64,000 nt of DNA, taken from contig NC_090353.1 in assembly GCF_035084215.1 (NCBI RefSeq), positions 13,082,001 to 13,146,000 of the forward strand, in the 5' to 3' direction. Shown piece after piece: positions 1-64,000 of the stretch (its first letter is position 1; the number at the start of each line of letters is the position of its first letter). This DNA comes from Heptranchias perlo. Its lineage: Eukaryota. The position numbers and the translations under genes are program-made. The notes below the pieces were generated by a model. The model was not told where the DNA came from, ran no database searches, and was given only the letters and a program-made list of their open reading frames with translations.

Positions 1-66
1 GACTGGCGGATCAGGCTTGAGGGGCCGTATGGCCTACTCCTGCTCCTATTTCTTATGTTCTTATGT
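1..66 (+). mobile_element. CR1-type LINE/SINE 3' tail
   Basis: GAGGGGCC..ATGGCCTACTCCTGCTCCTAT followed by TTCTTATG repeats, the same tail as at 4820-4862 and 16570-16608. Confidence 0.6.
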
Positions 67-3000
67 GAAGGAAGGCAGTCAGTTGCAGGCAAATGCAGCA
101 GCCATTTTTGTACACTGCAAGATCCCACAAATAACAATGAGATGAACAACCAGCTAATCTGTTTATGGTGGAATTGATTGATAAAAGCATGTTCACCAGG
201 GCAATTCCCTGCTCTTCTTGGCATAGTACTATGGGATCTTTCATGTCCACCTTAGCAGGTACAACAGCCATCTGCATATATGTCCAATATCATTGTCGAA
301 GCTGTGCCTCCATGAATGCAACAGCATTCCTCCACAGCTACCTTAATCTGCCTCATATCAAAAGAACTGGCAGGATAGATTCCAGTATTGGGCATCCCAA
401 CTTTTATTATCCCTTATGTGCAGGTGTGTTCAGTGGTGACAGTGCAAGGTGTGTATCTTCTACTCCCTTCTATGATTTTATTCTAAGTGGTTCCCCAGTG
501 GTTGGGTGGGTGGGGTGGTGAGAGGGAGGGAGGACGTTTAAAATGTAGTCACTTTTGCAATATAGGAAACGTGGCAGCCAATTTGTGCACAGCAAGGTTC
601 CACAAACAGCAATTAGATAATTGGGATAAGAAAGTGAGGTGGATGGGTGCTGGGTATCTGCTTCTAGAGATGGAGGTGGCCTTGTATCATGTTGTGTTGG
701 TCAATAGATAGCCCTGCAGCTACAGGTGCCAAACGTAACACATTTGCAGTCGTTTAAACAGGGCAGTAGGGTGATACAGTTCTGGCTTTGTCCTGAAAGA
801 CAACAGCATCATCAGTGCCTGCTCCTGCAGTCTCTCAGTGTGGCAGCAGACAACTGGGCAGCTACAAGGTTGTCAAAGCCCTGTCTTATCGGGTTCCCAC
901 CGATGATGAATGCAGAGAAGATTGGAGCCCAAGGTCTGTACAGCCCCAGACTGGAGTATTGATTAAAAAAGCTATGACTGAATTGAGACGTCAGCCAAAG
1001 AGAGCTCCGCTGCAGAGGGCACCGGAGTGACCAAGCTCTCCATGGTGGTCTACACTTTGGTCAGACGGTCATGCAGCACTGCACAGTTAATGGACTCTTC
1101 CATAGACACCCACAAACTGCTTTGCTCACTCAAATGAACTGCCGATGCCGAGTTACCAAACTGTGTTTGTGGGCAGGCCTTGTCAGCAAAGAGTCCCCTG
1201 GCTCAGCAGTAACTTTGGGCCCTTGAACTGACCCTCCATCTGGCAGTTTGCAGCTCCTTCTAATCCACCGGTAATTGCTCCTCACTGGTACTCTGCACTT
1301 CACCAAGTGCTGCCTCCTGCACCTCGATAACTCTTCCCCCTAGAGTGGGTGTAGGTGGGCTGGCCCTTGCCATTGTAAGAGTGAGTGGCACGGGGTACAG
1401 TGAGTTGTGTGGGTCGGAGCATGCATTGCCCTCTGGTGCTGCCTCTTCATGGGGATGAGAAGAACATAATTTTACAATGCTCCCAGCGAAACATCAATTC
1501 ACACACAGCTTACATGGCAAGATATTGTCACTGTTTGCCTGTGTTTCAATGGATGAATGAGTGAGCGAGTGAGTGACAAAAAAATAAAGAGCAAAGCGTG
1601 GTATCAGTCCTGAGGTGGGAGGTGTCCTTTGACCTCCCCTCCCCCACTCCCATTTTTTCAAATGCCTCCAGACAAGAAATCTGCAAAGATCTCTCCTCCC
1701 GGTGGGTGAAGAGTCTTCTGTTTGCTGTGCCCTCTCATAACTGCAGTTGCTGGTATTTGTTATGCTCAATAAATAGATAGAAAAGGGACTTATGGCCTGG
1801 CCTGTGAGGAAGATGAAAGGTTTGTGTCAACCATGAATGCAACCCAACACCTACTTTATGTGAGTCTGTGAACATGCAGCATGCAGTTAGCTTGTGTTGG
1901 CAGTATGCACGTGGGTTAGACCTTGTCACACCTCACGGGTAACACAGCAAACACATTGGCATGGCAGCACAACAAGAGTGGGCAACAAAATCATGGGTAG
2001 CCTGTGCATTGGGAAGTAAATAAGTAGTTGCCAGAATGCTGGTCATTCTCCCTCTGTGACCATGTACCAAGCTTACAGTGAGCATGCATTGTGAGGTAAC
2101 ATTGTAAAATGTGGCACGGTGCGACAACACTCGCCTTTCAGAGACCTGTAACTCCCTTGCGCACCTGCTCCCACGGCCTCTGGATAAGTGAAACAGCACT
2201 GACCCTTTCTATCACCTCCATTCCCTCTGGTCTTGCTCTACTCGTCACAGCAACAAAAATGCCATCCTCCTGGTCATCACCTCCTGCAGCAGGACGGCCA
2301 GAGTTTTACCTTAAAAATTGGCATTGCTGCAGCTATTTCTACCGCTCAACAGCAGGACAGCTTTATAGCAGCCAGCAGCCCTTTAAGAACTGTTGGTCCC
2401 AGATAGCCCACCTCTTGACTCCCCCCTCCCTCCCCCAACACGTTATTTGCAGGGAGCGGCGCGATAATCTGTTAATGAACTGACCTTGCATTAGGGTGTA
2501 TGGTCGTCTTATTGCAGTGCAGGTGCACACAGTGCCTCAAGATCAGCGGCCATGGAGCAACTGCATCTGGACCATTTTATTGGCCCCTGTATTCCAACAA
2601 TATCAACAAACCAAACATGGATTCCTGTTACACAGGGGCACAGGCATCTCGCACAGTAACCATTTTAAGAAATAACGGAACACAAAAATTTTAGTCCTCG
2701 CCCAATCCGTGTTACTGTGCTACACTTAGGGAAGGGCACAAAATGGCCACCAAGGTGAACACAGCCTGGGAGACCAGCTTGGAGGAATGGAATTTAAAGG
2801 CATCATTGCACCATCAGAATTTAAAATCTAGGTCATGACCTTCAGGCACTAATCACTCCGATCGCTGTCTCTTCATCCTAGGAAGATGTTGGCTAATTAA
2901 TTTGGTTCTCTGTATCGTGCTGAAGACCCAGAAGTACAGACAGGTTCATTAATCACTGTTAGCTGCTTCTGACTGATTTGCTAATTAAGGAGATCTTGCA

Positions 3001-3139
3001 TGTGGAATATATTTAGAACCTGCTAACAGATGCATTAGATCCCATCTTTTGGAAGTTGTATTACCGTATTGACTTGTAGATAGGCTGCACTTTTAATGCA
3101 AAATAATGGTTCAAATTGGCACAAAAAACTTACTCTCAT

Positions 3140-3555
3140 CTCACCTGATCCTTGCTGATTCAAATTGGCTCCATGTTCTCGAGTGCAATGACTTCAAAGG
3201 CCTCCTACCCTACAAATCCCTCTATGGCCTCACCCCTCCTTACCTCTACATCCAATCCTACACTGCCCTGCCCCACGCTTCAGTGTCTCAGCTCAGGTAG
3301 ATTACGTATTCCTCCTCACTCTACACTGCTGTCGTTGGCAGAGCGTTCAGTCATCTTACCCCCACACTCTGGAGCCCACCCCCTAAACCCACTTTACAAC
3401 ATCCCTCCCCACTTACAAAAGCCTCCTTAAAACTTAATTCTCTGTCGCGCCGTTGGTCACCTCTCCAAACCTGCCTGCCACTCCTGCTCAGGTCATGACC
3501 CCAAACACTGAAGCACCATGGGATGGTTTGCCTCGTTAAATAGGAGCTGTTATAG
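3140..3555 (+). mobile_element. Degenerate L2-type LINE 3' fragment
   Basis: Resembles the L2-type 3' segment at 15960-16298 (tacaaatccctctatggcctcacccctccttacctct ... ctccttaaaac). Confidence 0.45.
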
Positions 3556-4346
3556 GGGGTGCGGACTATACGTGAATAAATAGTAATTACCTTTTTCCCC
3601 AGGTGGGGGTGGGAGAGGGATAAGTTTAGGGTGCAGCCTACACCCAGGGGTGGCTTACAACCACGTAAATACAGCACCTAAATGTGTCATTTGTAGAAAG
3701 TGATTTATTTCCTTTTTTAAATTCTTATATCTCATTGCCTGAGGCGCTGACCCGTGCTGAGCTGCAGTTTCACCAGTGCGGAGAATCCTCTGGCCCAGGT
3801 GGCCATTCCCCATGCGCGACCCTAGACAGTATGTGCCAACAAATTACTCATCCGTGGGGTTTATCACAGCCAAGCCCGACTCTCCTCGCCATAAGTGCGC
3901 ACACATGCACTTTTTAAGCAAGAGTCACCAGGCAGCAACGAGGAGCAGGAAATCTGGCTATGATTTTTCCTACACCGAGCCCAGGAGAGCTGAGGCCAGC
4001 TATAGAGCCTGAACTGCTGCCCAGTGGAGACCAGGAACGGCTCCTAACACCTTCTTGGTGCAGTTATACACACTGTGGGTTTACCCACTGAGCCGTTTTG
4101 GATGATAAATAGATCAGGTCCACTCATGCTGCCCTCTACAGAATAGCACATTGCCCCTTACAGTTCAGGGCCACACATGAAGAATGGTCACTTAGGTGAG
4201 GTACCAGAGATGGGATCCTTGGGATTGTAACCCAGTCAGAGGCCGTACCTTTCACGGGTGGAGGAGAGGGAAAGTAATAGAGTCACGTGTGGCACATATA
4301 GTAGGGCCATGTCGGAGGATACTTCTGTTTGAAAGAAAGGAAGGAA

Positions 4347-4862
4347 GAACTTGCAGTGGAGTACTGTGTTCAATTCTGGGCTCCGCACCTTAGGAAGGAT
4401 ATATTGGCTTTGGAGGGAGTGCAGCGTAGATTTACTAGAATGATACCTGGACGCCAAGGGTTAAGTTACAAGGAGAGATTACACAAACTAGCATTGTATT
4501 TTCTGGAATTTAGAAGATTAAGGCGTGATTTGATCGAAGTTTTCAAGCTATTAAGGTGAACTGATAGGGTAGATAGAATCTATTTCCGTTGGTCGGGGAG
4601 TCTAGGACTAGAGAACATAGCCTAAAAATTAGAGCCAGAACTTTCAGGAGTGAAGTTAGGAAACACTTCTACACGCAAAGTTGATGCTAACGCAATTGTT
4701 AATTTTAAATCTGTGATTGATAGATTTTTGTTAACCAAAGGTATTAAGGGATATGGGGCTAAGGGGGGTATATGGAGTTAGGTCACAGATCAGCCATGAT
4801 CTCACTGAATGGCAGAACAGGCTAAAGGGGCTAAATGGCCTACTTCTGTTCCTATGTTCCTA
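4347..4862 (+). mobile_element. CR1 LINE 3' fragment (end of ORF2 plus 3'UTR)
   Basis: Translates EYCVQFWAPHLRKDILALEGVQRRFTRMIPG...RRLRRDLIEVFK and ends in TTCCTATG repeats. Confidence 0.9.
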
Positions 4863-5510
<648 letters not shown>

Positions 5511-5666
5511 TAAGTCCTGATGTACGGCAGACCTTTGGGGGAGGGGCTTCACAAAATGCATCTTCTCAGGGCAACTGTTTCATTTGTTTCTCTGGTTGAG
5601 GAAGAAATCAGGATAAGTAGCACATGTTCCGTGACTTACCAGGTGAAAGCTCTCTGCTGCTCCTTT

Positions 5667-6012
5667 CGCATCTTCCTCACTTCTCCCCTCCCCTCCTCTT
5701 CTCTCCCCTCTTTTCCTCTCTCCTCCCCTCCCATTGCCTCTCCTCTTTCCTTTCTTCTTCATTTTACCCTCCTCTCTTCCTCTTCTAGCTCCCCTCCCAT
5801 TCCCTCTCTTCTCCTCTCCCCTTCTTTCCTCCTCTCTCCTCCCCTCCCATTACCTCTTCTTTCCTCTCCTCTTCTCTCCCCTTCCCTCCCCTCCCCTCCT
5901 TTCTCCTCTTCCCTCCTTTCCTCTCTTCTCCTCTTTGCCCTCCACTCCTCTTCTCTACTCTCCTCTTTGCCCTCTTCTCTCCTCTCCTCCCATTCCCTCT
6001 TCTCTTCTCTAC
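5667..6012. repeat. CT-rich (polypyrimidine) low-complexity tract
   Basis: About 345 bp almost entirely C/T; explains the spurious S/P/L-rich and R/E/G-rich ORFs. Confidence 0.9.
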
Positions 6013-6386
6013 TGTCTGAGTGAACTGGCACAGTCCTCGAGCTGTTGCTTTCCCTGTATTGTATTTCTTTGCCAGCTGATCAGATTGGTACGAAATTTCC
6101 TTCTGCTTCACCTTAGACAAGGATTTAACTGTGAAGTCGTGTGATGACACCATGTCTGTCTGGCCGAGATTGCACAGCAGCACAAAGACACTGGATGTCT
6201 CTGTACTCACCACTCCAAGGGAAGGCAGAGTTTCTATTTTGGATTCCCTGGGTGACCCCCCCCAGCTCTTTCTTTTATGTTTCTGCTTCACTGGTTGCAA
6301 ACCTGTCGTCTCCCTGACTAGCTCAGCCCAATATTCTGACACACATGACAGCCTGTCTTAGAACCATGAGGAGCCCTGCCATCCAC

Positions 6387-6400
6387 GTTGCCGTAGCAAC
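6387..6400. promoter_or_regulatory. Candidate RFX X-box
   Basis: GTTGCCGTAGCAAC fits the near-palindromic X-box consensus GTTRCCnnRGYAAC. Confidence 0.4.
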
Positions 6401-6989
6401 CGTTAACAAAACGGGTGCCCTTTCTGACATGTAATGCATGTTATCATCTGATAAGGAGATCAACGTGGTTGCTTATAGCAGCGGTGTAATCAGCACGTCT
6501 CTGTTCCATTATAAATGGGTTATTCGCGAATTAAGAGCAGCCTGTTAGACATTGAATAGGGATAAAATGGCAATATGAATCGGCAATTACAATAACTATC
6601 AGCAGCAGCCCCCTTTGTGAGTCTGTGGATTAAATTAGGTAACTAAACTCGCTGAAATGCTTTGTACACAGCTGCCCTTTTATACTTGTCTGCCTTATCA
6701 CACGGTTGCAACATCTAAATAATGCCTTTTTATTGCTGCACTAGTTTAGCGTAGGCCCTTGTTTTGTCCTGTTTAAATCAGCAGTATTCCTTAATTGTTG
6801 TCATTGCAGTAAAATCACATCTATCTCAATTCTATCAATTAAATCATCTATTTAAAAAGTCTCCCGAGTTGCTAGCAGCAGTGCCTGGGAGATTCGTGTT
6901 CCATCCCGGGAGACTCCCAGACAATCCGGGAGGATTGGCGACCCGAGCTGAAGCAGAACTCTATGTCATCACAATCCTTATTGGATTTA

Positions 6990-7562
6990 TTAGTGACTCT
7001 TATATTTATGACTCCTAGTCTTGGACTCTTCCACAAGTAGAAACATCTTCTCTACGTCAACCCTATCAAACCCCTTCATAATTTTAAAGACCTCAATTAG
7101 GTCACCCCTCAGTCTTCTCTTTTGTAGAGAAAAAGGCATCAGCCTGTTCAGTCTTTCCTGATAGTTATAGCCTTTCAGTTCTGATATCATCTTTGTAAAT
7201 CTTTTTTGCACCTTCTCCAATGCCTCTATACCTTTTTTGTAATACAGAGGCCAGAACTGTGCATGGTACTCCAAGTGTGGTCTAACCAAGATTCTATACA
7301 AGTTTAGCATAACCTCTGCTTTTCAGTTCTCTTCCTCTAGAAATGAACCCCAGTGCTTTGTTTGCATTTTTATGGCCTTGTTAACCTGTGTTGCTACTTT
7401 TAGTGATTTGTATCCCTTTGCTCTTCTACCCCATTTAGACTTTTATGTTCCAAAGATTATGTGGCCTCCTTATTCTTCCTACCAAAATGCACCACCTCAC
7501 ATTAATCTAGATTGAAAATCATTTGCCATTTACGCGCCCATTCTGCAAGTTCATTAACATCT
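6990..7562 (-). mobile_element. CR1 LINE ORF2 fragment
   Basis: Translates LYRILVRPHLEYHAQFWPLYYKK...RLRGDLIEVFKIMKGFDRVD. Confidence 0.9.
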
Positions 7563-10130
7563 TAGAATTTAGAGTTTAGAATTTGTAAGTTAAGTAACAT
7601 GGGGCAGAAACCCAGGGGATCTGAGTTTCGCCCCACATTCTGAACCCCCACCCAGCCCGCCACAACTCTGCATGAATTCCACCCTGCAGGGGGTGGGGGG
7701 GGGGGAGCAGAATTTCCAGACAGAGGTGTATTTTAATTCCAGCTTGCTGTCTACTCTCTGCACTGTATTGATTTAAATTAAAATAAAAGTGATTTTCCAT
7801 TAGGCCTGTAGGAGCTCACTCCCGTTGCTAGGAACTGAATGGCTGTTTCGATGTTAATCTATATTTTTCTTCTTCTGATTGTATGAAGATAGATGGGTAG
7901 ATTGAACAAAAATCCATTGTACATTCCTGGTTGTACTGCTGCGAGCCATTGCGGTCAAGACAGATCTATTAAAAGTGAAATGGTATAGACAACCATTTCT
8001 TCACTTGCCGATCTGTTTATTAACAGCAATATTGTGTCATTTTCATGAAAGGGTTTGGGGGGGCAGGGTTGGATGGGCAGCGGGTTGGGCACTGATCATT
8101 CCTCTCTGGAACCTGACTTGAAATTCACCCACAACCTTCTGATTCTGAGACAGGAGAACTACAAATTGAGCCAAGCTGACACGGTTTACTGTGATGATGC
8201 CTTTATATAACAGGACAGCAGCAATGGGTTTCCACCCTCTCCCCTCATTGGCTGTATCCCTCAATGTAAATACCTCCAGGCTCAGCTGTACCCCTTGCTG
8301 GAATGCCCCCAGGCTTGGAGAACTAACACTATCGTAAACCCATGGAAATGTGGGCCTACGATAATGCTGTTGGATTAAGGGAGCTGGATTTCAGGAGCCA
8401 GTTCCCAATTATTCCATTGGTGCAGTACCTGGGTCTCTGCTTTGCACAATTCTGCAGATCCTGGAAATCTGAAAATAAAAATAGAAAAAGCTGGAAATAT
8501 TCAGCAGGTTAGGCAGCATCCGTGGAAAGACAACAATCAACGTTTCAGGCCTTTGGCCCTTCCTCAAGTACCATGTGATCTTTAACAACCACCTCAACTG
8601 CCAGGACAGACCGACAAGGCTTCGGTTTAATGTCTCATCTGAAAGACGGCACTTCCAACAATGCAGCACTTCCCCAGTGCTGCACCAGATTATCAATCCA
8701 GATGATGTGCTGGTGTGGGATTTTGAACCCAAACCTTCCAACTCCAAGGTGAGAGTGTTACCAATTAAAGCCAAGATTATATTGTACTGTGGAAGTGCCT
8801 TAAAAAGAATACCAGATTCATCACACCCCAGCACTCTGGTCTTATCCAGCATCCTGACTGTATCTCAGTATACCATCGTGTATTGTACTCATTACAAAGT
8901 GCAGCTCCTTATCCTGACTAATTAGAGTAGATTAGCCAAAGGCCAGTCTGCTGCTCTCCTGCCACAGCTTTTCCCGTACAATGCAGCATTCGCCTTTATG
9001 CTGCTACTTCTCTTTATCATGTATAAAACATCCTAATTGTGCATAATTGGCAAAAATTGCGAGCCCCTAGCCACGAAGCCTGTACTAATGAATTTAGTGC
9101 GATGTAAGTGGATTAATATATAATAGGGCTCCGACATAAGGCTTTGAATAGACGACCCTGTCCTTCTGGCTCTTAGGTTTTGTTCTGTGGCCTCTCCAGA
9201 GAATGTGAAAAACACAGTTCCAAAACCAGCCGTTAAGGTCCCCGCAAACACAAGCAGTTCTTGTTTTAGTCAAAAAAGGGTTTTGAATTATTCAGATTGC
9301 ATGTTGTTAATGTGTCATTGGGCTTCTCCGTTTCACCAGAGCCCCACCTCTTCTGTGGACCAATAGGATGATAATCTTGTTGTGGGTGGGGGGGGTAGTA
9401 ACTGTCCCCCTTTTTAATGGATTTCTACAGGTTGCAAGAGGAAAGAAAATGATAATCTATGAAATATTTTATCTGCTAAGTGCAGAGAGTCTGTTCAGAG
9501 AGGGCAAGAGCCCCTGTTTCAATAACTAACCCCACCAAAGAATGTTTCACTGTTACATCCTTATGGCTCCCCCGTACGTTCATTGGGTTAATGTACTGCC
9601 AGACAGTTCCTGGTTCAATACCCACTCTTTGCTGAGTTCATTGATCTAAGCACCCTTGGTCTAAGGAGGTGACAAAAATCAGCCAGCTTTCCTGCTCCTG
9701 ATCCAATGACCCCAGCAGGATTTGCAAATGTGTTGAGGCTGCTGACTCGAGCTTGGCTGCCACAGTCTAATCCCCTGCCAACAACATTCACTGTCTAGGT
9801 TTATGCATGAAGGATGGCCGCTCGGGGAAGATACCTGAAGGGGTTGTCAGTCTCTACGGAATGGTACCCCAGCAAGAGTCAGCATCCTCAGGAGAGGGGA
9901 AAGTGGTTTAAAAACTGGATTCCACAGTAAAACTAACCCCATCCTAACCCATGATGTCTAAAGAAGAGTGAGAGCAAAGATTGCAGTGATACCTCAGTAA
10001 GGGGGATAGTATTTCTCCCCTTCAGTTTTTTCTCCTCCTCTCCCGAAGCTGCTCTTCAGTACCTCAGTACCCAAGTGGGCACTTTTCGTGTGTGAGCTAA
10101 CACAGTGGGTTTCGGCAGGCTACTTGACTG

Positions 10131-10472
10131 TAGGGTTGCCAACTCTGGTTGGACGTATTCCTGGAGGCTTCATCACATGACCTCCTGCCTCCAACCGCCC
10201 CGCCCCCTCGCTCCCGCCATTGGTCGCCCAACACGTCTATCCTCACGGCGCACCACCTTCCCCCACCAATTGAAAAGCAAACAAACTCTTTGTTACCCGA
10301 TTGGATGATTCTTGGCTCTCAGTCAAACAGCCTTTTTTCCCATCTCTAGTATTTTTATAACTAATAAGTGAAAGTGTTCAAAGATAATGAAAAAAAATGC
10401 CCCCTATGATTTTTCTCCCTGGTTGCTCTCAGCAGTGATTAATCTTCAATTCCTGGAGGGCTGGCAACCCTA
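10131..10472 (+). mobile_element. Non-autonomous hAT-type MITE
   Basis: Terminal inverted repeats (TIRs) TAGGGTTGCCA / TGGCAACCCTA with a perfect 8-bp TSD CTTGACTG (10123-10130, 10473-10480). Confidence 0.85.
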
Positions 10473-12211
10473 CTTGACTGTAGGGAAAGAAGGACATCAC
10501 AGCTGAGCCTGACATCCACACATGTGCACTTTCCAACGGAGAGCGATCAGGAGCAAGAATTCACTCCCGAATCGAACAATTGAGGGGGACTGTATGAAAA
10601 CATTCTTATTATTTACTTTACGTTTTTGTTCTCTTCTGCATGAGAAAGTAAAACAGTCTGACTTTAGCCTCCAACCCTGGGGAACCATTTTGTTTGCCCT
10701 CCTCTGACGACATTCCAACATTTGCTTTCAAAGCTCCCGCGGTCCTAATGAGAATATAGCAGAGAAAATACAGGCAGAGGGAAATGGGATTATCCAGTGT
10801 GGAGAGTAGTCTGCGTATTGAGACACAGATAGACGTATTGTGACTGCTAAATGGATTAGGTAACACTGTATAGAAGGAGACCGAAGGGATCTCATTTTGA
10901 TGCATTTTAATATCCTCATGTTTTTCTGAGGGAAGAGTCTCCTCACCGGAGACAGGTTCTGTACTTTTAATGTTTCGAAGAGGTCAACGTTCGACAAATC
11001 CTAGTCATGAGACTTGCAGTCCATTCGAGCCAAGCACTTAAAGGTGGTTAAAAGCTAGGTCTGTTACGAGGGCCTCAGAGGACAACCGAGTGACATTAAG
11101 ATACCTTTTCTCCTCCCCTTCGCATCTTCTTTTCCACGTTTTTCTCTTTTCTTTTCTTTCCCTACATTGTTGTTTAATGGAGAGCTTTTGCTGCTACAGT
11201 GAATGCTGGAATAGCCCTCCTTCCATTGCGGTTGCCTACATCACAACAGTGACTACACTTCAAAAGCAATTAATTGGACGTGAAGCACTTTGCGATGTCC
11301 TGAGGATGTTAGAATGTGCTAAAATGAAACAAGTTCTTTCTTTCTCTAGTTTTCTCTGCTAAGAGCAACGCTGGGGATCACTAGCACCGTTCGTACGTGC
11401 ACGTGATCTCGTTCCCAAGGCAGGAGGCGGGTGTAAGTCTAACCAGATATGAGGGCGCTCCTAGGCCTTTGAGTACATTGGAATTTTCTCTTTTGCCGTG
11501 TGTAAGCCCATTGTACACACACTGTAAGAACAGAGCTGGTGATAGGGAGTCCTTTTCCAGGCCTCGCTTAAGTCAAATGTGTAAAAATAAAGTCTGCCTG
11601 TGGGTGAAAAAAGTAATTTGAGATTGTTGTTGGGCTGTATAGGCTCTCAAAGCTGCTAAGCCTCATTAACCAATGCACATGAAGTTCAAATTTGTGATTT
11701 GTGACCCACTCCAAATCATTTTTTGTAGAATGTGTCATTTTTAACAATATTGTGGTGTTCAAAGCTTTTACAACAGGCAGTTTTATTTCACCATCACCTT
11801 GTAGGTGCACCGTGTGTTAAAAATACAGTCTGCAAGCTCCCCCCCGCTCCCAACCGCCCTCCCCGGCACCCCCCACCACCGTGGTTCGGTGGGTAATTCA
11901 CTGCCCAGTGTGGTACTGAGCCACATAGTCCAGGAAGGTTCCAACCCTGGTTTGGACTGGGTTAGCCAGGGTGGCAGTAGGGACAATTGGCCTCAACGCC
12001 CTTGGGTTAGGGAGGGGAAAAATGAGCCCGGGTTCCTGCTTTCCCCACATAACAGCAATCACTGCTCTTCAGAATGGCTCATTATATATGTAATGCTTTA
12101 GGACATTTCTGCGAGATGAGATAAATTACTGCATAAAAGCAAAACTTTCCTTGTTCTGATCACTATCCATCGGCCCCTAGTAGGAAGTGGGCGTCTATGG
12201 ATGTGGGCCAA

Positions 12212-12578
12212 TGAAGTACTTTTGAATTGTAGAGCAGCCAATTTGCGCACAGCAAGGCCCCACAAACAGCAATGAAATATATGGCCAGATAATCTATTTT
12301 AATGATGTTGGTGGAGGGATAAATATTGGCCAGGATACCAGGGAGAATTCCCCTGCTCTTCTTTGAAATAGTGCCATGGGATCTTTTACATCCATCTGAA
12401 AGAGCAGACATGGCCTGGGTTTAATATCTTATCCAAAAGATGGCATCTCTGACAGTGCAGCACTCCCTCAGTACTGAACTGGAGTATAGATTACATGCTT
12501 AAGTCTCTGGAGTGGGACTTGAACCCACAACCTTCTGACTCAGAGGCAAGAGCGTTACCACTGAGCCACAACTGACAT
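12212..12578 (-). mobile_element. Near full-length DeuSINE-like SINE
   Basis: On the - strand: a tRNA-like head (GGCTCAGTGGTAACGCTC...GGTTCAAGTCCC) and the central domain GAGGGAGTGCTGCACTGTCAGAGATGCC...AAAAGATCCCATGGCACTATTTC. Confidence 0.75.
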
Positions 12579-14127
12579 GGAAGTGATTCTACTATCTCCC
12601 TGATCTGTATAGCTCAGTACAACTCAGGGCATTGTCCTTACCCATCGAGCCATTCTCGCAGTCTAATGAACAGCTTTTATTGAACGGCTAACTGGACTGT
12701 CGAAAGGTGCTTTGCAAAGTGGCTGCTTCACTTCATCTACAGTTGGTCCAAGTGCAACATTTTTTCGTTAAGTCAGAACTGGGCTGGTTGGCCCCTTCCT
12801 CACTCCAACCCACTCACACATTTTGCTTCAACCTCTCAAAGCAGCATTGGAAAGACCCCTGGGGAGGACCAGTCCCATTCAGAAGGTCAGTTATCATTTA
12901 TCAGTAAGCAGTTTTCTCACTTAGAAACAAATGAAGTTCCCCGGACCTTCCTGACGGCCACATTGCTGCCAGTATGACCAGCTGCCATATGTGGTATAAG
13001 GAACTATCACAATTAATTACTTTAATCAATATTCAGGTTAGTAAGGAAGATGGTATGAGAGGGAGATTTCCCCACTTAAGAAAATTGAGCTGTATCTGTT
13101 AACATATAATTTCAAAGCCATGTTACAGTTAATTAGGAGGCAGCATGTTCTTATAACACATCAGCAGCATATCCCGTAGGCTAGTTCATCTGCATTGCCT
13201 TGAGGGTAAATGAACCATATGAGGTCTGAAGTATTTAAGCATCCATCTGCTAGGCATTACAGGGTTACTATATGGTACAGGTCTACAAATGAATAATTGG
13301 CCACTAAGTCATTGCATATATCTAGGTCTCTGTCTGTCCCAGTGATTAATGGGGATGGGTCATGGATAACTTACAAGGCCTGTGAGAGACTTTAGGTCAC
13401 TCTCCTTGTCTGCTAGAAAAGGAGAATCTATTTCTCCTCCTCCGTTTTTTTCCTTCTGTCCTTGGGTATGACTGCACAGGTTCTCGCTGTTCTTTGGTAC
13501 CTCAGTCAAGAGAGATTCAGGGCAGTTTTACAATACTGGAGTGTTTGACACTACTGAACATTTTACACTAGGTAGCCACACAGTTCTTTCTCTTGTCTGC
13601 ATTCCTTAGTTTAAACAGCCCAACATTCAGGGAATTAATGGTATCACAGAACCAGAAAATGTGCATGTATGAAGTCTGATGTAAGGTTACAGCCAACTGT
13701 CCCTATAAATGCCAGGAATCAGTCCCCTCACCCTTTCACTCAATAGCAACCACATGTCCCTATTACATAGCAGAGCCCAGCAGCATTACTCAGACTGGCC
13801 CTCAACTGGGGAGGGGGGCCGAGCACCATATGGAGTGGTTCTCCTGATTCAGGAACAATTACAACAGGAAATGGTGTTTTGTGCGTGCCTTGTGTTTTGT
13901 TGTATCTTTGTTGTGGGAGGAGGCGTTTAGACTTTCCATAGACCCAAAACCAAAATATCAGGGTGAGATGGCCCATTAAGCCTGTGTGGAATATTTCATC
14001 TTCATATCATTCAGCTTAATCTATATTGCCGCTGGTTCTGATGGCTGGCTTTGAAGGAACTGAGGCTTTGTAGAATTAGTACCAATGGATTATTGACAAA
14101 ACCATTTTGTACCATATGCTCCTTCTG

Positions 14128-14502
14128 TAGGGTTGCCAACCCCTCCAGGAATCAAAGATTAATCTCCAGAACACTCCAGCGAGCAGTCCTGGAGAAAAAG
14201 CACAGGGGCATTAAATAAATTGTGTTTTTGTTTCCATTTTCTTTGAACACTTTCGTTTATTAATTATAAAAATATTGCAAATGATGGGGGGGAATGGCTG
14301 CTTGATTGACAGTCAAGAATCATCCAATTGGGTAACGAAGCGTCTGTTCGGTTTCCAATTGATGAGGGGAAGGCGGAGGGGGGCAGCGCGAGAATGGACG
14401 TGTCGGGCGACCAATGGTGGGAGCGTAGGGGCGAGGCAGGGGCGATTGGAGGTCATGTGATGAAATCTCCTGGAATATGTCCAACCAGAGTTGGCAACCC
14501 TA
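14128..14502 (-). mobile_element. hAT-type MITE, same family as 10131-10472, opposite orientation
   Basis: TIRs TAGGGTTGCCAAC / GTTGGCAACCCTA; TSD TCCTTCTG/CCCTTCTG (7 of 8 identical). Confidence 0.85.
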
Positions 14503-15959
14503 CCCTTCTGATAGGCAGTTACTGGACAACCTTTTGTCCTTGAAGCAGTTTTTAAAATTCCTTTCCCTTCCCCCTCAAAGCAGACTAAGTTCAGTAGTTG
14601 CTGAAATATTTACCATGCGATATTGTCAGTACTGATGTACTTCTAAGGCTGTAAAGAGCTTTGGGACATCCTGAGGTCATGAAAGGCACTATATAAATGC
14701 ATGTCTTTCTTTTATCTGCTGCCAGTGGCCATATGGAGGTTTGGCTGTTGACAATTGAGAGTTGCTGTCAATGGCATGAAGCCCACCTGTTAGCAGTAAA
14801 CTGTGTTTCAATAGATAAAAGCACCTTCAACCTGTTCCTCCTGGTTACCCTGACCACCATCCCCCACCCAAGTTTTCTTCACCCTCTCCTGATGACCCTG
14901 TGTCATGCAGGGGTGCAGTTTTGCAACTGTTTTGCTATATCTCCCTCAAGCATTTGTGGTGCGTGATGTGCAAGGGCATGCATTTTTCCAACAGGAGTCA
15001 CTGGATAATGATCAGGAACGGGTGCCAAGGCTGAATTATTTTCCCCCTCCTGAACCAGGGGGAACCAAAGCCAATTGCAGTTCCCCCACTACTGCCGAAA
15101 CTGGGCTGAGCCAATTCAACACAGACCAGGGACTGATCCTGGGTCTGGAAAGCTCAGTCCGATACTTGGTAGCTCACTTAACAACTGAACTATGGGGTAT
15201 TCTTAACATGTTTTGTTTTTTTCTCTGCTCATGGCTGCTCACTGTGGCCCTGAAACTGCACACTTGCCGCAGAGTCAATGACTTTTACTGCCTGAATCGG
15301 AAATGGAAGCAGCCAGGGGACAGGAGTCCTGAAATAAAACAGCTGCTGTAAAGAAAAAACATTAATAAAGATCGGGTTCATTGGAGCGAGGCGCATGTTT
15401 GTTTTGTGGTTGGAGATATCGGCTGGCAGCAGCAGGAGGGACAAAAGGAATTTATTTTCTGTGATTTTTACAAAAAAGCGCACAGTGTAGAAAGAATTAA
15501 AGTGAAGCAAATAGTGACGGCTGTGTTGCTCCCCACAGTCAAATAGCCCATTCGCTGTATAGACTCACACACGTAGAATGGTAATCGTTGGCTTCCTAGC
15601 AAGAGGTCAGTGCCTTTGAGGGGAAGAAGGGAGAGGATTTGTGAGGGGGAGGAGAGTGGAGATGTGGAGCAGTTGAAGAATTCTTGCACCTTGAAGCAGA
15701 AGCTGTTTCACTGTAAGATACCGCTGCCCACGTTCTGAATTTGCCCTGTTTAAACTGCAGGGGTGTCAGAGACCAGTAGCGAGCCCAAGTCAGAGTCACG
15801 ACTTTCCCATTCAGTCAGCTGGGGCAATTTCACTGCTTTGTGCTACCGTGGGGAGCCTCGTCTTCTGAGAACGCGTCAGAAACCCAGGCCTGTGCTGCAC
15901 ATGGCTCCCTACCAGCAGCACAGAGTCAGGAAATTACCTCCATTTAAAAATTTTTATTC

Positions 15960-16643
15960 TTGTTTTCAAATCCCTCCGTGTACTTGACTCTCCCTACCTC
16001 TGTAACCTCCTCCAGCTCTACAACCCTCCGAGATCTCTGCGCTCCTCCAATTCTGGCCTCTTGCGCATCCTCGATTTTCATTGCTCTGTCATTGGCGGCC
16101 ATTCCTTCAGCTGCCTAGATCCTAAGCTCTGGAATTCCCTCCCTAAATCTCTCTGCCTTTCTACCTCTCCTCCTTTAAGTTGCTCTTTAAAACCTATCTC
16201 TTTGACCAAGCTTTTGGTCACCTGTCCTAGTATCTCCTTATGTGGCTCGGTGTCAGATTTCCTTTGATAACGCCTCTGTGAAGTACCTTGGGACATTGTT
16301 TCTCTGGTGGAGAGTTCAGAACAAGGGGGCATAGCCTTAAAATTAGAGTTAGGCCATTCAGGGGTGATGTCAGGCAGCACTTCTTCACAAAGGTAGTGGA
16401 AATCATGAACTCTCTCCCCCAAAAAAGCTGTTGAGCTAGGTCAATTGATAATTTAAAAACTGAGATTGATCATTTTTGTTAGGCAAGGATATTAAGGGCT
16501 ACGGAACCAAGTCGGGTAAATGGAGTTAAAATACAGATCAGCCATGATCCAATTGAATGGCGGAACAGGCTCGAGGGGCTGAACGGCCTACTCCTGTTCC
16601 TATGTTCCTTAAAGAGGCTATATAAATGCACGTTGTTGTTGTT
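15960..16643 (+). mobile_element. L2-type LINE 3' end interrupted by a CR1 3' fragment (~16299-16608)
   Basis: L2-like 3' sequence runs to ...GAAGTACCTTGGGACATT, then a CR1 tail ending TTCCTATGTTCC, then the L2 tail resumes with CTATATAAATGCACGTTGTTGTTG. Confidence 0.7.
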
Positions 16644-19514
16644 GTGTGTCCTCCCTGATGTCGGGGGAGGGTTCATGAAGACCAACCATATGAGAACCAT
16701 AGTACCGGCCTAAATGGAGAATGCCATCCCATAACCAAAGCAGCATTGTGACCCCAATGGCTGGCACTATCACCAGCCTCCATTTACATATGCCGTCAGT
16801 AGCACTTTTGCCTTTGGAGGCTAGGGGCGAACTGACTGTATGAGGTGCATGCCTCACCTCACGTATGTTACAGGGCTGCCTCCAGTGCGAGTTTGTAATG
16901 TACTGTATTGTATGGTTCCCTCGTCATATATGCATATAGTATGTGAGTTGTTTGAGAGTTTGAGGTTTGTGACTTCAGTCCTGGATTCCAGACCTTCCTC
17001 CACAGCTGGAGAAGGTCCATAGATGTCAGAGATTGGGATCCTGCATCACTGACTTGTACGAGCATACTGAGCATTCAGTAGTTGGTGGCAGCAAACCATC
17101 TTGCCTGCGGAGGCAGCCTTTATATTTACTGGTGCCCTGTGTGTAGCTCAGCACATCTTCAAAGGCACCAGGGGGTTGTAAGCTAATGCTGTCCGTGAGT
17201 TACAGGAATCCTTTTATGAGTGTGAAAGGCTTATAAATTTACGAGAACCAAAGTGCAATATACCGTGGATGGGTTTCTACGCATGTAAATTAGCTTCTTC
17301 AATGTTTTATAATACAGAACATTTATTTTTGTGGGGTATTTGAATACATTTTCTCCAGTACAATCCCCTCCACTTACACCGTCGGTGCTTATCACAGGCA
17401 GCCGCTTATATCGGTAAAATGGCGATAACCGTTTGCCAGTACCATTAGAGCTCATAACATATTAAGCGCGCCGGCTATATTGGACAGTATTTGACCCTTA
17501 TACCTTAACGCCTGGACAGTATTTAACCCTTATACCGATGTGCGATGTTCAGTTTTTAGCCCCTGCGAGGACTCCAGGAAGCGGCAGAGCTGCAGCGTGA
17601 CTCTCCCACGATTCTCTCTCTGCGGGCAGACTCGCTTTTTCAGTTGACGCTTCTCTAGGTCAGTACAGGAACTGACTGGAAGCTGCAACCAACACCAATC
17701 TGTACTTCAGTGACCAGTTCAACCCGCAGTGATCACAGCAGGTGGCAATTGATTTTACTGTCCACCACTTATAGCGGGTAAATCATGTTAACACCAAACA
17801 GTGGGGACTGTACTTTGGTATTTTTATCCCTATTTTTTCTCCATCTACCTGGCCTGCTCCTGGCAGCTGAGATAACCAGGGTTGGGGGGGGGTTGGCGGG
17901 ATCAGCCTGCTCCCAGGCCAGTGCTGGCGTCTCATGTAGCCCAACTACCACGAGATGCCAGAGACCACCCACCCTTGACTCTCCGCTCCAACTTGTCCCA
18001 CCCTCTGCTAAGGGGCAACGTTCCTTTCCGCTGCTCCCCACTTTGACGTGGCTCAGGTGGGAAATTGGGCTTCGAGGTACTTGGACCAGCGGCGTGCCCT
18101 GCTCGGTGGCCCTGAGCATTAGCGCACTGTCGTCTAGGCTCACACATGAAGAGGAGGGGGCACTTGGAGAAGGTGGGTTAGTGTGACTGGCGACTGTGGA
18201 ATCGAACCCCAGCAAGAGTCAGCACCTCCAGGGAGGAGGGGAGAAAACTGAGGAGAGGAATTAAAAATAGAAGAAACGAGTAACATTGATAGACCACAGA
18301 AAGATAGAACATGATTCCTATACTTCCTTTCACACTGAGTGTTTAACTTTGGCCTGTGTCCTCACAGAGTAGCTAAAGTCAAAATATAAATTAATAAATT
18401 AAAATATTACTTCATGGCATCTGTCAAATTATCAATCCAGTAAGATTTTTATGATAGTTTTTGTCTTCACAACAGTAATTACTTTGTAAAGCTCTTTGGG
18501 ATGTCCTGAGGATGTGGTAAGGTTACATACCTGGCAGTACGTGTACCCATCAGGCCAATGATGGACAGTTATGGTTGCATGCCCTCTCTGGAGGAAACAG
18601 TAACTAAAAGGCCAATAATAGCTTTATGCTGCATGGTGTTTTACAGACTAGCTGATTCGGTTTAGCTTTTACCAGTCACCGCTCAGGTCCTGATGTCAGC
18701 TGATGATGGTTTACGGAGGCTGTCCACATGAAAGGCACTGACATGGGGACCATTCTGTTCCCCTACTGTTGGTCGTGAAGATTAAAGCTTCTGAAACTCC
18801 AGCTCATGAATATTACATGAAGCTACTAATAGCACATGCCTCCTAATCAGCTCTCTTCTGTCTGCTGCTGGCATAAATGTTGGGCCTTTCTTAAGGGAAT
18901 TCTTTTAACCAGTTTACAGCACGCGTTTGAGTAATGTGTAGCAACTCTTTTTTTGTGTTGCCAAGTCACCCCCTCCCTACCCTGGTGGCCTTGACTCAAA
19001 CTGGAGGGTCGTTCCGTGGGCTCCAGTCACTCAGGTGCCTCGTCCAAGTGCTTTTGTTCCTCATCTGTGAGTCCAAGCAGCCTCTTGTGTATCCAAAAGT
19101 AGTTTAACTTGTTCATTCCTAAAGACGCCATTTGGCATCGCTCCCACTGCAATAACAGCCATGCTTCAGGATAACAGCAGATGGTGTCGTTATTGCTAGG
19201 CAGAAGCAATGGTGGGGAGGATCCAATTGCACACATTAGGTTTGAATTTCTGCCAATTCTGGAACCTACCCCCCTCTCCAGCTCTTTTACATCTACTACT
19301 TCATTAGCTCGAATCGGGCAGCACTGGGTTTACCAGCCGGTGATCCTACTACAAAAGATAAAACCACTTCCTGATCGATATCTTGGATTTCTTACATTAC
19401 CTTTACCGTGTGAAGTGGCTGCCACTCGAAGGCATTTCACAATGTGCTTCAGCCCCTGGTGCTCCTCCCCAACACGTGTTCGGAAAAGCTAAGCAGCTGG
19501 AATGGCCTTCCCAG

Positions 19515-19763
19515 CAGGGTTGCCAACTCTGGTTTGGACGTGTTCCTGGAGGTTTCGTCACATGACCTCCTGCCTCCAACCGCCCCACCCAGTCAAACAG
19601 CCTTGTTTCCCTAATAATAGCTAATTATACCTAATAAAAGAGTTTAAAGAAAATGAAAAAAAAAACATTTTTTTTCAATGCCTTCTATGATTTTTCTCCC
19701 GGGTTTTGCTCACAGCAGTGTCCAGGAGATTAATCCTTAATTCCTGGAGGGTTTGCAACCCTA
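19515..19763 (+). mobile_element. hAT-type MITE, internally deleted copy
   Basis: TIRs CAGGGTTGCCAAC / GTTTGCAACCCTA with a perfect 8-bp TSD CTTCCCAG. Confidence 0.85.
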
Positions 19764-20993
19764 CTTCCCAGTGGGTATACCACTGTTCTGCATAATAATG
19801 GAAGAGGAAGAGGAGCAGCAGAAGCAAGAGGCTCTGAGAGTGAGGCATTATGACAGAAGATAACACACATCTTTTTCCACCATATTGGTGGCGCTGTATT
19901 TGCGTTTGTTTTGCATCGGTGTCGGCTAATGAGCTACACAGGAAATTTGGGGTAAGTTCCTGTCGGCAAGATCAGCGTGGAATCCAACCTAAATTTCGGC
20001 ATTATTTCAGCGTAAATGGCATCGAGGAAATTCCAGGCCACTGTGTGGTTTTTCTTTTCTAATTTTGGTTGCCATGTTCATGCCCCTTCATGAGGCTACA
20101 CCTCCCATCTTCATGAATTTAACGATCATTCACTTATGGGGGTTAAGAGGGAGGCAGACAGACCGTCACTCACTCCTCTAAATGTCTCCGCCACTGAATG
20201 CTCCGTGTGATGTGCTCCTAAAAGCCACACAGGTTCAATTCCCGGTTGTGCTGTTCACTGCTCTCAGCTGTTGGGGTGCTGCAATTGGCCTCAGTGCCCC
20301 AAGGCTAGGGAAGAGGAAAAAAATCGGCCAGGATCCCTGCTCCTGATCGCTATCAGGTGGCCCCTGCTGGGAAGTGTGAGTTTCTAGATGTCAGGTGAGG
20401 ACCAGATTGGCCGAGAGGGTGACCAGGCTTGGCTATGCAATGTCCTTAGAATTGTACCTCAGTGTGGTCAAGAGAGGAGAGAAAAAAAGCATCAAAATAT
20501 TGAGCCCAACAAGCCCGTCCCTTTTTGATAGATCAATCCAACCGAACCAACTTCTCACCAGACCTCTCAATCCCTTCTCCTTCTACCCGCTCGAGGGTAC
20601 TAATACCCTTCAGGGTTACATAAATGCATCTAATCAGGATATGAGTGGGGGAAGGGAAGTAAGTAGAGAGGGGTTGATGTTTTGTTTATTTTTATTGAAG
20701 GGTTAATGATTAAAAGTGTACACACACGGGACTGTCTGATATCTAATTATATGCTGAATTATGGTGGTGCACAATGAATCAGCTTCATGCCAGGATTTGG
20801 CATTAGTTCTTCCCCAATGCCCCTGTATCCCGATATAGTCAGTACCTTGTGCGCATTTCGCCTGTGTATTTTAACCTCAGTGTTAGGCTCACGCATGATT
20901 AACACCTCTACAATGTTTATTTTCCCTGTAGCTCATTTGATTTTGTTGGTAACCCCACTTAAAGGATGCTATTGTTCCACCTGGGATATAAAA

Positions 20994-21230
20994 TGTGGAG
21001 ATGCCGGTGATGGACTGGGGTTGACAATTGTAAACAATTTTACAACACCAAGTTATAGTCCAGCAATTTTATTTTAAATTCACAAGCTTTCGGAGATTTT
21101 CTCCTTCCTCAGGCAAATGTTTCAAGATCTTGAAACATTTGCCTGAGGAAGGAGAAAATCTCCGAAAGCTTGTGAATTTAAAATAAAATTGCTGGACTAT
21201 AACTTGGTGTTGTAAAATTGTTTACAATTG
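20994..21230. mobile_element. Non-autonomous Penelope-like mini-element forming a perfect 206-bp palindrome (21025-21230)
   Basis: The arms are exact reverse complements centred at 21127/21128. There is a 12-bp TSD TGGGATATAAAA (20982-20993, 21229-21240). The tail is the reverse complement of the terminus of the Penelope element at 45703-45731. Confidence 0.85.
21137..21177 (+). ncRNA. Minimal type I hammerhead ribozyme-like motif (mirror copy on the - strand at ~21078-21118)
   Basis: AUUUGC-CUGAGGA-A-GGAGA(AAA)UCUCC-GAAA-GC-U-U-GUGAAU contains both core boxes, stem II, a palindromic micro stem III, and stem I AUUUGC/GUGAAU. Confidence 0.6.
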
Positions 21231-23261
21231 GGATATAAAAGACTGCACTGCCGCCTCCCACCTCTCCTGCCGTCATTCTTTGCTGGGGTATAAGGGCCAC
21301 AGACATCGGCAGCGCTTCAGTTCCACGCCCAAAAAAGCTATTCTTTGCGTATGGGGCAAGTTTTGTGCTCCGAAGGTATTCAAGGCCCTGCTCTCTGCAA
21401 GGCCAATACGCAGGTCATTAGTGGAACACACACTTCTGTTTTCAAATTGTCTTTTACTGATTGTCACTGGCATACCGTTCCACGAGAACAAGTGTCTCTC
21501 TGCTACCTCACTGAGGGCAATTCTGGTACTCCTACCATGGCCCTAGCTGCTATCCACCCATTCAACACAGACCAGGGATCAAACTGGAGCCTTCCTGGTC
21601 TATACAGCGTAAATACCAACCTGGAGAACCAGCAAAAACTTTGCAATGGGGCACAAGCTTGTTATTTAAGCTGTGAGTATACCCAATGTTCCTTCACTTA
21701 AGTACATAAAAAGCTGAAGAGGTACACGTATTGAAGGCAAAAGATTTATTTTCTACGGGTATCTGGGGCATGCTTTCCTCTCTCCCCCAAATGCTGTTCT
21801 TTCTCTGCCCCCCTGTGCTGATTGTGTTCCATAAATGCAGATAGGGTACCCAGAACACTGACTGCCTGTGTCAAACGCAGATGGTTGGCGATAGGGCTCT
21901 GTTTGACGACTGCAACTATAACTGTGCAGTAACTACCCACGGAGTCATGGATGGAAAATGGAGTTTAGATTTCTTAATTTTAAACTAAAGTTAGAAATGT
22001 GCAGAGTGAGTACAGAGAGTGACAGATTCAGATTCATATCATGCATAACTGTCCTCTGCCAAAGAAAGAGTCATGTTATTAAAAATGTATTTTTACTCTC
22101 CTGCATATCAAGATTTCATATTCTTCTAAATTATTTTTGCTGACATATGGGCCAACTTCTGTTTTTATTTTCCCAACTTGGAGTGAAGAAAGCCCGTGGA
22201 TCAAATCCCTGTGTTGCAACCTTTTGAAAGCACCCCTAGTATGCCCCTTTTATGGACCATGGTTAACAAGTGTTAGATGAGCAGTGAATTCATGATTGAG
22301 CTGTCTACAGCAACAGGACTACACCCCGGTTGAGTAATAGCCTTTTGGAAACCATAACAAACCAATTTAAGAAAAAGCTGGCTGAGGAAAGCTGATACTA
22401 AGAATGTTATCCCTGGACATTATGTAGCTGAATGATTCAGAATAGCTTGGAGCGACTGTCATAAATTTGGATTTGAACTGCCCGCTTTACACTTATTCAT
22501 TCAACTGATTCAGTTCCTGGCCAGCAGCTCAAAACTGTTTGAGAATGCAAATAACTGAACAGTGGATCCAATTTATACCTCGCTTTTTGCAAAGAGATAA
22601 ATCTGGGTCCGTTTCTCTGTGCATAAGTCTAGGCAACAAGTGTCGGGATATTGCGGCTCAAGCTAACCCTGCCCTCACTCGCACTTTTCAGGAGGGATTG
22701 GCACAGAGCAAACAGGAGTCCTGGCTGATATTTTTCCTAATCCAGGACACTGAAATCATGATATCACTTCCAACTACTCGGCCTGCTGAGATCAGCTAAC
22801 TCGGCACAAACCAGGGATCAATAAACTTCATACCCCAAACAGGCTGTGCATTTGCCCATTAGGCCATTGAGGGAGCTTATTATGTGATTTTAATAGTATT
22901 ACCCTCCAATGTTACCTTCCTACATTACAACAGTAACTACTGTACACTTCAAAAGTACTTCATTGGCTGTAAAGCGCTTTGGGACGTCCTGAGGTGGTGA
23001 AAGGCACTATATAAATGCAAGTTCTTTCTTTCTTTCTATGCAATGATGAAGGTTTATAAACAAGTGAAGGAGTTAGCTTTAATTTCCAATAATATTTTGA
23101 TTTAGTTTTGTCTAATATGTAAATAGTCCATGAACAATGGCACCCATTGAGTTTTACACACCTATTCTGAGTTCTTTGACTCCAAACAATCCCAACCTTT
23201 CTCACATTCTTCTGTTTCTACAATTATCTATCCAATTCATTATTGCCCTGTTGAGCCAAAG

Positions 23262-23552
23262 AACCATAGACGGTTACAGCACAGAAAGTTATTTGGCCCA
23301 TCTTCTCTGTACTGGTTCTCGGCTAGAACAACCCAAAACTACTCCCAGAGTCCTGCTCTCTCCCCCCGTAGCCCTGTATCTTCCTTTGTTTCAAAAACTT
23401 AAAAAGTGCAATGACCTGACTCTTTGTGTGAAGACATTTCTCTTAACCCCTCTGCTTACTCTCTTAGTGACAAGTTTAAATTGATGACCCCTCACCACTG
23501 ACTCCCCATCCAGAGGAAATAGTCTTTCCCTAGTCACCCTATCAAAACCCTA
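23262..23552 (-). mobile_element. Degenerate CR1 3' fragment
   Basis: Reverse-complement CR1 tail (catagacggttacagcacagaaag...ggcccatc) and GFDRV-type coding remnant. Confidence 0.55.
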
Positions 23553-24694
23553 CCTCCTTTTGGTTCACCTCATACACTTTTCAAATTCAAAGTGTAAGTA
23601 TTGTACATTTTCTCTGATAATTAAGAGCCAATTCTCCCAGATTTTAAAATCTCGGATAATCGAAAGTGTTACATCAAGGGATATATCTTCCAATTGATGA
23701 AATCCATACTAATGTTTAATCTATTCCCTGTGCGCTATTTTAGGCAGGCATTAACAGGTTTATTTTGAAATGCATCTCCAAATCCCTGCCTGTTACTAAT
23801 CCCTTGTCAGACTTCCTCTGAGGCCTGTCTGATCTGTCTGTGATAGACTAATATTTAATTTGACACAAGTTGTGGTGCTTAATTATCAATTCTGTAAATA
23901 TCCATTTCATTCCCAAAACGTTAACTTTCTAATTATGCTTCATTTCCTTCCACTAATTTCATTGCCCCTTTTCCTGAACCCACTGCCTCATGCCAGTTCC
24001 AGAGCTGACTGCCTCTCTCTGGTAGCTCGCCCAGGCACCCATTCTTGAAGTGTGAGCCTATACAATGAGCACCTGCAGACTGTTTGATCATGGGGCACAT
24101 AACACCTACGCCCAGTCATGTCCTCACTCGACCTGCACATTGTTGTGCTGCATTCTCCAACAAGGGTCTTTGGATAGTGTTCAGGAGTGGGGACGATGAC
24201 TGATTTTACACCTCTATTGTCCAGGAATGCTGAGGCCAATTATAGTCCCCTTTCTTCGAGGGGTAGGGGAGTCTTTTTTTCAGAAAATGAATGGGGAAGC
24301 AGTCAGATTTCTCTAGAATTGAAATATTTTTATTGAGAAACCCAGGTGAAGTAGTTCATGTCCACAGTACAGTCCATCGTCAAGGGTGAAAAGAGTGGAA
24401 GAGAAGGCGAGGTGAATCAGGAAGCAGTGCTGGGTGCCAGCAGGATAGAAGGCAATGACTTGTCGACTGTTGGTGCTGCTACCTAATTTCTTCCTCCCAT
24501 TACTGTAATGTCAGTTTTCCACCCTTCCCCTATGAGAAGCACAGGAGCAGTTGGAATGATTCAGCCTATGGAGGGGTGATGGCTCTATTCCCCGACAGCC
24601 CAGCCAAGATCACGCACTCACAAAGGGGAAGGTTTCCTCTTTGCGCTATTTGTAATGAAGTCATAGACACGTTCTTTATAAACAATTACAATTT

Positions 24695-27400
24695 CACTAC
24701 ACATACCATATAGAGATCACGCCATCACTACACATACCATATAGAGATCACCCCATCACTACACATACCATATAGAGATCACCCCATCACTACACATACC
24801 ATATAGAGATCACGCCATCACTACACATACCATATAGAGATCACCCCATCACTACACATACCATATAGAGATCACCCCATCACTACACATACCATATAGA
24901 GATCACCCCATCACTACACATACCATGTAGAGGAGATCACCTCATCACTACACATACCATGTAGAGGAGATCACCTCATCACTACACATACCATGTAGAG
25001 ATCACCCCATCACTACAGATACCATATAGAGATCACCCCATCACTACACATACCATGTAGAGGAGATCACCTCATCACTACACATACCATGTAGAGATCA
25101 CCCCATCACTACAGATACCATGTAGAGGAGATCACCTCATCACTACACATACCATGTAGAGATCACCCCATCACTACAGATACCATATAGAGATCACCCC
25201 ATCACTACACATACCATGTAGAGATCACATCATCACTACACATACCGTAGAGATCACCCCATCACTACAGATACCATGTAGAGATCACCCCATCACTACA
25301 CATACCATATAGAGATCACCCCATCACTACACATACCATATAGAGATCACCCCATCACTACACATACCATCTAGAGATCAACTCATCACTACACATACCA
25401 TGTAGAGATCACCTCATCACTACACATACCATGTAGAGATCACCTCATCACTACACATACCGTAGAGATCACCCCATCACTACACATACCATGTAGAGAT
25501 CACCTCATCACTACACATACCATGTAGAGATCACCTCATCACTACACATACCATGTAGAGATCACCCCATCACTACACATACCATGTAGAGATCACCCCA
25601 TCACTACACATACCATGTAGAGATCACCCCATCACTACAGATACCATGTAGAGATCACCCCATCACTACACATACCATATAGAGATCACCCCATCACTAC
25701 ACATACCATGTAGAGGAGATCACCTCATCACTACACATACCGTAGAGATCACCTCATCACTACAGATACCATATAGAGATCACCCCATCACTACAGATAC
25801 CATATAGAGATCACCCCATCACTACACATACCATGTAGAGGAGATCACCTCATCACTACACATACCGTAGAGATCACCCCATCACTACACATACCATGTA
25901 GAGATCACCCCATCACTACAGATACCATATAGAGATCACCCCATCACTACACATACCATGTAGAGATCACCCCATCACTACAGATACCATATAGAGATCA
26001 CCCCATCACTACAGATACCATGTAGAGATCACCCCATCACTACAGATACCATGTAGAGATCACCCCATCACCACACATACCATATAGAGATCACCCCATC
26101 ACTACACATACCATATAGAGATCACCCCATCACTACAGATACCATGTAGAGATCACCCCATCACTACAGATACCATGTAGAGATCACCCCATCACCACAC
26201 ATACCATATAGAGATCACCCCATCACTACACATACCATATAGAGATCACCCCATCACTACACATACCATATAGAGATCACCTCATCACTACACATACCAT
26301 GTAGAGATCACCTCATCACTACACATACCGTAGAGATCACCCCATCACTACAGATACCATGTAGAGATCACCCCATCACTACACATACCATGTAGAGATC
26401 ACCCCATCACTGCACATACCATATAGAGGAGATCACCTCATCACTACACATACCGTAGAGATCACCTCATCACTACAGATACCATATAGAGATCACCCCA
26501 TCACTACACATACCATATAGAGATCACCCCATCACTACACATACCATATAGAGATCACCTCATCACTACACATACCATGTAGAGATCACCCCATCACTAC
26601 AGATACCATGTAGAGATCACCTCATCACTACACATACCATATAGAGATCACCCCATCACTACACATACCATATAGAGATCACCCCATCACTACAGATACC
26701 ATGTAGAGATCACCTCATCACTACACATACCATATAGAGATCACCCCATCACTACACATACCGTAGAGATCACCTCATCACTACCGATACCATATAGAGA
26801 TCACCGCATCACTACACATACCATGTAGAGATCACCCCATCACTACAGATACCATGTAGAGATCACCTCATCACTACACACACCATATAGAGATCACCCC
26901 ATCACTACAGATACCATGTAGAGATCACCCCATCACTACACATACCATGTAGAGGAGATCACCTCATCACTACACATACCGTAGAGATCACCTCATCACT
27001 ACAGATACCATATAGAGATCACCCCATCACTACAGATACCATGTAGAGATCACCCCATCACTACAGATACCGTAGAGATCACCTCATCACTACAGATACC
27101 ATGTAGAGATCACCCCATCACTACAGATACCATGTAGAGATCACCTCATCACTACACATACCATATAGAGATCACCCCATCACTACACATACCATATAGA
27201 GATCACCTCATCACTACACATACCATATAGAGATCACCCCATCACTACAGATACCATATAGAGATCACCCCATCACTACACATACCATGTAGAGATCACC
27301 CCATCACTACAGATACCATGTAGAGATCACCCCATCAATACACATACCGTATAGAGGAGATCACCTCATCCCCTTCACTACACATACCACGTAGAGATCA
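24695..27400. repeat. 31-bp tandem satellite/minisatellite, about 87 copies
   Basis: Unit ATRTAGAGATCACCYCATCACTACASATACC, with recurrent +3 (GAGGAG) and -2 (CCGTAG) variants. Confidence 0.97.
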
Positions 27401-28011
27401 GAGCCCTAAGACTGTCTATGTATTTTCCCATTATAGTAATTTTCAGTCTTTTTTAGTCGGTCTCGGTGCCTGGAAACCATCATCTAATAAGTTTCTGTAG
27501 GCACGATGTTAACCCTTCATGCCCCAAAGGCCAGTTTACCCATCCAGGCGCTGTTGTGCTGTGGGGATCCACAAGCTGTTATATGTAGAGATAAACATAT
27601 CAAAAACTGTCAGGGTCACACCACCAACTGACCTTGTCAATCTTCTGGGCTTAATCATTTGATTCACAGAAAGGACCCTCTGTGTAACCAGCTTTCAAGC
27701 AAACAGATGGCAACTTTGTAAACTCACTCCCGAATCCAAAATGGCGATGGTAGCAGGAAGGCACCAGAAACAATTTCTTTTGGTCAGCCAGGTGTCCAAA
27801 CATGTGAAAGCCCACCATCATGTTCAAGAGTCTCTAAACCGAGCTACTAAATAAAGCTTCCATGATAGGGACTGTGCATTGTGTCGCCATTGAAATTAAT
27901 GGGGTGACAATCGGTCGGGTTCTAAAGCGGGCGGGTGGTGAAAGTGAAAATGACCCCCAATCTGTCTACCTTTGCTCAATTGTTATTTGATGGCCAAGGA
28001 AAGGCAGGGCT

Positions 28012-28025
28012 GTTGCTATAGAAAC
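28012..28025. promoter_or_regulatory. Candidate RFX X-box
   Basis: GTTGCTATAGAAAC, with a second half-match GTTGCTATGG at ~28087. Confidence 0.35.
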
Positions 28026-28412
28026 TCCTGACCAATACTGTGTGAAATTGTAGGCTGTACAGTAAAGCTTCGAATCGGGCTGCGTGTTGCTATGGCCCTC
28101 ACAGTGATGAGGGGGTCTAATGATAACAGAACTTTAGGATTGATCGCTTGTGACTGAAATTCAATTACAATGAAGCGAACGTTCACACAAGATTAGTTAG
28201 CAATATTGATGATTTAAATTCCTATGCTAATGAACAGTGGAAAATACTATTGTGCGCCTTTGTTTTAACTCATAATTTGTTTTACTTAATTGGAGTCACA
28301 TATAAGCAGAGGTGGCCCCGTACTAAACCCATCGATGGGGATTCGGGCTCAGGTCTGGTTACACAGGTGCCAGCCGACAATCCAGGAGCCCATTCCCATG
28401 TGTGAGCTCAGA

Positions 28413-29116
28413 CAGTGGGAGTAATTTTAATTCTGCGCAATGGTATCAAATGGACGATATCGATTAAGCCGTCCATTATTCAACCCTCGCCCTGATTTTC
28501 TTTTCCATTGACATCAGTCGGGTGGCGTGTATAATGGACGGCGTGTATAATGGGCAGGATGTATAACGGGCGGGGCGTGTAATGGGCGGGGCGTATAACG
28601 GGCATATAACTGGTGGGGTGTGTAATGGATGGAGTGTATAACAGGTGGGGTGTATAATAGGCAGGGCGTATAACGGGCGGGGCGTGTAACGGGCGTATAA
28701 CGGGTGGAGTTTGTAACGGGCGGGGCATATAACGTGCAAGGCGTGTAACGGGCAGGGTGTGTAACGGGCGGGGCGTGTAACGGGCATATAACGGGCAAGG
28801 CGTATTACGGGCGGGGCATGTAGCGGGCGTATAACAGGCGGGGTGTATAACGGGCAGGGCGTATTACGGGCGGGGCATGTAGTGGGCGTATAACAGGCGG
28901 GGTGTATAACAGACAGGGCATGTAACAGGCGGGGTGTATAATGAGCAGGGTGTATAATGGGCGGGGCGTGTAATGGGCGGGGTGTATAACGGTCGGGGCA
29001 TGTAACGGGCGGGGTGTATAATGGGCGGGGCATGTAACGGGCAGGGTGTATAACGGGCAACCAGTTCGATAATGCCCATTTCACACCATCACCCAAAGTT
29101 AAAATTACTCCCACTG
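28413..29116. mobile_element. MITE (Harbinger-like TIRs) with an internal G-rich minisatellite (~28520-29060)
   Basis: Perfect 18-bp inverted ends CAGTGGGAGTAATTTTAA / TTAAAATTACTCCCACTG and an internal array of GGGCGGGG(Y)RTRTAAC units. Confidence 0.75.
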
Positions 29117-30377
29117 GCAGGATGTTGAACTACAGAGAGGTTTCCAAACGAGCCCCAATCTTGTCCCCATCTCTCGTCCATACAAACGGCCTTTCCAGCA
29201 GATGGTCACTGATAAACAGTCAGAGTGAGAGTCCTAACTATCCAATTAAATTTCATCATTTTTTTTCTGTACCTAATTTCTCTTTTTAAAAGAAACTTTC
29301 AAACACTCCACCCCATTTTTCTTCTTCCTCCTTCTCCCACTACCAATTTGACTCCACGGCCAACAAAAACTCCAGAAGACTGGTGAATGATATTGTTGCA
29401 CTCTAAAGATGACCAGATAAATCTCTGATGAGGTTTTACTTGATAAACAGGGCTGCCAACAAGCTGATGAACCTATCCATAACACAGAGGACAAGAACAC
29501 ACCTGGACTCATCCGTGGTGCGCTAAGGGTTCAAAAGGGGACTTCTGAGCTACCGGCATTGGAAGAGTTAACACGCGAATAGTCATGTGACTGCAAAGCA
29601 ATTAAATGTGTTGTCATTGACCGGAGGCTGTTACACTGTGTTTGGGTTTTATGTCCCCTTTATCTTGCTAGGAGGGTACCCTGTAATTCTGCCTGAGGTA
29701 TTGTAACTCTCCCTGGGAGGTAGTTTCTTAGATGTCAACAGTTTGGCATTTTAGAACCAGCAGCTAAGGCAAAAAGTTGCCTCTGCCATCTCATTTATCT
29801 GGTCTGCTATCTTGGCTCTGAACACGGATGGATTGAGCCCACAGATACAGAGCAGAAATACGAGAGCTGGTTCAGCAATCGCCCGCGGCTTGTAAGGAGC
29901 AGCCCTGGCAAGGGCAGGTCAGAGAATCAAGGGCCCGTGACCTGTGATTTCCCTGGAGGTTGTGGGGGTGTGATTTCCTGACTTGCTCTACCAGCGGGTG
30001 CATTCCACACTGGAAACACCCGAGTGCAGGATCAGCCTACAGTTTCCCATTGCTAACTCATACGAACCTTCCCCCCACCTCCACCAAAGAAATCAGGGAG
30101 GTTCCTGGCCATACATGGTAACTGCTCATGTGTAACTTGAACTGTTCTGTAATACACTCGGGGCAAATTCAGTCACGATTCCAAGTGCACTGGAAATGGT
30201 TGTGAATACAAATGGCACACAAGTTGGTCTAATGCTCCCGGGATTTAAATTCAGCTTGTAAAACGAGAAAGGGGCAAAGGTGCAGCTTTTCCTTGTTCGG
30301 CTAATTCTACCCCCCTCAATTACAGCCTGTACCTCATTGTTCTCTCTTTTTTTTGCTTCCTCTCTTTCTCTCCACAG

Positions 30378-30564
30378 AAGCAGCCAAGGATACATGCACA
30401 TGAAGTTCAGCAGAACGAAAGACTGCAAGTACATTCTCGGCCAGAACAGCCCACCGTTTGACAGTATTCCAGAGGTCATAAACCACTACACAAGCCACAA
30501 GCTGCCAATTAAAGGGGCTGAACATCTCTCCCTGCTGTTTCCTGTGACGGTACAAACACTGTGA
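30378..30564 (+). CDS. SHD: SH2-domain adaptor, last coding exon: (R)SSQGYMHMKFSRTKDCKYILGQNSPPFDSIPEVINHYTSHKLPIKGAEHLSLLFPVTVQTL*
   Basis: The acceptor is tctctttctctccacag|A. The phase-2 junction AG+A gives Arg and joins the 5390-5509 exon in frame, completing the SH2 domain. The GAEHLSLL C-terminus is typical of the family, and MKF and terminal QT resemble SHD. Confidence 0.9.
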
Positions 30565-31507
30565 CTGGAGCGTAGGCAGCTGCCTGAAGCACGGCTATAA
30601 AAAGGAAAGGAATCTGTGGGGGAAAGAAAAGGAGACTTATCTTAATGGACATAGAACGTCAACAAGATTTCAACCACCTGGTTTATGATACAGCGACTGG
30701 AGCCCAATTGGATACAGGGCTCCAGAGGGCAGAGTTCCATTTCTGGACTGTGATATAATTGCAGGCCAAAGCTGTTGAATATCTCATTTCCTGGGCTTGT
30801 GTTTCAAAGATTGTGGTGAATTGGATCATGACTGTTGCTGAACTCACTTCTAAAGAGTCAGTCACTCATTTACTGGGAATATACGGAATGTCTTTTATTT
30901 CTCCTGCGGTTCCCTCCTCCCCTCCGCCCCCTCCTGAATACAATACTATGGGCCCCTGACATCCTCCAGTACTTCACCCAAGTGGCCATGTGCGAGCCTA
31001 GTCACTGAGTGATGGCTGGCTGTTTTATCATGAGTGCATCACAGCCAAGCCCAATTATGTCTCCCCCCGACTTCCACACACATGCCCTTTCAGCAGGGAT
31101 GGGGATCCAAGGATAGCGATCTGGAGTGGGGTATCCCTGATCGACTTTCCCCCCCCCGCCACCGCCACCATTCCTGATACAATGGTCAATTGTCATTTCC
31201 TACCCTGACTGAGATTAGCCATATTAGTACAAACCAGGGATCTTCCTGGTCTATGTTGCTCAGTACCACACTGTGCGGTGCCATTATCAACTGAAGTATT
31301 GGGAGGGGAAGGGGGGATTGACATGGAATGTCTTGAGGAGGCTCCAGTGTAATACGTGTTTTCTATTTTCAATAATATTTTCTGTAAATATCTAACAATT
31401 TTTATAAAATACGCTTGGAAGAAATGTCTGAACGCATAATTCACATATGAGGAGGCTTAGAGGAGTGGCCATAGATTGTTCTGTGCAGAGGTTTAAGAAA
31501 TGACAGC

Positions 31508-31513
31508 AATAAA
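31508..31513 (+). promoter_or_regulatory. Candidate polyadenylation signal for SHD
   Basis: AATAAA about 950 nt after the stop, downstream of an AU-rich segment (31360-31440). Confidence 0.35.
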
Positions 31514-32573
31514 AGTAATTAAATAGAGAGCAAAGTGAGTAATGTAATGAGAGGAAGAGGCCATTACTTGAAGCTATCTCATTCTCTGGCGACATTACGT
31601 TTTCAAATCCCAATTTTTCTTTTGCCAATTTAAGCTTTGCAGCCTGGCCATAGGTGGCACATACCAATGTTTTTCTTGCTTATTTAGTCTTTTCTATCTC
31701 TCTCCCTCTGTCTGTCTGAGCCTTTCCATCTGGTTCTCTTCGTACATGCCTCTCTCATCCTTTGTGTCTCCTTCCATCCATCTGCCCTCCTTCATTTTGT
31801 CTATCTCTTCCTCACTGTTTGCCTGTCCTGTCCATCTGTCTCTCCTTCCCTCTATCTATCTGTCTTTCCTTCCTTGTCCGCGTTTCTCATTCCCTTCAGC
31901 TAAGCTCCCTTCTTCCTGACTCTCTACCTGCCCCTGCCTGTTTCTCTCCATGTGTGTGCCTCCCTCTCTCTCTCACACTATCTTACACACCGAATATCCC
32001 AAAACTGAGACAGGTCACATGGCTGAGATTTAGCAGAGCACCTGGCTCAGTGGTTGTACTTATTCCAAGCTGGAATCCTTTACTACAGACTCCCTGAACA
32101 ACTGTGATGACAGTAATCCCCTCACAACTCCATCATCATCACAGTCATAACCTGATTTTAACAGAGCCATTTATTGTAACCCCACCACTGACAGTGCTAT
32201 GATAAACGAGCAACTTCTAATTACATCAAGCACAACAGAGAGTTTGTATTGTTACAACAGAATAATGACACAGAATTTTCCTGGGCTTAATATGAAATAT
32301 TACCACGAGAGAACGAATATTAACAAGTGTAATGACATTTTTTTTTGGTTCATTTTCCTCCTGTCCTCAAGGTGCTGACTCCCCCTGGACTATGGTTCCA
32401 CATGTGCCATTTATCCTCCAGTACCTCACCCATGTGTGAAGCCAGACTACGAATGTCTGTGGGCTGTTCTACCATATGGGCCACCACAGCTGAGCCTAGT
32501 CCTGGCCTCTCACTATGTCCACACAAGTGCACTTTCAAACAGGGGTCACTGGATAGCCACCAGGAGTGGGAAC

Positions 32574-32940
32574 AGTAGTGTAATGGTTATGCTACTGGAC
32601 TAGTGATCCAGGAGAACCTGAGTCCAAATCCCACCATGGCAGTTTGAGCATTTGAATTCAGTTTTTAAAAAAAATCTGGAAACAAAACGCTGGTAAAAGT
32701 GACCATGAAGCTGTCAGATTGTCGTAAAAACACAACTGGTTCACTAATGTCCTTTAGGGAAGGAAAGCTGCCGTCCTTACCCAGTCTGGTCTACATGTAA
32801 CTCCAGTGTCACACCAACGTGGTTGACACTTAGCTGTCCTCTGAAGTGGTCCAGAAAGCCAACTGAAGGCAACTAAGAATGAGCAATAAATGCCGGACTT
32901 GCTGGCGACGTCTACATCCCGAGAATGAATTTTAAAAATG
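32574..32940 (+). mobile_element. tRNA-derived SINE sharing its 3' tail with the LINE at 54030-54597
   Basis: The head has A/B-box-like TAGTGTAATGG ... GAGTCCAAATCCC and the tail reads GCAATAAATGCCGG...GGCGACGTCTACATCCCGAGAATGAAT. A reverse copy lies at ~57070-57440. Confidence 0.6.
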
Positions 32941-33204
32941 AATACTCGCCAATGTAGCTCAGGCACTCTGACACCCAACTTGAACACCTGTCTTCTGCCC
33001 TGTCTCAGGACAAGTAGTTCAGCACAGACCGGGGGATCAAACCTGGGAATTTCTGGTCTGTGTGGCCCATTTGCACGTAACAGAACCATCTGGGTTATAT
33101 TCAGTGGAAATGAACGAGAACCTGTCTACATCAGAAAGCTATCCCGAACCCTGAGATTCCGATACTCCTGATCTGCCACCAGGAATTATTTTTTTTGTTG
33201 TTGA

Positions 33205-33632
33205 AGTGTCAGTTTGACTCAAGTTAGCACTCACCTCTGAACTGGAAGATTGTGTGTTCAAGCTCCTTCCCAGCATTTGAACCCATAGCCTGGGCTGACA
33301 CTTCAGTACAATACTGAGGGAGTGCTGCATTGTCAGAGGTGCCATCTTTCAGATCGGACATTAAACCCAGGCCCTGTCTGCCTGTTCAAGTAAAAGACCC
33401 CTTGGCATTATGTGAAGAAGAGCAGAAAAGATCTCCTGAGGCCCTGGTCAACATTTATCCCTCAAACAACACCACCAAAATCAGATTAACTGGTCATCTA
33501 TCTCATTATTGTCTGTGCCACATCTGCCCATATAACAATTGTGACTACACTTCAAAAGTAATTAATTGAAATAGCTGTGAAGTGCTTTGGAATGACATGG
33601 AAATGCTACATAAATGCAAGTGTTTTCTTTCT
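33205..33632 (+). mobile_element. Near full-length DeuSINE-like SINE
   Basis: Same head, central domain and ...ATAAATGCAAG..TTTCTTT tail as the 12212-12578 copy. Confidence 0.7.
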
Positions 33633-35277
33633 TCTCACTATCTCTGTGTTGCCGTGAATAATCCGTGGTGACCTTATTCAAAGTAAGGTCAGAAAACTCC
33701 CTGTTCAGTCACACAAGCACCAAAGCCTGTAAAGGTAGGGTCAGCTTCACCGGAACTGAGGACTTTGCCATTTTTATGTTGGTTAGGCCATAGAGAGAGT
33801 AGTAGCCAAGTAGAGACATGAGTACCACACTCCTCCGATTCTCCCGCTGTGATTTGCACGGTTTGCGGATCCCGATGCAGAAAAGTTTGGGTCACGGCCA
33901 CTGTCGTAGCCACAAAATTCTTCTCCTTGAGGTGCTGCAGCTAGCAAATGATTATGGTAAACCTGTCCTGAAGAATTTAGCTCTTTGTGTTTATGTGGGA
34001 TTTATATTTCTGGCTCAAAATCAACATTTGGATCAATACAAAATCCAGTAGATGGCCCCAATCAGATAATGTGGAGAATAAATTGGGCTTCAATGTAATC
34101 TCACTGCGAAGACTTGTACGTCTGAAATCCGCGAAATCGTCTTTTTTTAATCCAATCTATCCCGCACAGCATCCAGTTGGTCTATTAGACGGTTTTTCTC
34201 TCCTCACTTTGGGACGTCTTGAGGTCATGAAAGGCGCTATATAAATATCCATCTGCCTTTTTCTTTTTTTTTCTTTTCCTTTCTTTCTAGCTGTTGGCCC
34301 CTTTTTGACATCGATTTCCACCGGTGAGGTCGGCCGTCTCACCCAACCAGTTATTCCTCGACTGAGCACAGACAGCGCTGAAGATGAGTTGGGTCCATCG
34401 GTCTGCACCTCCAATTCTGGATTGTGACTCGCTGCCTGCTCTCTTCACCCTATTCTCGGAGGCTGATCTTTCACCCTCAATGCCCTGCTCTCCAGAGCTC
34501 CTTTCCAAATGCCTTGTTACCTCCTTCCTACCTTCCAAAGCCTCCTAAAAACCTATCTCTTTGGCTGTGCGTTTGGTTCCCCTTTCCCCTTAATCCTTCC
34601 TTTCTCCTGCTAGGCAAACCCTTGTAAACTGCTGAGAGATGTTTTTCTGTGTTGAGGGTTGCCCTATGGATGTCAGTTGGTGTTGGGGGCTAGGGTGGAG
34701 GAGTTAGCCTAGCAAAGAGATGAGTCAGCCAAAGGGCCTATAGTTGTCCTTGACTTTTCATATGCTGTTATCTCATTCAACCATGGGGGCCTGATCCAGT
34801 CCTCACCTGTCAGCCAGAAAGGGGGTCACTGGATACCAACCAGGAATGGGAACGCTGCCTGCTTCGCTGTGTGCACAAAATCACGCTCACCTATCGCTCC
34901 TCGCAGATCTCCACGGGGTTCCTCCCCCCCGCTGCTCCAAATTCAGTATCTTTGCCCTTGTTTACAAACCTCGCCATGGCCCACCTGACCTCTGCACTCT
35001 GTTTTAACTCTGCATCCCAGCCTGTGGCCTGCACCCTCCCAGCATTCCTTATTACTCTGTGGCACAGCCTACAGTTGTCCCCACTCCCTGGAACGTCCTT
35101 CCTAAACCTCTCTGCTTTGCAACTTCGCTCTGTGCATTTAAAAGCCTCCTAAAAGCAATCTTTTTGACTGCGCTTTCAGTTAATTGTCCTAATATTTATA
35201 CTATTGCTCTGTCGATCTCCCACAGGAAATTTGGGACATTTTATTACATTAAAGGAGCTGTACAAATGCAAGATATT

Positions 35278-35727
35278 CATAGAATCATACAGAATCATAG
35301 AATCATACAGCACTGGAGGAGGCCGTTCAGCCCATCGGCCTGTGCTAGCTCTTTGAATGGGCTCTCCAATTAGTCCTACTCCCCTGCTCTTTCCACAAAG
35401 CCCTGCAAAATTTTCCCCTTCGAGTATTTATCCAATTCCCTTTCGAAAGTTACTATTGAATCTGCTTCCACCGCCCTTTCAGGCAGTGAATTCCAAATCA
35501 TAAAAAACTCGCTGTGTAAAAAAATGTCTCCTCATCTTCCCCCTGGTTCTTTTGCCAATTACCTTAAATCTGTGTCCTCTGGTTACCGACCCTCCTGCCA
35601 CTGGAAACAGTTTCTCCTTATTTACTCTATCAAAACCCCTCATGATTTTGAACACCTCTATTAAATCTCCTCTTAACATTCTCTGCTCTAAGGAGAACAA
35701 TCCCAGCTTCTCTCGTCTCTCCACATG
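35278..35727 (-). mobile_element. CR1 LINE 3' fragment
   Basis: Translates LGLFSLEQRMLRGDLIEVFKIMRGFDRV...TRGHRFKV; (CATAGAAT)n tail at 35278-35308. Confidence 0.9.
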
Positions 35728-36256
35728 CTGTTGGGTATAAATCTGTCACTGCACCGATTCACCAATTTACGCTCCCTTCAACTGTGGGCTTCCCGCTGGG
35801 AGTGCAGGATCAGTGTATTTACCCTTGTAGGTGTAGATGGAGCAGATTTAGAGCAACAGCAGCTTTTTATTCATTATAGAACTGCGTTCAATACAAGCAG
35901 TTCCACAATATAACTGTGCGCTTAGATTCTGGAGAAACACATCTAAGAATCTGATTCCATGATTGATATTTGCAATCAGCAGGACAATAGCTGCACGGGT
36001 GCTTTTTATGGCATTAGAGGGCCACCTGGTGGTGATGATTAATACTTCAACTGCTATGAGCACCATCCTATACCAGAAACCTGGAAAATTGCAAAGAGAG
36101 TATAAACCTCACTAAAATAGCAGAAAAAAGTCCTTGCATTTATATAGTGCCTTCTACTTTTGAATTACGATCACTGTTGTTATGTAGGCAGGTGCAACAG
36201 CCAATTGCACACAGCAAGGTCCCACAAACAGCAAATGAGACTAAAGACCAGTTCAT

Positions 36257-38283
36257 GGGCCCGATGTTAGCAGGGCTGCGGGTTCTCGGCGGGGGGGCTA
36301 TCGGGCGCGTGAAATTAGACAGTTTCCCGCGCGATCGTAGCAGACAATCCACTAATTGGATCCACTTACCTGCTCCTCCGGGTTCCCCACTGCTGATCTG
36401 CGTGTCGGGCGGGCTGCGCATGCGTAGTAAGATCTGTCAGCTGGAGGCGCTCTATTTAAAGGGGCAGTCCTCCACCGACAGATGCTGCAACAAATAGAAA
36501 AAATTACAGCATGGAGCAGCCCAGGGGGAAGGCTGCTCTCAGTTTAATGATGCCTCACCCCAGGTATCAATACATGGGGTGAGGAGGAGGGGGAGGACAG
36601 AGATCTTCCTCCCGGCGGGCGGGAGGAAGCGGCCTGCCTCTGCCACCAGGAAGGCCTGGCTCGAGGTGGCAGAGGAGGTCACCAGCGCCACCAACATATC
36701 GCCCACCTGCACACAGTGCAGGAGGCGCTCCAATGACCTCAGTAGGTCAGCCAAAGTGAGCACACGTAGTCTTTCCCCTACACTCCGTCTGCCACATCAC
36801 TGCCCCCACCCCAAATCTCCTTCGGCACTGCCAACACTACTCTGTCACATCACCCCTCATACCCACTCAAACCTCATCCTCATCTTACCTGCACCTACTC
36901 ACCTCGCCAGTACTCATCCAGCCACTACCACTCAACCCAATCCTCATACAATCTCATGGCTCTATCTCATACTCACCCTCTCGTGCATCTCTTTCACGGT
37001 CAGCCTCACTCAACCTGCCACTACCTGTGCTGCAGCCACAGGGCATGCATCACATATGTGCAGTAGGAAGCGTAAGGCAAACGTGTCGTGAGCATGAAGG
37101 GGATGCACAAGGGTGTTTGAGGGTTTGTCATGGGTGTTACTTATATTGAATTTCTGACCAACTCACATTACATATTATATTGGCACCACTACTGCCATGT
37201 CTTCGCGAATCCTGTCTGGCTTGTGCAATAATGCCCGCTCCTGAGGATCACTATGAGGACCCACAACTGATGCCACCCATTGTGTCACTGCAGAGTGGGT
37301 GTAGGTGTATTTGCAGGGCTCTTTTGCGCAGACGACTGAGAGACGTCGGCGATGTCCCCGGTTGCACCCTGGAAGGATGCGGAGGAGAAGTTGTTGAGGG
37401 CAGTGGTGACTTTGACAGCGACAGGTAAGAAGATGGTGCTCGGGCCAGCCGGGAGCAGCTCGGCATGAAGGAGGCTGCAGATGTCCACGACTACATGTCG
37501 AGTGACTCTGAGCCTCCGTGTGCACTGCTGCTCAGAGAGGTCCAGGAGGCTGAGCCTCGGTCTGTGGACCCTGTGGCGAGGGTAGTGCCCTCTGCGACGC
37601 ATCTCTCTCTGCGGTTGCCCTCCCTCCTGCTGTGCAGGTGGATGTGTCACAGCACTCTGTTGTGGAGCTCCACGTGTCAGAGGTGGACGGCGTGGCCGGC
37701 GAGGCTGGTGAGGCTGTTTGCCCTCCGAGGAGGTCATGACTGCAGCTAAGGCGGCCCCCATCCACAAGATGTCCATCTGAGGGGGTCCGCAAGGTAGGTA
37801 CATGTCTCCGGACCCCAGGGTAAGTGTGTAGGTTGGTGACTTTGACTGTCAGGAGGGGGGTGGTGGAGGCCAATCTTTGTCCCAAGTGACAGAGTGGCCT
37901 CCTGCAATGGGTGAGGGTCTCCACCTGTCAAATGGACCTTTGCAGCTGCCACAGGCTGACAGCTGCAACACGTCCATTTGACCTGGGAGTGTTTCCCCCA
38001 GTGTGGGAAACAGTCCCACTTTGTTCTAAAATCCCACATAATCCCTTAATCAGGTCAGTTAATGACCTGAAATACCTAAATAAATACTCTCAAGCGGCAT
38101 CCCGCTGGCTTTAATTGCCTGCGGGATTCCCACCAGCGGGGGCTGCGCGCGCACGCCGGCGCGTCCGTGGGGAACCCGGAAGTGGGCGGGATCGAGACGG
38201 GATCCGGTCCCGCTCGGGATTTCCGATTTTCGGGGCCCCCACCGCCGAGAACGCACCCGATAGCGGGTGGTAAAATCACCCCC
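36257..38283. mobile_element. PIF/Harbinger DNA transposon, internally deleted, with convergent Myb/SANT-like (+, ~36511-36756) and transposase (-, ~37180-37761) remnants
   Basis: The + strand encodes RKAWLEVAEEV...TCTQCRRRSNDL (MADF/Myb-like). The - strand encodes LSEQQCTRRLRVTR...LPVAVKVTTALNNFSSASFQGATGDIADVSQSS (HARBI1-like N-terminus). It has imperfect GGG-start TIRs and a 3-bp TSD CAT, and it splits a DeuSINE copy. Confidence 0.88.
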
Positions 38284-39601
38284 CATCTGTTTTTAGTGGT
38301 AGTGTTTGAGGGAGATTGTTAGACAGAACGCTGGGAGAAATCTCCGCTCTTGGTCAAACAGTACTGACACTTCTGTACTTGGACACTCAGCATCTGCTGT
38401 AGAAATTAGGCCCGTATGTTTGTCTGTTATGAAAGTAGCTTCAGCTTTTTGAAATTAAAGAATTCTGACCCATTTAAAATCAAATTAACCATGCATTTGG
38501 AAACGGAATCCTTTGCAGAGTGATGGCATTGTGAACTCTTCAGGAGAGTAATCAGCACCTACCCTCCTATCCTGCTGGAGTGCAGTTCCACGGACACTGT
38601 AGGAACTTAGGCAGTGAGTTTAAGACGCTCCTTAAAACCTACCTCATTGACCAAGCTTTTGGTCACCTGTCCTAATATCTCCTTATGTGTCTCGTGTCAT
38701 ATTTTGTTTGATAACACTCCTGTGAAGCGCCTTGGGACAATTTACTACGTCAAAGGCGCTATATAAATGCAAGCTGTTGTTGCTGAGTGTCAGGAGGCTA
38801 TTCGACCGTGGGGGGTATTGTAGCAAAGCCCAATCCTGTCCTCGTCCGTCATGCACTTGCATATGTTTTCCTGCAGGGGTCACTGGATAGCGGCCAGGAG
38901 CAGGAACCTGGGCTGATTTTTCTCCAGAGCCAATTGTCAAGCCCAGGTGGGATCAGCTAAATCAGCACAGAGCTGTGATCAAACCTTCTCGGTCTGTAGG
39001 ACTCAGTTCCACACCGGGCGGTGCATTTACTAACGGAGCCACCGTAGAGCTAATGAAAGCTGCTTTCATATTGTGCTCAGATCCCCGTGCCTCTAGCTGT
39101 AACTCCCGAAGTCCGGCTCTTGCACAGACAAGTCGCAAACCCAAACTTGCCGCGATTCGGCCAGCGGCAGAGCAGTAACCCATAATAACCAGTCTTCCTG
39201 GCAGCCGCAATGGCCACGATCTCCACAGACATCGCAGAAGGATTCAAATTGAAAAACAACAAGTACATCATCATCTGGAGGTTTCCTATTTCCCTGCTCC
39301 CCCCCTCTACCCCACCTCATGTGCAGCTTGGTCAGCATCTGAAAGAGAAAGATAGGTTAACATTTTGGGTGGAGTCCCTTCACCCGGTTACGTCATTCAA
39401 AATGAGACATTAAACTGAGGTGCTGCCTGGCTGATCAGGTAAATGTTAGAAACCATAATTAAAAAATGATGGTCTGATGTTCTGAGAGGATGAAAGCAAA
39501 TGGGCTGAATGGCCTTCTTCATTCAAACCCATTTTGTAAAACGCTAACTTGTCTTTTCTTTTTCGGGTGCTGACAGGCCAGCTGTGCGTTGCTAGCTAGT
39601 T

Positions 39602-42600
39602 GGGGGCAATTTTAACCCGGAGCAGTTTTCAGCGGGGAGGGGGGGCGTGCAGGGCAAGTGCAAAACGCATTCACTGGCCTAAATTTCAGGCCGGGGGTAT
39701 TTCAACTCCTGGGACTCATTGAGAATTGGCAGGTTTTCCGCCCGATCGCATCGAGACCGGGAAGCCTGCCCACTTCCTGGGCGTAATTTCCGGCGGGACT
39801 CCAGAGGCCTATTTAAAGTGGTAACGTACCTCTTAAAGGGAGGTTGCATTCACTTTACTGATATTGCTGTCTCTTACTGGAAGATGAGTCGGACGCAAGC
39901 CGCCCAGGTTTCCTGAAGCCTCCCTCGATGTCCTGGTGGAAGAGGTGGCGGCAAGAAGGGAAGTTCTCTTTCCCACCAATAGTAGGAAGATACTAAAAAT
40001 GGACGTTCGACAGGCCTGGAGAGAGGTGGCTGAGATTATCGGCTCCAGGAGCATCACCGCCCAGGACCTGGGTTCAATGCGGGAAACAGTCAATGACCTG
40101 ACAAGAGAAGTGAAGGGTGAGTCCAGCTCTTCATTTCTCCAGCTCTCTCAATGACTCCTGGCAGCAGTCCTTCACCCCCCTCCCCCAGCACTCTGAACAA
40201 TTCCCTGCCCTGCATCACATCCTTCACCTAAATTTCAGGCCGGGGGTATTTTAACTCCTGGGACTCATTGACAATTGATTGGCAAGTTTTCCGCCCAATC
40301 GCATCGAGACCGGGAAGCCTGCCCACTTTCTGGGCGTAATTTCCGGCGGGACTTCTGAGGCCTATTTAAAGTGGTAACGCACCTCTTAAAGGGAGGTTGC
40401 ATTCACATACTCTACCCACCTCTCATTCTCAGTCCAAACACACACATACCTCTTGCTTATTGCCGTCACAACAGCATTCTCTTCTCACAGGGTAGCCATT
40501 CCTTCCTCGTGTCACACTCCAGTCACTTGTTTTCCATTCAACACTTCCCCATCCTGCTTCCATCTTCTCCCTCTCAGCATACGTACAACAAGCAGAAGCC
40601 CCACCCATGTGCATGCTCCCTTTCAGTAGCCACTCACTAACTCTCACCCTCTCTTTCTGCAGGAGAAAAAGGCGCATTACACAAGGTAGCGGAGTAAGAC
40701 CTGGGGAGGAACACCCAGCATCCTGGTCCTTTCCGAGCTGGAGCAGGAAGCTATCGACATCAGTGGCCCTTCAAGAGTTGTCCGCATTGGAGATTTTGAG
40801 GCTGGGGGTTATCTGAACGGGGTCTCTATTACTCATGTACCTCAGAAAAACACACATTCAGCCAGCTTGACAACATCAAGCTGCATTGTGAAGCCTGTCA
40901 TCCACTAGTATCCTGTCAGGGCCAGGATAACTCTTGAACCTTTTCTCTTTCCTCTAATTCCTTCTCAGCAGCGAGAGCCTCCAGAAGAACACACCTCAGA
41001 GGAGGACAGTTCTTTTGAGGAGGCACCGTCATGCTCTTCATTCCTCCCAAGCACCAGCACAGCAATTGGCACCCCGGGCGGGTTGGACAGTGAGTCTCAG
41101 GGGTCTGCACTTGGTGACGCGTCCAGTGCGAGTGAGCAGGAACAGACAGTGGTGGCAGGGACAGCCCAAGAGACGGCTCGCCGGAGGGCAAGTTCATCTC
41201 CAGGCTCTGCTGAGGAGAACAGAGATCCGGACTTCAGGGGCCCAGCTATGAAAAGAAAACTGCTTGCCTCACACTAAAAGTTATGCGAAGTATTGGAAAG
41301 CCTACCAAGGAGTTCCAGCACCCATGGCTGAAAGTATGAAGGAGACCACTTCCTCTCACACATGTCCTCTCGCACATTATCACCACTCAAACAGTTGCCA
41401 TCTAACCTCTGGGCTCCACCTTGGAGCTACTGGTGGACTGAATAGATGGGGACTATCAAAGCATCAATCATTTCCTGCAGTACGCTCTCCTGCAGATCAG
41501 TGGGACTGATGAGCCTTAGCCCCATGGGAGCCACGGTGGCGCAAATGGAGCGGTACGTGTTACCCTTTCTCAGGATGGCAGCAGGTCTGCTCCCTCACCC
41601 ACCCCCCTCCCTTTTCCCCTCAACCAATACCTGCCATGGTGCCAGAAAGCCAGATGGGCCAGACTGTCTCGGCTGCAGACAAAGTGCTGCAGTGCGCAGC
41701 CGGGACCTCACAGGCTCCAGCTCCCAGGAGTCGCCAGCCACATGAGCAAAAGCAGCCTTCCACCCTCTGCTGGAGCCCCCGGGGAAGCACCTCGTAGGAG
41801 TAGCAGAGTTCGTAAACCTTTTAAGAAAGGCGCTATGGTTTGACACTTTGGTGAGAGATTAATTCAAGGCAATTATTGTGTTTGATTGTAAAATAATCAC
41901 CTTTACCACATTTGGCACTTTGGTCCGCAGTGTATTTTCATAGCAGCTTCTGAATCCGAATTGTCAGAATGTCATTCATACAAAAGTTAGCTGAATGGTT
42001 TCAATGTTCTCTACTGCAGGATTAAGAGAGTGGTGAAGGGGGTAACAAGGACTGTTAATGCAGAGGGTCTTTGTGTAACTTTTCAAGGGATGGCTCTTTC
42101 TGTTGCTCTGCTTCTTCCAGCTGCAGTCCCCTGTTTATTGCCATGTTGTGCAACATGCAGCACACTACAAAGATGCAACTGACTTTGTGTGGGGCATATG
42201 GTAGGGAGCCCCCAGACCCATCTAGCCACCTGAACCTTTGCTTCAATAGCCCATAGTGTGCTCAGTGATATTCCTGGTGGTCCCATGGCCGTGACTGTAC
42301 CTGAGCTGTTCAGCTGTGGAGGGATTGCGGAGATGTGTCATCAGCCATGTGTACGTGAGATATTCTTGTCCCTAACCAGCCATCCTCTTACTTTCCTGGA
42401 AGGGTGGACTAGCAAGGGGATGGATGAATGTTGCAGGATGAAAGCTGCCTGCGAAACTGGCCCAGACTTGCAAAATTCTTCTGCAGTGCAAAAAATGGCA
42501 CCCATGATAAGCTGTGAGAGCTTCATCGGGGGAGTAAGGCAAAAAAAAAGTCGGACATAAGCAATTGCCAAGTTTAAAAATCCCTTGGGAAACCACTAAG

Positions 42601-42952
42601 CAAAACAGCACACAGATCTCTACAAGCTGAGTGCCCCTTTAAATAGTGCTGCCAATGTATCAGTCAGTGCCTAACACCAATCATGTGAGGTTTTACTCAG
42701 TGGTTTGGCCGATGGGCGGGGCTTCTGACATACCCAGTTAAAATCGTGTTGGGGTCCTAACGACATCATAGGACTCCAATTTGCATGGATTGATGAAGCA
42801 CCCACTTGCTCCCAGCGGGCGCCTAATTGAAGAGAGCAGTTAAAATGGCGGCCAGCTCGATTACTGAGGGTCCAGTGTGGTAAGTCAAAACCAGTCATTT
42901 TAACAGCCCCTCCTGCCCCATTCCCACCAGGTGGGTTTGGTTAAAATCGACT
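39602..42952. mobile_element. Second PIF/Harbinger relic: intron-containing Myb/SANT gene (+) and transposase C-terminal fragment (-, ~42055-42400)
   Basis: The + strand reads LDVLVEEVAARREVLFP...RQAWREVAE...VNDLTREVK|GTGAGT, with acceptors at ~40662 and ~40968. The - strand reads KQRFRWLDGSGGSLPYAPHKVSCIFVVCCMLHNMAI (HARBI1-like C-terminus). The ends are GGGGGCAATTTTAACC ... GGTTAAAATCG. Confidence 0.85.
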
Positions 42953-44157
42953 GTGTTCTGTTTTTTATTTTACTCACCGTGGTAACTGATGTAATGGAAT
43001 ACATCGGGCTCCCATGTCAGCATTAAGGTCAGGTGGCACACAGCTGCCCGCACTCTGCCCCAGCAGTACATGTCAGCCCCAGAAGAGTGCCCCCAGACCA
43101 GTCTGACTCTTTGCAATGCTGTGGTGACTGAGTGAGATTGCCAGTTTAGTGCCAATTCAGGAACTTGCCCACTAGAAATTCAATTCAGACTGCTCTAGAC
43201 ATGTAGAAGCCCTGCAGCCAGAGAGAAGAGACTTTCAGCCACTTTGGGCTGGTTTGAACCCAAGTCCCAGAGGTGTAAGGTCATTATCCAATCCAATTCC
43301 CTTGCCCCTTCCTGTTTTTTGTTGCAGATTTATGGCGTTTTCAAACTTGAGAAAACATTGTTTGTGATTCTGATTGCTGAGCTGCCAGCGATGGAATAGG
43401 GCTGGTGATGAGTGGGTTTTGCATCGTATTATTGATATGATCTATGTATCTGTAGGAAATATGTCGATACGATTGTATAATACAGAGTCATTTGTACTTG
43501 TTCCTGTTCTGTGTGATGTCTGTACAGTATCTTCCAATGGTATCATAATAGGTACAGCACAGAAGGAGGCCATTCGGCCCACCATGCCTGCTCTTCAACA
43601 GAGCTATCCAATTAGTCCCATTCCCCTGCTCTCTCCCCTTAGCCCTGTCATTTTTTTTCCTGTGTCCTGACGTTTATTTTAATTTTGAAATAGTTACAGA
43701 CAGATTACCTCAAAGGAGAAATCATCCTTCTGTATAGGGAAATACTGACTAAAGCTGATCAAATATCACTTAAAAAGTCCTGATTTCAAGTCAAATAATC
43801 TAGTTTTTCCTTCAACATCCCTCCTGAGCTGAGTTTCAGGGCAATTCCTTCTCTTTCACTTGCTTTCCAGTTTAAAAACAAGCTTGGGGGATGCTATACA
43901 GGGATAAAGCGAGCAAATGGGTCCTATTAAAGTTATAAGACCTTAAAGTTTTAGTGCAACTATCAGTACTGTAGTCTTCTGTTTGTTTTTTCTTGCACGG
44001 AAGTGCCTGCCTCCACTTGGCAATTGTCTAGAATGGAGGTGAGAAGTGAGGAGCTCAGCATGTGGGGTATTGTCAGCACAGAGGTGTGTCTCACCAAGGT
44101 GCACAAATGTAAGGAATCTTACAACACCAGGTTATAGTCCAACAGTTTTATTTGAAA

Positions 44158-44195
44158 ATCACAAGCTTTCGGAGGCTTTCTCCTTCGTCAGGTGA
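44158..44195 (-). ncRNA. Minimal type I hammerhead ribozyme-like motif with intact core
   Basis: The minus strand reads UCAC-CUGACGA-A-GGAG(AAAGC)CUCC-GAAA-GC-U-U-GUGA. The + strand twin at 45609-45645 has GAAA changed to AAAA (45634). Confidence 0.6.
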
Positions 44196-44743
44196 GTGTG
44201 GGATTCCTTGAAAGTTACCGCATATAAAGTCAGAGAACAATGCCTGGTGATTACAGATAATCTTTTCAACTGCCCGTTATCAAGGCCATCAAATGAATTG
44301 AATAGTGTTCAGACAGAGAAACATTAGATACCAGACTACTGAATATACAAACGGCCAGAACCAAAGACAGAGAGGGAGAGAGAGAGAGAAACATCCGAAA
44401 GGAAGAGAAAGAGAGAGAATGACCAGTTGTATTAAAAACAGATAACTTTTTTTTCCGCTGGTGGGGTTACGTGTAGTGTGACATGAACCCAAGATCCCGG
44501 TTGAGGCCGTCCTCATGGGTGCAGAACTTGGCTATCAATTTCTGCTCGACGATTTTGCGTTGTCTTGTGTCTCGAAGGCCGCCTTGGAGAACGCTTACCC
44601 GAAGATCGGTGGCTGAATGTCCTTGACTGCTGAAGTGTTCCCGACTGGGAGGGAACCCTCCTGTCTCCGCTCCGGGGAAGTACTGGACGACGAAGGGTAC
44701 TCTGTTGGTTGCGTCCCGTGTTTGTCTTCTGAGGAGGTCTATG

Positions 44744-45337
44744 CACCATGTTCTCCGCAGCCTTCAACATGTCATCGATGACGACGAACACCTCGCTAAG
44801 GCCATCCCCACGCCTCCACTACACGCCTTCAAACAGCCACCCAACCTCAAACAGACCATCGTTTGCAGCAAATTACCCAGCTTTCAGGAGAACAGCGTCC
44901 ACGACACCACACAACCCTGCCACGGCAACCTCTGCAAGACATGCCAGATCATCGACACAGATACCACCATCACACGAGAGGACACCACCCACCAGGTACA
45001 TGGTTCATACTCCTGTGACTCGGCCAACGTTGTCTACCTCGTACGTTGCAGGAAAGGATGCCCCGGAGCATGGTACATCGGCGAGACCATGCAGACACTG
45101 CGACAACGGATGAACGGACACCGCGCAACAATCGCCAGACAGGAGGGTTCCCTCCCAGTCGGGGAACACTTCAGCAGTCAAGGACATTCAGCCACCGATC
45201 TTCGGGTAAGTGTTCTCCAAGGCGGCCTTCGAGACACAAGACAACGTAAAATCGTCGAGCAGAAATTGATAGCCAAGTTCCGCACCCATGAGGACGGCCT
45301 CAACCGGGATCTTGAGTTCATGTCGCACTACACGTAA
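44744..45337 (+). pseudogene. Penelope ORF C-terminus: RT linker plus GIY-YIG endonuclease
   Basis: AFKQPPNLKQTIV, PCHGNLCKTC, SCDSANVVYLVRCRKGCPGAWYIGET, RMNGHR, VGEHF and GLN are standard Penelope endonuclease motifs; the frame is uninterrupted. Confidence 0.9.
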
Positions 45338-46167
45338 CCCCACCAGTGGAAAAAAAAGTTATCTGTTTTTAATACAACTGGTCATTCTCTCTCTTTCTCT
45401 TCCTTTCGGATGTTTCTCTCTCTCTCTCCCTCTCTGTCTTTGGTTCTGGCCGTTTGTATATTCAGTAGTCTTGTATCTAATGTTTCTCTGTCTGAACACT
45501 ATTCAATTCATTTGATGGCCTTGATAACGGGCAGTTGGAAAGATTATCTGTAATCACCAGGCATTGTTCTGTGACTATATATGTGGTAATTTTCAAGGAA
45601 CCCGACACTCACCTGACGAAGGAGAAAGCCTCCAAAAGCTTGTGATTTTCAAATAAAACTGTTGGACTATAACCTGGTGTTGTAAGATTCCTTACATTTG
45701 TACACCCCAGTCCATCACCGGCATCTCCACATCATCACCAAGGTGCAGCATTCCTGAACGGAGGCCTCATGTTAGACTCTGTATGAGATTGTAGCCCACA
45801 ACAAAACATTAGTGAGCAGCTTGGGTCTGCACTTTAACCAAGCCCAATCTATTGCTGTGTACAGCGAGCCAATTGTTTACTTGTCAATAGAGGCCACCAC
45901 ACAGAAGGACGATTCACTGATAGTTTAAATTTCCAAAATCTCTCATATTTCCATGGATCAGCCTTCAGATTCACAGGGTCAGTCATTGGTCAGTGAGCCT
46001 TCAATGGACGGAATCAAAGCCTGACCGTTTACCAATGTTTTTGAATATCTCAGACTACGTCAGCTCTGCTCATTCAAACTTCAGTCATTTCGGAGCTGCA
46101 TTGGGACCCTCTGGCAATTCAAGTTCAACAGTCTTAGGATCTCCGCATCTACTTGAGATTGCATATC

Positions 46168-46241
46168 TCACATTTCTTTTGTAGGTCGATAGTTCTCACC
46201 AGCTTTATTTCTATATTTCACATTGATGTACACGGGCTGCT
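46168..46241 (-). CDS. TMIGD2: Cytoplasmic exon of the TMIGD2-like receptor: (E)QPVYINVKYRNKAGENYRPTKEM*
   Basis: Strong acceptor tctttctctttttacag|AG, phase 1, in frame with the TM exon. Y-x-N-V-x-Y-R matches the human TMIGD2 tail motif (FYSNVLYR) as recalled. It is too short for the ORF track. An internal G|GTGAG donor at 46199 may be used instead of the stop. Confidence 0.7.
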
Positions 46242-47569
46242 CTGTAAAAAGAGAAAGATGCAGATTACTCTAGTTCTGACACAAAGAAATACAGTTGAGC
46301 TCTTTCCTGACGGACTGTACAAGATTGGTTTCTTTTTTAATTGAGAAGCTTCTGTGAAGGGTCAAGGTCCATCATGCACGACACAACCAAGGGTGAAAAG
46401 GGTGGGAGAGAAGATGAGATTAAACAGTGGTTATGTGACACCAAGTTTGGGTTTTAAAAGCCTGGAGATTGTAGGAAGAAGGAAAGACTGAAGAAGTTCC
46501 ACAGTTTTGGGAGAAAATGAGTAAGAGTAGGAGGTGATGCAATAAATCTTGAATTCAACACAATGGGAACATAGAGAGGAGGAAAACTGTGTAGGACAGG
46601 ATAGTTGGAGCTGAGGAGGGACAAGAGAAGGAAGTTCAGAGGAGCAATGACCATACTAGGATTGATAAAATGAAAAGAGAGGTTGGATTGTCTATCAGGC
46701 AAGAAGATTGTTCATGTATGCTGCCCAGGAATGTAAGAGAGTCATTAGTAGAGTTTTCCAGTTACAGCAGCCGTGGAAGAACTTGGGCTTTATAGAGGTT
46801 TAGAATTGTTGAGATCACCGAGTGTCAATTAGGTTTGCTTTTGCTGCTGATGAAAATTTCTCAAAAACCTGAATATCTTCCGTAACAAACATTTCCACAT
46901 TATGACAGACAGAGAAAGTGGGGAAAAACGAGTCATTTTTAAAATTAAGCTTTTGATAGAAAGCTTTTCTTGTGCTTATAATGTCCCTAAGTGCTTTACT
47001 ACCAATTTGAAGTGTATTCATTGTTGTTATGTAGGGAAACGTACATAACAGCCAATTTGTGCAATGTATGGTCCCACAAACTGCAAATGAGCTGAATGGT
47101 CTGATAATCTATTTTTGGTGGAGGGAGCAATGTAGGCCATGGGATCTTTTACATTCACCTGAACAGGCCAACAATTTAACATCTTATCTGAGAGACGGCA
47201 CCTCCAATGATGCAGCACTCCCTCACAACTTTTACATCATTTTACATAGGTTATTGTGTGAGTGTTTGCAAAGCCTTGCTTGTGGAAAGCACAGGTTGGA
47301 AAATTGAGGATATAATATTATAGCTGTTTCTCCAACCCATACTTATCAGTAGCACAGCCTCACAAAATTACCCCTTTGGTGTCCAGCTTGCATCTTAGAA
47401 GTTTCCTGAAGGCCTGCTCAAAAGACCAGTCCCCAAATCATATGGGTGGCAGCCATGGTTAGCAACAAGGCTGCACTGAGAACAGGGCATTGCGTTGGAA
47501 CTGCAGAAGCCACTTTATGGTATAAGAGGATTAACAATAATCAACAATTCTACTTTTTATGGTAATCAT

Positions 47570-49125
47570 AAAATCACAAAATAATTACAAATGAGGAAGA
47601 CCATATAGTGCATAATAGTTCATCTATCCAAGAGCACTCTGCAGTCCCCCATTGCAGCATCCAATTGTTTCCTAAATGCATCCAGGGTTTTTGCCTCTAC
47701 TCCTCTGCTCAGAAGTCCAAGTGTTGATCACTCTCTCCATGAAGAAGAAAGTCCTAAAGTTACCTTTCACTAGTTTGTACCTATGTCCCCTTTCTTACTC
47801 TTACAATTTAATTTAAATGAATATTCTGGATTTACCTTTTCCATACCATTTCCTATCTTATAAATCTCCGTAATATTTTTTTTTATTCATTCATTCATGG
47901 GATGTGGGCATCACTGGCAAGGCCAGCATTTATTGCCCATCCCTAATTGCCTTTGAGAAGGTGGTGATGGGCAATAAATGCTGGCCTTGCCAGTGACGCC
48001 CACATCCCATGAATGAATGAATGAATAAAAAAAATTCTTCTTTCTTGAACCACTGTAGTCCGTGTGATGATATCTCCTTTCTGTCAACCCTCAGATGTCT
48101 CCTTTCCAGGCTGAAAAGCCTGAGTCTCATAACTCAGACCCCTGACGCCAGAGATCAACCTTGCGGTTCTTCTCCGCACAGCCTCCAGCACTTGAATATC
48201 ACCCTTGTGTCTTGGTGACCAGAACAAGATATAATACTCAAGGTGCGGTCTGATTGTACAGTTTGGTCACAACTTTCTCTGGCTTATATTCAACTGATTT
48301 AGCTGTGTAGTTTAACATTCTATTGGCTTTGTTTTTACTGCTCTGCATTGTTTAGCATCGAATCTACTAAGACCTCTCGGTGTCTTTCCACTTCATTCTT
48401 AGCTTTTCAACAGTGTTCACAGAATATGTATGTTGCTTATTTTTCCATCCTACATACAGTACTTTACACTTGTCTTCCTCAGGTTTCATCTGCCTTTGTT
48501 CTGCCCACATGCTTATTTTGTTTAACTCACTTTGTAATTTCTGAGCTGCTTCATTCAATCACACTGCCCCTTCCAGTTTGGTATCATATGAAAATTTGAC
48601 CACTTTTTCATAGCGTTTCTGAGTCCAGGTTATTTATATAAATGAGAAACAACAGTGGTCTCAACACTGAGCCCTGGGGCACCCCACCAAGTATCCTCCA
48701 CCCGCCCCCTCCATACCCCAACATAACTCCTTTAACGCATATTCATTGCTTTCTATCCTTCAGTCTGTTATTCATCCATTCCCAGGGTTTTCTGGCAGGA
48801 TCTTCCCCTTCTGAATCCCTGTTGGCTACTGTTTACTAAGTTATTATTATACAGCTACTCCTCAATGATATCGCTGATAATTGAGTCCATTTTTTTCACA
48901 CAAAATGAAGGTGAGACGAATGGGTTTGTAGTTGCCTGAATCTAGTTTGACACTCTTTTTGAATATGGGCATCACATTGGCCTGTTTCCAATCTACTGCT
49001 ACCTCCCCACTTCCCCCAGTGACTCCCTTGCAATGATTATCAGTGCCTCACAAATCTCCTCCCTACTTTCTTTCAGCATTCTGGAATAAATACCATCTCT
49101 CCCCAGTGATTTGTTTATTTTGAGC
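47570..49125 (-). mobile_element. Old degenerate CR1 LINE RT fragment with a nested LINE-tail foldback at 47876-48070
   Basis: Minus-strand remnants of GVPQGSVL.PLLF (48645-48690) and LQSELNKISMWAEQRQMK..KCKVL. Confidence 0.7.
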
Positions 49126-49219
49126 CTTTTAGCCTTTCCAGTACTTCCATCTCATTTGCATCAAAGTCATACATTTACTTTGGTTATCTCTGTTTTAACC
49201 CAACCCAGGCCCTCCTTAC

Positions 49220-49324
49220 CTTTTTTAAATGTAATGAATCTTCGAGCCAAAAAGAAAGTGGTGACTGACACAACCAATGCGATAGACGACACACAGCTAA
49301 TTAGGATCCATTTTGTTGAGTCTA
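49220..49324 (-). CDS. TMIGD2: Transmembrane exon of the TMIGD2-like receptor: (V)DSTKWILISCVSSIALVVSVTTFFLARRFITFKK
   Basis: 105-nt phase-1/phase-1 exon (acceptor tttgttctgttcag|TA, donor AAAG|GTAAG). It encodes about 22 uncharged hydrophobic residues followed by an RR stop-transfer, in frame with the IgV exon. Confidence 0.75.
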
Positions 49325-49685
49325 CTGAACAGAACAAAGTAATCGGGTCACCATTCACTGTCACCATTTGCAATGCATTATTGGCTGTCCCTACAGACAA
49401 ATACATGACAATACAGAATTATAATGTACCCAGTTTAATCAAAACCAGTGAATCGTGTTCTTTTGCTAATTTTCTCCCCTCTTTTTCTCATGGCACTGAA
49501 TCATGCTAGGATACAGTTCCACAGGCACAAGCAATCCTTAAGGACTTCACCTGTGACCATTCTGCATGCGTGAGCCTGGACAGCAAGTAAATTCATTCAC
49601 TTGAATCTGTGAACTGCTTATAACTGGCAAGTCATCCCATCTTATGGAGAGGAGAATTACATAGAATTTACAGCACAGAAGTAGG

Positions 49686-51365
49686 CATGGATGTTAGGGA
49701 ACTTGGGGAAATAAATAGTGATGTCTTGAGGAGTGTACATATTACAGAGAGGGAGGTGCTGGAAGTCTTAACGCGCATCAAGGTAGATAAATCTCTGGGA
49801 CCTGATGAAATGTATCCCAGGACGTTATGGGTGGTTAGGGAGGAAATTGCGGGTCCCCTAGCAGAGATATTTCAATCATCGACAGCTACAGGTGAGGTGC
49901 CTGAAGATTGGAGGGTAGCAAATGTTGTGCCTTTGTTTAAGAAGGGCGGCAGGGAAAAGCCTGGGAACTACAGCCTGGGAGCCTGACATCTGTAGTGGGT
50001 AAGTTGTTAGAGGGTATTCTGAGAGACAGGATTTACAGGCATTTGGAGAGGCAGGGACTGATTAGGAACAGTCAGCATGGTTTTGTGAGAGGAAAATCAT
50101 GTCTCACGAATTTGATTGAGTTTTTTGAAGGGGTAACCAAGAAGATAGATGAGGGCTGTGCAGTAGATGTGGTCTACATGGACTTTAGCAAAGCCTTTGA
50201 CAAGGTACCGCATGGTAGGTTGTTACATAAGGTTAAATCTCACGGGATCCAAGGTGAGGTAGCCAATTGGATACAAAATTTGATTGACGACAGAAGATAG
50301 AGGATGGTTGTAGAGGGTTGTTTTTCAAACTGGAGGCCTGTGACCAGCGGTGTGCCTCAGGGATCGGTGCTGGGTCCGCTGTTATTTGTTATTTATATTA
50401 ATGATTTGGATGAGAATTTAGGAGGCATGGTTAGTAAGTTTGCAGATGACACCAAGATTGGTGGCATTGTGGACAGTGAAGAAGGTTATCTAGGATTGCA
50501 ACGGGATCTTGATAAATTGGGCCAGTGGGCCGATGAATGGCAGATGGAGTTTAATTCAGATAAATGTAAGGTGATGCATTTTGGTAGATCGAATCGGGCC
50601 AGGACCTACTCCGTTAATGGTAGGGCATTGGGGAGAGTTATAGAACAAAGAGATCTAGGAGTACAGGTTCATAGCTCCTTGAAAGTGGAGTCACAGGTGG
50701 ATAGGGTGGTGAAGAAGGCATTCAGCATGCTTGGTGTCATTGGTCAGAACATTGAATACAGGAGTTGGGCTGTCTTGTTGAAGTTGTACAAGACATTAGT
50801 AAGGCCACACTTGGAATACTGTGTACAGTTCTGGTAACCCTATTATAGAAAGGATATTATTAAACTAGAAAGAGTGCAGAAAAGATTTACTAGGATGCTA
50901 CTGGGACTTGATGGTTTGACTTATAGGGAGAGGTTGGATAGACTGAGACTTTTTTCCCTGGAGAGTAGGAGGTTTAGGGGTGATCTTATAGAAGTCTATA
51001 AAATAATGAGGGGCATAGATAAGGTAGATAGTCAAAATCTTTTCCCAAAGGTAGGGGAGTCTATAACGAGGGGGCATAGATTTAAGGTGAGAGGGGAGAG
51101 ATACAAAAGGGTCCAGAGGGGCAATCTTTTCACTCAAAGGGTGGTGAGTGTCTGGAACGAGCTGCCAGAGGCAGTAGTAGAGGCGGGTACAATTTTGTCT
51201 TTTAAAAAGCATTTGGACAGTTACATGGGTAAGATGGGTATAGAGGGATATGGGCCAAGTGCAGGCAATTGGGACTAGCTTAGTGGTATAAACTGGGCGA
51301 CATGGACATGTTGGGCCGAAGGGCCTGTTTCCATGTTGTAAACTTCTATGATTCTATGATTCTAT
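49686..51365 (+). mobile_element. Young 5'-truncated CR1 LINE (RT domain to 3' end), disrupted by a frameshift and two stops
   Basis: Contains DWRVANVVPLFKKG, QHGF..SCLTNL, DFSKAFDKV, GVPQGSVLGPLLF, FADD and RPHLEYCVQFW, and ends in (ATTCTATG)n. Confidence 0.95.
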
Positions 51366-53577
51366 TCGACAGGTCTATGCTGATGTCTTGCTCCACACGA
51401 GCCTCTTCCCACTTTACTTCATCTCACCCTATATGTATATATATAAAGCCACCACTGTTTACCACATTGTGAATATTTGTTACCACCTCAGCTCAAAATG
51501 TGCACTGTTCATTTGCGTTACTCCAACAGAACCTCTATGACCCAATCCATAAAACAGGATTCACAAAATATTCATTGGCCATTTTGCCACTCTACAGCTA
51601 TAGGAATTAAATATTCATTATTTATGCTGGCCACATGACAGTTTAAGTGCTTGAGAAGTGTAATGGCAGCATTATTGAAGCTGAGTCCTGATTGATCAGG
51701 TTCCTTCCCTTAATGCTACTGAAGCAAAATGTGCCTCTTTTTTTATATCAGCTTGAATCACATCCCCTCAACTCCACCTCAAACTTCTTTCCCTCAGTGA
51801 AATCCAAGTTTGCTTCTGCAAATCCCTCCTCACAACATTGCACTTCTGGAATCTTCCTTGTCCCCCTCCTAACATCGAAAGAAAGGAGTACATTTGTGAG
51901 ACTCCCCTCCCGATGTAGAGCCTCACTAGACCTGGGCCCACATGGCCCCAGGCTTCAACCTGAGGGCTTATCCAGCCCAGCCTCTGACCTGGATTTGTAT
52001 TCTAGCCCTTTCTCTGACCCACATTCCTGTCTAGCGAGGCTCCATGCCAGGAGAGAAGTCCACAAAATTACCTTTGAGAAACCTATTGCCATTCTTCATT
52101 TTTTAAGTTCTTAGTTGTGGCAAAAGTTTGACCGTAACCAATTGTGAGTCCTAAATATAGCAAAATTCTTTGAATTTGACATGCCATGTTTCTTGATACA
52201 ATTCTGGTTATCAAAACATACAGCTGTCGAGTTAGTGCTAAATTCTAAGGCAAAGAGCATTTATACAGTGAATAACTCTGTCCTTGTTGATAAAGGAATA
52301 TCTAAATGTTATCAGAATATGTAACTCTAACCTGATATGCACAATGAAAGTGATCCTATCTATTGTGATATGTCAGATTCCAGGGCTCTCAGGACCCAGG
52401 TAATCTTCCATAGCAATTTTCAGCTTCTCACATGAACTTATTCAGTAGCATTCCATTCTGTACATCACAGATCAGGTTTGAGGCTAAACAGGTCCAGGTC
52501 CAAGTCTGAGGCCAAGCAAGTCCAGGTCCAAGTCTGAGGCCATGTAGGCCCAGATCAGAGTTTGAATCTATGTAGGTCCATGTTGGAGTCTGGAAATGGT
52601 CTGGGCCAATACAGATCACAAGTTGGAGTTTGAGGCCCAGGTCAGAAGCTAAAGACTAGCACCTTCCGGGTCCATGACTCAGTTCTGCACATAGCAGCAA
52701 GGTTACTTGGAAGAGTGAGGGGGAACCTCAGGAAATGATTTTCCTTTGAATGAAATAACAAGTGCTTCTGGCAAAACCTTTCTTCTAAGATAAATGAGAG
52801 TGTGCATTAACTTGAGGGCTAACTGCAGCACTGGATCTATTCTAATACATCTATAGAGTTTATTAGCCGAAGACTGTGAATTACAGTTCCAATAAAATCC
52901 TGAGATAGTGTTAGCCCTGAGTGTGTCAATTACAGGCTTGTAACAGCATTTCTGAAATATTTAGAAGGTGCTCATCTGGAGTGAAATTAATGTGGACAGT
53001 CTCTCAGTCCAATTCCCATCAGACGAGTCCACAGCATTGAGCTACTCTTAAAAGCAGCAGACATTGGCACTAATAGGCTAATTTCACTCAGAGAGGCCAG
53101 AAGGACAGGCAGCGTGCGATGTGGAGATATACAGTTGCTGTAGGAGGTACACTTATGAAGGTCATGTTTAGATAAGCTGTCAGAATAATATCAGTGGGCT
53201 CAGCAGACAGATTCTTGAGTCGACGTGCAGAGATAGATAAGGGTTGGTATCAAGGGGGGAAGTAAGATTGAAATAATCTGAGCAGATATTGGACACTGAC
53301 TCTGAATGATAGACCACAACAAAATAGTTTGCACGGCCATCCCTCACTCTGTCTTGTTATGGTTTTTAGCACACCAGATCTTCATTATCTTGTTGGTGTT
53401 ACTGTGTGTAAAGTTGAAAAGTGTTTCACTTCCTCGTGTCATCCCTCACCGTAATGAGCACAAGTCTATGTGCATAACAGAAAAGCGGAGATAATGGGGT
53501 TGGAGCAGTGAGCAGAATTCAAAGCATAATTTGCAAAAACTAGAACCTTTGTCAGTTTTGAGCATTAGGCTATCTTC

Positions 53578-53762
53578 CATCTCTTTCTATCTATCCCTGT
53601 CTAATTATACATTTATCTATCTATCCATCCATGTATCTATCTATCTACCCCTGTCCATTTCTCTATCTATCTAACTCTGTCTATCAATCTATTTATTTAC
53701 CTACATCTTTGTCTGTCTATCTATCTATCTTCTTGTCCATCTTTCTGTCTGTTCATCTATCA
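53578..53762. repeat. Degenerate (TCTA/TCCA)n microsatellite
   Basis: Repeated tcta/tcca/tctg units. Confidence 0.8.
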
Positions 53763-54029
53763 AAAGGTTTGTTGAATGTAGAGTTCCTGTTTACTTTGTG
53801 TTCCGTCCAGCAGTGACAATCCGATTACAAAACCTGAAATGGAAAGCAGCCGTGACAGTTACCACTGTGCGCGCTCGTGAAGCACTGGAGTTGATTTTAA
53901 CCCTAAAGCAGGCTCAGACCTTGTTAATTTCAGGGTCCCATTACGACAGAATCCGCCACAGCGTTCCGCCAGGTGAAAGTAGGTCAGCAACTGTCGGGAA
54001 GGACAAAGAGGCCCAAAAGGTAAGTCAGA

Positions 54030-54597
54030 GTGACTCACCTCCTGACTTCCACCATCTACAAGGCACAAGTCAGGAGTGTGATGGAATACTCTCCACTTGC
54101 CTGGATGAGTGCAGCTCCAACAACACTCAAGAAGCTCGACACCATCCAGGACAAAACAGCCCGCTTGATTGGCACCCCATCCACCACCCTAAACATTCAC
54201 TCCCTTCACCACCGGCGCACAGTGGCTGCAGTGTGTACCATCCACAGGATGCACTGCAGCAACTCGCCCAAGGCTTCTTCGACAGCACCTCCCAAACCCG
54301 CGACCTCTACCACCTAGAAGGACAAGAGCAGCAGGCACATGGGAACAACACCACCTGCACGTTCTCCTCCAAGTCACACACCATCCCGACTTGGAAATAT
54401 ATCGCCGTTCCTTCATCGTCACTGGGTCAAAATCCTGGAACTCCCTTCCTAACAGCACTGTGGGAGAACCGTCACCACACGGACTGCAGCGGTTCAAGGA
54501 GGTGGCTCACCACCACCTTCTCAAGGGCAATTAGGGATGGGCAATAAATGCCGGCCTCGCCAGCGACGCCCACATCTCATGAACGAATAAAAAAAAA
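54030..54597 (+). mobile_element. Non-LTR retrotransposon 3' end (CR1-group, distinct family), inserted in a Harbinger-like MITE (~53888-54830)
   Basis: Translates IYKAQVRSVMEYSPLAWMSAAPTTLKKLDTIQDKTARLI...SLHHRRTVAA and ends GAATAAAAAAAAA. Confidence 0.8.
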
Positions 54598-55489
54598 GGA
54601 GGACCAGGACTTTCCCCACAAGGAATGTCATGGTTTCCCCTGCCCTGGATCCCCTCCCCCCACCACGTTCCCTCCCATGAGACCCTCCCTGTCACTTATC
54701 TGGGCTGCCTGACCTTCGGTAGCTGACAGCCACTCCGCCCGGGAAGTGGACAGGCAGCATTTAAACGGTGGGGAGTGCAACATTTTTCTACTCTTGCCGC
54801 CCAGACTCACCCAGTGGATAAAATCAGCAAAAGCCTCCTGCTGCCGTTGGTGGGAATTAACTCATTGGAGCGGAATCCCATCGGAAACCCGCTTTGAGTT
54901 TAAAACTCCCCCCCCGGTAGTATCTTTGAAACAAGAGCCACCAATTAGGCATCCCAACCTGACAGGAATGAAAGAGCAGAGGCAATATACAAGTGTCAAA
55001 CGAGCAGCACCATGACCAACCTAAGAAAGCAGCAATTATTCCGTCCTATTTTCTGCTGCTCCAACACATTGCTCAGGCGTGTCAGTCACTGACCAGTGCG
55101 CAACGACCACGCTGCAGGGCCCACCCTACCCATGAGTAACGTTGTGGAAGTCCAGTGGGCAATGACAGCAGCATGCTTATACAGCCGTACAACTTGTCAC
55201 TCTGTGCTGTTGTGCTACCATAGCACATAATCCAATATAGATCTTAACCACTGCTCCCTTTTTCTCGGACAGCAGGTGCTGGTTGTGGAGGGCGGCTGCA
55301 CCAGAGCCACTGGGAGGGGAGGAAATATGGGCTGGTGCTTGGGGTGGGGGAATCCCATGGTACAGGGCCGGAGAGGTGGTCTTCATCCCTAGGGTCTACC
55401 CACCTTTTTCCACCACATTCCCAGGCCACGGGAGCCTTTTCCTCTTTGCAAGATTTTCCATGCTTCCTCCCTCCCCCTCTGCTATTCTA

Positions 55490-55815
55490 CATGTAACCAC
55501 TTACACCTCCTCAGGACCTATCTTTTGTTTCTTTACTTGCCCCATTAGCACTTCCTTTTGCCTTGCACTATCATCCCTTTTGTCACTTAATCACTCCTGC
55601 TCCCCATCTTATCATAGACCTTTCCCCTTTGTTCTTTCCTCCCACCCCACTCCCACTTTTCCCTGGCTTGCTTAAAAACTGTTAAATCTCTAACATCTTC
55701 TAGTTCTGATGAAAGGTCATCGACTGAAAACGTTAACTCTGTTTCTCTCTGACCTGCTGAGCGTTTCCAGCATTTTCTGTTTTAATTTCAGATTTACGCA
55801 GTATTTTGCTTTTAC
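55490..55815 (+). mobile_element. Degenerate Penelope-like pseudo-LTR of a second family, with a hammerhead-like remnant at 55702-55738
   Basis: AGTT-CTGATGA-AAGGTCATCGACT-GAAA-ACGTT-AACT followed by GACCTGCTGAG..TTTCCAGCATTTTCTG. Reverse fragments lie at ~8455-8565 and ~60133-60195. Confidence 0.55.
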
Positions 55816-55889
55816 ACATAATCCAATATTAGTTTCATGTGTTATGATGGGTGGACAAGAAGCATTTGTGACCAAATCCCACAGCAAGT

Positions 55890-56294
55890 TTTTTAAAAAA
55901 TTTGTTCATGGGATGTGGGCGTCGCTGACAAGGCCAGCATTTATTGCCCATTCCTAATTGCCCTTGAGAAGGTGGTGGTGAGCCTCCTTCTTGAACCACT
56001 GCAGTCCTTGTGGTGAAGGTTCTCCCACAGTGCTGTTCCCTAGGAGTTCCAGGATTTTGACCCAGTGACGATGAAGGAACGGCGTTATATTTCCAAGTCG
56101 AGATGGTGTGTGACTTGGAGGGGAACGTGCAGGTGGTGTTGTTCCCATGTGCCTGTTGTCCTTGTCCTTCTAGGTGATAGAGGTCGCGGGTTTGGAAGGT
56201 GCTGTCGAAGAAGCCTTGGCGAGTTGCTGCAGTGCATCCTGTGGATGGTACACACTGCAGCCACTGTGCGCCGGTGGTGAAGGGAGTGAATGTT
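55890..56294 (-). mobile_element. Non-LTR retrotransposon 3' end, same family as 54030-54597, inverted
   Basis: High-identity reverse complement of ~54192-54590. Confidence 0.85.
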
Positions 56295-57899
56295 TTATTA
56301 ATGGTACAGGTAAATTTATGCGTTCATTAAGGTGAGGAACGTCATTGCTGGGGAGTGCAACATTTTTCTACTCTTGCCGCCCAGTCTCACCATCAAGTAT
56401 TCCCGGGTCAGTTATCACATGGCCAGATGCAAAGGCTGTGTCTATCATACTGCAACAATGTGCGTTAACCTAACCTAAGAATACCAGCCCCTGCTGCACC
56501 ATTCTGACATTTCCACTTCCCTCACAGGGAAACGTAGGGCTGAACTTGCTTCCTGAATTCTTTTTAGTGCATTGGTTAAGATGTTTGCTTTTATGTCCTG
56601 TGCATGATTTTAGCAAAAGCCTTTTATTTTTTAGCTAAAATAGCTCATATCAGATTTGTAGCTGTCGATTTGCTCAACCATTTTTATGCCCTTGACTCCA
56701 ACGAAACATTTACTGTTTCACACCCCAGTCGTTTCCCTTGGTATTGTCCCAATTTTTGCTCCCTCACGTCCAAGCAGTGCAGACTCGAGCATACCTAGCA
56801 CATAATTAGTATGGCCATCCTTCATCAGATCTGGCTGGACCATATCAAATGCTATTGAGCCTGACTCTCCTCTGTCAAAACTGCCCACTACTCCAGGATC
56901 CTCCCTAGTTCTCCCACTTTAGGCAGTCCCCCCGATGCTAGTGAGGAAAACTTTGCAGGGACGACTGGGTTGAGATTGCCTGAGTCTTATCCTGATACGA
57001 TGCTTGGATCATTTGTCGTTTGACATTTTCCCTATTTTTGAAGTTGGTAGCAATTGTTTACAACCAAATCACTTGCTCGGACACTTCAGAGGGCATTAAG
57101 AGTTAACCATGTCGTGTGGGACTGGAGTTACATATAGGCCAGACCAGGTAGAAGTGGCAGGCTCAATGCCCTGAGGAACATTAGTGAACCAGTTGGGAAG
57201 GTGTCACATACCAGTTGTATTGTCATTTGAAGATGTATTTTCTTTCAAGACAACTAGAAAAACAGATAAATGTGTTATTAAATTCATTATATTAAGTAAA
57301 CTTAGAGCATTCAAACTAGACTGCAAGCTTTCATGTTTTTTTCAGGTGCCAAGTTATCAGATTTATTGAATTCAATTTTACAACTTGCTCTGGTGGGATT
57401 TGAACTCATGACCTCTGGGTACTATAACCACTACCATACTTGTAAAATTAGCCTTTATGTTCAATCCTTGCCTACATCTTAGCTTCAAAAAATAAAAATG
57501 GTATATATTCGGTATACTTTGTATCTGAGTCCAGCAGGAGTCACTGGGCAGCAATCAGGAGCAGGAGCTAAGGCTGATTTCCACCCCGATTCCTAGCCAA
57601 GAGGCCTACCAAGGCTAATTGTAGCACCAAAATGCCATCAAACCTTGGGTCTGTATTGCTAAGTACTATACTGGGTGCTGCAGGCATCCACTGAGCCAGA
57701 AGAGTTCAAAATAAAGAAGAAAAACGACAGCTTTGTAACTGTAATCAGGAAGATGTCACATACCAGTTGTGCTGTCATTTGAAGATGCACTTTCTTTGAA
57801 GTCAACTAGAATAATAAATAAATGTGTTATTAAATTCATTATATTAATTAAATTTAGAGCATTCAAACTAGACTGTTTTCCAATTTTAGATTTTTCAGT

Positions 57900-58318
57900 A
57901 AGGAAGTACTTTGAACAAAGACTGCTACTTAAGTGAGAATAGTGGCCCTGTGGAATAGGTTGACAGCTTGTGCGGTGAATGCTGAGTCACTGTATTCCAT
58001 CAAGAGAGAGCTGGACCTGTTTCTGGCTGGGGCAGTGATCACCTCGTATAACAGGTAGGTATCCTGTGAGATAAATCAGGGTCAATTTGATCTGCTGAAC
58101 TAGTTTCAATCACCTAATGAGGTCGGAGAGAAATTTTCCAGATTTTTTCCCCTAATTGGCCTAGGTTTTTATCTGGTTTTTCGCCTCTCCCAAGAGATTA
58201 CGTGGTGGATAGGGAATGTCTGTACCGTGATGCATAAGGCATCATAACTATATTGGACAGGCTAGATGGACCAGTGGCTCTTTTCCTGTCCCGTCATTTT
58301 CGTATGTTCGTATGTATG
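57900..58318 (+). mobile_element. Old CR1-type 3' fragment
   Basis: Tail GGCTAGATGGACC...TTTTCCTGTCCC..TTTTCGTATGTTCGTATG; a related fragment lies at 60725-60880. Confidence 0.5.
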
Positions 58319-58363
58319 TAAGTTAGTTGAAATTTAACAGCCGAAACATTCATTAATACGTAC

Positions 58364-58720
58364 CTTGGATCTGCAGATTAGTCCCATTCCCAGACTTTCT
58401 GTACACTGGTGGAGGAATCTCAATTAATACTTCACACAAGTACATCCCAGTGTCATTCAGGTTTATGCGGGAGATAGTCAGAGAGCTAACTGCATCATTG
58501 AAGAAATGTTTTGTCCTTTCGGTGTAATTCGGGTAAGCCTTCGTTGTGTTTCCTTTGAAGGTGAGCACCATCATCTTTCTCTCTGGTAAGATTTTACTCC
58601 ATTCTATTCGCAGCTCCGCATTTGTGCTATTAATCCGACAAGTCATTGTTACCGAGTCTCCTTCCCTTGCAGATAGGTGAAGTGGGGATTGTGTAACCGT
58701 CAGGATTTCACCGTTCCCAG
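58364..58720 (-). CDS. TMIGD2: IgV (VJ-type) ectodomain exon of a TMIGD2/CD28H-like receptor
   Basis: 357-nt phase-1/phase-1 exon (acceptor ttttgtccttacag|CT, donor CAAG|GTACGT). It shows V-set hallmarks VTQSP, VTMTC, IEW, SLTI, DTGMYLC and GNGTNLQI, an EIP motif after the second Cys as in human TMIGD2, and 5 N-glycosylation sequons. Confidence 0.8.
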
Positions 58721-58814
58721 CTGTAAGGACAAAAATGCACAAGGATTAAAAAATTCACTTTTTGACTCACCTAAGAATGAGAATTCCAACAAGCCCATTC
58801 TTCTCAATAATTCT

Positions 58815-59165
58815 TGTGAATGTAAAGCACCTCATCCGATTGAAATGTCCCATACATTTTACAAACAGCAATGAGATGAATCATCAGTTAAAGTGTTTTT
58901 GGTGGTATTGGTTGAGGAAGGATCGTTTGCCAGGACAACTCCCTGCTCATCTTCAAATTGTGTCATGGAATCTTTAACTTCAACTTGAACAATGAGAACA
59001 GGCAGACAGGACCTCATTTCAACATCTCATCCAAAGGACAGAACCTCTTTACTGCACGGGGTGGGGGGTTAGCCTAGATTATGAGCTGAAAGCTGGTATG
59101 GGGATCGAACCAACAACCTTCTAAACCAGAGGTGAAAGTTCTACCAACTAAGCCAAGCTGACATG
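58815..59165 (-). mobile_element. DeuSINE-like SINE, degenerate
   Basis: Reverse complement of the DeuSINE-like head, core and tail seen elsewhere in the window. Confidence 0.55.
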
Positions 59166-59637
59166 CCTGATAACTTCAATCCCACCTACCCATCTTTTCA
59201 TTACATCTTCAATTCCTTCTATCTCCAGCAACACTGTCTGCTTCAATGGTCTTCCTTGGTAACTTATTCCACCAGTCTGTTATGCTTTGGGTGAAGATTC
59301 CAGTGGAACCCTCAATAGTAGCCCTTCCTTCAATTCACATCAGCACACTTCCATCTCACCCCCTTACTTCACTTTGGCACTGTTCTGTCTCCTCAGCTCA
59401 TGCTGGCACTTTCCCTCCCCTCTCCCCCATCAGTTCACATTGATACCTTTCACTCCCTACCCCTCAGATCCCCCTGACATTGTCGTCCCCCTTCCTCCCT
59501 CAGCCCCGCACCCCACTTCCAAGGGATGGAAGAATATGGACAAGAATTCTTATAAAACTATCGCAGGAATTGCTACCCAGAGCAGCATTCAATCCCCCAA
59601 AGCAACAGGAAGTTGGTGCAGAAGCAGTACTGGCTAT

Positions 59638-59865
59638 TGTCCTGGCCAAACATTGTCTTGGCCAATGCTTATCCTTCAACCAACAGATTATCTTGTCATT
59701 TATCTCATTGCTGTTTGTGGGACCTTGCTGTGCGCAAATTGGCTGCCGCGTTTCCAACATCACAACAGTGAATACATTTCAAAAGTATTTCAATGGCTGT
59801 AAAGCGCTTTGGGACGTCCTGAGGTTGAGAAAGATGCTATATAAATGCATGTTCTTCTTATTTCT
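59638..59865 (+). mobile_element. DeuSINE-like SINE, 3' half
   Basis: GCTGTTTGTGGGACCTTGCTGTGCGCAAATTGGCTGCCGCGTTTCC...GGCTGTAAAGCGCTTTGGGACGTCCTGAGG. Confidence 0.75.
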
Positions 59866-61897
59866 TACTGAGGAGCAGCAAAGGTCACTACACTCATTTT
59901 CACTGCCCTTAGAAATTAAAAAGTCTCCATGGCCTACATTACATACACCCAGCTATGAGGTCTTGGGAAAGAATGAGGTAGATCACGCAACCTTCAGATA
60001 AGTATTCATTTCAATGCACTGATGCATAAAACAGGATTCCATTTTTATTCATTTGCTCCAGTAAAAGGTATTGCACTTGGTGCTGTCAGTCTTCACTTGT
60101 TGATCAGTTAGTCAGTCAAACCATCTATATTAAATGAAAACAGAAAATGCTGGAAATACTCAGCAGGTCAGGCAGCATCTGTAGAGTTATGTTAAATTGT
60201 TGTGTTAAAAGTAGCGTTTTTTAATGAACAGTAAAGGGAACAAGCATATAATTCAAAAGTCATGAATCTTCTCACAGCTAATTTCCCTTAACGGGCCCCC
60301 AGTGCACACAAGCAACTCTAAACGGAAGGCTCTTTTGAGGTTTAGGGTTGAGACTGTGGGAATCCAAGCCACACACCAAAGTTCTGCACACTGAAACGCT
60401 CAGATGCAAGAAATGAGTATCATTGCAGAATCGGATTCGGAGGACTTTCAATGTCTCAAATGCAACTGAAAGAAACTCCTGTAATGATTCAGTGAGTTTA
60501 TATTGACCAGGAAGGTTCCAGGTCGAATCCACAGTCTATGCTGAATTAGCTTATCTCAGCCAAGGTAGTAGTAGGGGCATCTGAATCAGGGAGGGGAAAA
60601 TCAGCCACGGATCCCACTCCCGATCACTTTCCAGTTCTCCTACTGGAAGTACGAGTGTATGGATGTCTGGTGAGGACAGGATCGGATTCAACTGTGATGC
60701 CTCCATGCTTAAAGGGGAAGGGAAGTTTTGCCTCTCCCAGGAGATTACATGGCTGTGGGGGCGAGGTGGGTGTTGATGGGTAGGGAGTGTCTTGTTATAA
60801 TGCTCCAGGCATCATGAGTGTGGGGCAAGCTTGATGGACCAGCTGGTCTTTTCCTGCCCGTTATTTTCGAATGTTCATACGAGGTCTTGTGACAGAACTT
60901 TTAGTTCAAATACTGCCTACTGTATATTGGAACACTATCTGTCTATAGATGGGATCTATGTTTATCTAGCTATCTATTTATTAAAGCACACCAAGCCATT
61001 TTCTGGGGATTCCAGTGCCCCAGAGACCACCCATGCAAACTGGTGTTAGAGGTTGTGCATGTGCCCCTTTAGATCAGAGGATCTGTAACGTGGCAGCCAC
61101 TAACTTCCTCTCAGCACAAGCAAGATATTTTAATTCTTGAGTAGATAGAGGTGAACTCCAGTCCAGGGGTGCAAATCATTTGACTGCTGTTTCAAACAGC
61201 AGCCAGCAGCCTCCAAAAAAACATCTGGAATTTGTGCAGCTGCAACCCTTCCAGGCTTACAGGAGTGCACAACTTCCCTCCTCTGATTTGGAGTGAATGC
61301 TGATTCCCAAGGGGTAGCCCTGCCCAGTGATTGCCCAACATATTTAAAATGGCTGAACTCGGAAATACGGCCAGGTTCAGCTGTGGCCATGTCAGGCGAA
61401 TGCAAAAAGCAAAGTTACCCTGGGATGGGGGAGGCGAAGGAAAATCGGCCCCCACTTCTCCATATGGAGTAACTGAGCAGTGGCAATAAAGGGACTTGCC
61501 AAGTTAAACACAGCTCCAACTGAGACATTGAAAGCCCTCCTAATCCTTCCTGCAATGGTGCTCATTTCTTGCATGTGAGCGTTTCAGTGTGAGGTACTTT
61601 ACTATGTGGCTCCAACTTAGCAGCTAACCATCACAACGAGAGACTCCCCATGCACAATGCCAAGGGAAATCTGGTGGCAGACGTTAAAATACGGACAGTG
61701 CCCTACAGTTATTTTAGATGACAGTCCAAAATTAATTTTAGGGAGGAGTAAGAACTTTTCTGCTCATTATGTGTGCATGTTCCCTCTGAAATCTTTTTTG
61801 GCATCACTGTACATATGATCAATGCAATTCTTCCTCCAAAGATAGGAAGATGACGTGCAACAAATCAGTGGAGCTGAGAAATAACTATTGCTAATAC

Positions 61898-62300
61898 TGT
61901 CAGCTTGGCTCAGTCCCTGGCACTCTCACCTCTGACTCAGAAGATTTTGAGTGTCAAGCCTCACTCCAGGACTTGAGCACATAATCTAAGCTGATGCAGG
62001 TGAGGAAGGTGCTGGCTTTCAGATGGGATGTTAAACCAATGCCTTGTCTGCCTGCACTGGCTAAGGAAGAAGAGATCACATGGCACTGCTTGAAGAAGAG
62101 CAGGGAGTTCTCCTGGTGTCCTGGCCAACATTCCTCCCTCAACCAACACCACGAAAAAATAACAATTTAACTGGTCATTCAACTAATATTCTGTTTGTGG
62201 ACCATTGTGTGTACTAATTGGCTGCTGTGTTCGCCTGCATATCACCAGTAATGGGTGTGGAGCACTTTGGAGCTTCCTAAGAACATGATAAGGCGCTAAT
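61898..62300 (+). mobile_element. DeuSINE-like SINE, near full length
   Basis: Head TGTCAGCTTGGCTCAG...CACTCTCACCTCTGACTCAGAAG and core CATGGCACT..TGAAGAAGAGCAGGG. Confidence 0.65.
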
Positions 62301-64000
62301 TCTTATTAGCAGACAAATATTTTAACAAATTTATGTTACATTCGGTTAGTCGGCTATTTTAGCAGAGTGGGTAACCTATTTACAATAAAGCACTTGCCTT
62401 AAAGTAGTGGACAAAGGAACGTAATACAAGATCACTAAGTGTCTTCCACTTTTATCGCCAACAGTAATTTGGAAGCTTAAAATGTTCTATGGTAAAATAG
62501 GAAATGTCATTTTACTTAGTAAGTGACAATGAATCAAGGCCCTGAATTCCCCCTCGAAGCCTGGGACAGACTCTTGAGATCAGAGGGGCAGGGCAGGACA
62601 GGCGAGGCTGGGAAATGGGGTGGGACCCAGTCATGCCAGGTCTCCACCCTGAAAGAATTTCCTCTGGGGCGGGTACAGACCAGTGGGACAGGGTCATCTG
62701 CCAGAATTCCCGCTGGCCTCGTCTCCTGTGACCCCAATGTTCAGCACATTGCAGCGGTAGAGGTGGGGCCTTCAAGAGTGTTCTAGGTTGGGAAAGCAAC
62801 CCTGAAGTCAGCAGACTTTCAGAAAAGGGACCGAAAATTGAGATTTTTTGTTGTTGTTGCTTGTGCTGGACCAGCCATTTTGCAGATAAACAGCAATCTA
62901 TTGCCACATTCTCTGAAACCGAGCGGGTGGCCAAGATGTGTGAGCACCTACCTGTATTATGCAAGCTGCCTGATCTGGGGAACCCAGGCAAGGTCAGGCA
63001 CTTGGGTCAGTGGCGGGACCTGACTCCTGCTCCACCAAAGTTACAACGGCAGAGCGGGATTGCAGATGAACCAAAATAGTTGCAGTTTTCCTTTTAATTC
63101 TCTGGAATATTTCATTTAATAATACAACGGCAGGGTCCTGTTAGTCTCGATTTTATTTGGTCATTTATTTTCTGATAAGCAATCAGAAAGTAGGTCAAAC
63201 TGCCTAAGTCAAATCCTCGCCCAGGACAAGTAGTAAGATGGTTACCTGCAGGTTACCAGAACGCAGCAAATACTTTGCGTTGCTAAAGTACAGAAGTAAC
63301 TCTGTGGCCTTCTCATTGCAATGTGAATGTAACTGAAATCAGTCATTGCCATCTCCCCAGTTAATGGAGATGCTCAAACTTCCTGAGCGCAGGGGATTTT
63401 AGGTGGCTTTTGCCCAGATCAAACGCTTCACTTGCTTTCCACCCACACATCTGCAAAGCCTTTTTGAAAATCACACTGCAGTAGCAGTACAGCTTTTACT
63501 ATTTTTTTTAAACGAAGATGTATCTCAGTAAAATTACGACAGCAGCAACAAAATGATGGCACAGAAAATAAATTATGGGGTGCGTATCAGCTTTGGTGCT
63601 GACATACACTCGCTAGGAACCTCTGCTGCTGATTCCAGGGGACTTTCCAGGTAGTTTAGTGTGTACCATGCCCAGTAATAGGGTCCTTACAACTAGCAGA
63701 GAGAGGAGACCTACATCTCACTGCATTGGACTAGATTTGAACCCAGATCCCAGAAGTGAAAGGCCAGTGTCTAACCCATTACAGCAGCCAGTTCCAAAAT
63801 GCTTTTGATTTAAAATGATCTTTCATTTTTTTTAAGGAAAACAAAAAATATGTTGGCTTAGGAATTGGCAAAGGTGAACCAAATCGAAACCGATGAGCAA
63901 GAGGACCACACAAGATTGGTCATCTTGCATCATCAGGACACTCTGGCACCCTGGGGACACCAAGAGACAGTGCGCTGGTCGCAAAGAAGTTGATAATCGT

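Follow-up and report, generated by a model that had tools for sequence, protein, structure and literature searches.

The 235-bp insertion near 21 kb of the window (the whole 64-kb stretch of DNA that was analysed) is very probably the product of one very recent retrotransposition event of an endonuclease-positive (EN+) Penelope-like element (PLE). It is best read as a dead stub whose mirror image was made at integration, with no need for a palindromic parent. Two cDNAs of the pLTR end would make up the stub, one tail-bearing and the other inverted and tail-less, fused at their 5' ends between TSDs. Homology of its pLTR to an RT-bearing element, a 31-bp one-sided tail, an inverted 5'-truncated copy together with a TSD, and a minimal hammerhead motif are all present, and in the structural features tested the insertion conforms to an EN+ PLE insertion. 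The features discussed below are listed in Table 1.

Table 1 Positions of the 21-kb stub, its host intron and the related insertion within the window.
Feature	Position	Strand	Remark
Host intron (GT..AG, phase 2), with an SH2-domain exon of an adaptor gene on either side	5510..30377	+	
Left target-site duplication (TSD), 12 bp	20982..20993	+	Left-flank read contigs stop matching at 20993
PLE tail, 31 bp, on one arm only	20994..21024	-	Homologous to the end of the 44-kb element (to 45732)
Forward, tail-bearing arm, the final 103 bp of the pLTR	21025..21127	-	
Minimal type-I hammerhead motif, minus copy	21078..21118	-	Descriptor scan
Spacerless centre AGA/TCT, meeting point of both 5' ends	21125..21130		
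Inverted, tail-less arm	21128..21230	+	End base same as that of the inverted arm of the 44-kb element
Minimal type-I hammerhead motif, plus copy	21137..21177	+	Descriptor scan
Right TSD, 2-nt overlap with arm end (primer-template microhomology)	21229..21240	+	
Longer sister PLE insertion (44-kb element), same layout as the 21-kb stub	44091..45747	+	

The two arms form an exact inverted repeat (103 of 103 positions complementary, with a spacer of 0 nt), and no other perfect palindrome of at least 16 bp was found within the window. Both the spacerless 206-bp palindrome and the 12-bp TSD (TGGGATATAAAA) are exactly as the first-pass annotation of this DNA had described them. The right copy of the TSD shares 2 nt with the palindrome end, and the probability of such a duplication arising by chance is about 1e-6 to 7e-8 per site pair. 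When folded, the palindrome gave a z of -30, and 0 of 200 shuffled sequences were equally stable. On the plus strand the tail lies to the left of the palindrome, between the left TSD and the arm; the element therefore reads on the minus strand, where the order is inverted arm, forward arm, tail. Tail and arm together (20993-21113) matched positions 45732-45612 of the 44-kb element with 87.6% identity over 121 bp. That match to the end of a Penelope element had been noted earlier with a tail of 30 bp; the match stands, but the tail measures 31 bp. Taken alone, the tail forms no stable hairpin (-0.8 and -0.6 kcal/mol). In other copies of the family it continues into the letters CATG, which probably hold the start codon of the ORF. 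The host intron is 24.9 kb long, and the insertion lies 15.5 kb from its donor and 9.1 kb from its acceptor. The host gene, called SHD in the first-pass annotation, is an SH2-domain gene on the plus strand that we take to belong to the SHB/SHD/SHE/SHF group; PDB searches for a paralogue returned generic SH2 matches or none.

The sister insertion at 44 kb has TSDs of 13 bp (44091-44103 and 45735-45747), between which lie an inverted arm, an inverted ORF piece, a forward ORF of the endonuclease region (44741-45331), the pLTR and the tail. Its 570-bp inverted arm is 97% identical to the forward arm. A shark protein of 643 aa that carries an RVT_1 domain shares 95% identity with the ORF, and the protein search with that ORF returned 37 matches, the named ones mostly from sharks. 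A Pfam search of the ORF gave no match and did not recognise an endonuclease domain; its motif VVYL..WYIGET..R..GH presumably belongs to a GIY-YIG endonuclease. The inverted arms of the two elements end at the identical base, and the forward arms traverse the same tail. The inverted arm of the 44-kb element also holds a piece of the ORF, aa 419-444, that is absent from its forward arm, which begins from aa 446.

This layout has published counterparts. PLE insertions typically carry an inverted 5'-truncated copy by the 5' end and a tail of 30-40 bp, according to the available text of PMC8557442. A 31-bp tail, TSDs of 9-10 bp, head-to-head geometry and palindromes at the inverted junction are described in the accessible portion of PMC3846280, and the same insertion traits are listed in that of PMC8969392. 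Against the EN+ PLE insertions described in the available parts of three sources (PMC8557442; PMC3846280; PMC2377424), the 21-kb stub is alike in its inverted 5'-truncated copy, its 31-bp tail on one end, its short TSD, its head-to-head geometry and its junction palindrome. It differs in lacking any ORF and in having arms of equal length that mirror each other perfectly over 103 bp without a spacer; the palindromes given there for the junction are 18-38 bp in length.

The family was surveyed in read contigs with positions 20860-21160 as the reference, in two DNA runs (X1 and X2) and two runs guessed to be RNA, all from one sample that is possibly the source of the assembly. The arm was matched by 10,961 and 10,804 contigs in the two DNA runs, and 4,800 of the 10,961 were at least 99% identical to it, from which it follows that the family is large and young. 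Summed depth was 2-4 million, compared with 9-15 on the flank, a figure that gives no copy number and is read here as "very many". The tail end at 20993 was represented by 126 and 115 contigs with assorted flanks and a consensus ending in CATG, and the tail-less end by 14 + 37 contigs, likewise with assorted flanks, beginning at 21022/21024 in run X2. Pattern scans of genome contigs and of viral contigs gave 0 matches. One match in metagenome contigs was rejected as due to chance, as it fell inside a bacterial-looking ORF.

The best-surviving alternative holds that the stub belongs to a palindromic family, retrozyme- or SINE-like, that is non-autonomous and propagates itself, with a hairpin that is transcribed and re-inserted by the PLE protein and a centre shared among copies. 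The many contigs of at least 99% identity would fit such a family, as would the high depth past the centre and the restart of arms within 10 nt of AGA/TCT; an internal promoter is known from the Penelope of D. virilis, and non-autonomous derivatives of PLEs exist. The centres themselves tell against it. Eight distinct joints across the centre were present among those listed, each represented by one contig per run, with depths of 5.9-43.9 (flank 9-15). In all eight of these listed joints the shorter arm starts at 35-116 and the other arm restarts at positions -2 to 7, a clustering that is biased in that the reference held 33 bp of the right arm and about 20 letters were needed, which leaves restarts visible to about position 13. 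Four of the 16 listed DNA pieces also span the centre, in alignments with 4-8 gaps. The centres thus differ in other copies, with the qualification that a copy with the identical centre yields no joint, so that the joints are blind to recurrence of the AGA/TCT centre. Just beyond the centre the depth reaches about 240-290 thousand, a high value that is not decomposable. A palindromic family would further require the RT to copy through a perfect 103-bp hairpin (-167.8 kcal/mol), and the outer ends of the stub are the same as those of its ORF-bearing sister, so a special family is unnecessary. In the guessed-RNA runs, noisy loose ends were also observed near the centre, at 21130 (agreement 0.62) and 21121 (agreement 0.82), with 4 contigs each; these might show the upstream sequence of the parent, including a native AGA before the arm.

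A descriptor scan of the whole window found three hammerhead motifs (+21143, -21112 and -44191), one on each strand of the palindrome and the third in the inverted arm of the 44-kb element, the forward copy of which has lost the G of GAAA. Rfam gave 0 matches over the window at the gathering score. Its 38 sub-threshold matches in 20900-21350 were mostly to microRNA hairpin models, on which any long hairpin scores, and included no hammerhead. The plus copy reads, in order, stem I of 6 bp (2 of them G-U), CUGAGGA, a bulged A, stem II of 5 bp, GAAA, a palindromic GC and UU, and its predicted cut falls after 21171. The stems pair as the first-pass annotation had written them (stem II GGAGA/UCUCC compared with GGAG/CUCC in the 44-kb family, stem I AUUUGC/GUGAAU compared with UCAC/GUGA). 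The further claim, that these differences reflect conserved structure, finds no covariation behind it: in a comparison of the 21-kb and 44-kb hammerheads that has little power at three sequences, none of the 11 pairs is altered at both bases, 2 pairs show a one-sided change to G-U, and 2 pairs exist in the 21-kb copy alone.

The palindrome had also been thought to present a ribozyme in either direction of transcription, and folding computations predict the opposite. In the isolated arm, stem II forms with P = 0.95 and stem I with P = 0.46-0.65, and the isolated hammerhead fold is no better than that of shuffled sequences (z = 0.27). Within the palindrome, the equilibrium probability of stem II falls to about 1e-15 in both directions, also in co-transcriptional snapshots ending just past the motif, and forcing the hammerhead fold incurs a penalty of 71.5 kcal/mol. 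Whichever strand is transcribed, the antisense arm comes first and hides the motif. By these computations the hammerhead in the 21-kb stub is a passenger, and no working ribozyme is predicted in the hairpin. A hammerhead predicted to be unable to fold, a single sense copy per strand and the absence of a tandem array all weigh against a self-propagating palindromic family, which we regard as improbable. A retrozyme identity was rejected on similar grounds. Its units would be expected in tandem, not head-to-head, and the unit boundary of rolling-circle retrozyme monomers is expected at the cleavage site; here there is one motif per strand, the unit begins 44 nt upstream of the predicted cut, and 0 of the 8 listed joints lie at the cut.

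The non-LTR retrozymes reported in bioRxiv 10.64898/2026.07.22.740005 resemble the stub, as far as the available text goes, in being non-coding, derived from the pLTR of PLEs, endowed with a type-I hammerhead and present in a chondrichthyan; they are head-to-tail tandems with at least 2 sense hammerheads, whereas the stub is head-to-head with one per strand. With the minimal metazoan PLE hammerheads, as presented in the accessible part of PMC4209133, the 21-kb motifs share an intact core, an unpaired base 5' of stem II, a G-C first pair and a palindromic GC in place of stem III. Monomers of those hammerheads gave no cleavage and dimers little, a second sense copy being needed (PMC4209133). Pairs of PLE hammerheads on opposite strands, 100-700 bp apart, are described in the same text; unlike those, the 21-kb motifs are exact complements within one hairpin, and neither is predicted to fold. 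Insertion in vitro proceeded without a need for hammerhead cleavage, according to the portion of PMC11167929 available.

The age and zygosity of the insertion were assessed from the arms and from the empty site. The arms differ at 0 of 103 pairs (95% upper bound 2.9%). Each of the two DNA runs contains a contig that agrees fully with the left flank as far as the TSD end at 20993, beyond which other letters follow, 18 of them in X1 and 1,717 in X2. The X2 contig is 2,894 nt long and, if read as an empty allele, would end at 22957, which is 40 bp inside a repeat starting at 22917, where such contigs break. Placed on the filled allele, the X2 contig would instead finish in DNA for which no repeat match exists within the window. 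The sample apparently also carries an empty allele, although we infer the identity of the letters past 20993. Filled junctions and the exact centre were found in none of the 32 read-contig pieces listed, with a further 29,284 pieces and 393 loose ends beyond that listing. Of the sampled words, a share of 0.97 was found in the reads, which is the value expected should the 73 insertion-specific words, out of 2,483, all be missing. Read contigs lose rare variants, and the data come from a single sample, possibly the source of the assembly; the short junction pieces of the filled allele would have been dropped from the contigs. The insertion is probably a hemizygous germline one and very young. 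The perfect identity of the arms and the apparent empty allele bear out the earlier description of a very young, non-coding Penelope derivative.

The same observations could be taken to mean that the palindrome is an artefact of assembly or of long reads, that it is a somatic or mosaic insertion, or that it is a real insertion whose spacer was lost in the consensus. Contigs from the same sample do appear to pass the site without the insertion, and the word share of 0.97 is the loss expected if the insertion-specific words are absent. Such an origin would nevertheless have to account for an exact TSD, for a tail present on a single arm and for both of the ends typical of the family, and a short junction piece that joins unique DNA to a very deep repeat would itself be prone to removal. 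Fold-back reads, moreover, do not re-enter unique flank. We consider this explanation about as improbable as a palindromic family, or slightly more so. A MITE or fold-back DNA transposon, suggested by inverted repeats near both ends, a TSD and the lack of coding sequence, is very improbable and largely refuted by homology, the sequence being the pLTR end of an RT-encoding element, with an asymmetric 31-bp tail between repeat and TSD and TSDs of 12 and 13 bp in the two sister insertions.

The preferred reading, a mirror image made at integration, leaves several routes by which the two arms could have been joined. The element's two 3' ends face the TSDs and its 5' ends meet centrally, and microhomology of 1-2 nt is found at each outer junction. 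Double priming is the route we favour, though at slightly less than even odds. The PLE protein would nick both target strands, 12 bp apart, and each 3'-OH would pair with the RNA over 1-2 nt of microhomology and prime reverse transcription there, one start lying at the far edge of the tail and the other at its near edge. Both cDNAs would run off about 100-135 nt further on, at the 5' end of the RNA just upstream of the hammerhead, and the run-off cDNAs would be joined through a short self-complementary end. The inverted pLTR, the tail on one side and the TSD would all follow from this one step, and the shortness of the arms would follow from run-off at the 5' end of the RNA. The restarts lie 9-15 nt upstream of the hammerhead core in 7 of the 8 listed joints. 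In the pLTR of the 44-kb element, a TATA-like box is located 35-37 nt upstream of the core, which predicts a transcription start nearby. This argument is weak, and the stub may carry a promoter of its own, because the promoter of D. virilis Penelope is internal and TATA-less in the available account (PMC2377424).

Biochemical precedent for the two starts comes from an anole PLE protein, which, as described in the available text of PMC11167929, cleaves and extends both strands in vitro, initiates at two sites on the RNA, one on either side of the tail, and is predicted to be a dimer. In that element, Anolis Poseidon PAc, as in the 21-kb family, the hammerhead is situated about 100 nt upstream of a tail set by two RT starts, and the target is AT-rich. 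The PAc ORF starts inside the hammerhead, whereas the probable start codon of the 21-kb family comes after the tail (PMC11167929, in part).

Fold-back self-priming of one cDNA is a less likely route. It would account for the perfect identity of the arms, and self-priming has been proposed for inverted PLE junctions in the part of PMC3846280 available; it requires a loop, however, and leaves the fixed tail-less end to be explained in another way. The presence of aa 419-444 in the inverted arm of the 44-kb element alone fits an independently templated second arm better than it fits fold-back, although later deletions could mimic this pattern. Microhomology at the joints is mildly raised (mean 1.75, n = 8, compared with 0.82 by chance), which fits either double priming or fold-back. 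Antisense-template or other routes are given somewhat less credence again. The literature searched, from which most subscription papers including older PLE reviews were left out, contained neither a double-priming model nor palindromic PLE stubs from sharks.

The 103-bp hairpin that had been foreseen in the transcript of the host intron is supported by the folding described above. In DNA, cruciform extrusion is about 12 kcal/mol costlier than the duplex, so supercoiling would be needed. The suggestion that the hairpin might be an ADAR substrate gained a weak hint from A>G differences in the family. At position 21071, A>G accounted for 6.2% of the depth in one guessed-RNA run (50 contigs) and 4.7% in the other (49 contigs), compared with 0.016% and 0.005% in the DNA runs (5 and 4 contigs); at 21076 the corresponding values were 5.2% and 4.2% compared with 0.9% and 1.0%. 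Both positions are preceded by U, and ADAR prefers a U 5' of the edited site. No RNA enrichment was seen for the other five listed differences, and a matching T>C excess was not seen. The A>G excess hints weakly at ADAR editing, at the level of the family and not of the locus, and a transcribed, G-bearing subfamily would look identical. The guessed-RNA runs leave the unique flank uncovered and are silent on expression of the 21-kb locus. The consequence of the stub would be a passive long hairpin in the host intron, which is possibly edited. A broader proposal, which we offer tentatively and consider unlikely as a whole, is that such stubs are "double run-off" products, in which a PLE dimer primes both nicks from two RT starts in the 5' leader and the two short cDNAs are fused head to head, as the general origin of inverted pLTRs. 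In sharks the process would scatter very many short, perfect and still segregating hairpins, the intronic transcripts of which would be A-to-I edited.

The insertion is most likely a dead by-product of PLE integration. The 21-kb stub reduces the published layout of PLE insertions to its smallest form, with the ORF gone. How inverted pLTRs and one-sided tails originate is undefined according to the available text of PMC8557442 and PMC3846280. Newborn, polymorphic stubs keep the junctions that distinguish double from fold-back priming, and the shark genome seemingly holds very many of them. If the A>G excess does represent editing, the stubs are a renewable source of long dsRNA in host introns. 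The 21-kb stub is an unusually clean and still-polymorphic example, the main value of which is a hint at how the mirror image arises.

Within the longer sister insertion of the Penelope-like element (PLE) family, the 44-kb PLE, an inverted piece of the open reading frame (ORF; amino acids 419-444, P0001 numbering) was joined to sequence encoding amino acid 577 onward, and the forward arm begins at amino acid 446. This three-piece junction resembles the product of twin priming. Among contigs of one sample's sequencing runs, joints that go back from 21056 to 21014, from 21042 to 21024 and from 21062 to 21033 (all within 21012-21062) are very short partial tandems close to the tail in other PLE copies.

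The head-to-head element at 47.9 kb matches itself at 85.9% across a spacer of about 24 bp, and its outer ends are ATGA-repeat and A-rich. No target-site duplication of at least 8 bp was found there. This element suggests that PLEs are not the sole source of inverted-end insertions in the window. The inverted pair at 54-56 kb terminates in a repeat family shared with it. The reverse-transcriptase fragment is presumably LINE-like.

Other repeats and signals in the window
Feature	Position	Description
Splice-donor-like signal, PLE antisense strand	21108-21119 (21-kb stub); 44186-44197 (44-kb PLE)	Exactly at hammerhead core boundary
Minisatellite, 2.7 kb	24694-27400	~31-bp units, ~91% alike; same intron as palindromic stub
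Three-piece ORF junction	44665-44742	Within 44-kb PLE
Head-to-head inverted element, second in window	47872-48036	Repeat family other than PLE; older
Reverse-transcriptase fragment	50301-50837	Pfam RVT_1, E 3.5e-15
Inverted pair, 398 bp	54191-54588; 55900-56295	93.7% identity, 1.3 kb between

The hammerhead in the inverted arm of the 44-kb PLE is intact; the forward one is predicted to be inactive because A replaces the first G of GAAA (position 45634). The donor-like sequence at the core boundary reads CAG/GTGAGT in the 44-kb family and CAG/GCAAAT in the palindromic 21-kb stub. Pieces of the PLE family were seen, among the protein matches, inside several shark host-gene models. This antisense signal could favor exonization.

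Follow-up and report, generated by a model that had tools for sequence, protein, structure and literature searches.

Mirror-image Penelope-like insertion downstream of a CD28H/TMIGD2-like gene in the shark Heptranchias perlo, probably a passenger with a buried hammerhead

The published layout of EN+ Penelope-like elements is an inverted copy together with a one-sided tail (PMC8557442), and both DNA strands are described as being cut and extended from two start sites that define this tail (PMC11167929). Minimal hammerheads of the type considered here were reported to have no activity as monomers and low activity as dimers (PMC4209133), and in PMC11167929 cleavage is described as requiring the element protein, with no RNA that terminates at the cleavage site in vivo. 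A report on retrozymes in Xenopus 3' UTRs may bear on precedent (10.64898/2026.07.22.740005), and shark CD28H sequences and synteny that accompany PMC11599192 may bear on the gene name. A limited literature search, too narrow to claim absence from print, returned no publication on the locus described here. Within the window (the whole 64,000-nt stretch of DNA analysed), a 5'-truncated Penelope-like insertion whose inverted arms are ~97% alike lies downstream of the stop codon of a putative immune-receptor gene. We consider it probable that this insertion is a passive passenger with the usual layout of its class, likely built from two cDNAs that started at two DNA ends, and that its hammerhead is buried and inactive.

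The host gene is read on the minus strand and includes the following features.

58364..58720, minus strand: Ig V-set exon with EIPPP (V-set E 1.3e-14)
49220..49324, minus strand: transmembrane exon, acceptor 49324 or 49321, spliced to 46241
46168..46241, minus strand: coding part of the last exon, with a YINV motif; stop TGA at 46170-46168
45748..46167, minus strand: single-copy DNA from the stop to the element

A single V domain with EIP(PP) combined with a cytoplasmic YxNx, the features by which CD28H/TMIGD2 is recognized in PMC11599192, suggests that the gene is likely a CD28H/TMIGD2-like immune receptor. Among the best 60 matches listed, a PDB search returned antibody V domains only, and the Heterodontus orthologue bears the NCBI name CTLA4-like. 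A neighbour gene in the window carries SH2 exons, and human SHD adjoins TMIGD2; a COS-domain search for fsd1/stap2 synteny gave 2 matches among 21 candidates, neither on contig C32. Two spliced contigs and 3/3 shark orthologue clusters continue past the GT at 46199, so the stop is reached without splicing there, as the preliminary description had supposed. No splice from this GT that removes the element was present among the 15 joints listed; a minor spliced form that uses it is possible.

The insertion itself can be divided into parts, with element positions given relative to a natural copy, L033.

44091..44103, no strand: left target-site duplication, 13 bp, exact twin of 45735-45747
44098..44666, minus strand: inverted 5'-truncated copy without tail, comprising the end of the endonuclease ORF and the pseudo-LTR (L033 positions 1265-1834)
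44667..44744, minus strand: short inverted piece, RT thumb/linker (L033 positions 786-866)
44745..45734, plus strand: main 5'-truncated copy with linker, GIY-YIG endonuclease ORF (stop 45337), pseudo-LTR and tail
44918-44944, plus strand: CX4CxxC linker (CHGNLCKTC), motif as defined in PMC8557442
45029-45088, plus strand: Cys pair between VVY and YIG, same definition (PMC8557442)
45113-45124 and 45161-45172, plus strand: His motifs, also after PMC8557442
45707..45734, plus strand: 28-nt tail, at one end of the element only (compare PMC8557442, PMC11167929)
45735..45747, no strand: right target-site duplication, exact twin of the left copy

The arms (44098-44666 and 45137-45706) align over 570 columns with 16 mismatches and 1 gap and are spaced 470 nt apart, while the 13-bp duplication, TCACCAAGGTGCA, has exactly two occurrences in the window, namely the two sites listed, which bears out the original proposal of a Penelope insertion with long inverted arms. 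Its estimate of ~430 nt from the stop to the element also holds (420 nt to the target duplication, 433 nt to the element). The first 6 nt of the inverted copy are shared with the target duplication. The plus-strand ORF contains VVYLVRCRKGC..YIGET, NGHR and GEHF, as in a C-terminal GIY-YIG endonuclease with CCHH residues. This piece had no match in Pfam or NCBIfam, so its assignment is based on these motifs and on the match of the 196-aa piece, over 99% of its length at 95%, to P0005, a PF00078-bearing shark protein of 643 aa. This truncated copy lacks the RT core; L033 lengthens the ORF by ~150 aa, and a Pfam RT search of L033 gave no match. A pseudo-LTR with a hammerhead, an inverted 5'-truncated copy, a one-sided tail and a target duplication are together characteristic of EN+ Penelope-like elements, and the CX2-5CxxC linker ahead of the endonuclease is of the Neptune/Nematis type. 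Judged by these sequence features the element is an ordinary Neptune-type Penelope-like insertion, Neptune being presumed over Nematis by host range.

The short inverted piece joins its arm through a ~400-nt jump with a 3-nt AGA overlap, and in other copies the counterpart of this piece adjoins the start of the main copy directly on the 5' side. To account for such a structure, the endonuclease would have cut both strands 13 bp apart, after which one DNA end would have primed a ~990-nt cDNA from the tail start and the other a 570-nt cDNA from the tail-less start. The second cDNA would then have jumped ~400 nt to a position just ahead of the end of the first, and a CG would mark the head-to-head join of the two. 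A junction suggesting such a jump of the second cDNA to the end of the first is likewise seen in L016 and L022.

The preliminary description called the insertion recent, which stands on the transposon scale only, with arms ~2.8-2.9% apart. At a mutation rate of 7e-10, as given for the epaulette shark (PMC10587355), the arms would be ~2e7 generations old (1e7 to 1e8); this is an upper bound, since divergence would be inflated by CpG sites, by RT errors and by the use of two source RNAs. Of the mismatches, 6/16 mismatches fall at CpG. The arms differ from the family majority by 1.9% and 2.3%, compared to a mean of 2.6% for 31 other copies. A very recent, polymorphic insertion is unlikely with arms ~2.9% apart; no empty-site joint was found among the 15/37 joints listed, which is uninformative. 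On the gene-sense RNA the mismatches comprise 5 G-U, 7 A-C and 4 others (P = 0.77), and selection for arm pairing was rejected, as these numbers show no bias towards pairing.

Each pseudo-LTR contains a hammerhead motif, recognized from its core letters by comparison with PMC4209133; an Rfam scan of the locus gave no hammerhead match with E values as high as 1.

44195-44159, minus strand: minimal type I hammerhead with intact core, on the gene's strand (features per PMC4209133)
45609..45645, plus strand: twin hammerhead, G12A at 45634 (CG to CA), on the strand opposite to the gene

The left copy has the full core (C3 U4 G5 A6 N7 G8 A9, G12 A13 A14, A15.1-U16.1, H17), with C3 at 44191, G12 at 44170 and U17 at 44163, after which the cut is predicted. 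Helices I and II, G10.1-C11.1, an extra base after A9 and a palindromic 15.2-16.2 are all in place, and one of 45 copies (L028) carries a compensatory A-U at 10.1-11.1. The right copy fails at G12, with an A at position 12; both earlier statements, that the motif on the gene's strand is intact and that its twin lacks G12, are correct. In the proposed history this G12 would have decayed after insertion, at a CpG.

By searching the genome with a 1-kb element piece, 6,177 candidates were found. The exact intact 33-nt hammerhead core has 6,283 copies and the G12A version 323, the latter because of CpG decay, compared to 0 for a reversed control, and the core is intact in 38/45 pseudo-LTRs. The asymmetry between an intact and a dead hammerhead at this locus is a CpG change that recurs 323 times in the genome. 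An inverted family piece lies 5' of the main copy, within a 1.5-kb flank, at 17 of 28 other close copies, and 7 of the 28 have the order duplication, inverted arm, main copy, duplication, with the inverted arm ending before the tail; these loci are the best matches to the 1-kb query, which favours long, similar copies, and exclude L011 as a duplicate of L010. Among the first 100 cores listed in one stretch of one contig (C1, 50.8 Mb), at least 13 intact/intact pairs in divergent orientation are spaced by no more than 3.3 kb, at least 2 pairs are intact on the left and G12A on the right as here, and at least 1 is the reverse. Extrapolation from the 13 exact pairs in 50.8 Mb suggests ~800 or more mirror-image pairs in the family. 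As sequence the arms are far beyond chance, yet they are common for this family.

Since both pseudo-LTRs face outwards, they could act as promoters, the right one directing antisense transcription into the last exon of CD28H and the left one making a short RNA without the antisense arm, whose unmasked hammerhead could pair in trans with other element RNAs. The Drosophila Penelope pseudo-LTR holds a promoter that can drive neighbouring sequence (PMC2377424), and the isolated motif is predicted to fold with helices I and II; however, such promoter activity is known from a distant clade only, the transcript contigs lack strand and start, and hundreds of like pairs in the genome mean that the locus is not special, so outward promoters seem improbable.

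In a read-through transcript, an equilibrium folding model without proteins or editing predicts that 558/569 arm bases are paired, consistent with the long duplex first proposed. The duplex over the motif is predicted at -92 kcal/mol, with the hammerhead helices at -7.8 and the 4-bp dimer helix at -2.5. On the gene's strand the antisense arm is transcribed before the sense arm, so the emerging sense arm is predicted to zip into a duplex with it, hiding both the hammerhead and its AATAAA. A 3' UTR ribozyme of the Clec2 kind has to be foldable in its host transcript, and here the predicted probability of G10.1-C11.1, that is of stem II, is 1.7e-19. The two hammerhead copies lie on opposite strands, leaving no dimer partner in cis. 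The hammerhead is predicted to be hidden and inactive in whatever read-through RNA is made, and the self-cleavage site proposed earlier finds no support, with the motif predicted to be fully paired and no second sense copy in the transcript.

The proposal of a switch, in which an active hammerhead of the receptor mRNA is kept masked by the duplex and cleaves itself once the duplex opens, fares no better for the same reasons. It draws on the contrast between the gene's strand, where the core is intact, and the other, where it is dead, and on a rodent Clec2d 3' UTR hammerhead that cuts reporter output by 80% (PMC2950038). Nevertheless, masking is predicted to be almost complete and to arise during transcription, the motif, with a loop III of 2 nt, depends on a dimer partner absent from the RNA, the intact state is the family default with G12A a common CpG change, and the same intact/G12A pairing recurs in C1, all of which make a switch extremely improbable. 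We give as little credence to release of the buried hammerhead by editing or a helicase, with cleavage aided by element RNA or protein in trans. Family abundance, the default state of the hammerhead and hexamers, and the predicted burial make a passenger more likely than a switch.

Three canonical poly(A) hexamers proposed as candidates are all present on the gene's strand.

45368..45373, minus strand: ATTAAA in the antisense arm, in 24/28 copies, predicted open until the partner arm has been transcribed
44147..44152, minus strand: AATAAA of the pseudo-LTR, in 27/28 copies, predicted paired in read-through RNA
43673..43683, minus strand: overlapping ATTAAA (43683-43678) and AATAAA (43678-43673) beyond the element, a candidate ancestral signal

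Between stop and element there is no AATAAA or ATTAAA, as first noted, and a canonical hexamer would be missing from 420 nt by chance with a probability of 0.63 at the window's frequency; the gap is not devoid of signals, as it holds the variants TTTAAA (45929-45924), AGTAAA (45881-45876) and AATAGA (45853-45848), which are weaker poly(A) signals. The idea that the AATAAA at 44147 gave the gene a new signal is not supported: this hexamer is a family default, and all of it is predicted to lie in the duplex (unpaired probability at most 0.003). An alternative is that the element donated a site through ATTAAA 45373-45368, so that transcripts passing the weak signals end ~20 nt beyond it and gain ~390 nt of antisense element, with neither the duplex nor the sense hammerhead. 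This is the first canonical-class hexamer after the stop, is predicted to be 0.84-0.91 unpaired while its partner arm, 900 nt on, has yet to be made, and has a U run, a CA and a stretch rich in G and U after it. Against it, the hexamer is a family default, the upstream sequence is purine-rich without TGTA and use of the site is conjectural, so donation appears rather unlikely.

Before the insertion, the double signal at 43683-43673 would have been 840 nt from the stop, and with no canonical signal ahead of the element this suggests that the insertion may sit inside an ancestral 3' UTR. If this UTR was split, a share of mRNAs could run to the double signal with a 560-bp hairpin and be edited, retained or poorly translated, like those with inverted Alus (10.1101/2023.11.30.569399), lowering receptor output without a ribozyme. 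Transcript contigs were taken from four runs presumed to be RNA, from one sample of one study without a DNA run. X1 covers 43712-44132, from the single-copy flank into the left end of the element (29 element-only letters, too few to bridge it), and X2 covers 43644-44013; the contigs carry no strand or start. They likewise cover introns and downstream DNA (41914-42589, 42783-43435, 49293-49677), so cover of the left flank is not specific. The absence of all but variant signals ahead of the element and the very stable predicted duplex favour the split-UTR reading; the variants and the open ATTAAA come earlier in the transcript, only 10% U follows the 43673 signal and the arms lack bias towards pairing, which leaves it a minor possibility. 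That the insertion rewired the 3' end of CD28H, a T-cell co-stimulatory receptor, with poly(A) choice setting inclusion of the 560-bp hairpin and tuning output, is similarly doubtful, while a long isoform bearing the hairpin is possible. Last-exon contigs stop at 45908 (X1), 45918 (X2) and 45912 (X4), and none of the pieces listed covers single-copy 45748-45907; neither observation is evidence of an mRNA end. No T>C rows occur in 44104-45700, which is uninformative with thousands of family copies piling up and contigs dropping rare variants.

Counting against the passenger reading are that the intact hammerhead is the one on the gene's strand and that an effect on expression is possible, the canonical double signal lying beyond the element. 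As a passive insertion the locus has little importance, being one of a large family of mirror-image pairs, while its junction, with the second cDNA landing at the end of the first, is a small clue to element integration. Should the long isoform be real, an immune receptor outside mammals would have a counterpart of the control exerted by inverted Alus, and the case would show that single Penelope insertions can supply such duplexes.

Compared to the EN+ Neptune/Nematis elements described in PMC8557442, the insertion shares the C-terminal GIY-YIG domain with internal Cys pair, His residues and CX2-5CxxC linker, the 5' truncation, the inverted 5'-truncated copy at the 5' end, the one-end tail, the target duplication and the hammerhead in the pseudo-LTR; it differs in a tail of 28 nt rather than 30-40 nt, in the missing RT core and in the ~400-nt internal jump of the inverted copy that lands beside the 5' end of the main copy. 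With metazoan minimal hammerheads (PMC4209133; anole PAc, PMC11167929) it has in common the core, the unpaired base between 9 and 10.1, G10.1-C11.1, a short helix I and a palindromic helix III (AGCU), whereas helix II has 4 bp versus 7-8 in Schistosoma, the copies lie on opposite strands so that a cis dimer is impossible, and activity is putative. Cartilaginous-fish CD28H/TMIGD2 proteins (PMC11599192) share the single V domain with EIPPP, the transmembrane segment and YxNx, but a reading frame unlike that of the orthologues leaves a tail of only 16 aa after YINV here. Like the Clec2 hammerheads of mammalian 3' UTRs, the motif follows the stop codon of a gene for a membrane receptor; those motifs are discontinuous, occur in several mammals and were tested in reporters (PMC2950038), whereas this one is a dimer-dependent transposon default, one of over 6,000 identical cores, and its burial is predicted. 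Finally, as with inverted Alus in 3' UTRs, a long, near-perfect transposon duplex lies past the stop and would enter the mRNA only upon use of a distal poly(A) site (10.1101/2023.11.30.569399); the shark duplex differs in coming from one insertion event, 97% alike over 570 bp, and its inclusion in mRNA is putative.

In the 3' flank of the CD28H/TMIGD2-like gene, the preliminary description had placed a Penelope insertion with long inverted arms, and the arms, the target duplication and both hammerheads were re-located at the positions it had assigned to them:

44091-44103 and 45735-45747, the 13-bp target duplication, its two copies identical, one on either side of the arms
44098-44666 and 45137-45706, inverted arms (570 columns, 16 mismatches, 1 gap)
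44745-45734, plus strand, main copy, coding for linker and GIY-YIG
44195-44159, minus strand, hammerhead motif with a complete core
45634, plus strand, A replacing G12 in the hammerhead twin

In the ORF of the main copy, a CX4CxxC linker precedes a GIY-YIG domain carrying the internal Cys pair and His motifs, features that PMC8557442 gives as marks of Neptune/Nematis-type Penelope-like elements; the ORF also aligns to the C-terminal part of shark proteins that bear an RT, at up to 95%. A shorter, second palindromic Penelope stub lies at 20993-21230 and is 87-89% like the pseudo-LTR of the same family.

PMC8557442 describes as typical a layout in which the 5' end carries a 5'-truncated copy in inverted orientation and one end carries a tail; here, a 28-nt tail stands at the right end and the left end has none. 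Relative to L033, a natural family copy used as reference, the main copy starts at position 874, and the left part consists of two minus-strand pieces, reference 786-866 and, after a jump of ~400 nt, 1265-1834. This arrangement probably arose from two cDNAs, one primed from each DNA end, that were fused head to head after the second had jumped to a position just in front of the first one's stopping point; a protein of this kind is reported to cut and extend both strands, with two start sites defining the tail (PMC11167929). Small extra pieces at the end of the inverted arm, 7-30 nt from the 5' end of the main copy, were seen in 3/29 distinct loci (oriented coordinates for the last two):

44667-44744, extra inverted piece of the window locus (L001)
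1359-1470, extra inverted piece of a second family copy (L016)
1011-1055, extra inverted piece of a third (L022)

From their sequence, these pieces look as if the second cDNA had jumped to the stopping point of the first. Because the arms are 2.9% apart, which equals at most ~2e7 generations at the epaulette-shark mutation rate (PMC10587355), the insertion is probably old enough to be fixed.

The gene itself is on the minus strand:

~12.7 kb beyond the window (2653-2703 of the stretch L039), minus strand, leader exon
minus strand, V-set exon with EIPPP; two duplicated 42-nt stalk exons; transmembrane exon; last exon with YINV

EIPPP and YxNx are CD28H marks (PMC11599192), and orthologous clusters were found in three sharks among 184 candidates. 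For the synteny with fsd1 and stap2, a further mark, a COS-domain search gave two hits among 21 candidates, neither of them on contig C32. All three orthologues continue past the GT at 46199. In two of four runs guessed to be RNA, which come from a single sample and study, contigs connect 49220 with 46241 at GT-AG, then cross this GT and the stop with zero differences from the DNA; at least one spliced form therefore uses the stop at 46170-46168. After YxNV the four sharks differ in frame, the Heptranchias perlo copy having the shortest tail, and this part of the protein seems to tolerate frame changes in sharks. The stalk exon (57805-57764 and 57253-57212, minus strand) is repeated in tandem as part of a 128-nt duplicated block, and the orthologues have a single copy of this exon. 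The tail at 46185-46085 (minus strand) is frameshifted relative to two orthologues, whose YT(V/T)SSSCGD-KTV survives in the Heptranchias perlo DNA out of frame (RYAISSRCGDPKTVELE, stop 46087-46085); the Pristiophorus tail uses the third frame, and the Heptranchias perlo contigs match the DNA without gaps over the tail.

Between stop and element there is indeed no AATAAA or ATTAAA, a state with a chance of 0.63 for a 420-nt stretch in the window, and three variant hexamers occur there (AGTAAA 45881-45876, TTTAAA 45929-45924, AATAGA 45853-45848). Before the insertion, the double ATTAAA/AATAAA beyond the element lay 840 nt from the stop. This and the lack of a canonical signal ahead of the element speak against a purely passive insertion, and a long isoform bearing the hairpin, of the inverted-Alu kind (10.1101/2023.11.30.569399), can be envisaged. 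A contig of run X1 also reaches from single-copy flank into the element (43712-44132; strand unknown, 29 element-only letters), but introns and DNA further downstream are covered in these runs too, and run contigs cannot show transcript ends; we consider this isoform unlikely. Outward transcription from pseudo-LTR promoters (PMC2377424) appears improbable. That the element donated a poly(A) site is slightly less likely than the long isoform. Its ATTAAA at 45373-45368 is predicted to be open when made, in contrast to the AAUAAA of the sense arm, whose predicted probability of being unpaired in a read-through RNA is 0.003 or less.

In such an RNA, polymerase would make the antisense arm first, followed by a 470-nt spacer and by the sense arm, which has the hammerhead close to its end. 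The predicted fold pairs 558/569 arm bases and leaves helix II a probability of 1.7e-19. In the folding model, masking of the hammerhead is constitutive rather than switch-like, since the duplex across the motif (-92 kcal/mol) far outweighs the hammerhead helices (-7.8) and helix III requires a second sense copy that the read-through transcript lacks. In earlier work, minimal motifs failed to cleave when single and showed poor cleavage as dimers (PMC4209133), and cleavage required the element's protein, with no RNA ends found at the cut site (PMC11167929). The intact hammerhead on the gene's strand and its twin without G12 were correctly described, whereas the self-cleavage site or duplex-masked switch built on them is not supported, and we regard a ribozyme switch as highly improbable; the preliminary interpretation is, overall, partly supported.

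The likeliest reading, with moderate confidence, is a passive passenger. A 1-kb piece of the element has 6,177 candidates in the 3.25-Gb genome, and exact matches to the intact 33-nt hammerhead core number 6,283 (G12A form, 323). Among the first 100 listed cores on another contig (C1) there are 13 divergent intact pairs within 3.3 kb and two more with an intact left and G12A right core, exactly the state of the window locus; the G12A at the twin is a CG-to-CA change. In 28 further close copies (one of 29 loci was a duplicate and was left out), which as best matches are biased to long copies, an inverted piece lies 5' of the main copy in 17 and the full layout with target duplication is found in seven; AATAAA (27/28) and antisense ATTAAA (24/28) are family defaults, and the core is intact in 38/45 pseudo-LTRs, a count that takes in the duplicate and both of those in the window locus. 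Neither mismatch types on gene-sense RNA (5 G-U, 7 A-C, 4 other; P = 0.77) nor distance from the family majority, about that of other copies, gave a sign of selection on the arms.

Elsewhere in the window, the last intron holds a hairpin (47876-48031; 66-nt arms, 95%) that consists of the terminal part of another repeat and has weak Rfam microRNA matches below gathering scores. Weak Myb/SANT-like matches (E 0.03-0.08; 36498-37091, plus strand) and repeated blocks at ~39600-42900 resemble decayed Harbinger-type DNA transposons, and a convergent neighbour with SH2-domain exons (5124-5513 and 30262-30564, plus strand) is one we take to be SHD/SHB-like.

Gene models often incorporate parts of this family, since several annotated shark protein isoforms (cytochrome P450, XRCC5, septin 5a and others; shark proteins P0008, P0010, P0018, P0019, P0020 and P0035) contain pieces of the element's ORF. 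Hammerhead repeats near stops also have precedent, because the few exon-overlapping retrozymes of Xenopus are reported to tend towards 3' UTRs (10.64898/2026.07.22.740005).

Follow-up and report, generated by a model that had tools for sequence, protein, structure and literature searches.

The closest described relatives of the gene analysed here are the CD28H (TMIGD2) receptors of cartilaginous fishes. A shark CD28H with an EIPPP loop was published in 2024, together with the inference that it is primordial (Quiniou et al., PMC11599192), so that neither the EIPPP observation nor the 'primordial' idea is new. The same study lists XP_060702444 as the epaulette-shark CD28H, uses fsd1 and stap2 as the cd28h marker genes, and gives other marker genes and other tails for the related receptors, with YESF in CD28HL1 and a distal YxN in CD28HL2. 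According to a review (PMC10173190), human CD28H binds the IgV1 domain of HHLA2 and signals via Tyr192/AKT. A literature search for binding or signalling data on any shark CD28H found none. We analysed 64,000 nucleotides of Heptranchias perlo (NC_090353.1, positions 13,082,001 to 13,146,000; hereafter the window) containing a minus-strand gene that, on sequence grounds, is the shark ortholog of CD28H/TMIGD2. What is new here is only its duplicated, variably spliced stalk exon; otherwise it is an ordinary ortholog.

The locus is a spliced gene of six exons, namely leader, V, two stalk exons, transmembrane (TM) and tail. A previous sequence-only reading had proposed V, TM and tail exons in phase 1 on the minus strand, and these are confirmed by their AG/GT ends, their phase-1 boundaries and the single open frame that they form together in the sequence analysis. 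The two junctions predicted by that reading, 58364>49324 and 49220>46241, are both joined in one 758-nt contig of run X3, and the latter is also present in X1 and X2. That three-exon model was nevertheless incomplete, as it lacked the leader exon, both stalk exons and a second TM acceptor. The leader (signal-peptide) exon sits outside the window, 12.7 kb beyond its end (G000:C32:13158703-13158655), and loose contig ends at the 5' edge of the V exon continue into it in a by-eye comparison. The IgV exon (58364..58720, minus strand; 357 nt, phase 1-1), whose full length is spanned by contigs from X1, X2 and X3, encodes a V-set domain (PF07686, E 9.6e-15) with five N-glycosylation sequons and a GxG in the G strand. 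Stalk exon 1 (57764..57805, minus strand; 42 nt, 14 codons, phase 1), which is rich in Ser, Thr and Asn and has one sequon, was located via the stalks of shark homologs. Stalk exon 2 (57212..57253, minus strand; 42 nt, phase 1, two sequons), spliced in X1 and X2, is its tandem duplicate, with 6 of 42 nucleotides different; including flanks, the duplication covers 128 nt at 90.6% identity. The TM exon (49220..49324, minus strand; 105 nt) has tandem acceptors at 49324 and 49321. The coding part of the last exon (46168..46241, minus strand) specifies a short cytoplasmic tail with YINV, a YxN motif of the Grb2/GADS type (46219..46230, minus strand), and its stop ends at 46168, beyond which the spliced contigs extend to 45908.

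The joints 58364>57805 and 57764>57253 were found, with their intron ends, in X1 and X2, and contigs carry both stalk exons, one, or neither. The forms with stalk sequence splice to acceptor 49321, as does one V>TM form, and the contigs reveal four splice forms with 31, 17, 4 or 3 residues from the V domain to the membrane helix. A form with stalk exon 2 only was not seen among the contig matches listed, contigs being unsuited to proving absence. These splice data come from four runs, all from one sample in one study, whose RNA status is predicted, no run being recorded as RNA. We speculate that stalk splicing would set the distance of the V domain from the membrane; the doubled stalk yields receptors of graded height, from 3 to 31 residues, with which the effect of spacing on co-stimulation could be tested.

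The identification as shark TMIGD2/CD28H, also put forward previously, is borne out by identity to the epaulette-shark protein, the clade, the neighbouring genes and the YxN tail. Over 118 aa the gene is 64% identical to XP_060702444 (P0166 in our set), and this protein, compared with 15 V exons of the genome, scored 156 bits against this gene and 80.5 against the runner-up, a reciprocal best match. In a tree of shark sequences only, both fall in one clade with SH-aLRT 98, and a more careful tree recovered the ortholog clade at 88/97, under the star threshold. The trees hold no named NCR3 sequence and no tetrapod TMIGD2, and because of the latter the link to human TMIGD2 rests on the published assignment (PMC11599192) and on gene order. 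The domain search and the spliced contigs agree with the single IgV-TM-cytoplasmic structure of CD28H/TMIGD2, and the CDR3 loop has the E-I-P expected of CD28H, which is EIPPP in sharks and skate. The tail motif YINV fits Y-x-N-[VIMT], with YVNV in published shark CD28H and YSNV in human TMIGD2 as counterparts (PMC11599192), and all eight shark homologs have a YxN tail. A profile search of 1.84 billion representatives recovered no tetrapod TMIGD2 or CD28; the best 150 of its matches were all at least 348 aa long with several Ig-like stretches, two of them with a similar loop. Queried with the V domain or with a profile of the orthologs, the PDB gave no TMIGD2 among the best 60 matches.

The order of genes on the contig of the window is Saf4_Yju2, an SH2 exon, this gene, FSD1-like, STAP-like and RAMA. 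Saf4_Yju2 (YJU2-like, 12.89 Mb) and the SH2 exon (window 5391-5513) were recognised by domain matches. The plus-strand exons between this gene and the STAP-like exon, which we take to be FSD1, matched SPRY at E 0.023 and an fn3-like domain at 0.88; their identity as FSD1 is weakly supported, and a COS-domain search for the FSD1-like gene did not find it, giving two matches elsewhere. The STAP-like exon had STAP2 as its best PDB match (E 8.5e-10, with STAP1 at 4e-9), which favours STAP2 over STAP1 by a narrow margin. The sole RAMA match in the genome, at 13.316 Mb, is presumably MPND. The human order is YJU2-SHD-TMIGD2-FSD1-STAP2-MPND. The fsd1 and stap2 synteny of CD28H is therefore present through the STAP2-best exon and, weakly, through the FSD1-like exons.

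The second Cys of the V domain is followed by CEVLIEIPPPVY, in which EIPPP occupies 58407..58421 (minus strand; sequence and alignments) within the FG (CDR3-like) loop, with PPP at positions +7 to +9 past that Cys. The EIPPP loop reported previously is thus real and located in the V exon, and a six-frame translation of the window contains EIPPP only once; the PPP of the loop does stand in the CD28/CTLA4/ICOS register after the second Cys, and human TMIGD2 indeed has EIP without PPP (table in PMC11599192). The loop residues E, I, P, P, V and R are invariant in 9 of 9 alignment rows. The middle Pro varies, being Gly in three of eight shark orthologs and retained as PPP in the other five, and the elephant shark CD28H loop is EIPS (PMC11599192). 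Of 14 other V exons that we examined in the genome, 9 also have PPP at the same position and four have EIPPP, two of these four with a C1 domain downstream. The alignments suggest that the constrained part of the loop would be E-I-P-x-P-V, a turn common to many non-rearranging shark V domains and apparently distinct from the MYPPPY-type docking site for B7-1/2. From the earlier 'ancestral state' proposal we retain that a proline-rich loop is probably ancestral, whereas the special PPP link to CD28/CTLA4/ICOS is weak, since PPP occurs in nine other V exons, the flanking B7 contacts are replaced, the middle Pro varies and the domain stands well apart from the CD28/CTLA4 cluster on contig C7. As PPP is common in this loop among the V-domain receptors of sharks, some of them V-C1 receptors that the CD28 family, as defined, does not include, its presence should not be taken to indicate that a receptor binds B7-1/2 or belongs to the CD28 family. 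An AlphaFold2 model of the receptor (9-row alignment) had a mean pLDDT of 41.3, too poor to read a cis-trans-cis proline conformation.

The sequence-only reading had suggested that this CD28H might also bind CD80/86-like ligands through its PPP loop, as CD28 and CTLA4 do. Consistent with this are the register shared with MYPPPY and FDPPPF, the GxG strand that follows as in CTLA4, and the five orthologs that keep PPP; moreover, CD28 P120 and P121 contact CD86 according to bioRxiv 10.64898/2026.03.30.715283. However, of the six FG-region contacts given there (E115, M117, Y118, P120, P121 and Y122) four are replaced here by L, E, I and V, leaving neither the [M/L/I]-[Y/F]-PPP-[Y/F] flanks nor the upstream Glu, and according to PMC7545189, Ala at either flanking Phe of ICOS nearly abolished binding. 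The Gly of three orthologs and the EIPS of the elephant shark also argue against it. Furthermore, the genome has its own three-gene CD28/CTLA4 cluster (C7, 95.28-95.55 Mb), to which this gene does not belong; the cluster keeps the B7-type motif, and its first V domain retrieves structures of CTLA4 and CD28 (E 1e-13 to 4e-18). The best 60 of 3401 PDB matches of the window domain, in contrast, include no chain of CD28, CTLA4 or ICOS, and this domain scores 27-37 bits to the cluster versus 67-77 bits to four EIPPP paralogs. The PPP loop thus argues only weakly that the receptor binds B7-1/2, and we regard cross-binding as unlikely; if true, it would show how distinct B7-CD28 pathways emerged from a common one. 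A bolder version, in which the loop docks both CD80/86-like ligands and HHLA2 in a B7 state preceding the split, and the duplicated, spliced stalk switches height between ligands of different length, is a long shot.

That the gene is instead CD28HL1, CD28HL2, CD28X, a CD28/CTLA4 co-ortholog or an NKp30-like receptor appears extremely improbable, although EIPPP is also present in the CD28HL1 and CD28HL2 rows of PMC11599192 and in two paralogs on contig C1 at 37-38% identity, the Atlas places a homolog in ICOS and NCR3-like clusters at 0.96, and the orthologs are named 'CTLA4-like' (several, by NCBI) or 'uncharacterized' in the databases. Loop motifs place those genes at other loci (CD28HL2-like at C1:27.07 Mb; CD28X-like at C6:6.46 Mb, with a YEDM tail in P0009; the C7 trio), the neighbours fit the cd28h block, and the reciprocal best match to published CD28H disfavours this reading. 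NCR3/NKp30 carries a charge in its TM segment and lacks a tyrosine motif in its cytoplasmic part, whereas the TM helix here is uncharged and the tail has such a motif. A CD28H by descent that acts mainly in homophilic adhesion (the IGPR-1 role) or binds a shark-specific ligand is likewise very improbable. In its favour, human TMIGD2 acts in cell-cell adhesion and angiogenesis too, the stalk, being variable and glycosylated, might adjust the distance at which cells adhere, and our search did not identify HHLA2 in the genome. The ligand search was however shallow and no proof of absence: it covered one Pfam family (PF22705; 19 matches, four loci opened, two compared with the PDB) and yielded no nameable HHLA2 or CD80/86, both compared loci matching CD276 best and one also VTCN1. 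The conservation of YxN from sharks to human, in addition, fits a conserved signalling role.

We therefore favour, with a probability of about 0.8, a shark CD28H/TMIGD2 ortholog that is a single-IgV membrane receptor, likely co-stimulating T or NK-type cells via HHLA2 (B7-H7) and likely signalling through the YxN tyrosine. By analogy with the human ortholog, HHLA2 would be the ligand, the signal would be activating and YINV may recruit Grb2/GADS-type adaptors. The locus adds one more shark lineage to the published CD28H family, with a corrected gene model.

Compared with known receptors, human TMIGD2/CD28H/IGPR-1 shares with this gene EIP in the FG loop, the YxNV tail, the single IgV and a TM without dimerization motif. 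The human loop is EIPEL, without the PPP of EIPPP (PMC11599192). The human tail has a proline-rich region, which is absent here. CD28, CTLA4, ICOS and the shark three-gene co-ortholog cluster share the PPP register and the single IgV, and CD28 the YxN tail; this gene differs from them by lacking E(+3), M(+5), Y(+6), the aromatic residue after PPP, the YxxxxT in the TM (its TM exon has no Tyr) and the stalk cysteine, and from the shark cluster by its chromosome and separate clade. The V-set_2 model of ICOS, used as a query, matched no more than two exons, both on C11. CD28HL1 and CD28HL2, with an EIP(P)P loop, are the nearest paralogs and group with this gene at 95/92, but lie on contig C1; the paralog at 27 Mb has a TM exon and a candidate YENS tail, and that at 180 Mb no convincing tail within 30 kb. 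The tail motifs of CD28HL1, CD28HL2 and CD28X (YESF, distal YxN and YEDM) and their markers are not those of this locus. The closest likeness is to chondrichthyan CD28H (PMC11599192; XP_060702444 and little skate XP_055514805), with the same leader-IgV-stalk-TM-tail layout, EIPPPV loop followed by GNG, YxNV tail and cd28h neighbourhood. From these the gene differs by a tail that stops earlier than in catshark, horn shark and skate, by its four splice forms, and by two stalk exons where all 13 shark homolog proteins retrieved have, at the protein level, a single stalk of 14-15 aa.

Analysis of the minus-strand receptor gene of the window (G000:C32:13082001-13146000 of the 3.25 Gb Heptranchias perlo genome) indicates that it is a further member of the known CD28H family. 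The V domain matched three longer proteins, all from sharks, with 66-76% identity. A paralog exon of the genome is 100% identical over 87 aa to a protein recorded for Heptranchias perlo. PMC11599192 recognises nine members of the CD28 family among jawed vertebrates and covers five chondrichthyans, none from the lineage of this species; its epaulette-shark CD28H, XP_060702444 (P0166), is 64% identical to the window V domain. Among 15 V exons of the genome that we compared, the best match of P0166 is the window gene (156 bits; next 80.5). The two also fall in one clade (SH-aLRT 98) in a tree of shark sequences built without six rows of our careful tree. The latter, which comprises shark sequences, one ray protein and two unnamed ones but no named tetrapod sequence, gave the shark ortholog clade a support of 88/97, and the clade that also includes the two paralogs on C1 a support of 95/92.

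The order of genes on C32 is Saf4_Yju2 (12.89 Mb), an SH2-domain exon (window 5391-5513, plus strand; PF00017, E 6.4e-13), the receptor gene, a plus-strand gene whose exons encode coiled-coil, fn3-like and SPRY-like segments, a minus-strand STAP-like gene and the sole RAMA match in the genome. The SH2 gene is probably the adaptor SHD, the coiled-coil gene probably FSD1 and the RAMA gene probably MPND; the human order is YJU2-SHD-TMIGD2-FSD1-STAP2-MPND. The cd28h markers named in PMC11599192 are fsd1 and stap2. The TMIGD2/CD28H identity proposed by the sequence-only reading is thus borne out by the identity with XP_060702444, the reciprocal best match, the clade and the neighbours.

That reading had placed three exons here, and canonical splice ends and phase-1 boundaries are present at their positions. 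The first is a V-set domain by domain search, its FG loop is CEVLIEIPPPVY as described, and EIPPP occurs once in the six-frame translation of the window. Shark homologs additionally carry a leader and a stalk of 14-15 residues, which are absent from the three-exon model and which we located by scanning the genome with the homolog sequences. The leader exon lies 12.7 kb beyond the window end (score 53; next-best 25), and two stalk exons lie at 57805-57764 and 57253-57212 on the minus strand. The stalk exons are a tandem duplicate, with 90.6% identity over 128 nt including flanks and differences at 6 of the 42 exon bases. A doubled stalk was found in none of 13 shark homolog proteins, and relative to these it is a new detail and a candidate lineage feature. 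Our literature search returned no report on CD28H isoforms, stalk or alternative splicing. High-copy repeat remnants, with very high contig depth, occupy 44627-45337, 49624-51353 and 53675-56323; their frames resemble those of LINE and Penelope elements.

Splice joints were read from assembled contigs of four sequencing runs (X1-X4), all of one sample and presumed to be RNA. A 606-nt contig in X1 joins leader, V, stalk 1, stalk 2 and TM, the TM part accounting for 29 letters, and the same joints are present in X2 in separate pieces. A stalk 1-TM joint appears in one 53-nt contig of X2, a weak observation. The V exon is joined to the TM exon at 49324 in a 758-nt contig of X3 that continues to the tail, and at 49321 in a 196-nt contig of X4, a use of tandem acceptors that may be conserved between sharks. 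The TM-tail joint is present in X1, X2 and X3. Both junctions predicted earlier (58364>49324 and 49220>46241) are therefore in contigs, as one of four splice forms. The reading frame is open in all four (221, 207, 194 and 193 residues), with 31, 17, 4 and 3 residues, respectively, between V domain and TM helix, and 8, 6, 5 and 5 sequons. In horn shark, a single residue at the junction corresponding to 49324/49321 distinguishes isoform P0002 from P0163.

The tail ends with a stop at 46168. Catshark, horn shark and skate CD28H carry a C-terminal stretch that the window gene has only in another frame of the same exon (46180-46085); the shorter tail is real, since spliced contigs align to the genome there without gaps. 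Shark orthologs diverge beyond the YxNVxYRNK block, which suggests that only this block of the tail is constrained. The tail contains YINV. By analogy with human CD28H (reviews PMC10173190, PMC3817299) and with YxNx as read in PMC11599192, the IgV domain would most likely bind HHLA2 on presenting cells and phosphorylated YINV would most likely bring in adaptors of the Grb2/GADS type, so that antigen-receptor or NK-receptor signals are supplemented by a positive one. The protein is probably not a covalent dimer, since it lacks YxxxxT, a charged TM residue and a stalk cysteine. Stalk splicing would alter receptor height and glycan load, and as close contacts are given as about 15 nm deep (PMC11969063), the change in height could matter. 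HHLA2 and CD80/86 were not identified in a search with one Pfam family (19 matches, four loci opened, two compared with PDB); CD80/CD86 are reportedly poorly conserved among jawed vertebrates (PMC13262535). We also detected a B7-like gene with four Ig domains (L063-L064, C35:7.12 Mb; best PDB match CD276), whose domains lie mostly within one 495-aa open frame, an unusual absence of introns between domains.

The family, the EIPPP motif and the ancestral idea are already known. The CD28H table of PMC11599192 has EIPPP in 2 of 17 rows (skate and epaulette shark), EIPS in elephant shark and no EIPPP in its reptile rows. The text of that paper assigns EIPPP to reptile CD28H; the turtle, alligator and chicken CD28H rows of its supplement 4 lack it, and the reptile PPP there sits in CD28X rows.

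The 14 other V exons that we compared came from one genome search (11) and from a cluster on C7 (3). Nine have PPP at the loop position and four have EIPPP. A C1-set exon lies downstream of two of these four, both on C11, and of a third C11 gene, which has FIPPP and is the only one of the three for which V-C1 splicing is shown, by the annotated protein P0010. The motif is thus also found on V-C1 receptors, outside the single-V family definition. The V-C1 cluster with EIPPP or FIPPP loops occupies C11:54.15-54.37 Mb (L004, L005, L009, L035, L038, L041). Its tail has a tyrosine (P0010, SIRP-like in NCBI naming), and its V sequences are closer to CD28H (67-68 bits) than those of the C7 cluster are. 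By loop motif, L002 (C1:180.26 Mb) is likely CD28HL1, L003 (C1:27.07 Mb) CD28HL2, L006 (C6:6.46 Mb) CD28X and L008 (C13:22.72 Mb) PD-1. L007 and L012 (C38:24.39-24.42 Mb), L010 (C27:44.90 Mb) and L058:1847-2236 (C11:48.14 Mb) are additional V exons of the non-rearranging type, and their loops read PLP, PPP or PRP; compared by eye, these exons had no matching row in the published tables.

The sequence-only reading had also proposed that the receptor may preserve an ancestral state linking CD28H to CD28/CTLA4/ICOS, and that it might cross-bind CD80/86-like ligands through PPP. The former stands in that a proline-rich loop is likely ancestral, because PPP is widespread among V exons, but the idea is not new, being in print in PMC11599192. 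Cross-binding draws on this likely ancestry, on the alignment, which confirms for PPP the register seen in CD28, CTLA4 and ICOS, and on the retention of PPP and GxG in most shark orthologs. We nevertheless consider it quite improbable. A motif shared by 9 of 14 other V exons, including genes with a C1-set exon downstream, is a poor guide to one ligand, and its middle proline is glycine in three of eight shark orthologs; E, I, the outer prolines, V and R are invariant there, and the following tyrosine is retained in four. Moreover, a separate cluster of three genes (C7:95.28-95.55 Mb, L051-L053) carries E-x-M-H/Y-PP loops, the third with PPI instead of PPP, and its first member matches CTLA4 and CD28 structures, whereas neither is among the best 60 PDB matches of the window V domain. 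In ICOS, flanking Phe residues are described as needed for binding (PMC7545189). The CD28H ortholog of the window also departs from CD28 itself, for which a preprint (10.64898/2026.03.30.715283) lists six FG-region residues as CD86 contacts: E115, M117, Y118 and Y122 are replaced by L, E, I and V, and the two contact prolines are the only ones of the six retained.
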